Assembly (NCBI GenBank): GCA_002269645.1
Contig: NIVC01000510.1
Coordinates: 1-64,000 of the forward strand
Direction: 5' to 3'
Length of the DNA: 64,000 nucleotides
Origin: Macrostomum lignano
Taxonomy: Eukaryota
The notes beneath the pieces were generated by a model that was given only the letters and a program-made list of their open reading frames with translations, had not been told where the DNA came from and did not search any database. This document shows positions 1 through 64,000 of the stretch, one piece after another (positions within the stretch are counted from its first letter, which is position 1; every line of letters begins with the position of its first letter). The position numbers were made by a program, and so were the translations under genes.

Positions 1-430
1 TACAAACCATATGGTGTACATTACTGCAGTTGATGTACAATGTACATAACTACCAATGTACAAAACATGTGCGGTGTACATTACTATCAATGTACAAAGC
101 ATTAGATGTACATTACTATCAATGTACAAAGCATGTGATGTACATTACTATCAATGTACAAAGCATGTGATGTACATTACTATCAATGCTACAAAGCATG
201 TGATGTACATTACTATCAATGTACAAAGCATGTGATGTACATTACTATCAATGTACAAAGCATTTGATGTACATTACTATCAATGTACAAAGCATGTGAT
301 GTACATTACTATCAATGTACAAAGCAGGTGATGTACATTACTGCAGTTGATGTACAATGTACATAACTACCAATGTACAAACATGTGGTGTACATTACTG
401 CACGGTGGTGTACATTACTATCAATGTGCA
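1..430. repeat. 32-bp minisatellite (TGATGTACATTACTATCAATGTACAAAGCATG)
   Basis: Tandem units seen directly; degenerate at both ends. Confidence 0.9.
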
Positions 431-884
431 AACCAAAGCCACACCTTTTGGAAGCAGAATATAAGGTAATAAATGAAATAGAAATAGCAAAATGAATCAA
501 ATTGATTAAGCACGCAGATCAGGTATCTGAAGAGCCAAGCAGGTCTGGAAAGAAAGCTACAAATAGATCAGAAGACAAAGGAAAACAAAAAAAGCTGAGC
601 CACTAAAAAATGCTTGAAAGTGGCTTAAAGTTATAAACGGACACAAATTTAGGAATCGATAAAATCCAAATTATTTAAATTGATTAATATATCAAATTAG
701 AGTTACTGAGATAAGAGCTGTCACCCAATTTAGAGATAAGGGTCACTATGGCGGCGCGAACTCAAGTAAATAATTGAGGGACACGAAGCTGGTTAAAAGC
801 AAATTCTTGGCCAGCGCTTTTACAATCGTAACTTTAATTTTTCTGGTTCTTTTTCAGTAACATTAATACAACAAAGGCGATACA

Positions 885-1220
885 CTTCCGGTTTCGATTA
901 GTTGAGTACCGATTCACTTCCGGTTAGATTAGTGAGTACCGATTCACTTCTGGTTTGGATTACTTTATTTACCGATTCACTTCCGGTTTCGATTACTTTA
1001 ATTACCGATTCACTTCCGGTTTCGATTACTTTAATTACCGATTCACTTCCGGTTTCGATTACTTTAATTATCGATTCACTTCCGGTTTCGATTACTTTAA
1101 TTATCGATTCACTTCCGGTTTCGATTACTTTAATTACCGATTCACTTCCGGTTTCGATTACTTTAATTATCGATTCACTTCCGGTTTCGATTACTTTAAT
1201 TACCGATTCCCTTCCGGTTT
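885..1220. repeat. 33-bp minisatellite (ACCGATTCACTTCCGGTTTCGATTACTTTAATT), about 10 units
   Basis: Tandem units seen directly; explains the 11-aa-periodic ORFs 898-1260. Confidence 0.92.
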
Positions 1221-1342
1221 TAAAGCTCAAGCTTCAATTTTTTTAATCGACAATAAATAAACCACTTAAAACCCTTTGAAAGACTAAATACTGCAAATGT
1301 TTAACCAAATATATTCTTAGAAAGTACAGCATTGATCCATGA

Positions 1343-2666
1343 TCATTTTCGCCTCTCCTGCTTCTGCGTTCGCCGTTTCTCGGCCTCCTTTCTGGTCTCT
1401 TTAGCGACGCGCTGCTTCTCCCTGTCGGCCTTGTCTTTCTCCACCTTGCTGGCATGCTCCAGCTTCATTCGCTCCCGTTTCAGTCGCTCCTCGCTCTCCT
1501 TTGACGCCCGATTGTTGATGGCCGGGCCTTTGTCGCCTGCCGCTAGCTCCACCTCGCCGTCACTGTCCGACACGTTAGCGTAGGCCTGGGGATTAGCGGA
1601 TTCAAGGCGCTTTGTTGGGCATGACTTGGGAATTTTCTAGTGTCAAATATCCAGGAGGCTGGGTCAGCACCTGGGGATCTGGGAGGCTGGCCCAGCAGCT
1701 GAGGATCAGGGAGGCTGGCCCAGCAACTGAGGATCTAGGAGGCTGGCCCAGCAACTAAGGATCTAGGAGGCTGGCCCAGCAACTGAGGAACTGAGGATCT
1801 GGGAGGCTGGCCCAGCAACTGAGGAACTGAGGATCTGGGAGGCTGGCCCAGCAACTGAGGAACTGAGGATCTGGGAGGCTGGTCCAGCAACTGAGGAACT
1901 GAGGATTTGGGAGGCTGGCCCAGCAACTGAGGATCTGGGAGACTGACCCAGCAACTGAGGATCTAGGAGGCTGGCCCAGCAACTAAGGATCTAGGAGGCT
2001 GGCCCAGCAACTGAGGAACTGAGGATCTGGGAGGCTGGCCCAGCAACTGAGGAACTGAGGATCTGGGAGGCTGGTCCAGCAACTGAGGAACTGAGGATTT
2101 GGGAGGCTGGCCCAGCAACTGAGGATCTGGGAGACTGACCCAGCAACTGAGGATCTGCGAGGTTGGGACAGCCGCAGCCTCACCTGCAAAATAATCTGCT
2201 TCTCATCCGACTGTTTGACCTGCTGCTGCTGCAGCGGCGGCGGCGGCTGCTGCTTGACGGTCATCTCGCGAACCTTAGCCAGCGCTTCCGCCTCAGCCGC
2301 GGTCAGCTCGGCCGAAGCTGAAGACGCGGCAGCAGCGGCGCCGGCAGATGCCGAAGCGTCCCGATTGAAGGCCTGGACAATCCGGCCAGCCAGAGCTTCG
2401 GCGTCGGCCTCGCTGGCAGCGGGCGGCAGCAGGCCGAACTCCTGGACGATGTCGCGGACCGAGTCGCGCTGAGCGTCGGCATCTTCGCCGCTGGCGGCGT
2501 CGGCTTCAAGGACGCCGGTCAAATAGTCCACTAAACTGGCGGCGTCAATATCCGGCGCGGCGGCGGCCGTCGGAGCCAGCTGGGCGATGGTGTCAGCCAG
2601 CCAGTCGGCGAATGATGTCGCCGTTGATGATGAAGCTGAGTCGGCATCGACCGCCGCTGTCGACAT
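1343..2666 (-). CDS. CCDC43: CCDC43-like coiled-coil protein, 2 coding exons (2666-2184, 1585-1343)
   Basis: GT donor after IILQ (2183) and AG acceptor (1586) join in phase 0. Motifs FADWL, YLTGVLE, ILQAYANVSDSD and C-terminal KEAEKRRTQKQERRK match my recollection of the CCDC43 family. Confidence 0.8.
1655..2160. repeat. 28/36-bp minisatellite (CAGCAACTGAGGATCTGGGAGGCTGGCC) filling the CCDC43 intron
   Basis: Tandem units seen; same family at 45480-45936. Confidence 0.92.
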
Positions 2667-2754
2667 TGCTGCTCCTGCTGCTTGAAGGTGTTGGAACTCG
2701 CTGGAAACAAATTTGTGAAGATTTGAGATTTTTAGTGCCCCTCTGTCGCCTCCA

Positions 2755-3170
2755 ACTACCCACCAGTGGAATCGCCCTCTCCTTAATTACCCTCCAGTGG
2801 AATCGCCCCCCTCCTTAATTACCCACCTGGGGAATCGCCCCCCTCCTTAATTACCCACCTGGGGAATCGCCCTCTCCTTAATTACCCACCAGTGGAATCG
2901 CCCTCTCCTTAATTACCCACCAGTGGAATCGCCCTCTCCTTAATTACCCACCAGTGGAATCGCCCTCTCCTTAATTACCCACCAGTGGAATCGCCCTCTC
3001 CTTAATTACCCACCAGTGGAATCGCCCCCCTCCTTAATTACCCACCTGGGGAATCGCCCCCCTCCTTAATTACCCATCTGGGGAATCAGCCCCCTCCTTA
3101 ATTACCCACCTGGGAATCGCCTCCACTTCCCAATTAATTGCCCTAATTACCCCCCTGGGGAATCGCCCTA
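2755..3170. repeat. 31-bp minisatellite (GGAATCGCCCTCTCCTTAATTACCCACCAGT)
   Basis: Tandem units seen between CCDC43 start and ABCB7 stop. Confidence 0.9.
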
Positions 3171-3573
3171 TGCACTAAATTATAAAAGAAATTTGGAAAA
3201 CAAAAACTTCAAAAACATTTTTGGCTCATTTACTATTTACTAATAAGAATAATAGACACGCCATTACATAATCTAATTCAACAATTCAATAACTTTTCGT
3301 ACGTTAATTTAAACAACATCTACATGTATTTACTAAAATAAGCATTCAAGTTAGCTTATGCAGAACACATTCTACTACGTACTTATTAAGAATATCCAGG
3401 GCTACAATAAATTGATTTGTTATCATATATCTATATCGCGCACTAACAATCTACTTGATGCCAAATGAGTATGTAAGCAAGGCAGTCAAGGAAGGCAACT
3501 TCGTAATTAAAAATGCTCCCCTATTTATGCTACTATTAAGTAGCACTGATCGCGTTTAGCACACAGTAGTAGT

Positions 3574-4859
3574 TCAAAATCCCTGAGCGCCTTTATTTTG
3601 CTCTCGCCACAGATGACTGTACAAGCTGTCTGGCTGGGCTATGAGCTCGTAGTGGTTGCCCTGCTCAACAACTCGACCGCCCTGCAGTACCAGGATTAGA
3701 TCGCTGTCAACCACTGTTGCCAGGCGGTGCGCAATCACGATTGAGGTTCGACCGCTGGAGGCGGCTTTTAGGGAGTCTGAAAATTAGCATGTAGTTAGCG
3801 GCATTGGAAGCGAACTTGAAGCGATTGAGTGCCAGCACTGTACTGCAGTCACCGATTCTTCAGGGATGGGTGTCGCTACCCTCCGATTCTTCAGGGATGG
3901 GTGTCGCTACCCTCCGATTCTTCAGGGATGGGTGTCGCTACCCTCCGATTCTTCAGGGATGGGTGTCGCCACCCCGATTCTACAGGGGTGGTGGGTGTCG
4001 CTACCCCCGATTCTACAGGGGTGGTGGGTGTCGCTACCCCGATTCTACAGGGGTGGGTGTCGCTACTACCCCGATTCTACAGGGGTGGGTGTCGCTACCC
4101 TCCGATTCTTCAGGGGTGGTGGGTGTCGCTACCCTCCGATTCTTCAGGGGTGGTGGGTGTCGCTACCCTACGATTCTTCAGGGGTGGTGGGTGTCGCTAC
4201 CCTCCGATTCTTCAGGGGTGGTGGGTGTCGCTACCCTCCGATTCTTCAGGGTTGGTGCCACTTTTTTAGGAGTGGGTGCCGCTACTCATAGCATCTTCAG
4301 GTGTGTCGGCACCCCAGGAAACTTTTTAGACACTGGAGAGAAGTACAGACTTAGCTAGTAGAAAAACCAGACTTACTAAGAATATTCTTCTCTGTAATAG
4401 AATCCAGACTCGAAGTGGCCTCATCGTAGATAAGGATAGGCGCCTGTTTGAGCACGGCTCTAGCAATTGCTACTCGTTGTTTCTCTCCACCGCTAAGCTT
4501 GAGTCCCCGCTCGCCAACAACAGTATCGTACTGTCTCGGCATTCGCATAATTGAATCGTGAAGATCGGCTAGGCGGGCAGCGGCCTCCACCTGTTCGGGT
4601 GTGGCTGAGAGGTCGCCGTAGTGTATATTGTGACGAATGGTGTTGTTAAAGAGCACGCAGTCCTGTGGTGGGTTGTCGATAGGTCAGGTGAAGGGTGTTA
4701 GGAAATTGTGTTAAACTACTTACTACTACTACTTACTACTACGAGTAGTACTACAACTACTAACACTACTACTACTACTACTACTACCACTAACTACTAC
4801 TACTACTACTACTAGTAACTACTAACTACTACTACTACTAGTAACTACTACTACTTCTA

Positions 4860-4893
<34 letters not shown>

Positions 4894-4912
4894 GTAACTA
4901 CTACTACTTCTA

Positions 4913-4958
<46 letters not shown>

Positions 4959-5057
4959 ACTACTACTACTACTAACTACTACTACTACTAACTACTACTA
5001 CTACTACTAATAGTAACTACTAACTACTACTACTACTAGTAACTACTACTACTTCTA

Positions 5058-5109
<52 letters not shown>

Positions 5110-8100
5110 ACTACTACTACTACTAACTACTACTACTACTAACTACTACTACTACTACTAGTAACTACTACTACTTCTAACTACTACTACTGCAATTCCG
5201 AATACCCCTAGAATATTTTACCTGCGGTATAATAGAAACAGCTTTGCGCAGCTCGCCCAAACTAGCCTGCCGAATGTCCACACCATTAATGAGAATAGAA
5301 CCCGATTGGGCCTCAAAGAAGCGGTACAATAGTCGCACTATAGTTGACTTGCCGCTACCACTGCCGCCAACTAAAGCCACCTTCTTGCCGGAGGGCACAG
5401 TGAAGCTCAAGCCGGATAAAATGTCACTACCCGGAACGTAGCCAAAGTTAACATCGCGAAATTCCACTTCGGCTCGATCTGGCCTGGCATTCAGTTTCGG
5501 CTTAGCCTCATCTGCAGCATCATAATCAGACTGGCCGCGCAATTGCAACAGGCTGAACATGGCGTGCATATCAACTAAAGCTTGGCGCATATCCCGATAA
5601 ACTGAGCCAAGAAAGTTCAATGGTATTGTTAATTGAAACAATAGGCCGTTAACCATAACCAGATCGCCTATTGTCAGACTGCCGGCTGCTATGTCGTTGG
5701 CCGCTAGTAGCATTACAGCTGTTAATCCGGCGCTGAATATGGCGCTCTGGCCCCAGTTCAGCGCCGCTAGGCTGGTCTGAATGCGGAGCGATGCGCGTTC
5801 GTAGTCCTGCGGATATGGCATTTGGATTGGTGATCCATGACGGGACTGGGTAGATATGGCTGTGAGTCTGTCTACATGAGTAGATATGGCTGTGAGTCTG
5901 TCTACATGAGTAGATATGGCTGTGAGTCTGTCTACCTGAGTAGATATGGCTGTAGTAGATATGGCTGTGAGTCTGTCTACCTGAGTAGATATGGCTGTGA
6001 GTCTGTCTACCTGAGTAGATATGGCTGCGAGTCTATCTATCTACCTGAGTAGATATGGCTGTGAGTCTGTCTACCTGAGTAGATATGGCTGTGAGTCTGT
6101 CTACATGAGTAGATATGGCTGTGAGTCTGTCTACCTGAGTAGATATGGCTGTGAGTCTGTCTACCTGAGTAGATATGGCTGTGAGTCTGTCTACCTGAGT
6201 AGATATGGCTGTGAGTCTGTCTACCTGAGTAGATATGGCTGTGAGTCTGTCTACCTGAGTAGATATGGCTGTGAGTCTGTCTATCTACCTGAGTAGATAT
6301 GGCTGTGAGTCTGTCTATCTACCTGAGTAGATATGGCTGTGAGTCTGTCTACCTGAGTAGATATGGCTGTGAGTCTGTCTACCTGAGTAGATATGGCTGT
6401 GAGTCTGTCTACCTGAGTAGATATGGCTGTGAGTCTGTCTACCTGAGTAGATATGGCTGCGAGTCTATCTATCTACCTGAGTAGATATGGCTGTGAGTCT
6501 GTCTACCTGAGTAGATATGGCTGTGAGTCTGTCTACCTGAGTAGATATGGCTGCAAGTCTATCTCCCCAGGTAGAACTAGCTGCCAACCAATAAAGACTT
6601 ACCTTTAACAATCGGTCGTATTCGTCGGCCTCAAAGCGCTCATTATTAAAATACTTAACAGTCTCATAATTAATTAACGAATCAATAGCGTGATTGCCAG
6701 CCAAATTATCCGCCTTGTTCATCTGCTGACGAAATTTCGTGCGCCATTGGGTGAAGCTGAATGTGAAAGCCGCGTAGGAGGCGATGCTGGCGATGGCCAC
6801 CCAGGCGTAGGCTGGGCCGCACTTGTACCACAGAATGCCGGTTACTAGGGACACCTCCAGGGCGGTTGGCGCCACGTTAAATACTATTGCATTTAGTATG
6901 TAGTTGATGCCTCTGCGGGGTTGTGTGATTGGCGATTCTCATGGTGTGGGGTTTATTTATAATATTAATAATTGATTACACCTGCCCCAATTGGGCCAGA
7001 TGTGCAACCGACAGCTCAGCCGCAGCTATTGCACCGCGCATCTGAAGGCTGCGTACGGCTGTTCAGTCCAAGGACTGGGGGTCACCACACACAGCCTCAA
7101 TTGCCCCAGCTAATGCTGGCACCCATTTTACAGCTGGGTGAACTGAAGCAATGCAGAGTTAAGTGTCTTGCTCAAGGACACAAATTGTTACAGTTGGATC
7201 GGGAATCGAACCCCCGACCTTCAAGTCGTGGGTGCGACGCTTTAACCACTAGGCTACAACCCCAGGGTTTCTTAATGGGGGACAACTCTCATGGTGTGGG
7301 GTTTCTTGATGGGGGGCGAATCTCATGGTGTGGGGTTTCTTGATGGGGGGCGAATCTCATGGTGTGGGGTTTCTTGATGGGGGCGAATCTCATGGTGTGG
7401 GGTTTCTTGATGGGGGCGAATCTCATGGTGTGGGGTTTCTTGATGGGGGGCGAATCTCATGGTGTGGGGTTTCTTGATGGGGGGCGAATCTCATGGTGTG
7501 GGGTCTCTTGATGTGGGGCGATTCTCATGGTGTGGGGTCTCTTGATGTGGGGCGATTCTCATGGTGTGGGGTCTCTTGATGTGGGGCGATTCTCATGGTG
7601 TGGGGCGATACTCATGGTGTGGGGTTTCTTGATGCGTGGAGGGATTCTCATGGTGTTGGGTTTCTTGATGTGTGGGGCGATTCTCATGGTGTGGGGTTTC
7701 TTAATGGGGGCGATTCTCATGGTGTGGGGCGATTCTCATGGTGTGGGGCGATTCTCATGGTGTGGGGTCTCTTGATGTGGGGCAATTCTCATGGTGTGGG
7801 GTCGCTTGATGTGGGGCGATTCTCATGGTGTGGGGTCTCTTGATGTGGGGCGATTCTCATGGTGTGGAGCGATTCTCACCTGGTGCCCCGGTCAATAGCC
7901 CTGGACAGAGCCCCAGTCTGCCTATTCAGATGAAACTGCAAATCAAGGCTGTGCAGGTGCAGGAATACAGTTTTGGCTACACGGCGAATCGAGTCCTGAG
8001 CAACGCGGGCGAATACCGCATTACGGAGTTCGTTAAAACCGCTAGCGGTTGCCCTGGCAACGCCGTAGGACGCGATAAGGCCAGTAACTGAGAACAACGC

Positions 8101-8354
8101 GGCGGCCACAACAGGTGCACCATCGCCTACAGCGGAACCTATGGCCGTGTTGGCGTCATTGACTGCGTCCACTGCGTACTTGAATAGGAAGGGAACCTGC
8201 GGTTGGGAGGGGAGGCGGCGCTGTTTAAGAATTTGCAAACAATTGGACTTCGATATTTGATTCGTGTGTAGGCAGACCTCCACAGACAGAGAGGCATTAC
8301 GCGTATATATGTAGAAACATCTGTAACACAGACATTAGACAGCAGACCTAATGG

Positions 8355-8403
<49 letters not shown>

Positions 8404-8434
8404 GGCAAGCAGACAGATCTAGAAAGACACACTA

Positions 8435-8465
<31 letters not shown>

Positions 8466-8524
8466 TACACACAGACAGACAGACAGACAGACAGGCAAGC
8501 AAACAGATCTAGAAAGACACACTA

Positions 8525-8577
<53 letters not shown>

Positions 8578-8585
8578 CACAGAGT

Positions 8586-8616
<31 letters not shown>

Positions 8617-9714
8617 CACAGAGTACAGACAGACAGACAGACAGGCAAGCAGACAGATCTAGAAAGACATACTAAGACAGACAGACAGACAGACACAAAG
8701 ACAGAAAGAAAGGCAGACAGACAGACAGACAGACACAGACAGACAGACACAAAGACAGACAGACACAAAGACAGAAAGAAAGGCAGACAGACAGACAGAC
8801 AGGCAGACAGACAGGCAGACAGACAGACAGACAGACAGACACAAAGACAGACAGACACAAAGACAGAAAGAAAGGCAGACAGACAGACAGACAGACAGAC
8901 ACACAGACAGACAGACACACAGACAGACAGACACTAAGACAGCAAGAAAGGCAGACAGACAGACAGACAGACACACAGGCACAGACAGACACTATGACAG
9001 AAAGGCAGACAGCATGAATTGAAGTTCAGTTTACAAAAATAAATATATTCGGGAAGGCTGCGGGCACACTGGAACAACGCCTTTGGCGACTTTGTCCCAC
9101 AGCCAGCGCTGACGGCAATTCTGCCCATTCTGCCGACTCCCGGAGTACATGCAAGCGCGCCAGTACTGTACGCAGGCACGCACTCATGCACACGCTCACA
9201 CAGGGTGTACAGGCATGAAAGTCAACCCCTTGGCCAAGCTTCGCGCACCAAAGGCCCCAAAACCCAGGGGGCAAGGGGAGGGGAGTTGTGGCGCGAGAGC
9301 CGGACGCTCAGACACTTAGACGCTCACCTGCACATTAACCAGCTTAGATCCGGCTAGCAGGCCCAAAGCTAGCAGCACTCTGGCCCGGATTCCCGGTTTA
9401 TCCTTCGGCCAGACAAAGTTCAGCATGTACTTCACGGTGCCCCATTCTGTGGATCGAACGGACTGTTTAGCGTCGATGTTGGTGCCGCCTAGACTTGAGT
9501 CGATATGGCCGTGTGAGCTGCACAGCCTGCGGCTCTGATTATTTTTCTGTTGCTGTTGCTGCTGCTGCGATTGCTGGCCAGCGTCCGGCAGCTGACGACG
9601 CGTTGCTAAGCAACGAGAATACTGCAGTACCAGGCTGACTGCGGGCGGCGGCGGCAACCGGCCCAGCAGGAGGCGATTGGCCAGCAGAACCCGAGAGCAC
9701 CCAATTAGCGACAT
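3574..9714 (-). CDS. ABCB7: Mitochondrial ABC half-transporter ABCB7/ATM1; exons 9714-9328, 8196-7880, 6912-6603, 5806-5222, 4662-4377, 3776-3574
   Basis: All introns GT-AG and in phase. Arg-rich presequence, [48 protein letters not shown], Walker [18 protein letters not shown], Walker [16 protein letters not shown]. Confidence 0.95.
3850..4255. repeat. 31-34-bp minisatellite (GGGTGTCGCTACCCTCCGATTCTTCAGGG) in ABCB7 last intron
   Basis: Tandem units seen. Confidence 0.9.
4725..5190. repeat. (CTA)n/(TAG)n microsatellite in ABCB7 intron
   Basis: Seen directly. Confidence 0.95.
5845..6570. repeat. 30-bp minisatellite (GAGTAGATATGGCTGTGAGTCTGTCTACCT) in ABCB7 intron
   Basis: More than 20 near-identical units. 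Confidence 0.95.
6957..7262 (-). mobile_element. tRNA-derived SINE, family A (full length)
   Basis: Minus strand begins GTTGTAGCCTAGTGG (A box) and has GGTTCGATTCC (B box). Central TGTGTCCTTGAGCAAGACACTTAAC...CAGCTGTAAAATGGG resembles CORE/V-type SINE domains. AT-rich tail. Copies at 41148 and 61269. Confidence 0.85.
7265..7880. repeat. ~33-bp minisatellite (CTCATGGTGTGGGGTTTCTTGATGGGGGCGAAT) in ABCB7 intron, interrupted by the SINE
   Basis: Units seen; one more unit at ~6930-6955 on the other side of the SINE. Confidence 0.9.
8355..9005. repeat. (GACA)n microsatellite in ABCB7 intron 1
   Basis: Seen directly. Confidence 0.95.
9051..9270 (-). mobile_element. Diverged copy of dispersed repeat family B (SINE-like)
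   Basis: Shares CATTCTGCCGACTCCC...CACAGGGTGTACAG with 27741-28097. Confidence 0.6.
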
Positions 9715-9849
9715 GCATTGTCGTGTAATAAGTAGTATATTTGGATTGCAGCATTGTTTATGAACTTTATTACGCAGCTTTCTACTGATTTCCAGGAAAA
9801 AGAATTCTACTAGATTCCAATAAACCTGATTCTACTCAGCATTTTAAGA

Positions 9850-10450
9850 AACCTGATAACACTGAATTCTAAAGAAACTTTATAATGCTGGATTCTAAGA
9901 AACTCGATAATGCTGGATTCTAAGAAACTTGATAATGCTGGATTCTAAGAAACCCGATGATGCTGTATTCTAAGAAACTTGATAATGCTGGATTCTAAGA
10001 AACTTAATAATTCTGGATTCTAAGAAAATTGATAATGCTGGATTCTAAGAAAATTGATAATGCTGGATTCTAAGAAACCCGGTATTACTGGATTCTAGCA
10101 AACCCGATAATTACTGGATTCTCAGAAACTCTATAATACTGGATTCTAAGAAAACCCAATAATTACTGGATTCTAAGAAAACCCGATAACTACTGGATTC
10201 AAAGAAAACTCGATAACTAGTGGATTCTAACAAAACTCGATAATTACAGGATTCTAAGAAAGCTAATTCTACTCTGGGTTCTAAGAAAGCTGGTTCTACT
10301 CTTAGATTTTAACAAACATGATTCTGCCCTATTATAAGAAATTTGACTCTCCTGGATTCTTAGAAACTCGATTCTACTCTGCATCATTATAAACGTGATT
10401 ATCTTGGATTCTAAAAAACCTGCTTCTACTAGATTCTATGAAAACTGATT
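9850..10450. repeat. ~25-bp degenerate minisatellite (GATAATGCTGGATTCTAAGAAACTT)
   Basis: Units seen, decaying to the right. Confidence 0.85.
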
Positions 10451-11288
10451 CTATGTGATCTTAAAAACCCTTTTGCACTCTTGCAACGTCAACTTTAGAA
10501 AATTTCTTTAATGAATAATTCTAACTGTTTATAATTATTAAATAACAAGGAGAGCAAATTAACAAACAAGCCAATCGCGTGGCCTTATAAAATATTCGAC
10601 ATATATTTTTATTGCACAACTGTATACGAGAAGAGAAAAAAAAGCAGAAAAACTTCGCCCCGACTATGATAATCATTGACACAAAAAGTAAAGGTAAACA
10701 CGCTTAGTTGCAGAAAGTACAGTGTGTGGGAAACGGCACACAGTTTAGGAAGCAACTTGCAATAGCAATACCATTGAGCAGTACAGTAATAAATCGTAAT
10801 AGCAAATTGTTGCACAAAAAATATATATAGCTTCAAGTCATGCTCGCAAAAGTCTACTCATAGTAGAGCAATAAACATTTCAAGTGTATTTTTCTAGACA
10901 AATTATAATAAAAGTTGAATTTTTTTAAAATTCGATAAATAAAAATAAAATAAGCACTGGGACACGTTTGAGAGGAAAAATTTATTTACAAGCTACTTTA
11001 GCAACTGCGAACAAATGCATGCCGAAAAATTGAATTATGATTTATACACAAAAAAACTAGCGAAACCGGTGTGAAAATTTGATTGCAATAAAAGTACATT
11101 AATAGATCGATATTTACCTTAGTTTTAATATACGTCGTTGCAAAAAAGTTTAAGAAACGAATGACATTAGATAAAATAACAGTAAATCATTGTTTGTATT
11201 TAAAATTCAAATACATTTTAATAAAATACTAACTTCGTTTTTTTGACGCCAATGCGGTCAATCTGGTCAAAAATATTTTTTCTCAAGC

Positions 11289-11442
11289 TCACGAATGCTT
11301 CATCTGATTGATGAACAGCTCAGCTGCTCGGGTCTTCTCGCCAAGTCTGGCCTGGCGCTTCTGTAGGAACTGCATCACCTCTACTGACTGCAGCAGGCCC
11401 TGCGGGTGATGGATGGATAGATAGATAGACAGACAGACAGAC

Positions 11443-11486
<44 letters not shown>

Positions 11487-11498
11487 GGATAGATAGAC

Positions 11499-11549
<51 letters not shown>

Positions 11550-11574
11550 TAGAGAGATAGATAGATAGATAGAC

Positions 11575-11624
<50 letters not shown>

Positions 11625-11696
11625 GGATAGATAGATAGATATATAGACAGATAGATAGATAGATAGATATATAGATAGATAGATAGATAGATAGAC

Positions 11697-11748
<52 letters not shown>

Positions 11749-11762
11749 GGATAGATAGATAC

Positions 11763-11847
<85 letters not shown>

Positions 11848-11892
11848 CAGATAGATGGATAGATAGATGGATAGATAGATGGATAGATAGAC

Positions 11893-11953
<61 letters not shown>

Positions 11954-12012
11954 TATAGACAGATAGATAGATAGATAGATATATAGATAGATAGATAGAT
12001 AGATAGATAGAC

Positions 12013-12071
<59 letters not shown>

Positions 12072-12072
12072 C

Positions 12073-12116
<44 letters not shown>

Positions 12117-12154
12117 GGATAGATAGATAGATGGATAGATAGATAGATAGATAC

Positions 12155-12219
<65 letters not shown>

Positions 12220-12264
12220 CAGATAGATGGATAGATAGATGGATAGATAGATGGATAGATAGAC

Positions 12265-12308
<44 letters not shown>

Positions 12309-12352
12309 GGATAGATAGATAGATATATAGACAGATAGATAGATAGATAGAT

Positions 12353-12383
<31 letters not shown>

Positions 12384-12418
12384 TAGATAGACAGATAGAT
12401 AGATAGATAGATAGATAT

Positions 12419-12455
<37 letters not shown>

Positions 12456-12456
12456 C

Positions 12457-12503
<47 letters not shown>

Positions 12504-12504
12504 C

Positions 12505-12540
<36 letters not shown>

Positions 12541-12582
12541 GGATAGATAGATAGATAGATGGATAGATAGATAGATAGATAC

Positions 12583-12636
<54 letters not shown>

Positions 12637-12637
12637 G

Positions 12638-12691
<54 letters not shown>

Positions 12692-12800
12692 CAGATAGAT
12701 GGATAGATAGATGGATAGATAGATGGATAGATAGACAGATAGATAGATAGATAGATAGATGGATAGATAGATAGATATATAGACAGATAGATAGATAGAT

Positions 12801-12831
<31 letters not shown>

Positions 12832-12840
12832 TAGATAGAC

Positions 12841-12883
<43 letters not shown>

Positions 12884-12954
12884 CAGACAGATAGATAGAT
12901 AGATAGATAGATAGATGGATAGATAGATAGATGGATAGATAGATAGATAGATAC

Positions 12955-13032
<78 letters not shown>

Positions 13033-13049
13033 GGATAGATAGATAGATG

Positions 13050-13085
<36 letters not shown>

Positions 13086-13943
13086 CATAGATACATAGAT
13101 ACATAGATGGATAGATAGATGGATAGATAGATAGATAGATAAATAGATACATGCATACATAATCAGGCAGCACAGACAGCTCACCAGCTTCTTATCAATA
13201 AGAACCTCCTCCTGCAGCTGCCTATAAAACAGAGTCTGATCCGACTCAGCGGCAGCAAGCACTCCAACGCTTGGAGCAGCAGTCCCAATGCCGCCCTGAG
13301 AAGCCGCGACCTTGCCAATGGACTTGTCCAACTTCTCAATTGGGTCAATTTTTTCAACTTTCTCAATCTGATGCTGCTGCTGCTGCTGCTGTTGATGCGG
13401 CAACAATCTCGAATCTAAATTGGCGCCAGCATCCGCAATGGACTGTTGCAACTTTTTATTATGATTGTTGTTATTTTGAGTATTACGCGAAACAAAGGAC
13501 AGAGCAGACGAATTCTGATCCAGCTGTCTCTGCTGCTTTCCGCTGCTATTGCCGCTCTGAGCTAAATTAGATGCATGAGCAGATGATGTCGCTGGAATCT
13601 TTGAATGCGACGTTGGAGGAGGAGGCGGAGGCGGCGGCGGCAGGTGCGGGTGACGCAACACTCCGTAGCCAAACGGGCCGAGAGGCGGCAGCATGGCGGT
13701 GGCAGCGGCGTGATGATAACCGGCGGCTGCAGCTGCTGCCGCTGCTGACTGGCTTCCGGCGGAACCTGAGGGCGGTGGCGGTGGCGGCGCGAACGGGTGC
13801 GGCGGGAAAGCCGCCGCGTAGGGCGACGGCCGACCAGCAGCGGCTGCGGCTGCGGCGGCTGCAGCGGCGGCGGCCGGATGATGATAAGAATAAGGCGGAT
13901 AGGCCAAGGCCGCGGCCGAGTATTGAGCAGCCAGGGACTCCAT
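11289..13943 (-). CDS. Uncharacterised Ala/Pro/Gln-rich protein, exons 13943-13185 and 11399-11289 (~290 aa)
   Basis: ATG at 13943 downstream of an AG acceptor. Donor CTG|GTGAGC and acceptor CGCAG|GGC join in phase 0 and remove the (GATA)n tract. C-terminal [27 protein letters not shown] looks structured but I do not recognise the family. Confidence 0.65.
11410..13140. repeat. (GATA)n microsatellite, ~1.7 kb, intronic
   Basis: Seen directly; TATC strand has no stops in any frame. Confidence 0.97.
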
Positions 13944-14119
13944 TATAGTTGCTGTTGTGTTAACTGGAATCAAATTAAATACAATAATAATTCATTTTGC
14001 TTCCTACAAATCAAGTTACATACAACTACTAGTAGTAAAGTATCAAGTAAAAGTTCAGTAAGTTAACTAGTAAATTCGTCAATGTTTACATACAACATTT
14101 ATCTGTCAAAACAGATAAA

Positions 14120-15030
14120 CCGATCCCAGTCTAGTCTCGCCGATCCTAGTCTAGTCTCGCCGATCCCAGTCTAGTATTGCCGATCCCAGTCTAGTCTCGC
14201 CGATCCTAATCTAGTCTCGCCGATCCCAGTCTAGTATTGCCGATCCCAGTCTAGTATTGCCGATCCCAGTCTAGTATTGCCGATCCCAGTCTAGTCTCGC
14301 CGATCCCAGTCTCGTCTCACCGATCCCAGTCTAGTATTGCCGATCCCAATCTAGTCTCGCCGATCCCAGTCTAGTCTCGCCGATCCCAGTCTAGTATTGC
14401 CGATCCCAGTCTAGTCTCGCCGATCCCAGTCTAGTCTCGCCGATCCCAGTCTAGTCTCGCCGATCCCAGTCTAGTCTCGCCGATCCCAGTCTAGTATTGC
14501 CGATCCCAATCTAGTCTCGCCGATCCCAGTCTAGTATTGCCGATCCCAGTCTAGTCTCGCCGATCCCAGTCTCGTCTCACCGATCCCAGTCTACTCGAGT
14601 CTAGTCTCGCCGATCCCAGTCTAGTATTGCCGATCCCAGTCTAGTCTCGCCGATCCCAGTCTAGTCTCGCCGATCCCAGTCTAGTCTCACCGATCCCAGT
14701 CTAGTCTCGCCGATCCCAGTCTAGTATTGCCGATCCCAATCTAGTCTCGCCGATCCCAGTCTAGTCTCGCCGATCCCAGTCTAGTATTGCCGATCCCAGT
14801 CTAGTCTCGCCGATCCCAGTCTAGTCTCGCCGATCCCAGTCTAGTCTCGCCGATCCCAGTCTAGTTTCGCCGATCCCAGTCTAGTATTGCCGATCCCAGT
14901 CTAGTCTCGCCGATCCCAGTCTAGTCTCGCCGATCCCAGTCTAGTATTGCCGATCCCAGTCTAGTCTCGCCGATCCCAGTCTAGTATTGCCGATCCCAGT
15001 CTAGTCTCGCCGATCCAAGTCTAGTCTCGC
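14120..15030. repeat. 20-bp minisatellite (CCGATCCCAGTCTAGTCTCG / ...TATTG), about 45 units
   Basis: Seen directly, two alternating unit variants. Confidence 0.95.
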
Positions 15031-17099
15031 CGCCGCTACTACAGTCTCGCGATTGCCAGATTGATCTCTCGTGTGCCATATGTATTGAAAAACGTTTGCC
15101 ATCGATTCTACTGTCTCATCAATCAGCAGATGAATCTGCTGTGTCAACACTGCAAACACTTTAAGTTTTTAGTTTTTTTGTGTTTTAAGTATTTCTTAAC
15201 TTTATGTTAAACGCATGGCTGCCCACATGATTACGTTTTATGCTTTCTGTAATTGGTCATTGTACTGAATTAGTAATATTTTTATGTTAATATTGCTGTG
15301 TTATGCCAACTGAAATCCACACATTTAATTGCCCCATTTAACATTTTTTATGCTTGAATATAATATTTGTTTTTTTGCTACTATAAATTCTTAATGTATA
15401 TCAATGGACAAACACTAAAACTAAAATAGTTTCAACTTTACTCTTTAAAGGTATAATCATTGGGTTTAAATTGTATAAACTAGGATATAATTAAGGGCCA
15501 TTTTTTGATCATTAAAATAAAGGATAAAAGTTCTATTGCCTCATAAGAGTGCCATTAGATTTTTCCATGAATAATTGATAACTTATAGTTTTCAATTTTT
15601 CAAGTTATTGTATATTTGCATGCGTAGTTTCTTTGCATCTTACTAAATTTTGCCAATATTCTTATTTGCACATCTTTGAAATCAATTTTTTGTTTTAAGC
15701 TAAATGTGAGTAAATAGTTTTATAAACATCTAAAGTTAAACATGCATACACTTGCAAATAGGCTAATTAATTTGCACTGCAGATCTGCTCAGAAATTCAA
15801 GTTGAACATGTTTTCTTGCATATAGATCTTAGCATATTGTAGTAGATCATGGTCAAGTTCTTAGCAGATTTGTCTTATAAGATCCTAGCAGACAATGTAA
15901 GATCTGCTTATACATTTGAATGGTATAGATCTTGTGGGCTCTTGCAAGAACTTATTGGGAAGCTCAAGTCAGATCTTGTAAGAATAGGCAAGTCAATGTC
16001 ATCTAGGGATTGCTTGCATCTGGGTATTGCTTGGATTTCTTACCTAATTTTTATAACTGTCTATTATGCCTGCTAATACTACTGAAACAACCTTTTTGTT
16101 TGTATTTACTAAACATTTTGATATCCCAGTTTGTCTTTTAATGCCCTGATTCATGATGATAAAATTAAAAATTAAATCTAATAAATAGAAATATTCATTA
16201 GTACAAATAATACCAATAATAAATGCTCTACAATACTCTTATTTTACCTTACCAAAAAGCATTATTTATTTAGTTAAATTAAAATATTTTCTTAATTTTG
16301 GAAAGCTGTTCATTTGATTAAATTGCATTAGATTATTACCTATAAGGCTATACAAAGCATGCATACAAAAAAGCTTAATTATAAATAAAAATTAAATATA
16401 CAAGTATCAACAATGTCACATTTAGTTTTAATTGAGTTTATAAATATAATAAATCAATTTTAGTGTTGATTTCTCATTGGAGTATTATAACATAAAATGG
16501 TTTAAGAAGATTAAATCAAAAACACATTTTTAACTTATCAAGTATACAAAAATCTAATTAAAATTAATATAAAAATTAACTCTTGTTTATAATTATCAAA
16601 AAATATATAAAAAGGAAAAATAAAAATGTATAATTTTCAATAAGAAAAAAATATAAAAAATGTTTTTGCACTAAAGCTAAGTATAATAAAAAGAGGCTAT
16701 CTAAAAAGATAAAGAGATTTTCAAAAATATTTTATTAATGGGTGTCAAATACTGCTTATTTACCTATTTCTTCTTAAGGCTAAATCTTTAATGGTTCAAT
16801 AATCATTATATAATCAATAAAGGCCCTGTATAGTTTAAAAAAGCTATTAATATTATTAACTTTTGAGTAAGATCCTATAACCTAAGAATAATGATAAGAA
16901 ATAAAAATATACTAAAGATGAGTTTAAATTAAAAGCCTATTCAAAAGGTCAAAGATATTAAGAAGAATGAAATGACAAGTGTAACCCTCTAATCTTGATA
17001 GGGCCTAATGCCTAGAATTAAAACTAGGCCTAGTACATATAACTACTTAGGCTATATTACATTAGATTAGACTAACTATCAAAAATGTATAATAATTTG

Positions 17100-18304
17100 A
17101 GTCATTCCACAAGAGGGTCCCATCATGTTTTTGAACTTTAAGCACTTGTAACTATTGAACTAAATTAGATAAAACAAAGTTGCAAAAAGCAATATGGCTC
17201 ATTCCATATAAGATGGACATATTTGGAAAATAGAAAAAAGTCAATATTTTTGCTTGCCACTGCCTGATTAGCCAATTTTTTTACCAAATGTTTTTTATGT
17301 GTAACATCTACAATCTAAGAATAAATGAATGATAAAATGTTAGATTAGTATGTTATCAAGTGGCAAAAAGTAATTTTTGTAAAAATTTGGACAGTTTTTT
17401 AAGCAAAAGACATCATTAAGTTTGTGAACCTTTTAAAAACAAATAGAAAGCTTTGGAAGGTTGAAACAAACTATAGATAAAAGTATAGTACTTGCATCAT
17501 CAGATAAAAGTATTGATGAACAAATAATCAATTATATTTTTAATATATTGGTACCTCTAAGTTACTGAATTGACAGAACAAAATATGTTACGACCAGAAT
17601 GTTACGACCATAAGGCTGCCTTTTCTTTTGTATCTTTGTTGCCTTTTTGAGTTTATATATTCTACAAAAAGAGTATGATTTCTAAAGATGTTCTTAGTCG
17701 AATTTTAAAAAAATTATTGCAAAATATCAAAAATGAAAAATGTTATAAGACTTTTACCTTTTAGTTTCTATCTGTCAAAAATCCTGTCGTTACGACCAGA
17801 AGTGCCATTCAAGGTTTAATAGCATCTATATTAATGATGATATCTACATGAAACTCTATAAAAATATTCTTGACAAAAAAATCTTTCATTTAAAATATTG
17901 GTTTAGTGTATTCTATTATTAGATTTCATTTTATAAGTAAAAATAGCCTGTCATGTTACGACCATAATTATATGGAATTGCCCATATATATCAAACTTCA
18001 ATTCTATGTTTTTCATATAGCTGCTTATGAATTCTAAAACAACTGAACACATAGCAGAGCATAAACTATGCTGACAGTCATTTGGTAATAAAAAATGACT
18101 ATTAGCATAGTTTATAAATATTCTCTAACTATAGGTCTATAATAATTTAATTATTTTAGAATTCATAAACAGCTATATGAAATATATATAAGTTTGACAT
18201 ATTGCTTTTTGAGCTTTGTTATATTGATTATGGTTCAAAAGTTACAAGTGCTTACCCCCTTAAAGTTCACAAATATGATAGGACCCTCTTGTTATAGAAT
18301 GACC
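17100..18304. mobile_element. Degenerate foldback/MITE with a second ~790-bp TIR element (~17195-17988) nested in its left arm
   Basis: 17101-17195 plus 17990-18045 match the reverse complement of 18150-18304. The inner element is bounded by ATATGGCTCATTCCATATA / TATATGGAATTGCCCATAT. Confidence 0.7.
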
Positions 18305-19749
18305 TATTTATTTATTAAGTTTTAAAAGAAAAATGCATAACAATCAGGGTTTTCTTTTTTGCCAGAGACAATGTGCAAAATCACACCCTATGCTCACTTT
18401 CATGGTGCAATTTTAAGGCTCAAAGTGCAAATTTCTCTTTTTTCTTATTTCAAGGCAGTGCGAATTAGGTTAGGCCTATAAATAGGTTATAAGACTACAC
18501 CTAAACTGCATCTATGTTTCAATTTCAGGGTGCAGTTTTTAAATTTAAGGTGCATACGCATACTCTACGTACAAAAAATAAACCCAGATAACAATTATGA
18601 AAGGAAAATAAACCAAACCACTGGGCGCTAGACCTAGCACCTAGCCTAGGCCTACTATAATTTGGTATTACTATTAAGAGTAAGATTGTTTTCCAAAGTA
18701 GAACAAACAAATATAGGCCTACCTACTAGGCCTATGGCCTCTATTAATAGGCCCCTATAAAAGATGAATTATGATTTAAGCCTAATTTAAAATTTAAAAA
18801 AGATTAGGCCTATAGTATCAGCTATATATATTTGTCTATTTGGCTTTGCATTTTACAATGACATTTTAAGCTAAAGATTTTTTCATAAAGGCCAAGGGTC
18901 TTGACTCTTGTGACTTGTTAAATATTCATGAAAAAGCAAATTTTAAAAAGTAGTTTTTTATTATTAACACTTTAACAATGCAATAAAATTACTGTTAAAA
19001 GTAAAATAAGGCCTAAACTCAAAGAAAGAAGAAAAAATATTGCAATAGGCCTAGGCATAGTTACACTAGGCCTATTCTATCTATCAATGCTAATATTATT
19101 ATTTGTTAAATGTGTAGGCCTTACAATGATGATAATAAATAAATACTAAATAGAAAGAAAACAATTATATTATTATTAGCCTTGTTATTAGTAACTTGGG
19201 CAATCCTCCAATTTTGCCCAAGCCTTTTTATAGGCCCTAAGCCTTTTATTTATTGAGAACCACCAATTTTTTGTTTGAAATTAGTTAGGCCTATGGGCTA
19301 TGTGTAATGTGTCATGCTATAATAACTGTATTAAGTTATTAAGTATAACTTAATATTTTACTATTTTAATATTGTAATATTGTTGAGCAAAGATGGTTAT
19401 TTAAACATGCGCGTGTGCAGCTTGCTGGCCATAGACAGGATCCGTCCAACCACGGCCTCCACTCCATGAGGCTTTTCATAATACCAATTCCAGAATAAGA
19501 ATCGGTTCGGATCTTCCAAGAAAAACAGCAGTATAACTATTTAATTCTGTTGAATGTTTGACTGCCTTAACAACCTCAATTAGCACAATTTTTCACTTTC
19601 TTCTTGGCGATTGTCATTCAATAATAAAAACTTTATAGCACGTATCTCCCTCTAGTTATGGAGACAAAAAGTTATACTTCACAAATTGGTTCTGGTTCTG
19701 GAACCATAACAAGCAATATGAAAGTCCCATTTAGGCAACTAGGCTAGCT

Positions 19750-20447
19750 CAAGGACGACTTAAGTAGAAGGACGGGAAACCTCGTTTCTTAGAAAAGTTT
19801 TGAAGGCACTTTTTCCCGAAAAAATACACTACGGAGATAGGAAGTTTTCATTTTTTCAGCACAAAAATTGTTATTGCGTTTGATAGGAGGCAGATCCAGT
19901 GTTCATCTTGTGATATGTTGCGCCTTTTTTATTGCTCTATCGATATTTATAAAGCTTTTCGTTCATAAAATTAGGATTCTATGTTAATTTTTTATTCTAC
20001 GTATATTTTCATGTGTCTTGTGCTTGAAATACATTAGAATGCCACGGCTCGGCTCTTTAGCTTCATGAGTCTTTTTTATCATTCTTACCCGACTGTGTAG
20101 CAAATATTTGTAACAGAGATGATAAAATAGGTTCATAAAACCAAATATTGGAGCTGTGTCATGCATTTTTGTGATTTTTAGATACAGGAAATATACGTAG
20201 AATAAAAAATTAACATAGAATCCTAATTTTCTGAACGAAAAGCTTTATAAATATCGATAGAGCAATAAAAAAGGCGCAACATATCACAAGATGAACACTG
20301 GATCTGCCTCCTATCAAACGCAATAACAATTTTTGTGCTGAAAAAATGAAAACTTCCTATCTCCGTAGTGTATTTTTTCGGGAAAAAGTGCCTTCAAAAC
20401 TTTTCTAAGAAACGAGGTTTCCCGTCCTTCTACTTAAGTCGTCCTTG
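19750..20447. mobile_element. Non-autonomous hAT-type MITE, 698 bp, ~259-bp TIRs, 8-bp TSD GGCTAGCT
   Basis: TIRs 19750-20008 and 20189-20447 with one mismatch seen. TSD at 19742-19749 and 20448-20455. CA...TG termini with 8-bp TSD are typical of hAT. Confidence 0.9.
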
Positions 20448-20924
20448 GGCTAGCTACTGGTGGATCAAATCACCTGCCGCTGTTGTCGCTGCCTTACAGC
20501 CGGCTAGGCAAGGGCCAGATCCTCTTACACGGACGCGCATGAGCCCTCAAATGTATAGTATATAAAGTATAACAAATATATAACAAAAAGACTTTGCGAG
20601 GCGAATTATTGCAGAAAAAAGTAGGTCGATATAAATTCTAGTCAAACAATTTTCGCACTAAAAAATTTTCTGTTCCTTAAAAGTTCAGGCATAGGTGAGG
20701 AACGGCTGTGCCTTCGCGCAGCCCGACCCGCAGCCTGACAAAGTCGCGACTGACTGGCTGGCTGTCTTACGGTTATGTAATTACGCGAAAGCATAGTGAA
20801 TGACGTTGGCTCAACCGGCTGGCCGAATCAATCACCCGACACAGAAGCCCCGGTCTGAGTGCAGAAGCCACCCGGAAGCGCAGATTATACTAACAAGGAC
20901 TACTCCATATATGATCTTAAGGAG

Positions 20925-21015
20925 GCTTGTTTTCGTCGAAAAATACACTATGGAGATACGAAATTTCCACTTTTTACGTATTAAAATTGTTATTGCTTTC
21001 GATAGGAGGCAGACC
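20925..21015 (+). mobile_element. Diverged fragment related to the arm of the 19750 MITE
   Basis: AAAATACACTATGGAGATA...AAAATTGTTATTGC...GATAGGAGGCAGA matches ~19815-19895. Confidence 0.7.
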
Positions 21016-21348
21016 CTATGTTCAACTGCACCCAGTGCAGACCGTGGATACATGTACTGTTATGTCTTGTGATCCTGTGCTTACATGTATTTGATTGCTA
21101 TGTCGCGTAATCTTTCACTTTTTATACGTGAGCCGCTTAGAGAGGAGACACGCTCAGGGGAATGCAATAGCAAGGGTTCTAATTAAGGTTGTAGCCATAG
21201 ACATAAATGAATGGGGCAATATGCAGGTAAACGCTAATAGGCAAAATACGAGTATGAGCTATAACTATTAAGTGCATTTACAATGCGCTTCATGTCCCCC
21301 TCCGAATGGGATCCGCAAACAAGTACATATAGTGGAACAGTTTAAATA

Positions 21349-22165
21349 TCAGTAAACACTAAGCGCATTTAAACTAGTGACGATCTTAGCTATAGGTATG
21401 AGTTCTGAGTTTATATGGAGTGAATCTGTTCGGTTGCTGCCGAACGCTGAGCTCCGTCTCAGCGTGGACGTTGGATGCTGTCCATTGTCATCCGGGGTCG
21501 TTGCCGGTGTAGCATCACCCTCTTCCGCCTCACCATCGTCGATGTCAGCACCATGGTATGGCGATTTGGTTGATGCTAGCAAACTGTAGGCGGCCATTCG
21601 CCAAAACCTGGCTGTGTTGCGTCCCGCAGTCATCAGGAATTTCGCGGGCTGTCCAACAGCATCGGATGGTTTGTACAGAACAGGCTCACCTTGGTCGAAT
21701 GCTGAAACCACGGGAACTGGCAGGCGTCGTCCAAAAACCAACTCGGCTTTTTCCTCGACTCATGGCGGAGTTGCGGTGATGCATAAGTACCTTCTGCAGA
21801 AAGGAGATGAACGGCAGGCGGGTGATGCGCTCAGTCCAGGAGCGCAGTGCAGCCTTCACGGTTTGAATTGCTCGTTCCGCTGAACCGTTCGCTTGAAAAT
21901 AATATGGAGGGGATTCCAGTTTTGTCGCGCCATTAGCTTTCAGCCAGGTGCCGACAGGATCGCCTGTGAATTCCGGAGCGTTGTCTGACACCACAGTTTC
22001 GGATACGCCGAACCGAGAGAACACAGTGCGCAAAGAAGCGATGAAGTTTTCGCCCGACCCACTGGGGAATGCCTCAATCCACCCAGAGAAGGAGTCCGAA
22101 GGAGTCCACGATAATGAGCACGTTCCCGGCGTCCTTGATATATGCCCATGATGAGGACGCACTTT
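21349..22165 (-). mobile_element. Truncated, frameshifted Ty3/gypsy LTR-retrotransposon integrase relic
   Basis: DSFSGWIEAF, VFSRFGVSETVVSDNAPEF, PPYYFQANGSAERAIQTVK (rve D,D35E core), then a frameshift before (PAEL)VFGRRL. Confidence 0.85.
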
Positions 22166-22270
22166 TTTCCAAACCCCGCGCTAGCACATGGGCTCTAAAC
22201 TTACCAGCCTACTAACAGTGGGCAATGGGCATTTTTATCCTTTTTCTGCGAATTGTCATAGAATCTATAC

Positions 22271-22325
22271 CACAGATAATAAAACAGATAATAAACCTAT
22301 ATCTATACAGTATTTAGTATCTGTG
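22271..22325. mobile_element. 55-bp micro-element with 8-bp TIR (CACAGATA) and 8-bp TSD (ATCTATAC)
   Basis: TSD at 22263-22270 and 22326-22333; CACAGATA...TATCTGTG termini. Confidence 0.6.
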
Positions 22326-22739
22326 ATCTATACTAGATATAATGCTTGGTCATACTAGTAGTCATAATAACATAGGCGCAGCTTTTTGGGTCATAAATCA
22401 TCGCTTTCGAAGCTGGTCTGACAGCCACCTGCGCCTCACTCAGTGTTGAGGCGGGCGCCAGATGGTCTGAGAGGATGCGGGCGGTAGCTTTTTTCTCATC
22501 ATTTTGACAGGCCATCAAGATTTATGGGGTCAGAGCCTATTGTTCGTGTTCACTCAAGCGTGTGACAGCTTTGACAGCTATGCGTTTTACCCATAAAAGT
22601 ACCTTGGGATTAGCGATTAGTGATTTCTCTTCATTATCTTCAATTTCTATTTAATAAGAGCTTTCTAATGTATATTTTTTCATTAATTTCTGTCAATCCT
22701 ACGCGAAAAGTCATAAATCATTTTGTTGCGATTTTGATT

Positions 22740-24280
22740 GATTTATGGCCGCACCTGTCATCTATTTACGACCCTGTGGGAACTGATAGGATCTCCCGAT
22801 CACGTGATTCTGGGTAGCAACAAGCTTAGCCAATCAAAAAATTCGGCGCTCATTTTAACAAATCGGCTCAGCCTATCAGAATCGACGTGTTCCATTATAA
22901 CAAACTGCGGTCCAGTTGGCGGCTATTTAAACCGGTGTTTTCGGCCCGCTCGGACTCCAACTTGCTCGGGCCCAGCACGCAACTTCTGGTTCCCGGAGCG
23001 CGACCGTCGTTTCTTGATCCCCGGATTGCGACTTCCCCCCATCATCATCAAGGACGAGTCCCCCGGTCATCAGCAGCGAACAACAAACGAAGAGCATCGC
23101 CTGCTAGCTATCTGCGAAGACTGTGACAGCATCATCCCGAGTCTAGAGCTACAGAGCATCAAGCCGATTCGGTCACTGTGGATTACCTGGTCTCCGGCCG
23201 TTGAGTTTCTGATTGGTTGGGTGAGAGGCTACCTGGACTTGCTTGATTGGGTGATCCCCCATCTGTCCCCTGTTTCAGTAGCTGAATTTTTGCTCATTTA
23301 CTCTTTTGCTCATTTTGTTCAGTAGTGCTGTCGCTGAGGCAGAAGTCATTCAATAATACTGCTAGTAGTCTGAAACTCCAATTCAATCTGAGGTGTGAAG
23401 TGATTTAAGGAGAAGGTTAAATCTGACAGTTATTTTATCGGTTTTATTTCTTTGTTCGCCGATGGCTCAGATGAGTGGCTAAGCTAGTAGGTGCCGGTCA
23501 CAGTGGACCAATGGCAAAGCAGTTCTCAGTCGATCAATCTATCAAATCAGTTAGCGAAATTGCCAATAGTGCAGAATCGGCTCCAGAGATGTACTCTGTG
23601 CACTTTAGGTTAGCCAAGCGGCTCGGGTAATGAATCATGCGGTCTCTGAAGTTCGAGTTAGTCTATCATCAGCGCTATGAGAGGCTAGTTGGTGCGTTGA
23701 AGGACAAAAGTACAATTCTTCGTATTTAGCAATGTAATAGTACATGTAGCTACCCCATAGACTCGCCACTGCAAGAATCCCCTGCACAAGTCCCCTCTGT
23801 ACCTACATGGCCAATGCGATCTAGTCCCAGCAGTGTCCCCGATCATCGGCTATGACTTCGAGATTGACAGCAAAAAGACACTAGTTGGCAGGTAAGTGCA
23901 AAGCCAATGTACAACATGTTATACAAAATACTCGTATAACAGGCGTAGTGACGCTGTCGGTACTTTTATGGATACGAGCAGGCGTGACGACGCTCTGCGA
24001 TAATGGGTCGATCCCTCTGGTGTCGGGACACTCAGAGTTCACGCTGCGTCTCGAGGTGTAGTGACACTCTCGAGTGCTTCTAGTTTCGATACTGTAGGTT
24101 GTACACTATAAAGTAACCGGTACAGTACTACAATAATACACAATATACAACACTGCTGTGCTGCAGTGGTCACAGTCGCAGGCGTGATGACGCTCTAGCT
24201 ATGAAACCACTGCTACGGCAAGGCCTCAGAAGAGCTGGGCCAGGCTTGAGCACTATATACCATTTAAACAGGGTAGAGGG
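22740..24280 (+). mobile_element. Possible decayed retroelement promoter/leader and stop-riddled ORF
   Basis: CCAATCA and TATTTAAA motifs followed by a GC-moderate leader and coding-like sequence full of stops; no diagnostic domain recognised. Confidence 0.25.
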
Positions 24281-27200
24281 GCAGACAGCGTGAGAGAGAG
24301 AGAAACGCCAAACAAAAGAAATGACCTCTCAGCCAATCAGCGTGCCTGCCGAGCAGATCTGACTGAATGGGGGCTAGAAAAGAAAAACACAAAAACACAA
24401 GCCCAGCCAATCAGTGGCCGCCGCGGGGAAAGACTCAAGCCGGGCCGAGCGCCCCCTCCCCCATCCAGCCAGAACTGGTCTGGGGATGGCCGCCTAGGGC
24501 GCACGCAAAACAACTCAAAAAGTACAAGAGCACTCCACAGGCCAGACACCACACTGCATTACGTTAATTATGTGATCAGGATAGACCATGCTCTATAAAG
24601 TTCATCCATACTTTCAAAATGTATCACTTCAAGGCCATTATTGCTTTCGCTAATAAAAACCTGTCGTAATCGAGGAAGGCCAGGGTTGAATTAGTTCCTT
24701 TCACCGGCTTCTTCCGGGCGGCTCGCCGCAATTGAAGGCGGATTCGGCGGCGGCACATCTGTTGAGAAGGCCGAGCAGCCTCTAAAAGTTGAGCTGCTGA
24801 GTGTGAATTCTTGGACGCTTGCTGGGTCTTGCTTTCAGCGTCCTCCATTGACACAGCACTGCAGCTGAATCTGCGGAATTCTTTGAAGCAGCTGGTCGTA
24901 CTCTGAAGGCGATCAGCTGCAGCAGCTGGACGACAAGTTACAGAATCTCCAACAGCGATATGACGTACACTCCGACTAAAAGACCTGAAGTTGATATTCA
25001 TATATTAATTAAGCTATCAATTGACAGATGCTCGTAATAAGCTCTTTAACGCTATGAAGACTCCAAGACTTAGGGAGGGGAAGTTCCGAGAGTAGTACTT
25101 TTTTATAGTTCGATCTCGCATCTAGTACAATACGTACAATACAATAGAATACGGTATCGATTTAGTCCATTGAATTGTTTAATTTTCTGGGGAATTTCAC
25201 TGCAGAGTTATTTCATTTTCAAGCCTAGCGTGTCCTCAAATCCAAGTGGCATTCAATTAGTGTGTGCCGCCCTCAAGCTGCGGCAGCTAATAGCAGCATG
25301 CAAGGCCAATACCCCTTTGAGTCCAGCGTAGCCAGCGGGTGTACACTGGCAAGCGAGTGGACGTCCAGGAGATTCGGCAGATCCACCAGCAGGCTGCGGT
25401 GCCGCAGAAAATCAGTTGCCGATCAGCGGTAAGCCTTCGCGCCGAACTGGCAGTGAAAACGGTAGCGGCCCTCATCAGGCTAGGACAGGCTCTGGTTGCT
25501 GGGGTGGCTGCTACCTCTGTTTGCCGCCGACACCCGCTCTGTCATCGAGTGTTGCTAGGTCGTCTCTGACGTCAACTGATGGACGGAGGCAGTCGACTGG
25601 ACCACTTAGGTTTTTGGCCCGTTTCGCAGCCGCGTTGTTGGATCACTGAAATCCGCATCGCACGTCAGGTAGCAACTGCTCGTGGAGAAGCTCCCCAAAC
25701 AGCATGCAGGTTCGGTGATTCCCCAGCAGGGCGAGCATCTCATCCATTATTTAGCTCTCGTTCGGTTGTCTGTCGCCGAGCCCGGTCATGTGTTGAGAAG
25801 GCGACTGGCCCGCTGCTGTCGGGTGAGGCCGTAGGCTACGACGAGCCGCTCCTTCAACCTGCTGTATTCTTCATCTGCCGGAGGATTCTTGAGCACGTCC
25901 AAGATGCGTTTGCCGAACAGTGTATAAAATTAATGATCTTTTATGTATATATTTACTATTCTTCTTATAATTATTTCATCAAAGAAAGTCTACTGGCCAA
26001 ACAACTTTTTTAACGTTCTTAAAATGCTCATGTACATTTTTCCACATTTGCATAGCGTCCTGTGTCGTTCAATGCGAGGCCTGAAAATTATTTTGCTATT
26101 AAAAATGGGCACAAAGTTCTAAATCTTTTTAATTAAGATTATAATCTTTAAAAATCAATTTCAATGACGTATGTATTTGCCCGGAAGTATAGACATGTTT
26201 TGAAATATGGCCAGAAAATGATATTTAGGAATTGCATTGCATCTAGTTAGTACATTTCCATTGAGATTTACTGCGTGTAATCATCGACATGTATTTAAAG
26301 TGAGCTTTCCATATTCCATAGGCTGTCAGTCCCAGCCGCGGCGGAGAGGGTTGCAATTCCCCGGCCCGTGAGCCCACTCAGCCAGTCGCATGAGCAGTCG
26401 GATCTGGTCCATCTCGCGCTGCAGTCTGGCAACCGTCTCTATAGCATTTTCTCTGTTGCCTAGCAACTGACCGTGTTGCTGGACAAGCTGCGCTTCAACT
26501 TCCCGACGTCGCTGCTCCGCATTGGAGGGAATTTCTCGCTCAATTCTCAGCATGATGTGCCGTCTGGCGAGCCTGTTCAGCTGGTACAGCTCTCGTCGGG
26601 AGTCGCAGCAGAGGCCACGCTCCAGAGGCCCCAGACAGCGACGCGATCCGCTCCAGGACTGGCTGCGACGTCGCTGGTTGCACTCTGTGTCGAATCTGGC
26701 CGGCGGTGCACGCAAAGACGCCATTGTGAATGCTGGTGAGACTGAAGCCGCTCGACGAATATCTTTGCCTGTATATCTGCTGCGCGATGAGAGCGTTTAA
26801 GTCATCTCGATGATTTCCCAAGTTATCCCATAATATCCTCGTCTAAGCCACGATCAAGGTAGATTCGAATTCAGCTATTCGTTTAGCGAAAAGTTCAAGT
26901 ACAGCACACGTCACGTGCCACTTTCCCTGCCCCCGGTGTTCCCAGCCGATGGGGATAAAGTTTGGGAAGAAAGCTTGAAGCCCACCCAGTACAAAAGACT
27001 ATCATTTGGAATGCTGCTGAACAGTGGAAGAAAGTACTGGCATGATACCCCCGGGTTCACGGGAATGTGCAGCGGCGTGCTTTAGCGAACGCTTCCGCAA
27101 CTGCATACAAACATTTCTGCTACCCAGAATAATACAAACCGATTCTCTTAAACTTACGGTATGCTTCTTAAAATAAGTTTTTGCTTTCGAGGCACTGTCT

Positions 27201-27740
27201 AACACAGACGTTACTGGCCTCGCTATTAATGGGCTACAATTACTCGTGATCATTGTCATGTAGATTTAGTCTATAGCATATGCGTTTAGCTCGTAGAGCA
27301 TCACTAAGTTACAAAATGCTACTGTAAGTAGAGTAGCTCGTAACGCAAACGGAAAATCGCTCGTAGAAATAAAACCTTGAATTATGTTACTGTTTATAAC
27401 GCAAAGATAAACCAGGTTTACCCTGAATATCGTAAACAACCAATCAACCCGGAAAAAAGAAATCTTCAGACTTCAAGAAGAGAACCCCGCGCGTTGCAAG
27501 GACAAGCAGAGGAGCCCATGACAGTAAGTGAACACTCGATTTTGTTACCAGACTCACGGTCTCGAAGTGGAAGTTCGTGCGTTTAGACACTACACGCAAT
27601 TACTCGTATCTCTCTCTCTCTTTACGAATACAGTTATGAGGTATGATGTGTCTGGTGTTGAGGTGTTTGATTGTCTAGTGGCTTCTGACGAGTGACTGGA
27701 AAATGTTTTATGCTGTATCACACATTTTTATAAGAGACAG

Positions 27741-28097
27741 GGGGCCGCGTGCACCCCGGCGCACTTAAAGCGACATTGTCACACAACCGGCGAGAGGCAT
27801 TACTGCTCATTCTGCCGACTCCCTGAGCAGGCACACAAGCGCGTGGATACGTACGCAGTCATACGCACAGGCACACACTCACACAGGAGTGTACAGCGGC
27901 CCTAACTTTATTTATCGTTAGGCATGTACACTTCACTGTGCCTTAGGGGTTGGCTCTCAAGGGCGTTAATTGCACGAGCAGAGCCAAGCCGAGATTCCAA
28001 TTTAGCCCCCCCCCCCAAATTAATGGGACTGCACTTGGAATCGAGCCTGGGCCACTGGCACATCAGAGCGCCCCGCTAGACCACTGGGCTACATCCC
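27741..28097 (-). mobile_element. tRNA-derived SINE, family B (most complete copy)
   Basis: Minus-strand head GATGTAGCCCAGTGG...GGCTCGATTCC (A/B boxes). Body shared with 9051, 47505, 51425 and 63330. Confidence 0.7.
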
Positions 28098-28359
28098 CTT
28101 TATACTAAGATTTCTTCACATTTACACACAGGTCAACAAACAATGTTGAAAAAATAAGCACCAGTCCTATATGCTTTGTTTGCAGTTGGAACGAAAATTA
28201 AACTTTTTTCTTTAACTTTTATTCTTGAACTTATTAACTTAGTGGGTCAGACGATGTCTAGACGAAGTAATAAAGGAACGAATAAGTATTAATTAATTTT
28301 ATCAGTAGGTTTTAGTAAACCAAAAACCAAGACATCGCAACTTATTAATCATTGCATTG

Positions 28360-29109
28360 TCAATCAAACGGTGACGGGCACTCGCACAGACCAGCAAGGG
28401 TGGCTCCCTCTTTGCTGTCACGCAACTTCGTGCTCGCAAAAATAACGTCTTCGGTTCCGTTTTCGCCTCCATTGTCAGGCTCGCCACTGGCCCAGAAGCT
28501 AGCATCCATTGTGATGTTGCAGGTGACCCAGCTCCAGCCTCCGTCGGGCTCAACACTCCCGGGAGCCTGAAGGCCGTTAAGCCACATCGACTGGCCACCA
28601 GTGAAGTTGTTAACGTAAAGCTGTCCGATATGCGACATCTCAGCGCTGCTGGTCACGTCAGCCATGATCACCAGGCCGCTGGTCGACTCGCAAGCCTGCC
28701 TCTGAGTAGTCCAAGGTGCACGTGTCAGCCAGGCCTTGTACTTCACTCCGCACAGGTCCATGGCGAAGCCTGACGGACACAGCGCGCCCGCCTCGAGTCC
28801 CGGCTGCTGCTTCACGAACACCCGGCCTCTCCTGGAGCAGCCGCAGTCCCTCACCGACTTGCTGCACTTGTCGAACACGAACAGCTGGCAAGGGCTGTCA
28901 GCCAGGCTGAAGGCCTGACAGCGCTGGTCATTGTTGCACAGATCCGCGCACAGGATGTCGGACGTGACGCCCGACACCGTAGTCTGGTACTCGGGCCGGA
29001 TGCAGAGGAATCCGTGCCTTGGATGGTAAAAACTTCCTGACGCGCTGTGCCACAGTAGGAGTGGCAGCATGAGCAGCTGGAGGCGAACTCTGATGATGCC
29101 GATCCGCAT
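28360..29109 (-). CDS. Intronless secreted PAN/apple + C-type lectin domain protein (249 aa)
   Basis: Hydrophobic signal peptide ending ASG. CADLCNNDQRCQAFS (PAN-like). CTLD: W-x5-C, MWLNG, WSW, FWASGEPDN, terminal LCE. Confidence 0.8.
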   Translation of the reverse strand: MRIGIIRVRLQLLMLPLLLWHSASGSFYHPRHGFLCIRPEYQTTVSGVTSDILCADLCNNDQRCQAFSLADSPCQLFVFDKCSKSVRDCGCSRRGRVFVKQQPGLEAGALCPSGFAMDLCGVKYKAWLTRAPWTTQRQACESTSGLVIMADVTSSAEMSHIGQLYVNNFTGGQSMWLNGLQAPGSVEPDGGWSWVTCNITMDASFWASGEPDNGGENGTEDVIFASTKLRDSKEGATLAGLCECPSPFD

Positions 29110-29696
29110 GATTCAGCAGTCAGAGCTGCAGCAACTGCAGACAATGGATAGAAACAGCTGGTATGCCAACGAGGTTTTATAGGAAAATTTTCTTGCTAGA
29201 AATTTCGAATGCCTCTTATTTTCCAATCAGTTGACAACGCATTTGTAACCCATTCTCAATGCAAAATGCAAGTTCTGCTGTGATTTTAATTGGATCGCTT
29301 TCTAATGGGAAGATGGTTTTAATTGCCATGCACTCCCTCCTATAAGGACATTAAGTAGCGAAATGAACGCTCACCAACTTAGCAAACAGTTAATGCTTAA
29401 GGCAACGTTTGCTGCAGTGTTTATTTTTAATTATAACAGAATTTCTATGCTCAAAAACGAGTGAACCGATGCTATCGATGATATTGCTTCATAGTCAGTT
29501 GGACTAGCCGTCTTCGCTCCCCATTGGGGGGACAGCAAAGAAAAGAAATGATATTTTTACTAAACTATAGCTGTCACTTTTGAGCCATTTCCATTGGAAT
29601 TGGAATTTCCATTGGAATCACACCGTGAGCTAGACCATATTGTCGTTTGATGAAAGATTTCTCCTTATCATCTGTAATGAAACTCCTATTTCAAAT

Positions 29697-30893
29697 AAAT
29701 GTTACTATAACTTAGTATTACACCTTTTAACATTCAATTTTGATCAAAGTCCAGTTCTAAAAACTAGCGGAAATTCAACTCAGTCGATTCAGACTGGGGA
29801 AAATTTTTTCTATGGCTAAACCTTGTTTCGGTGGTAGAATGTAGGATTCATACATCGATTTTTTGTGCTTAAATGGTCTATGGCACGCGTGCATAGACCA
29901 TTTAAGCACGCAAAATCGATGTATGAGTTGCATTGTATTACGTTGGCTTAATACTTTAGATGGCGCGTTAGATGCACGCTCAGTTAATTTGTCTTAACCA
30001 TAGACAAAAATGCGTGAAAGGCACGCAAGTTGATTGAGTGTTGCGAAGAAGGGAATAAGAAGCTGTTAAATTAAAATCACTTGTGAGAGAATATGGCTGA
30101 GCCACCAACTAAAGTCAGACTTCTGAATCTGAGCAAATTTCCAAACGAAATGATTTCCGGCTTGTCCACCAATGAGATTGACGACATTCTGAACGAGCCT
30201 GATAATCTACCGGAGTCGGCAATTGATCGAGAAGAGGAGGATCTTCTGGAGGCACTTTTCAAGAAGATACCTGACGAAGAAGCTGAACTACTTGAATTGG
30301 AACAGCTCGTTTCCGAAATCGAGGACACCGCTGCTAGTAAAAGTGTGACAAAGGCTACCGAATATTATGTCGGTAAGTTGCAGAGCTTCATGGAGAACCA
30401 TCCGTCAGTTCAGCGTGATTTGGCGACTTCTACACCGCGCGAGATCGACAGTCTATTGCGATACTTCTATGGCTCACTTCGCAAGAGGAATGGCGAATAC
30501 TTTGCTCCAGCCAGCCAGGTAGGTAATCGTCTACGCAGTCTACCTTGTTTACACAGTTCCCTGTTATTCGTTCGTTGTACTTGTAGCAGAAGTATACTTA
30601 TTAAAATATACTCACTTTCCGTGCATTACACGCACGCGTTAGACGCACGCTTGTTGCCTTTACTCAGATAGAAAATTGCCATAGACACCTACATTAGACG
30701 CACAGTAAATCGTGCATCTAACGCGCGCCAGCGTGATACAATGTTGTAAACTGGGGTCTGTTTTTATTGATTTTCCGTAAGCGTTGCCCCAGTCTGAATT
30801 GTCTGAATTGAATATCCGCTAGTTTTTTTAGAACTGGACTTAGATCAAAATTGAACGTGAAAAGATGTAATACTATAAGTTATAGTAACATTT
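29697..30893. mobile_element. Composite inverted-repeat element: outer IR 29697-29799/30787-30893, hairpin 29848-29926, inner IR 29931-29978/30711-30743
   Basis: All three inverted repeats read directly from the sequence. Confidence 0.7.
30093..30519 (+). pseudogene. N-terminal fragment of a Crypton/DUF3504-type tyrosine-recombinase-like protein
   Basis: SKSVTKATEYYVGKL...EIDSLLRYFYGSLRKRNGEYFAPAS resembles the L-x2-F-x3-RK-x-DG-x-Y motif of Crypton/ZMYM/KCTD1. Ends at a GTAGGT donor-like site; no downstream exon found. Confidence 0.55.
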
Positions 30894-32366
30894 CACGAGC
30901 ATTTGACATTATGGTTGTATTTTACGGTAGAATAATTTTGTGAACCCATTGCATGCTGTTGATAGATTCTTAATGCCGGGACATCAACTCTCGATGGCGG
31001 TAAATCAGCTCTAGATTTCTACGGCTACTAGAAGGTACTATTATGAAGGAGCTAGTGATTTGGGAAAAGAGTATATTGAATAGCAGTATAAGGCTACAAA
31101 GGCTATAAGGTTAAGTCCTTGTTGGACCCTGTCCAGGTTTCCAGCGTTAGACAAGCGATCCTTGAGTGAGAAACTTTAGTGAACGATTCTTGAGACCTTG
31201 TTCGACACAACTTTTTACGAAGTACAAGCAGCTCTTATTCTTGTAAGGGCTAGTGGAATTGAATGTCGTGTGTTTCTGGGTCTAGATCTATTTCAGAGAA
31301 CTGCAATAGGCATGAATTCTGGTTAGCAGACATCGATAAATATAGGCGAAAATGTCATTTCTGAGCAACGGCTCATTTCAAGAGAGTGATTTACATATCG
31401 AGCTACATACAAGCTAGTTTGCTGGGGTGCTGTTGGCGTCAGTGGACTTCAGACAGCACAGGAGGCTATGAACATAAAACAAACACTCCTAGATCATACG
31501 GGTGAACATCAGTGTTGACTTTCTCATCAGCAACCCACTGCACGCACCTAGCAAACAAACCAACCAAGCAAAGTTTCAGGGAAATTTCAGTTGCTGATAT
31601 CTCTTTAGTGTACTTTTTTAGCGCAGAGTTTTCTTGACTGACTCTTGTCTATGATACGAGTAAAATCCAATCCAGATCTGCAAAAAGCTTATTTTTCTTA
31701 AGTCCGTTCTACCGATTTTCATAAAATTTCTTTCCGAATTTTTATTGGTCAAATCAATCTCGAATCAAACACCTCGGTCGACGTATCCGGACATCGATAT
31801 ACCGTCGATGGACGACGTTGTACATGGTAATTTGGTTGGAGAGACCTTCTACATAGGCCGAACGTCAAGGTTATATAAAAGCATGTCAACATACATGGCT
31901 TGTACAGGATGCATGCTTGGTTTATAATTTGGTTAATAATAGTTCAATAGGAGTCGTCCAGAGACTCCGTGCGTGAACTTCTGTGCTCGTCAGGCATCAT
32001 TAGAGATTTATTGGGGCCTCTTATAAAGTACATAGTAAACCGAATAGCATGTGTGCCTACGACAAGTGCTTCCGTTTCCCGAATAAAGCCACCAGTATAA
32101 AGGAAGCCCTCGGTCAACTGTTAATTGACTATCCTGCGAGTTAGCGACTGGGACGTACAGGGCTGGAACGGGCAACGGACACAAACTTGTGCGACCCGGC
32201 CGACCAATCAAAGACGAGCGCAGACGAGTCTCCGCAGCAGTCATTTGTCTATACTTCAGGATTAACCGGAGCTATAAGTTTAGATTTAGAATAATAATTA
32301 AATGCACGCGCTTCCGTGACAGACAATGATCGACTCTTAAAGACATTGAGCAATGCCAGTCAAGCA

Positions 32367-40531
<8,165 letters not shown>

Positions 40532-41147
40532 CTATGCGTAGCATATAAGTAGTATGACTGACTGGGTCATTCCATGTTTAAGTAACGTGTTACGAGAGAG
40601 AGATTCACTTTTTGCATGCCGATAATGGGGATTGTGCCATAGACAAATCTTAATCCTTCTAGAAATTATTTAAACAAAGGAAATAGTTTGTTATTACTGA
40701 AACTAAGAACTAAACTAAACACAAATAATCAAATTTAATTTATTATCAAAAACTGACTTTGTCATAAGCGCAATTCTAGCACCAATATATTGTATATTTG
40801 TCAAGTCGAAGTTAAAAAAAGATTGAAACCATATACTTAAAAAATCAACAATAAATTGCAGGAACCAACTAAAAATCTAAAACTGATTATGCACTATTAC
40901 GAGTACAGTAAAAATCAGTGTAACAACCATAAAAAATTCGATTGCACTTGAAGGTTTCTTTGTAAAAAATCATCTAAATAGACACAAAATTAAAAGTTCG
41001 TTTAAAAATTTCTGGAATGACTCATCTGGCGCAAAAAAGCAACATACATGTAATGGCTCGCCCAGGTTTCATTGGGCAACAGAGTGTCTTACTAGTCGCT
41101 TTGTCATTAGAAATAGTAGAGTAGAACAGCGCAGTGTTTTTTAACCA

Positions 41148-41458
41148 ATAAATAATAATCATTGATTACACCTGCTCTAATTGCGGCAGATGTGCAACCG
41201 ACAGCTCAGCCGCAGCTATTGCGCGGCCCATCTGAAGGCTGCGTACGGCTGTTCAGTCCAAGGACTTGGGGGTTGCCACAAACACAGCCTCAATTACCCC
41301 AGCTAATGCTGGCACCCATTTTACAGCTGAGTGAACTGAAGCAATGTAGAGTCAAGCGTCTTGCTCAGAGGACACAAATTGTTCCGAGTGGGGTCGAGAA
41401 TCGAACCCCCGACCTTTAAGTCGTGAGTCCGACGCTCTGACCACTAGGCTACAACCCC
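41148..41458 (-). mobile_element. tRNA-derived SINE family A, full length
   Basis: High similarity to 6957-7262 over its whole length. Confidence 0.88.
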
Positions 41459-41542
41459 CTTCACTAGAATTTCGGATCAAATTCATTAAATACGCTTTCA
41501 AAACTTGTAGTGTTCAATGGTAGTTGGAAGTTTGTTTCTTCC

Positions 41543-44500
41543 CTATTGTTTCTTCTTTCCCTTTGTCTCGTCCGGTCCCGCTTGGCTAGCAATCCTCGCC
41601 GTCGTCCTCGAGTCCCACACTGCGATGTAGCCATCGTGACTGCGAGCGGCGCTCAGAAACCACCGACCAGGCGATGGCGGCGCGGTCAGACACTCCACAA
41701 CGTCGGCGTGGCCGTGCAGCGAAAGCAGCTGTCGGGCCTCGCAACACTGGCTGTCGGCTTTCCCAAAGCCGAATTCAACTAGAAAGATGTAGCCCTCTTT
41801 GCAGCCAACTAGTAGCATAGATTTCTTAGCTGAAGCTTTGTTGCTAGGGTCTTTAGAATCTTCCGGCACGGTTAGCTGGCACAGCGAGCCAATGCCTCGA
41901 CAGCGGCCAGTCTCCGACGGGCACTGTAGCTTTAGTCGGCTAGCCGGCTCTCGAACTGTTAGAGCCGGTTTGTTGCTAGGGCCAAGCTCCGTAGGGTAGA
42001 AACGTAGTTCACCAACTCTATCAGAGGCTGCCACCAGCACTAGGCAGTGGTCTTGAGTGGTTAAAGCTAACAATCGATCGCATTCAAAATGGCCACCGGA
42101 TTCTAAGCTGACCAAGAGTTGAGGCTTGTGACTGGCATTTAGGCTGAAGATTGCTCTGGAAATCAATGGTAGTAGGTGTAGACGAATCATATCAGTAGTG
42201 CCTTGACTAGAGCAATGTACATTTAAGGGGTAGAAGTATTTGTCTAGGGCCTCGTGGCTGGAGGATTGGAGCAGTTGGGCTACAGCGAGTGTACATTAGG
42301 GGGGGGGGGTAGAAATATTTGTCTAGGGCCGCGTGGCTGGAGGATTGGAGCAGTTGGGCTATAGCGAGTGTACATTGGGGGGGGGGAATATTTGCCTAGG
42401 GCCACGTAGCTGGAGGATTAGAGCAGTTGGGCTAGAGCGAGTGTACATTAGGGGGGTAGAAATATTTGTCTAGGGCCGCGTGGCTGGAGGACTAAAAATT
42501 TTTAGGAGTTGGGCCATATATGGACTTTTAATCTACTTAGTAAGTAGTAGTATTTAGGCAAGCAATTCTAATCGTCCAAACCTGCGACTGCAGAACAGCA
42601 GCAACGGTTTGACTACTTCGCTCATATCGCATCCGCCTGCACATTGGTGGGCAGCGGTGATCGGACTCAAGCACACTGGCCTGACACCCGGTCCGCAGTC
42701 TACTCGTCTTAGCAGCTTTCTTTGAGCAGTGTGCCAGACTAAAATTTCGGCTGGCTGCTTGTCGGCGATGCTGAATCCGCTGCTGATTGAGTAGCAGTGA
42801 TTGTTAACTTCTACCATGCTCAGCACCGGATGTCGGTGACCAATCAAGCGCTCCTCGGTTGAATGAGTACGATGGGCGGTGCAGATCACAGTCAGCTGAC
42901 TGCCGCTCTGGTGATGGTAGGTGGCCAACCAGAAGTGCGACGGCTCGCTGCTTACCTGAGAAGACGGAAATTAGAGTAAACATTTGTAGTAGGTGAAATG
43001 GTAGACAGAATAGATGAGACAGTAGACAGGGTAGTACAAGAAACGGTAGACAGAATGCTAGGCAAGTTAAAATGGTAGATAAGATAGTAGATAAGACGGT
43101 AGACAGGGTAGATGAGACGGTAGACAGGGTAGATGAGACGGTAGACAGGGTAGTTGAGACGGTAGGCAGGGTAGATGAGACGGTAGGCAGGGTAGGTGAG
43201 ACAGTAGGCAAAGCACAAGTAGACACAGACCTGCATCGCGCAGTGAATCCTGCCTGGCGGACTGGCTACAACACAATCGATTTGTCCAGCCTCAACATCC
43301 ACAATAGCCAATTTGGACATGGTGCTGGTGTTGAATGCGCAATAGATAGGTTCTGGGTAGCTGTACTGAGCAGCATTGCTCATTGGAAACAGGCCAACAA
43401 TGGTGACCTTCTCTGATTCGCCAAAAGCCGGATTAAACTTGCTAACCAGACTGTCATAGGTGCTAGCGGGCAGGCTGCAATCGTAGCGGCCCTTGCTAAA
43501 GTACAGAAAACAGTCCATGAGCTGTTTGTCAGCCCGGTGAAACTGGCTACCCTCCACTGAAGCCAGTGCCAGGAGGGTGTCAATAATGAGGGCATTCTCG
43601 CAAGCCTTGTGCAGTATGGTTCTGTCCTTGGCTATGCGATATGCTCTCACGGCCGCCAGATATTCTTCTAGCACAGTGTACCATGCCGGCAGATCACCCT
43701 TCAGCCATATGGTGTGGCTGCTGTTGTGCTGGTGCGCGGACTGGTGACGGTCCAGGGACTTGCTGAAAAATGGTTGCAGGGGCGCTTAATGCAACTGGGA
43801 CTGACCTGGAGGGTGTTTAAAGCAACTGGAATTGGCCTAAAGGGTGTTTAAAGCAACTGGAATTGGCCTAAAGGGTGTTTAAAGCAACTGGAATTGGCCT
43901 AAAGGGTGTTTAAAGCAACTGGAATTGGCCTAAAGGGTGTTTAAAGCAACTGGAATTGGCCTAAAGGGTGTTTAATGCAACTGGAATTGGCCTAAAGGGT
44001 GTTTAAAGCAACTGGAATTGGCCTAAAGGGTGTTTAAAGCAACTGGAATTGGCCTAAAGGGTGTTTAAAGCAACTGGAATTGGCCTAAAGGGTGTTTAAA
44101 GCAACTGGAATTGGCCTAAAGGGTGTTTAAAGCAACTGGAATTGGCCTAAAGGGTGTTTAATGCAACTGGAATTGGCCTAAAGGGTGTTTAATGCAACTG
44201 GGACTGACCTGGAGGGTGTTTAATGCAACTGGGACTGACCTGGAGGGTGTTTAATGCAACTGGGACTGACCTGGAGGGTGTTTATTGCAACTGGGTTTGA
44301 CCTACATGTCGAGGGTGTTTAATGCAACTAGGACTGACCCAGAGGGTTTTTAATGCAACTGGAATTGACCTAGAGGGGATTTATTACAACTGGAATTGAC
44401 CTAGAGGGTGTTTAATGCAACTGGAATTGACCTAGAGGGGGTTTAATGCAACTGGAATTGACCTAGAGGGGGTTTAATGCAACTGGAATTGACCTCGAGG

Positions 44501-47500
44501 GTGTTTAATGCAACTGAGACTGACCTAGAGGGTGCTTATTGCAACTGAAATTGACAGATGGTGCTTATTGCAACTGAAATTGACATAGAGGGTGTTTAAT
44601 GCAACTAGAATTGACCTAGAGGGTGTTTAATACAACTGGGACTGACCTAGTGGGTGTTTAATGCAACTGGAATTGACCTAGAGAGGTTTATTACAACTGG
44701 AATTGACCTAGAAGGGGTTTATTACAATTGGAATTGACCTAGAGGGTGTTTATTGCAACTGGGACTGACCCAGAGGGTTTTTAATGCAACTGGAATTGAC
44801 ATAGAGGGGGTTTGATGCAACTGGGACTGACCTGGAGGGTGTTTATTGCAACTGGGTTTGACCTAGAGGGTGTTTAATGCAACTGGAATTGCTTTGATGG
44901 GGTTTATTACAACTGGAATTGGCCTTAAGGGTGTTTAAAGCAACTGGAATTGGCCTAAAGGGTGTTTCATGCAGCTAGAATTGGCCTAGAGGGGTTTTAT
45001 TACAACTGGGACTGACCTGGTGGGTGTTTAATGCAATTGGAATTGACCTAGAGGGTTTTTAATGCAACTGGAATTGACCTAGAGGGTGTTTATTACAACT
45101 GGGACTGGCCTGGAAGGTGTTTAATGCAACTCGGGTTGAGCTGTAGGGAGTCAGAAACCTGAGGTAAACAAACCTCTCCGCAGGCCCAGCCGGCATGGAG
45201 TTCTCCACTGTTATCCTCATCGACGCGTACCCTGAGGCCAGCCGCCAGAGCATCCGAGTTGGTCGTTCAACTTTGGACACCTGGTCCAGATTGGCCAGGC
45301 ATACAAAGGGGGAGCCGCTGTGGCCTTGCGGACTGCGCAGGTAGAGTCTCTTGTCGGTGAGGATGAGGTGACCGGCGCCCAGCTTCTCCACGTGCACCAG
45401 ACTGCCGGCTTTGAGAACGATCTGAATTATTGGATAGTGGGGGCATGAGCTAGTTAGTGCTGTGCTAGCTTTGCTTAGGGATGTGAGAGGCTGGCCCAGC
45501 AACTGAGGATCTGGGAGCCTGGCTCAGCAACTGAGGATCTGAGAGGCTGGCTCAGCAACTGAGGATCTGGGAGGCTGGCTCAGCAACTGAGGATCTGGGA
45601 GCCTGGCTCAGCAACTGAGGACCTGGGAGGCTGGCACAGCAACTGAGGATCTGGGAGGCTGGCTCAGCAACTGAGGATCTGGGAGGCTGGCTCAGCAACT
45701 GAGGATCTGGGAGACTGGCTCAGCAACTGAGGATCTGGGAGACTGGCTCAGCAACTGAGGATCTGGGAGGCTGGCCCAGCAACTGAGGATCTGGGAGGCT
45801 GGCCCAGCAACTGAGGATCTTGGAGGCTCGCTTAGCAACTGACACTCTGAGAGGCTGGCCAAGCAACTGACACTCTGAGAGGCTGGCCAAGCAACTGAGT
45901 ATCTGGGAGGCTGGCCCAGCAACTGAGGATCTGCGAAGCTGTCACAGGAACCGAGCTTTTGGTTGTAGAAAAACGGAAGTTTGATATTCGATCTTAAGCT
46001 TGTTACAGTGGAGTCAGCAACAGACTCACCGCGCCATCCTCGGGCGCATCAACGTCCAGCAGGCCGCGCACCCGGCTGCTCCACATTTCGTAGAAAGCGT
46101 CGAACACTCCCGGATCGACGCCGAATTTCTCCTCCGGCATCAGCAGCTGGTCGCCGTCCTCGTCTTCGATGTTGATGTCAACGTTGGCAGCAGTGCCGGT
46201 GACGGCAGACTGGTCCAGCGAAAGCAGCAACAGGGTGTTGAACAGCCTCCGCTGGAGTTCCTCGTCGAAGCTGATGCCCAGATTGGCCAGACACTCGCCG
46301 AAGCTCGTCTTGCTGATGCAGCGAGTTGGCAGCTGAATTTGGCGACTAATCCTTCGCCGATCTTTTAAAGCTTCGTCGCCGGATTCAATTGTGTCGACGA
46401 CGTCTCCGCCTGCTACGGCGGCGGCTGCAGCTGCGGCTGCCACAGCGGCCGTCATGATCGACGCCGGCTGCTCGAAGCTGTCCTCGGCGTCCAAATCGAA
46501 GTTGCCACCGCTAGCTGAATGAACGAACTGGCGCAGCTGGTCTAGCTCCTCTTTCAATGCCTGACGCTCGGCATCTGATAGGCCGCGCATAATCTCGCGA
46601 ACTGCCGGCTGGTTCACCAGGCGACTGTCCAGTCTGTAGCACTCGTGACAGTCGCGCAGAGCTGGCACGTTCTGACCAGTGGCCAAGTGGTACATGCTGC
46701 GCAGGTAGTGAATCGCCACGCGCCTGGGTGCAAATTAAAAAGGTTAGAAAGGTGCAGCTTTGAGATGGTGTACCTTTGAGATGGTGTATCTTTGAGATGG
46801 TGCAGCTTTGAGATGGTGTAGCTCTGAGTTGGTGTACTTTTGAGATGGTGCAGCTAAGCTAGAAGTGTTTCAGACCTGCTTCTCTCGGCTCCATCCAGCT
46901 GCCTGCCCAGCATGTCGATGCAGCGCTGATAGAATCCGTCTCCGCCAGCCTCCTTGGGGAAGTACTCCGGCAGCTGCAGGTAGTCCGGATTGCGCTGACT
47001 CGGCTCCAGCTCCGGCACTCGTGGCATGGACATCAGCGCGGTCGACTGACGCTTTTTAGTCTGTGCGTAGCTCTGCTTCCGGTTGCTGCGAGCCTGCCGA
47101 TCCCAGGCGTCCTCCCGGTTGTCGAGCCGGTCGTGCAGGAACGCGTCAAACATGGTGCCGTTGACAACCATTTCGTAGAATGACCGATCGGCATTGGGCA
47201 GCGAGTTCAAATAGCCGTCCTTGTTGAAGAAGCGAGCCTCCTCTTTGATGAACTGGGTCACTGTGCCGAATAACTCGACCATAAGCTGAAGGAAAGTGTT
47301 CAGCAGCAGGTGCCGATTTTCCATGTTGAACTGAGTCTTCTGCTTGTTGAAGTCCTCGATGGACAGAGCATCGGGCTTGGATAGAATGACCCAGTCAAAG
47401 TTCAGCTTCTTCAGCCTCGGCGATAACTGATCTTTTAATCGACGCAGCACATCCCTGTTAATTAGGGGGGGTAATAACCGGATGCTTAGGCATATTATGA

Positions 47501-48887
47501 AAAGGCCATAGTGCAACGCCTTCGGCGACATCGTCCCACAGCCAGCGTCACCCAGGGTGTACAGCGGCCCTGACTTTCGTTGTCAAGCATGTACACTCTC
47601 TACGCCTTGGGGTTGACCCTCGTGGTTGCGAATCGCACAAATTCCCTAATCTCGATTCGCGATGAACGACGGCTGACTAAAAGAAACATACAAAACACAA
47701 TCTGGACTCGCACCTGGGCATCGATGGCACCAGTTCGGCCGGTTCTGTCAGGTACACCTTGCCAGAGTCCAAGTCTCCAACCACTAGCCCGGCAGTTTCG
47801 TTCACTTCGTCGCGACAGTTGGAATGACAGCCAAAAAAGAATGGCTGAGGCGCGCCGAGGAACTCCACGCTCGGTATGTTGGACATGTACGGCAGGTTCC
47901 AGCGCATCGGATAGAGCAGCAGCAGCAGCGACTCCATCACCAGAGCGATCAGTGACGCGTCGGAGCTTGTCACCACGATGCGCTGATCGGTGAGCAGCGC
48001 CGACAACAACAGTAGAATATCGTCCAATGGCAGACTGCGAAACAGTACCGTGACGTCAAAGTCAACCACTAGGCCTATGCGAGGCATCGGCGGCAGTAGG
48101 TTCAGCGTGACGCCAAATAGTTCAGACTGGATGCCCAGACAGGTGTCTGATGGAGGCGGCACAGGGGTGCTGCACAGAGCGATGGTGGCCGACATTATGA
48201 TAGAGTTGAAGTTGTGCGGATCCTCTTGGCTGACACGGGACAGAATGGCTGACAGCGAGGTTTTTAGTACGGAGAAATAGGGCAGTTTGGAGACCAGGAT
48301 GACGGTTGAGGGCACGTAGACAATCTGAAATTGAAATTGACGCTACCCTGAGAACCTGGATTAGGTATTGAGCGAAGGATTCACCCCATGAAGACGGTAA
48401 CTAGGCAAAGAAACGTACCAAAGTCACTTACGTCGCCCCAGAGTCGTTGCAGGTAACAGGTAAAATAGGAAAGAAGTGACTCTATACGACTCTAAAACGA
48501 CGAGATTTCACGTTACAAATCGCCAAAAAGCCGGCAAAGAGTGGTCTAAGAGTCAATTTGAGGCGCTTTATTGACTGAGACTCTGCAACGGTTCCGGGGC
48601 GCTTCTATAACAACCCTGGAGCCGTAAAGTCGTATCTGAGGCCTGCCAGAGCCGCTGTATATTCACTGAGTTGCGTCAAAAGCGCATCTAGAATCTAGAA
48701 TTACCCCGATTGGCAAAGCTTCGGCCAATTATTCAGCCGCGTCGGCCGCTAAGTCTGTCGGCCGGCCGCATCTGTTGCGAACTCCCGCAGCTCACGCTGG
48801 CGGATCCGCTTTTAAAAAGCCGACTCCGGTAATCCCCTGGTGTAGTGGTAGTAGTAGTGGTAGTAGTAGTGGTAGTAGTAGTGGTAT

Positions 48888-48922
<35 letters not shown>

Positions 48923-51270
48923 AGTAGTTGTAGTGATATTGGTAGAGGTAGTAGTATAAGTAGTAGTTGTTGTAGTAGTATTGGTAGTAGTAGTAGTAGT
49001 AGTAGTAGTAATAGTGGTACTTCTAGTACTAGTAGTGGTCGTGGTCGGGGTGGTAGTAGTAGTATTAGTAATATAGTCGTGTATCAACACTAGCATTCTT
49101 TGTCGTTGTGGTCGTAGTAGCTTTTATAGTAGTGCTTTGTGTGGTTTAAATCGTAGCTTTCTACTAACAGTAGTAAATAGCACCGCTTTTGTTTGTTGTG
49201 CACGCATTTAAGCACTGCTTTTGATGGTATCCTGTCTGTCCGCTTTCCCGCACACTTATTCAAAATTTTTCGTTTGTCACGCTACGCTCGTCGAATCGCA
49301 TTTCGCATTTATTACAACTCTATTTAGTCGAGTGAATTCAGTAGAAAGGTAAGCGCTAACACAATGACTCCTGGACGACTTTTTCGGAACGCTTCTACAA
49401 CTCATGTGATGCGCTGATGACTCAACAGTCGCCTCTCCATCGCATTACAGTCGATTGAGTCGTTTAAAAGTCACAAGAGTAGCCTAGTGAGTTATTTGCA
49501 ATGTCTCTTTAGCGATTCTTGTCACGGTAACGTTTTCAACGGGATTTGCGGCAGAGCCAAAATTCAGGCTTAAAAACCTATATCCGGGCTACCCAATGAT
49601 GTTAAACAAGCGCACCTCATCATTCAGTCCATCCACGTCATCGTCTCGACAGTCTTCCTCTAAGCGAAGCTGCACCAAGCTGTCATCGTCTGCATCCTCT
49701 TCGGCGTCCTCATCGCTGTTGGGGCCAGCATTAGCCAGGCTGGGTTGCCGTCTGGCGCGGTACTGCCGACCGAATGTCAGCAGGGTGGCGTAGAGTCGGT
49801 CGCCAGATATGTGCGTCAACACATGATAATCGATCCTCGCTTCCAAGGGGCGGGCACTGATCTGCAGATGGGAGGTGAAAACTTAGTTATCTAAAGCACG
49901 GTGACCAATTCAAGACACGGTGACCAATTCAAGACACGGTGACCAATTCAAGACATAGTGACCAATTCAAGACACGGTGACCAATTTAAGACAGGGTGAC
50001 AAATTCAAGACAGGGTGACCAATTCAAGACATAGTGACCAATTCAAGACACGGTGACCAATTTAAGACAGGGTGACAAATTCAAGACAGGGTGACCAATT
50101 CAAGACACGGTGACCAATTTAAGACAGGGTGACAAATTCAAGACAGGGTGACCAATTCAAGACACGGTGACCAATTCAAGACACAGTGACCAATTCAAGA
50201 CACTGACCAATTCAAGACACTGACCAATTCAAGACACAGTGACCAATTCAAGACACTGACCAATTCAAGACACTGACCAATTCAAGACACTGACCAATTC
50301 AAGACACTGACCAATTCAAGACACTGACCAATTCAAGACACTGACCAATTCAAGACACTGACCAATTCAAGACACTGACCAATTCAAGACACTGACCAAT
50401 TCAAGACACTGACCAATTCAAGACACTGACCAATTCAAGACACTGACCAATTCAAGACACGGTGACCAATTCAAGACACGGTGACCAATTCAAGACACGG
50501 TGACCAATTCAAGACACTGACCAATTCAAGACACTGACCAATTCAAGACACGGTGACCAATTCAAGACACTGACCAATTCAAGACACTGACCAATTCAAG
50601 ACACTGACCAATTCAAGACACGGTGACCAATTCAAGACACGGTGACCAATTCAAGACACGGTGACCAATTCAAGACACGGTGACCAATTCAAGACAGGGT
50701 GACAAATTCAAGACTTTGTGACCAAATACAAGACAAAAAGCGAGATAATTCTAGACATACGGCATCGATGGGCATTGGAGAACAGTAGAATTCAAAACAC
50801 ACAAACGCACCATTATGCTTAAAAGTACAAACCTGCAAGCCTTCCGGGTAGCAGAGATCCGGCAGTCCTTCCGCCACCTCGCCAGCCACCTTCTTCTCGT
50901 GCTTTGTCACCGCAATGTTGCGCACAGACGACATTCGTCTACCGTCGGCTCCGCCAACACCAGACAGGCCGCCGCCGATGCCGCCGCCGCCGACGCTGCT
51001 ACCGGTGAGCGTTGGTCGTCGACGCATCAGTCGAGCCAGAGTCTGCTGCTGCTGGTCCTCGTCAGACATCAGCGACTTAACAACGTCAGCATTCGCTCGG
51101 GCAAAGCTCGGCCGACGAGCCTGCCTACTAGATGCCGCCGAGATTGACTGCCGCGGCGAAGACGACGGAAGCAGGGACTGGACGATGCCCAGGCGACGAC
51201 CCCCACGGCCGCCACCACCGCCGCCGCCGCTGCTGCTGCCGCCTCCGACACCAAGGCTCGCTAAATAAGG
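41543..51270 (-). CDS. DENND3: DENND3-like Rab GEF (uDENN-cDENN-dDENN, PH-like, WD40); normal-polarity exons 51270-50833, 49861-49616, 48324-47714, 47454-46876, 46723-46030, 45421-45174, 43762-43231, 42955-42582, 42206-41543
   Basis: LPDLCYPEG, HVLTHISGDRLYATLLTF, ILVSKLPYF, LLTDQRIVVTSSD, LYPMRW, APQPFFFG, FLQLMVELFG, TMFDAFL, GHLILTDKRL, WD40 LHGHADVVECL/IAVWD. All junctions GT-AG and in phase. The first two exons lie in the complemented block. Confidence 0.88.
42225..42500. repeat. ~75-bp tandem repeat, about 3.5 units, DENND3 intron
   Basis: GTCTAGGGCC..GTGGCTGGAGGATTGGAGCAGTTGGGCT repeated. Confidence 0.85.
43790..45125. repeat. 31-bp minisatellite (AAAGCAACTGGAATTGGCCTAAAGGGTGTTT), ~1.3 kb
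   Basis: Seen directly; homogeneous core and diverged flanks. Confidence 0.93.
45480..45936. repeat. 28-bp minisatellite, same family as 1655-2160
   Basis: CAGCAACTGAGGATCTGGGAGGCTGGC units; same terminal GAGGATCTGCGA. Confidence 0.92.
47505..47640 (-). mobile_element. Family B SINE fragment in DENND3 intron
   Basis: AGGGTGTACAGCGGCCC...GCATGTACACT...CCTTGGGGTT shared. Confidence 0.65.
48840..49075. repeat. (TAG)n microsatellite
   Basis: Seen directly. Confidence 0.92.
49895..50720. repeat. 18/20-bp minisatellite (TGACCAATTCAAGACAC[GG])
   Basis: Seen directly. Confidence 0.95.
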
Positions 51271-51424
51271 CTGCTCGAAGGATTAGAGCGAGCCGCAGTA
51301 AATTCGCAATGAATATAAACGTTGCTTCTATCAAAAAACGGAACTAGGGCTTAGCTGAGTTTCTGAGAAATCAAAGACGACATCGACCCGAAGGCAGCAA
51401 GGAAGAAAGCAATCGTGCCCGTTG

Positions 51425-51620
51425 AGCGAACCCACGAGCACGCAGCGGATACGTACACAGGTACACACTCGCATAGGGGTGTACAGCGGCCCGACTTGCT
51501 AATCGTCAGGCATGTACACTCTCTGTGCCTTGGGGTGTAGGCTCTTATGGGTTGGATGTAAATCGTGCGACAACCGGTGGAGGGTCCCGGTTCAAGCCAC
51601 GTGTTTGTTCAGGGTTTAAT
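51425..51620 (-). mobile_element. Family B SINE fragment spanning the left edge of the complemented block
   Basis: Normal polarity matches the family to ~51551. From ~51564 only the complement matches (GCACG..., GGCCAAGTTCGGTGCACAAA vs 9230 GGCCAAGCTTCGCGCACCAAA). Confidence 0.6.
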
Positions 51621-51718
51621 TAAGGGGGGTTGGGAGGAGTCCGGTTATAGAAGGACTAATAGAAGGACTTCAAATTCATCGATTTTTAGTTAATACTTTT
51701 TCGAGAGAAAGTAGAGTG

Positions 51719-51890
51719 GCCGCGGAGCGACAGAAGAAGGAGAAGTAGGAGGAGGAGATAGTACCACCCTCAGACCCGTCCGCCGACGACTACGACGACG
51801 AGTTGGTCGGCTGGGACCCGCTCCCTCGCTCTCCGGGAGCTCGGGCGCACCTTTCGACCGTCACCCATCTTGCCTCGGTGACCGCCCACC
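51719..51890. other. DENND3: DENND3 exon 2, readable only by reading the + text right-to-left without complementing
   Basis: TTTACAG| 172 nt |GTGAGA; (N)HPPVAPFYPLPAFHAG...MIEEEDEEEEDSEAP; phase 2 in, phase 0 out. Confidence 0.85.
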
Positions 51891-52461
51891 GACATTTAAC
51901 TAATCTTTCTCTTTGTTAACGAAAGAAATTATCTGTTGGAGCAACTGTTATCCTGTTGACGTACATTCAATCTCCCGTCAACCTTTAAAACGCTTAAAGT
52001 TCACTACCGGCCAAAAGTAACATCAATACACAAAGCAGGCTCGATAACAACAAAGTTATAATTATTATTATTAACTAATATGGATGTGTTTATCTGTCTA
52101 CACGTTGGCTGTCGAGTCGGCGTCGATAACGCGCCGCGTAGACTTCCGACGCATGCCGACAAGTCAGGTTCCTGACCCCCAGCGGTGCGTGGGAGTTAAT
52201 GGGCTCGATCACGACCGTGGGTAAAATGGCGACCCACTTGACTTCGTTACGTCTCAATTCACAGAACGAGGTCCTGTGTTTAACAAGACTCACCCAGCTC
52301 TTAGCTTGGGGCTGGAAAATCAGCACTCAGGCTGCGAGATTGGTGATCCGATGTTGGATGTTGGGGGACAAAAGTTCGATAACTGTTAATCCTTCAAGTC
52401 TTAATAATTTCGACTGCTAGTTATTAGATACCTTTTCGTGCGATTTCTGTGTTTATGATTG

Positions 52462-52652
52462 AACAACCCTTTTTGGCGGAATCTAAGCAACTGTCAACGA
52501 TCCTTTGTTCCGAGCATCCGCTACGACCAGTCGTCGAACAAACCTGGCGACGGTCGCGGCGGCGGACCGGCTCCGGCCTCTGACGACGACAGTAGCCGCG
52601 GTTGATGCTGTTCATGAAGATTCTCTGCTAAGAAATCTATTTTCGGTCTGTA
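52462..52652. other. DENND3: DENND3 exon 1 with start codon, readable only right-to-left
   Basis: MSGFYLKNRLLEVLVVVGADD...LLTSIAYEPCFLATVNESKAVFPN then AA|GTTAGT. RLLEVLVVVG is the typical N-terminal strand of DENN proteins. Confidence 0.88.
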
Positions 52653-53696
52653 ACGTTAATCATTATTGACGACGATAGTTACTTAAAGAAAATTGACGAA
52701 GACGTTTTCTCCCCCAACTTGAGATAAATAATCAAAACTCAATTTCAAAGTTTTTTACGTATAGTAACTTAATTTACTTTAACTTTAATACGAAAAGAAG
52801 AAGAAGAAGAGTACACGTTATCAATATAACAGCCACTGATTCATTTTAACAAAGGATTGAACTGGTATCACTAAAGTTAATAGTACCATCGCATCGCAAA
52901 TCATCTTTTGATTAACTATTAAATAGGTTAACCAACTTCTTTTTATCTCGACAATCCCATTTACACTATTCATCCGACAGACATTTTTTATCTTATTTTA
53001 TGACGTTAAAAATAACATTGAGGAAAGAGATTAGATTATCCTTGTATTAAATACATGGTGAGCATATAGTAAAATACTTTAAATCCCACTGACTTTTAAT
53101 ACCGATAGATTTTTGACCGTCAAACTAGCTATTTGATCAATCTGACTAATTTGAACTCTATGTTGTTGTTTCTTTAAGTTTTATACAGTATAAACCACAT
53201 ACTCACGATCGTCTTATTTCATTTTTTATAATCACTAAATCTTTTTTTGGGTCTTTATTTGACAGACTTAAGAAACATAGAGTGTAGGTATAAACATTGT
53301 CATAAACTTTGTTGTTAAGAGATGACTCAGTCATAACCGACTGTCATGGCGCGCACTACGATTAGGCGTCACGCCTAATTCAGCTTTAAATTAACTGAAT
53401 TTATTAATCTGTTTTTTAGATTTCGGTATGAGGATGGTTTACGTAAAAAATAATCAGCAATGTGCTCATGTAAATTGTAAAATTATTTTTTAATATAAAT
53501 TTATTTATCTATTTATGTTATTTGCGTTTTTGTAGACGAAGTCGTTTCGAAAAATTTTTATCAGAAACAAAATGACATTGACAATCTTTTCAAGATATAC
53601 GTTGTTGTTAAAGTTTTTTGCAAGAGGAAAAATGACTGAAAAGTATCTAGCTATCATCACACTCAAATAATCACAAATTTCATAAAACATAGCGTC

Positions 53697-53723
53697 AACC
53701 TTGGACCTTCGTCGGATTTTTAC
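53697..53723. other. EEF2: Candidate ATG-only first coding exon of eEF2, readable in the plain complement
   Basis: Complement reads TCGCAG|TTGGAACCTGGAAGCAGCCTAAAAATG|GTAAGC. eEF2 exon 2 starts TTTAG|GTG AAC TTC and lacks an ATG. Confidence 0.55.
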
Positions 53724-54439
53724 CATTCGAGGACAAAAAAGACGATGATAATCGATTTAATAAAACGTCATAACGACATAAAAATGACCATTACGTATTA
53801 AGACCGACAAAGCGGGGTTTGATTTGGTAAGGACGGTTCCTGTAGAAAGGAAAAATCTGGCAAAGCGGGTATTTATTACAAATCTTTAAAAAAAACGTTA
53901 ATCCAGATCATTAAAAGCAGATGAATTGATCCGGATACCGATACGTAGAAAATAAAGCTTCTAAACCATAGATTGATTTCTTCTAAATCTTCATAGTTAG
54001 TTTCTAAATCACAGATTCCTTTCCTGGTAAAACTTTAAACGCGAACGTTGTTATTTCCTGGAAAAAACGTTGACAACGCTGTTAAGTTCCTGAAAACGAC
54101 AACGCGTGTCTAAGGTTTGTTACGGTTTAAATGTAACGTTTTTAGATAGTGTAGTTCAATTTAACGTAAATCTTTGACGTGTAAAAGATTTAAAAGGTTT
54201 TTACAAGAAATCAATTTGTTTTTGAAAGATATTGTAGAAACTTATTAGTTTTTATAATTATCCATGATTGTTTAAAATTTTGAAATATAAACCTTTTCAT
54301 GATAATGATAACATTTATTTTTACCTTAAAAAATTTGAGAGTAACAACAATTACAATCCGGATGTTACACGTACATCAAAACATTTTCTTTTTAATATCA
54401 TCACCCACACGGTTTTCAAAGAGTTCGAATTTTACCACG

Positions 54440-55161
54440 GGGGATAACCTTATTCAACTGTTTTACACCTACTGGTAGGCAGTGTAAAAACCTAAGAGGA
54501 CCACAGCGTAACACGTTGTCACCATAGTTCACCACACAGTACAACGCGTTGTAACCTTTGGTCTACAGCAGTACGTAACGTGTTACGTTGCGTTGTCACA
54601 CCGTTGAACCACAGACCGTAGTACACAGCGCAACGCCGGATCTATACATCGGTTTTGGAGTATTTGACACAAAGTAACATTATACAAATACAACAAAGAA
54701 CCATAAATTTACAAAATTTGTACAAACTATTATTGATCAAGAACTTAACAAGAAAAAATAAAACTGCCATTTCATTGATTATGAAGTTTATATTAAAAAT
54801 CTTTACAATGAACAATCAATGTTACGTACGTGACAAAAGATTCACAACATGGAAACAACAAAATGACAAATAACAAAAATTTAAAGTAAAGAAAAAGACG
54901 TTTTAACTTTCCTTATGAAAACAGAGAGTGAGGTACCAGAACCACAACCCTCACTTACCGTTTTGTCTTTAACAGTTAACGTTGCACCGACGATACCACA
55001 GGAGGGGGAGGGGGACCAATAAGCCAACAGTCACAACGCAACGTGCAACGTAGCGGTGGGGGGATCAGTTGTTTTAAACCACAGCGCAGTACGAAAACTT
55101 CCGTGTTAAAACCGTGGGTACAACGTACAGGCGTCCAAAAACTTTGAATAAGGTTATCCCC
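54440..55161. mobile_element. 722-bp MITE inside the complemented block, 18-bp TIR, 6-bp flanking direct repeat
   Basis: As given: GGGGATAACCTTATTCAA ... TTGAATAAGGTTATCCCC flanked by ACCACG on both sides. Confidence 0.7.
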
Positions 55162-55699
55162 ACCACGGGGTTTCACCATGGGATTATACGGTTTGAGAAG
55201 TTACCATACAACCTTTTAAGACCACATGTACATTGGAACTCACATCCATACGGTTTTCATCCGTACGTGTCAACCGCACGTAGTGAGGACTCTTTAATCA
55301 TACGTACGTGTGGACCGTATGTTGAATATCTTAGAACACTTTCTCAATCATTTTTTTCTTATTCACTTTTTTTATTTTTAGTAAAATTCATTTTTTATAA
55401 TTCGAAAGATCAAAAAAGTTCGAACATAATTCCGTAAATTTGTTTATAAACGTATATAGTTAAAAAACGATATTTATTATATCCCCTTTTTCGTTTTTTT
55501 AGTTGGTTTATTAATCGGTTTTCACAAGAAGTGCGTTGGGTTTTTTCCAGTAAATAACAACGTTAAGATCGTATTTAAATTCTCACACTCACATATGAGT
55601 TTTAAAAAACACACGTGGGCGGACCGACAGTATTAGACCAAAAGTAGGTTTCGTTGTAGGGCTTAAAGTAGACCATACATTATGTTTACAGAGTAAATT

Positions 55700-56070
55700 T
55701 TTGGCCTACTCTCGGCCTACTTTTCAAATGTTTGGTCTACTTTTGTACGTATAAACTGGAAAGTAGACCCACAAGTTGGTTGTAATCAGGCCTTTAAGTA
55801 GGTCCTTCGATAGACCTTTCGACGTCTCTTGTCCCGCCTCGTTTAACACCTCGTTTAGACCTGCTTTACATACGTACGGAGGTGGCCTACTCTTTGGCCT
55901 GTTTTAAGGTCTACTTACGGCCTAGTTTACATACGTGTGGAGGTGGTCTACTTTGACCTACTTTAAGGCCTACTTACGGTCTAGTTTACATACGTGTACA
56001 GATGGCCTACTCTTTGACCTGTTTTAAGGTCTAGTTTACATACGTGTTCAGATGGCCTACCCTTTCGTCT
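55700..56070. repeat. Degenerate tandem repeats (complement: CCGGATGAGAAACCGGACAAAATTCCAGATG), related sequence at ~58030-58400
   Basis: Recurrent GGCCTACT/GACCTACT units as given. Confidence 0.65.
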
Positions 56071-56235
56071 ATTGTACAATTTCTTGATTCATTCCAACTG
56101 TTGTTCTGCTTTAGAAAACTTTTACATTCTCTTGTTTAACGACCTTTGTGGAGTTTCTTTCGTTCCATATAACGTGAACGTGTCTCCCACCGGTTGGAAA
56201 TTAAGTGAAACGATCTATCTCATCACCTTCGACTT

Positions 56236-56615
56236 ATATAACTTTGGCTTCTATGTACGCGTTATCAGCCGACTGGCTAAACCGCCGGTTGGTTACATTC
56301 AGTGTTTTTACGGGTGGGCTTATTTATGTTTTCATCATGATTCATCTACTGTTCCGTAAAAAGGAATTATTCTCTCAGTATCAATGAGAACGACAATTGG
56401 GTTTCAACGTAACCAAAAAAACATGGCTTATAACTTTGGCTTGTATGTACGCGTTATCAGCCGGCTGGCTAAACCGCCGGTTGGTTACATTCAGCGTTTT
56501 TACGGGTGGGTTTATTTATGTTTTCATCATGATTCATCTACTGTTCCGTAAAAAGAAATTATTCTGTCAGTATCAATGAGAACGGCAATTGGGTTTCAAC
56601 GCAACCAAAAAAATG
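56236..56615. repeat. Direct tandem duplication of a ~190-bp unit
   Basis: TTATAACTTTGGCTT...AACCAAAAAAA occurs twice; explains twin ORFs 56205 and 56397. Confidence 0.85.
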
Positions 56616-59600
56616 TACATTCAGCGTAAAAACCGGTTTTTTGGTACAGCGTAAAAACAATTTTGATTCAACGTGTCGGCTGGTTTAAAACCTTCAACGC
56701 GTACATACTTTGGTTTCTATTAACAATTTCAACGTACAGCGATTTTTACGTTTATGTGTTCTGTACGAACTCAGTTTTTATCTTACCGTTTTGGAGTATA
56801 ACCCACCTGTTTAGTCCTCTTTACCTCTTACTCTACTGTGTGATAGAAAATCCGCCGATGTTTAATCATGATCCGTCTTTTTGATCTTTAAAGTGTCTTC
56901 TTTTTGAAGGTCGATGTGCTTCTTTATCCGCGTCTTTTTTTTGAGTGAATATTTTAACCCCTGTTGTCTTTTTTATCGCTGTATATGTAAAAAGGTATGA
57001 TCCTCACTTTGTTTTACAGTTGTCTTTTGATCTTTACATCTGGGTTCCAACTATAATGGATAGACGTCTTGTCACTAATAACATGTGCAATCATTACAAT
57101 TCATTTCAATGACAAGATTTTATGGGTGGTACCACATATCTAACGTCCGTTATCCATGTAGCACGTATAAGTCGTACAGAAACAAGGAAGTTGACTATTA
57201 TATTATATGAGGGAAGAAAAAGTAATAACACAGAAACTAGACTAACGACCTGACTATTCTTTCTATGTGATATCTGTTGATTTGTATTAATCAATAACTT
57301 AGTGTTTCGTATTCGTTATTTGAAACCTTTTAAGGTAATTTGTATCCGGTTTCCGTTGTATCTGTTGTCACATAAATTTAACTTTAATCCTATTGTATAC
57401 CGTGTTTTAATGATGCCGAAAACGGTGTTTTACATACCGAAAATATGGTAGAAATCACTATGTCGAGATATTAAGTTATGAATGTTCATGAAGTGTTAAA
57501 TACAGTGAGTGTCACACTGGTCGTTGTTTTTACACTCTTTATTGGGTCGATCTTTCTTTTTTGTGTCATCGATGAATTTACTTCTTTTTCACTTTTTGTA
57601 AGTGATATCGTTAAAACGGTTACGAATAAATAACAGACTTATCTTTAAGAACAAAATTAAGTAAGGTCGATTAAGTTCGTCGTGTAAAAGTAAAATTTAG
57701 TTATAGTAGTAGTTAGTATGTAACATCCCTATCTAACTCTGCCATAATGGGATAAACAGATCCGATCACCGGAAGGAACGATAACGGTCAAGGAAAGGTG
57801 GGTTCATCTTTTATATTTTTGTGTTCTTTTTCGATTTAACCCGACAAATAAATTCAAATTGTGTCTTTTTTCTACTGAAGAATTTTTTGTGTTATTGTGT
57901 CGATAAAATTTTTTCGTGTCTTTTTGTGTTTATTGTGTCGTCACCAGTGTAACCAGTGAGTAATGTATAAAGAAATGGATTATTGTTGAGTTACGTCAGA
58001 ACGTTTAATGAATGAGTATTTTTTAGGTTCAGGGGAAAGGCTTGAGTCATAAAGTAGACCTGAAGAAGGTAAAACACGTAACCAGAAATAGACCGAAAAC
58101 CACCCAGTTACCTGTCCTACATTTTGGCCTGTTTTAAGGCCTGGTTCTATACGAAAGAAGGTCAAAAGTAGACCAAAAGTTAGACCGACTAACAATCTCA
58201 AATTAGCTGTTCAGTTGCCTAGTTTTTGACCTACTTTTCTCAGTGTTTCTCTTGAGAAAGTAGGCCGAAATGAGGCCTAAAACCGGGTCAAAAACCAGGT
58301 CTTTGTTTTTGACCTAGTTTTGGCCTAGTTGTAGAAAAACCAGGCTTTTGTGGGGGGATTTTGCCCAATTTGGCCTGCTCCGGTCTACTTTTGGTCTAAT
58401 GCTGTCGGTCCGCCCGTAAATATTAAGTTAAAAACAAGTCCATACGTGGAACGTACTAGATCTGATACAATATACTCAACTATTAAAAAATACACTATCC
58501 TCCGTTTCTTTCTTAAAAACATGTTTTAGGTTCTACGTAAGACATACATAACGTTTTTTGAACGTACGTATAAAAACTATTTGAACACATATGTATAATC
58601 TGTTTGAACACGTGAACTCAGTAACGATTTTTGAACTTCATACTAAAGTAAAATTTTCCAACATATAATGTGAACATGGTTACGACCCTAACCAACCCTG
58701 TTTAGTTTGAACCAGGTTACACGATAGAATTGTTAGAGATATACGGTTCGATATATGGTTTTTCCGTGTAATCCGGGAAAACATGTGGTTCAACATACGG
58801 TTACCACATGAGGTCCAGAAAACATACAACCTTAAAGACCGTATATATATTTGATAGATTTGAGACCGTGAACATTGTACATTTTGTCTAAAATAACGTA
58901 CATTTTCGTTAACCGAAACCCGTTTTTATATAAAATAACAGTTTTACTGTTTGGTATTTTCCAGGAAATAACAATGTTGAAATTCTTCAGAAATTCATAA
59001 CGTTATATTCTTTATAAACGTGTACAATTACATATTTGTAAGAAATTTTTTCATGTGTTAAAATTCAAGATTTAATCGGTACGTTTCTAAGATAGGATCT
59101 GGTTTTAATGAAATATCTTATATAAATATCTGTATTATTTTTAGTGTTCCGCAGTAGCCATAGCTACGGGATCCTATGGCAATTACGGTAAAATAGGTGC
59201 CTACAGCAGCTACAGATACGCCTACAGTAGCTAGCTGCTCTTATGGCTACAAATACGGAAATATGGTAGTTGTTGTCAGATTCTGTAGATTGCCATAGCC
59301 ATAGTTACTGTTTAAAAATTGAAAAAATATTAGAAACAGGTAGAATAAAACAAATATACTTTTAGTAAACTGTATTATCAACTTTGAAACTTTTAAAATA
59401 TACCTAATAAAGTACAAACAAACACTAGCAAATTCTATTTTTTTATGTGAAAAAGTTCAGCATTAGTACTTTCATTAACAATTTAGTATTGTCGCTCTGA
59501 AAAATAGATAAAATATAATCTTACGAAGTCAATCAAGTGTTTCTTTTATTTTGTAACTTAATTTGCAGTTTTTTAAGCACTAGGTTATCTTATTGATTCA

Positions 59601-60767
59601 AAATATTTTGTTTTCTAGACTTTTTGTTAAAACTATGGCTATGGGAACTATTGGAATATGGTAATATTGGGGTCCCTATGGCTATGGAATATGGAGAATT
59701 GGAATAAGCCATAGTTTTGCTTATGGCTACAGCTATGGTACATGGACCCTCCTTACAGCAAAACACTAACTATTTTGTTAAGATTATGTTTTGTATAGAT
59801 CTACAATTGTCAAAATATTAATAGGTGTATATATAGTTTAGGTGATTATTTTTGGAAAATATTCAAACTATCATATTGTTTTTGTATAAGATCATTTTGA
59901 ATTTGTTGCAGAATATTTAGACAAACATATAGGATCCTCATAAGATGCCTATCAAGGAAAGTGTAGAAATATTCATCAAATTTTAAGACACAAATATTAA
60001 ACAAAGATAGCAAATCTAGTAAGTAAACTAATGAAATTAAATGAAAGAACACTGCCACATTTTTGCAGCCAATGTATAAACTATACCAGATACCTTTTTC
60101 CCACACTAGTGCACTAGATTGCACATAGTATTAAGGGCAATCCATATCAGATGCTATCCACAATAATGGCAAAACTAAAACTGGAAATAAAGCATATGCA
60201 ATAAAAGATTAAAAGCTAGTCAACTAGTCAATTGCACCATTTGACATAAAAACTAGTTTTTTATTGCTATATTGTTATTAAAATTAATAAACTGGAATAA
60301 TGCATAGTAGCATATTCACTAAATTATATAGAACACCTTAACTTGGTCACATAAAATATGCAGCATGATTCCATTTAAAAATGCTACATCTTACACTTGT
60401 TTAATTTAAAAGCAAAGCCCCAGACTACTACATAAAGATTAAAGAAAGAATTAAAATAAGAAACTGCTTCTAGGTATTCAGGAAAATTTCATTTAGAAGC
60501 ATGCAACCCCCTAATTTACACTGGATGTGCAACTTACTTTTTGACTTTTTTGATGTTTGTTAAAAATGTTTGTAATGAAATTCTTTATTTATGCTGTTTC
60601 ATAAATCTCATTAATGATGATAATTTTGAATCTTGCCCTAAAAACCATGTGGGCTTTCAGCTACTAGATGGACTGACAAAATTATGATAACTCTATGATT
60701 TTGCACCGCTTTAAATTATGGTTCTTGGTAATTAACATGGCCCCATCACTTTACTAAAATATTTTAG

Positions 60768-63700
60768 GTGAACTTCACTGTTAATCAAATCCGTGGCATG
60801 ATGGACAACAAGCGGAACATCCGCAACATGTCTGTCATTGCTCACGTGGACCACGGCAAGTCGACCCTGACCGACTCTCTTCTCTCCAAGGCTGGCATTA
60901 TCGCCTCGGCCAGAGCTGGCGAGACCAGGTTCACCGACACGCGCAAGGACGAGCAGGAGCGCTGCATTACCATCAAGTCTACGGCTGTTAGCATGTACTA
61001 CGAGCTGACTGAGGCCGATGTGAAGTTTGTCAAGACCCTGCAGGAGGTGTCCAAGCGCAGCGATGGAACGGACGAGTCCGGCTTTCTGATCAACCTGATC
61101 GACTCGCCTGGCCACGTGGACTTCAGCTCTGAGGTAAGTTGTTGTCAGGTGACCTTTTGGACAACAAATAGAGGAGAGTCTCCTGTACACAAAGCCACTA
61201 TTCGACTAATTTGTACAAGTAAATGACCTTATTTGAACTCTTAGTTCAACACAATTACCTGCACATAGGTGTTGTAGCCTAGTGTTCAAAGCGTCGGACT
61301 CACGACTTAAAGGTCGGGGGTTCGATTCCCGTTTCCACTGGAAACAATTTGTGTCCTTGAGCAAGACACTTAACTCTGCATTGCTTCAGTTCACCCAGCT
61401 GAAAAATTATTAATTATTATTGTTACCTGCACATGATGACCTTATACTGCCCCAGGCTGAAAAATATTTTTATTGAGGATTCAGTTCTCTGATGCAGGTG
61501 AAGTTTTCTGTTTTTTTTGCGGTAGTCTTGAAGAGAATATTGTTTTAGTAATCGGCTATTATTATTGCCTAATTATGACGAACAGGTGACCGCCGCTCTG
61601 CGCGTCACCGACGGCGCCCTTGTCGTCGTGGACTGCAACTCTGGCGTGTGCGTGCAGACGGAGACGGTGCTTCGGCAGGCCATCGCCGAGCGCATCAAGC
61701 CGGTGCTGTTCATGAACAAGATGGACTGCTCGCTGCTGACGCTCAAGAAGGGCAAGGAGGATCTGTACCAGCAGTTCCAGCGAGTCGTTGAGAACATCAA
61801 CGTGATCATCGCCCAGTTCGGCGAGGAGGGCGGCCCGATGGGCAACATCTTCGTGTCGCCGGAGAAGGGCACCGTCGGCTTCGGCTCGGGCCTGCACGCT
61901 TGGGCCTTCACGCTGAAGCAGTTCGCCGAGATCTACGCCTCCAAGTTCAAGATCGAGCCGGAGAAGCTGATGAAGCGTCTGTGGGGCGACAACTTCTACA
62001 ACACTGAGACGAGGAAATGGGTGAAGACTCAGGAGAGCGACAAGTGCGTTCGCGGCTTCATCCAGTTTGTGCTGAACCCAATCTACCAGGTAAGATATTG
62101 ATGCGTTTTTTTAGTCGCCTGTTGGTTTATCAGCTCATGCGTGATGACCTTATACTGCCCCAGGCTAATGCAATCAATTAAATGCTGCAATTGATGATTC
62201 AGTTTGTCTGACCAGAGCTGTAAACCAGTCAGCGCTTTTATCTATAACATCTAAAAAGTATTTTTTACCTGCACATGATGACCTTATACTGCCCCAGGCT
62301 GAAAATATCTTATTGAGGATTCAGTTCTCTGATGCAGGTGGAAGACTTTTGTTTTTATTGTCACATTTATTTCTCAGCATTGTCCTTGCTATATACTGTA
62401 CCATCGATTGTACATTCACCGATTCATTCTACAGATGTTTGACGTTGTGATGGACCAGCCGATCGAGGAGGGCCTGAAGCTTGCCGAAAAGCTCAACATC
62501 AAGCTGGACGCTGAGGAGCGCGAGCTGACCGGCAAACAGCTGCTTAAAGTGATGATGCGCAAGTGGCTCCCAGCTGGCGACACTCTGCTGCAGATGATTG
62601 CCATCCACCTGCCGTCTCCCGTGACCTCCCAGCGCTACCGCATGGAGCTGCTGTACGAGGGACCCCACGATGACGAGGCCGCCATCGGCATCAAGACCTG
62701 CGATCCGAAAGCGCCGCTCATGATGTACATCTCGAAGATGGTGCCGACCTCCGACAAGGGTCGATTCTACGCCTTCGGTCGGGTGTTCTCCGGAGTTGTG
62801 AGCGCCACCAAGGTGCGAATCATGGGCCCCAACTTCGCGCCGGGCAAGAAAGACGACCTGTTTGAGAAGAGCATCCAGCGCACCATCCTCATGATGGGCC
62901 GCTACACCGAGCCTATCGAGGACGTGCCGTGTGGCAACATCTGCGGCCTGGTTGGCGTCGACCAGTTCCTGGTGAAGACCGGCACCATCACCACCTACGC
63001 CGCTGCGCACAACATGCGCGTCATGAAGTTCAGCGTGTCGCCTGTCGTTCGCGTCGCCGTTGACTGCAAGAATCCGTCCGACCTGCCGAAGCTGGTCGAG
63101 GGTCTGAAGCGCCTGGCCAAGTCCGACCCCATGGTGCAGATCTACAATGAGGAGTCTGGCGAGCACATCATCGCTGGAGCCGGCGAGCTGCATCTGGAGA
63201 TCTGTCTGAAGGATCTGGAGGAGGATCACGCCCAGATCCCCATTAAGACTGGCGATCCCGTGGTGTCGTACCGCGAGACTGTTACCAACGAGAGCAACCA
63301 GGTTTGTTATTTACTTTGCTAGAGTCAGAGAGGCTGCGTGCATCCTGGCGCACTTTAAGTGGCATTGTCGGGCAAACCGGCGAGAGGCATTACTGTCCAT
63401 TATCGCTTGGCATGTACACTTCAGTGTGCTTTTGTGGTTAGCCCTTAAAACGACGTTAATTGCTCAAGCAGACCCAGGTGTGTTATCCTTTAATTAGCAA
63501 TAGGAGTTTCCCTAGCACCAGAGTCCTCAGACTAGAAGCCTGTCTTCACCGTCTGACAATGAGATCAGAGACCAGTAACCTAGAAAGGCACAGTGCATAG
63601 AGTACTATTTGGCCAATTTCACAATCCGGTTGTTGATACTGAATTACAATATTACACTGCAGACGGTGCTGTCCAAGTCGCCCAACAAGCACAACCGGCT

Positions 63701-64000
63701 GTACATGAAGGCTCGTCCGCTAGACGAGGATCTTTCCAAAGACATCGACGATGGCAAAATCGCGCCTAGGCAGGACGCCAAAGAGCGCGGCCGCATCCTT
63801 GCCGACACCTACAACTGGGACGTGACCGAGGCTCGCAAGATCTGGTGCTTTGGCCCGGACACCAACGGCGCTAACCTGGTTGTCGACGTCACCAAGGGTG
63901 TACAGTACCTGGCCGAGATCAAGGACAGCGTTGTGGCCGCATTTCAGTGGGCCACCAAGGAGGGCGTCATGTGCGACGAAAACATGCGCGGCTGTCGCTT
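60768..64000 (+). CDS. EEF2: Eukaryotic translation elongation factor 2; exons 60768-61133, 61586-62089, 62435-63301, 63663-window end (incomplete)
   Basis: [82 protein letters not shown]; all junctions phase 0 and GT-AG. Confidence 0.98.
61269..61405 (+). mobile_element. 3'-truncated SINE family A in an eEF2 intron
   Basis: GTTGTAGCCTAGTG...GGTTCGATTCCC...GTGTCCTTGAGCAAGACACTTAAC, ends at CACCCAGCTG. Confidence 0.85.
61425..61499 (+). ncRNA. SNORD31: Box C/D snoRNA, SNORD31/snR67-like, copy 1
   Basis: ACCTGCA/TGCAGGT stem, C box ATGATGA 61433, D' CTGA 61457, C' TGAGGA, D CTGA 61489. Guide ATACTGCCCCAG is complementary to conserved LSU CUGGGGCGGUA. Confidence 0.8.
62131..62220 (+). ncRNA. 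SNORD31: Box C/D snoRNA, SNORD31-like, diverged copy 2
   Basis: CAGCTC/GAGCTG stem, C GTGATGA 62141, same guide, D' CTAA, C' TGATGA, D CTGA 62208. Confidence 0.72.
62267..62339 (+). ncRNA. SNORD31: Box C/D snoRNA, SNORD31-like, copy 3
   Basis: Nearly identical to copy 1 including the terminal stem. Confidence 0.8.
63330..63480 (-). mobile_element. Family B SINE fragment in an eEF2 intron
   Basis: GCGTGCA..GGCGCACTT..AACCGGCGAGAGGCATTACTG..GCATGTACACTTCA matches 27745-27930. Confidence 0.7.

What the first reader, a model, noticed from the sequence alone, without database searches (positions are those of the whole stretch)
51719..52652. The missing 5' end of DENND3 is hidden in the mirror block and splices in frame
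Backwards reading gives ATG at 52652, a 191-nt exon (MSGFYLKNRLLEVLVVVG...AYEPCFL...FPN, phase 2), then a 172-nt exon 51890-51719 (phase 2 in, phase 0 out). That joins the normal-polarity acceptor CTCTAATCCTTCGAGCAG| at 51270 into the frame continuing to LPDLCYPEG. Three matching phases plus the DENN N-terminal strand are very unlikely by chance. They also show the block kept its left-right order (complement only).
Basis: seen in the sequence. Interest (0 to 1): 0.8.

Follow-up and report, generated by a model that had tools for sequence, protein, structure and literature searches.

The report
Gene's first exons inside a complemented block
The first two exons of a flatworm DENND3-like gene are really there and already annotated, but they read backwards because 7,558 bases of this window were written as their complement without being reversed, which is a data artefact and not biology.

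Summary
The result is ordinary biology seen through a corrupted stretch of sequence.

- **Exons.** Reading the + strand backwards gives exon 1 (52652->52462, ATG, 191 nt, GT donor) and exon 2 (51890->51719, 172 nt, AG acceptor, GT donor). They join the normal minus-strand exon 3 at 51270 in frame.
- **Match to known proteins.** The assembled 349 N-terminal residues are 100% identical to two Macrostomum lignano UniProt proteins, A0A1I8J4X2 and A0A1I8JB43.
- **Family conservation.** A profile of the N-termini of 19 DENND3-like proteins from the representative search (the Macrostomum hit left out) scores the backward frame at 36.8 bits. The other 11 readings score nothing, and the best of 1000 shuffles scores 5.2 bits.
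- **The block.** Against GenBank contig NIVC01003335.1, window 51576-59133 is the base-by-base complement, in place and colinear, at 99.855% identity. Both flanks match normally. Undoing the complement gives one 10.3-kb alignment at 99.864%.
- **Cause.** No rearrangement of double-stranded DNA produces a complement without reversal, and the block has diverged no more than its flanks. This is a strand-handling error or a deliberate edit.
Pfam uDENN shows no score gain from exons 1-2, but its 57-position model does not cover the N-terminal strand, so the test is uninformative.

Interest is low.

The parts
51576..59133 (.). Complement-only ('mirror') block of 7,558 bp. Every base is the complement of the reference base at the same position, with the order unchanged.
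   Evidence: As it stands, the block has no BLAST match to L001. Once complemented, it matches L001 9494-1934 at 99.855%. The junctions are exact to the base, and the restored window gives a single 10,327-bp alignment at 99.864%. K-mer polarity change points independently fall at about 51418-51554 and 59091-59191.
52462..52652 (-). Exon 1 of the DENND3-like gene (191 nt, ATG at 52652). It is readable only by reading the + strand backwards. It encodes the conserved N-terminal strand of the uDENN/longin region.
   Evidence: The same 191 nt lie on the + strand of L001 at 8418-8608.
51891..52461 (-). Intron 1 (571 nt; GTTAGT...TTTACAG in the backward reading). It contains a SINE-like repeat at 52059-52357.
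   Evidence: The repeat matches copies at 41148-41456, 6960-7261 and 61271-61407 only when it is reversed without complementing (89%, E about 1e-108).
51719..51890 (-). Exon 2 (172 nt, phase 2 in and phase 0 out), readable only backwards. It encodes a low-complexity linker.
51271..51718 (-). Intron 2 (448 nt). Its first 143 nt in transcript order (51718->51576) lie inside the block, and the rest is in normal polarity.
   Evidence: The GTGAGA donor is in the backward reading and the CGAGCAG acceptor is in the normal minus-strand reading. A repeat at 51440-51551 is in normal polarity. The junction is at 51575|51576.
50833..51270 (-). Exon 3 (438 nt, normal polarity). It holds a low-complexity linker, the internal Met used by GenBank PAA51916.1 (51069), and the start of the Pfam uDENN match (LPDLCYPEG).
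49616..49861 (-). Exon 4, which holds the rest of the Pfam uDENN match (YHVLTHISGDRLYATLLTF).
47714..48324 (-). Exon 5, the DENN domain.
   Evidence: Pfam DENN at 9.1e-28. It is 100% identical to P0001 residues 350-552.
46876..47454 (-). Exon 6, the dDENN domain.
46030..46723 (-). Exon 7, the TPR_DENND3 repeats.
41546..45421 (-). Remaining 3' exons (PH-like and WD40 region). The limits are approximate and come from tblastn.
   Evidence: tblastn of P0151 against the window. A weak WD40 hit appears.
52653..59133 (.). 5' flank and AT-rich intergenic spacer (6,481 nt) that lies inside the block. It runs toward a divergently oriented EF2-like gene whose annotated CDS starts at about 60774 (+).
   Evidence: No convincing ORF appears in any of the 12 readings. 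GC is about 0.29-0.36. The gene table for L001 is, and the EF2 homology is.

Best explanation
The window is Macrostomum lignano genomic DNA. It carries a DENND3-like gene on the minus strand with the domain order uDENN-DENN-dDENN-TPR-WD40, which by homology is a predicted Rab guanine-nucleotide exchange factor.

Window bases 51576-59133 have been replaced by their base-wise complement without reversal. This happened in silico, after sequencing.

The block covers the gene's promoter side, exon 1 (start codon and the conserved N-terminal strand), intron 1, exon 2 and the first 143 nt of intron 2. Within the block the written + strand is the mRNA-sense strand spelled 3'->5', so these exons appear only when the text is read backwards, and they then splice in frame to normal exon 3. 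The gene itself is intact and ordinary, and its 5' end is already in public protein sets.

Shown here: the exon structure, the identity to known proteins, the family conservation of exon 1, and the exact limits and nature of the block.

Inferred: that the cause is a strand-handling error or a deliberate edit, such as 'complement' applied where nothing or 'reverse complement' was meant. It is also inferred that the protein acts as a Rab GEF.
For: - Backward reading gives the ATG, two ORF-compatible exons and canonical GT/AG sites, and it joins exon 3 in frame.
- Exons 1-4 translate to 349 residues identical to P0001 (UniRef100_A0A1I8J4X2) and P0152 (A0A1I8JB43), both from M. lignano.
- P0152 also carries all 5 testable window-specific peptides. 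It was therefore predicted from the same gene copy in an assembly where these exons had normal polarity.
- The family N-terminal profile scores only the backward frame: 36.8 bits, nothing for the other 11 readings, and a maximum of 5.2 bits for shuffles.
- Codon usage fits only the claimed frames.
- Reference contig NIVC01003335.1 (L001): left flank 100%, complemented block 99.855% and colinear, right flank 99.845%, and the restored window gives one alignment at 99.864%.
- A SINE-like repeat inside the block matches its normal copies only when reversed without complementing.
- K-mer polarity likelihood flips only across this block.
- Pfam domains: DENN 93.6 bits, dDENN 30, TPR_DENND3 38.5.
Against: - I could not retrieve the record the window itself was cut from. 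I therefore cannot say whether the complemented block sits in a deposited assembly or was introduced when the window was prepared.
- No transcript data were available, so the exon 1-2-3 junctions rest on gene predictions, conservation and splice signals.
- GenBank PAA51916.1 models the paralogous or allelic copy from an internal Met in exon 3.
- Pfam uDENN shows no score gain from exons 1-2, although that model does not cover the region.
Confidence: 0.93

Rival explanations
1. The complemented block is an error already present in a deposited public assembly or record of M. lignano, and was not introduced when this window was produced. In this reading the biology is the same and only the origin of the artefact differs.
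For: The window is not identical to the one public contig I could fetch. Identity is 96.6-98.3% across the gene body and about 99.85% near the block, so it comes from another contig, haplotype or assembly that I could not inspect.
Against: - P0152, which shares the window-specific residues, was predicted with exons 1-2 in normal polarity.
- Assemblers orient sequence by reverse-complementing. An internal complement-only segment with base-exact, feature-less junctions is not a usual assembly error.
Confidence: 0.12
2. The gene really starts at the internal Met in exon 3 (window 51069), as in GenBank PAA51916.1. The backward-read exons would then not be part of the mature mRNA.
For: PAA51916.1 (P0151) begins with MSDEDQQQ at L001 10001, which corresponds to window 51069. 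Pfam uDENN needs only exons 3-4.
Against: - Exon 1 encodes the N-terminal strand that is conserved at the very N-terminus of the 19 DENND3-like relatives examined.
- Two independent UniProt models include exons 1-2.
- Splice sites are canonical and codon usage is coding in the correct frame.
- A protein that starts at the internal Met would lack the first strand of the uDENN/longin fold.
Confidence: 0.04
3. The block reflects a genuine chromosomal rearrangement (an inversion) or some physically real 'mirror' DNA.
For: The block has sharp boundaries and its strand relation to the flanks is altered.
Against: - An inversion gives the reverse complement and flips the internal order. As written, the block has no match to the reference on either strand (BLAST searches both), and it matches only after complementing in place, with the order kept.
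- From established knowledge, template-directed synthesis and ligation of antiparallel duplex DNA cannot generate a complement without reversal.
- Divergence from the reference inside the block (99.855%) equals that of the flank (99.845%). The ORFs, splice sites and SINE copy are undecayed.
Confidence: 0.005
4. The backward ORFs and splice-like signals are a coincidence.
For: With free choice among many GT and AG dinucleotides, an in-frame path can often be found. The 'three matching phases' argument alone is therefore weak.
Against: The 121 residues from exons 1-2 are 100% identical to public proteins. The family profile gives 36.8 bits against 5.2 bits or less for shuffles. The codon-usage scores also argue against chance.
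Confidence: 0.001

Closest known systems
UniProt A0A1I8JB43 and A0A1I8J4X2 ('UDENN domain-containing protein', Macrostomum lignano)
   Same: Their N-terminal 349 residues are identical to the product of backward-read exons 1-2 plus normal exons 3-4. A0A1I8JB43 also shares the window-specific substitutions.
   Different: A0A1I8J4X2 differs from the window at several positions downstream. The six that fall within its length are the same six seen in PAA51916.1. A0A1I8JB43 has an out-of-frame stretch inside the DENN exon (LAVHVQHTERGV...) and a shorter C-terminus. Both were predicted from sequence in normal polarity.
GenBank PAA51916.1 (hypothetical protein BOX15_Mlig009796g1) on NIVC01003335.1, assembly GCA_002269645.1
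   Same: It is the same gene family copy or paralogue. Its locus is colinear with the window at 96.6-100% identity, and it supplies the normal-polarity reference for the block.
   Different: The model starts at the internal Met of exon 3 and lacks the 188 N-terminal residues, although exon 1 is present upstream at L001 8418-8608 and the reference is colinear across the exon 2 region.
DENND3 family (in vertebrates a Rab12 exchange factor; that function is from my own knowledge and was not tested here)
   Same: It has DENN, dDENN, TPR_DENND3 and a weak C-terminal WD40 hit. The N-terminal motif xLLEvxVVVGxD and the following FEPxVLAxxS...FP segment are shared with 19 relatives.
   Different: Identity in the DENN exon to the nearest non-Macrostomum relatives is only 33-37%. 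A linker of roughly 190 residues, much of it low-complexity and encoded by exons 2-3, separates the N-terminal strand from the LPxxCYPEG motif. Its activity and Rab partner are unknown.
Chromosomal inversion or a mis-oriented contig in an assembly
   Same: It is a discrete block with sharp ends whose strand relation to its flanks is wrong.
   Different: An inversion or mis-orientation is a reverse complement with flipped internal order, and ordinary two-strand searches can detect it. This block is complemented only, keeps its order, and is invisible to BLAST as written.

Membership tests
DENND3-like DENN-domain proteins | Central DENN domain (PF02141) | tested here: met
   93.6-97.9 bits against a cut-off of 23.4. 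It also matches the DENND1A/1B structures at about 1e-11.
DENND3-like DENN-domain proteins | dDENN domain (PF03455) | tested here: met
   30-33.8 bits against a cut-off of 26.8.
DENND3-like DENN-domain proteins | uDENN domain (PF03456) | tested here: inconclusive
   Scores range from 19 to 25.1 bits against a cut-off of 22.3, depending on the construct. The match covers only exons 3-4, at profile positions 7/14-57.
DENND3-like DENN-domain proteins | DENND3-specific TPR repeats (PF25570) | tested here: met
   31.4-38.5 bits against a cut-off of 27.
DENND3-like DENN-domain proteins | Conserved N-terminal strand at the very N-terminus (xLxExxxVVGxDxxTGL...) | tested here: met
   A profile built from 19 relatives scores backward-read exon 1 at 36.8 bits. 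No other reading scores, and shuffles reach 5.2 bits at most.
DENND3-like DENN-domain proteins | C-terminal WD40 region | tested here: inconclusive
   There is one WD40 repeat at 21.5 bits, below the cut-off of 27. The relatives have long C-terminal regions of similar size.
DENND3-like DENN-domain proteins | Rab GEF activity (Rab12 in vertebrates) | not testable with these tools
   This needs a biochemical nucleotide-exchange assay.
Genuine genomic inversion | The block equals the reverse complement of the reference segment, with internal order flipped | tested here: not met
   As written, the block has no hit on either strand of L001. It matches only after in-place complementing and is colinear.
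In-silico complement-only artefact | Every base in a contiguous block is the complement of the reference base at the same position, the flanks are unchanged, and the block has no extra divergence | tested here: met
   The junction display shows the switch from identical to complemented exactly at 51575|51576, and back at 59133|59134. Identity is 99.855% inside the block, against 100% and 99.845% in the flanks.

The most novel reading that the evidence does not exclude
The most novel reading that my evidence does not exclude is that the 7.6-kb complement-only block sits in a deposited M. lignano assembly. There it would silently hide the promoter and first two exons of this gene from every standard two-strand search and gene predictor. 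That would suggest similar blocks may exist elsewhere and could be found with a k-mer polarity scan like the one used here. The reading that the organism's DNA physically carries a 'mirror' segment is, for practical purposes, excluded.
Probability: 0.1. Interest if true: 0.25.

Novelty: already known. Interest (0 to 1): 0.08.

Why it matters
Biologically it matters little. The gene, its first two exons and its protein are already in public databases, and nothing about their structure is unusual.

The practical value is for data quality.

- A complement-only block is invisible to BLAST, gene finders and ORF tools, because they consider only the two legitimate strands. Here it would make a conserved gene look 5'-truncated and promoter-less.
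- The block should be complemented back (51576-59133) before the window is used.
- If it comes from a public record, that record needs correcting.

A minor annotation point also follows. GenBank PAA51916.1 is probably 188 residues too short at its N-terminus.

Tried and rejected
- **The search for homologous proteins, DENND3 queries.** The assembled N-terminus and a concatenate of conserved exons both returned no hits, although identical proteins are in the collection. The tool's word index missed them. In the EF2 search every hit was about 506 aa or shorter. These negatives carry no weight.
It showed no gain: 21.3 bits with exons 1-2, 22.8 bits without, and 25.1 bits with the linker removed. 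I rejected it as uninformative, because the 57-position model matched only exons 3-4 and does not reach the N-terminal strand.
- **PDB sequence search.** It hit only the DENN core of DENND1A/1B and said nothing about the N-terminus.
- **Spliced or backward-read proteins.** I therefore ran no structure prediction of the uDENN fold.
- **Finding the window's own source contig.** Look-ups of P0001 and P0152 were not on record. The EF2 neighbour search returned no M. lignano proteins.
- **Locating the block ends by composition alone.** This gave only about +/-100 bp. An attempt to use the SINE-like repeat at 51440-51551 narrowed the left edge to 51552-51718. Both were superseded by the reference alignment.
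- **A second mirror block at 11.2-13.2 kb.** The weak negative polarity score there is a 1.7-kb (GATA)n microsatellite, which reads the same when reversed.
- **ARAGORN and Rfam.** Neither found anything in the window or in L001.

Full report
**Observation.** Reading the + strand backwards (reversed, not complemented) from 52652 gives ATG and a 191-nt open stretch, MSGFYLKNRLLEVLVVVGADD...AVFPN plus two bases. It is followed by a GTTAGT donor. The stretch 51890->51719 is 172 nt, preceded by ...TTTACAG and followed by GTGAGA. The two exons total 363 nt, so exon 2 ends in phase 0. It joins the normal minus-strand acceptor CTCTAATCCTTCGAGCAG| at 51270 and continues in frame to LPDLCYPEGLQ|GTTTGT at 50833.

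**Is it more than chance?** Matching phases alone are weak evidence, because many GT and AG sites are available. Three independent tests are strong.

- Codon-usage log-odds, trained on the gene's normal-polarity exons, are +15.1 for exon 1 and +19.7 for exon 2 in the claimed frames. Every other frame of the backward reading is negative, and the three other readings of the same DNA reach at most +10.1 and carry stops in nearly all frames.
- An exhaustive HMMER search with the normal-polarity DENN exon found P0001 at 100% identity, with that exon at residues 350-552. This is exactly where my model places it if the backward exons are included. P0001 and P0152 begin with the very sequence assembled here, and all 349 residues of exons 1-4 are identical.
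- I built a profile from the first 95 residues of 19 DENND3-like proteins, excluding the Macrostomum ones. It scores the backward frame at 36.8 bits (LKNRLLEVLVVVGADDSSSLRP...YEPCFLATVNESKAVFPN against the consensus lhnsLiElclvvGmDedTglkp...fepqvLaalsanvavfpq). None of the other 11 readings of the region scores, and the best of 1000 shuffles reaches 5.2 bits.

**Organism and gene.** The cluster look-up names the proteins as Macrostomum lignano UDENN domain-containing proteins: UniRef100_A0A1I8J4X2, A0A1I8JB43 and GenBank PAA51916.1. The reconstructed 1565-residue product has DENN (93.6 bits), dDENN (30), TPR_DENND3 (38.5), a weak WD40 repeat and a borderline uDENN hit. This is the DENND3-like architecture. 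Exons 3-7 lie on the minus strand at 51270-50833, 49861-49616, 48324-47714, 47454-46876 and 46723-46030. Further exons run down to about 41546.

**The mirror block.**

- A strand-symmetric k-mer model scores the window as more likely forwards than reversed everywhere except about 51.5-59.2 kb, plus a weak dip at 11.2-13.2 kb.
- A SINE-like repeat at 52059-52357 matches its copies at 41148-41456, 6960-7261 and 61271-61407 only when it is reversed without complementing (89% identity, E about 1e-108).
- The decisive evidence is the public locus L001, which is NIVC01003335.1:46433-76487 in assembly GCA_002269645.1 and was fetched through PAA51916.1. Window 50740-51575 matches it at 100%. Window 51576-59133 has no match as written, but its base-wise complement matches L001 9494-1934 at 99.855% and is colinear. 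Window 59134-61066 matches at 99.845%.
- The base-level display shows the switch from 'identical' to 'complement' exactly between 51575 and 51576, and back between 59133 and 59134.
- Complementing the block in place turns the three pieces into one 10,327-bp alignment at 99.864%.

**What it is.** An inversion or a mis-oriented contig would be a reverse complement and would still match the reference in a two-strand search. This block does not. As a matter of established knowledge, no replication, repair or recombination process acting on antiparallel duplex DNA yields a complement without reversal. The block is no more diverged from the reference than its flanks, and its ORFs, splice sites and repeat copy are intact. 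The change therefore happened to the text, not to the DNA. Either a strand-handling error or a deliberate edit is responsible.

P0152 carries all five testable window-specific peptides and includes exons 1-2. So the same gene copy has been seen in normal polarity in a public annotation. I could not fetch the window's own source record, so where the artefact arose stays open. M. lignano is described as a neopolyploid with duplicated subgenomes (PMC10733133), and the Mlig_3_7 assembly is described in PMC5730564. Both fit the window being a near-identical second copy or haplotype of L001.

**Contents of the block.** In transcript order it holds the following:

- 6,481 nt of AT-rich 5' flank and intergenic spacer (59133->52653), running toward a divergent EF2-like gene whose CDS starts at about 60774
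- exon 1
- intron 1, with the SINE-like repeat
- exon 2
- the first 143 nt of intron 2

No other convincing ORF appears in any of the 12 readings of the block.

Pfam uDENN gives 21.3 bits with exons 1-2, 22.8 bits without them, and 25.1 bits when the linker is removed. Formally this is 'no gain'. The model has 57 positions and aligns only from the LPDLCYPEG motif onward, so it cannot register the N-terminal strand. The family-specific profile is the appropriate version of the test, and it is clearly positive. The other refutation criterion was transcripts that start elsewhere. It is met only by a prediction, PAA51916.1, which starts at the internal Met at window 51069. Given the conservation of exon 1, that model is more likely truncated than correct.

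**Verdict.** The finding describes an already annotated, ordinary gene 5' end seen through a file-level complement-only artefact. It is not new biology. Its value is as a data-quality flag.

Noticed in passing
window 51069 (L001 10001): GenBank PAA51916.1 starts at an internal Met in exon 3 (MSDEDQQQ). It omits the 188 N-terminal residues, including the family-conserved first strand, although exon 1 is present upstream on its own contig (L001 8418-8608) and that contig is colinear with the window across the exon 2 region. The model is probably truncated.
   Followed up: partly
window about 47603-48055 (-), inside the DENN exon: UniProt A0A1I8JB43 (P0152) contains an out-of-frame stretch (LAVHVQHTERGVPRRASAILFW...) that equals another reading frame of the DENN exon. 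In the window the exon is intact and in frame, so that public model seems to carry a frameshift or a spurious splice.
   Followed up: partly
window 11408-13149 and 8355-8991: There is a 1.7-kb (GATA)n microsatellite and a 0.6-kb (AGAC)n microsatellite. Such repeats are nearly unchanged by reversal. They produce a weak false 'mirror' signal in the k-mer scan and large compositional skews.
   Followed up: yes
window 6960-7261, 41148-41456, 52059-52357, 61271-61407: A roughly 300-bp SINE-like repeat family appears, with about 89-90% identity between copies and what looks by eye like a tRNA-like head. ARAGORN and Rfam do not call it. A second, different repeat occurs at 27853-27963, 47555-47613 and 51440-51551.
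   Followed up: partly
window 50002-50714 (intron 3 of the DENND3-like gene): A minisatellite reported with a 19-bp period (17-nt consensus, about 40 copies) lies here. The window and NIVC01003335.1 align less cleanly across it (96.7% with many alternative alignments), and the DENND3 introns at 43-46 kb hold similar arrays.
   Followed up: no
window about 60774-64000 (+): An elongation factor 2-like gene lies head-to-head with the DENND3-like gene. The ORF at 62408-63322 is 78% identical to EF2 proteins of other animals. The gene runs off the right end of the window.
   Followed up: partly
window 28360-29109 (-) and 5177-5821 (-): An apparently single-exon 249-aa ORF has a signal-peptide-like start and many cysteines. 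A separate ORF carries a Walker A-like motif (GGSGSGKST). Neither was examined.
   Followed up: no
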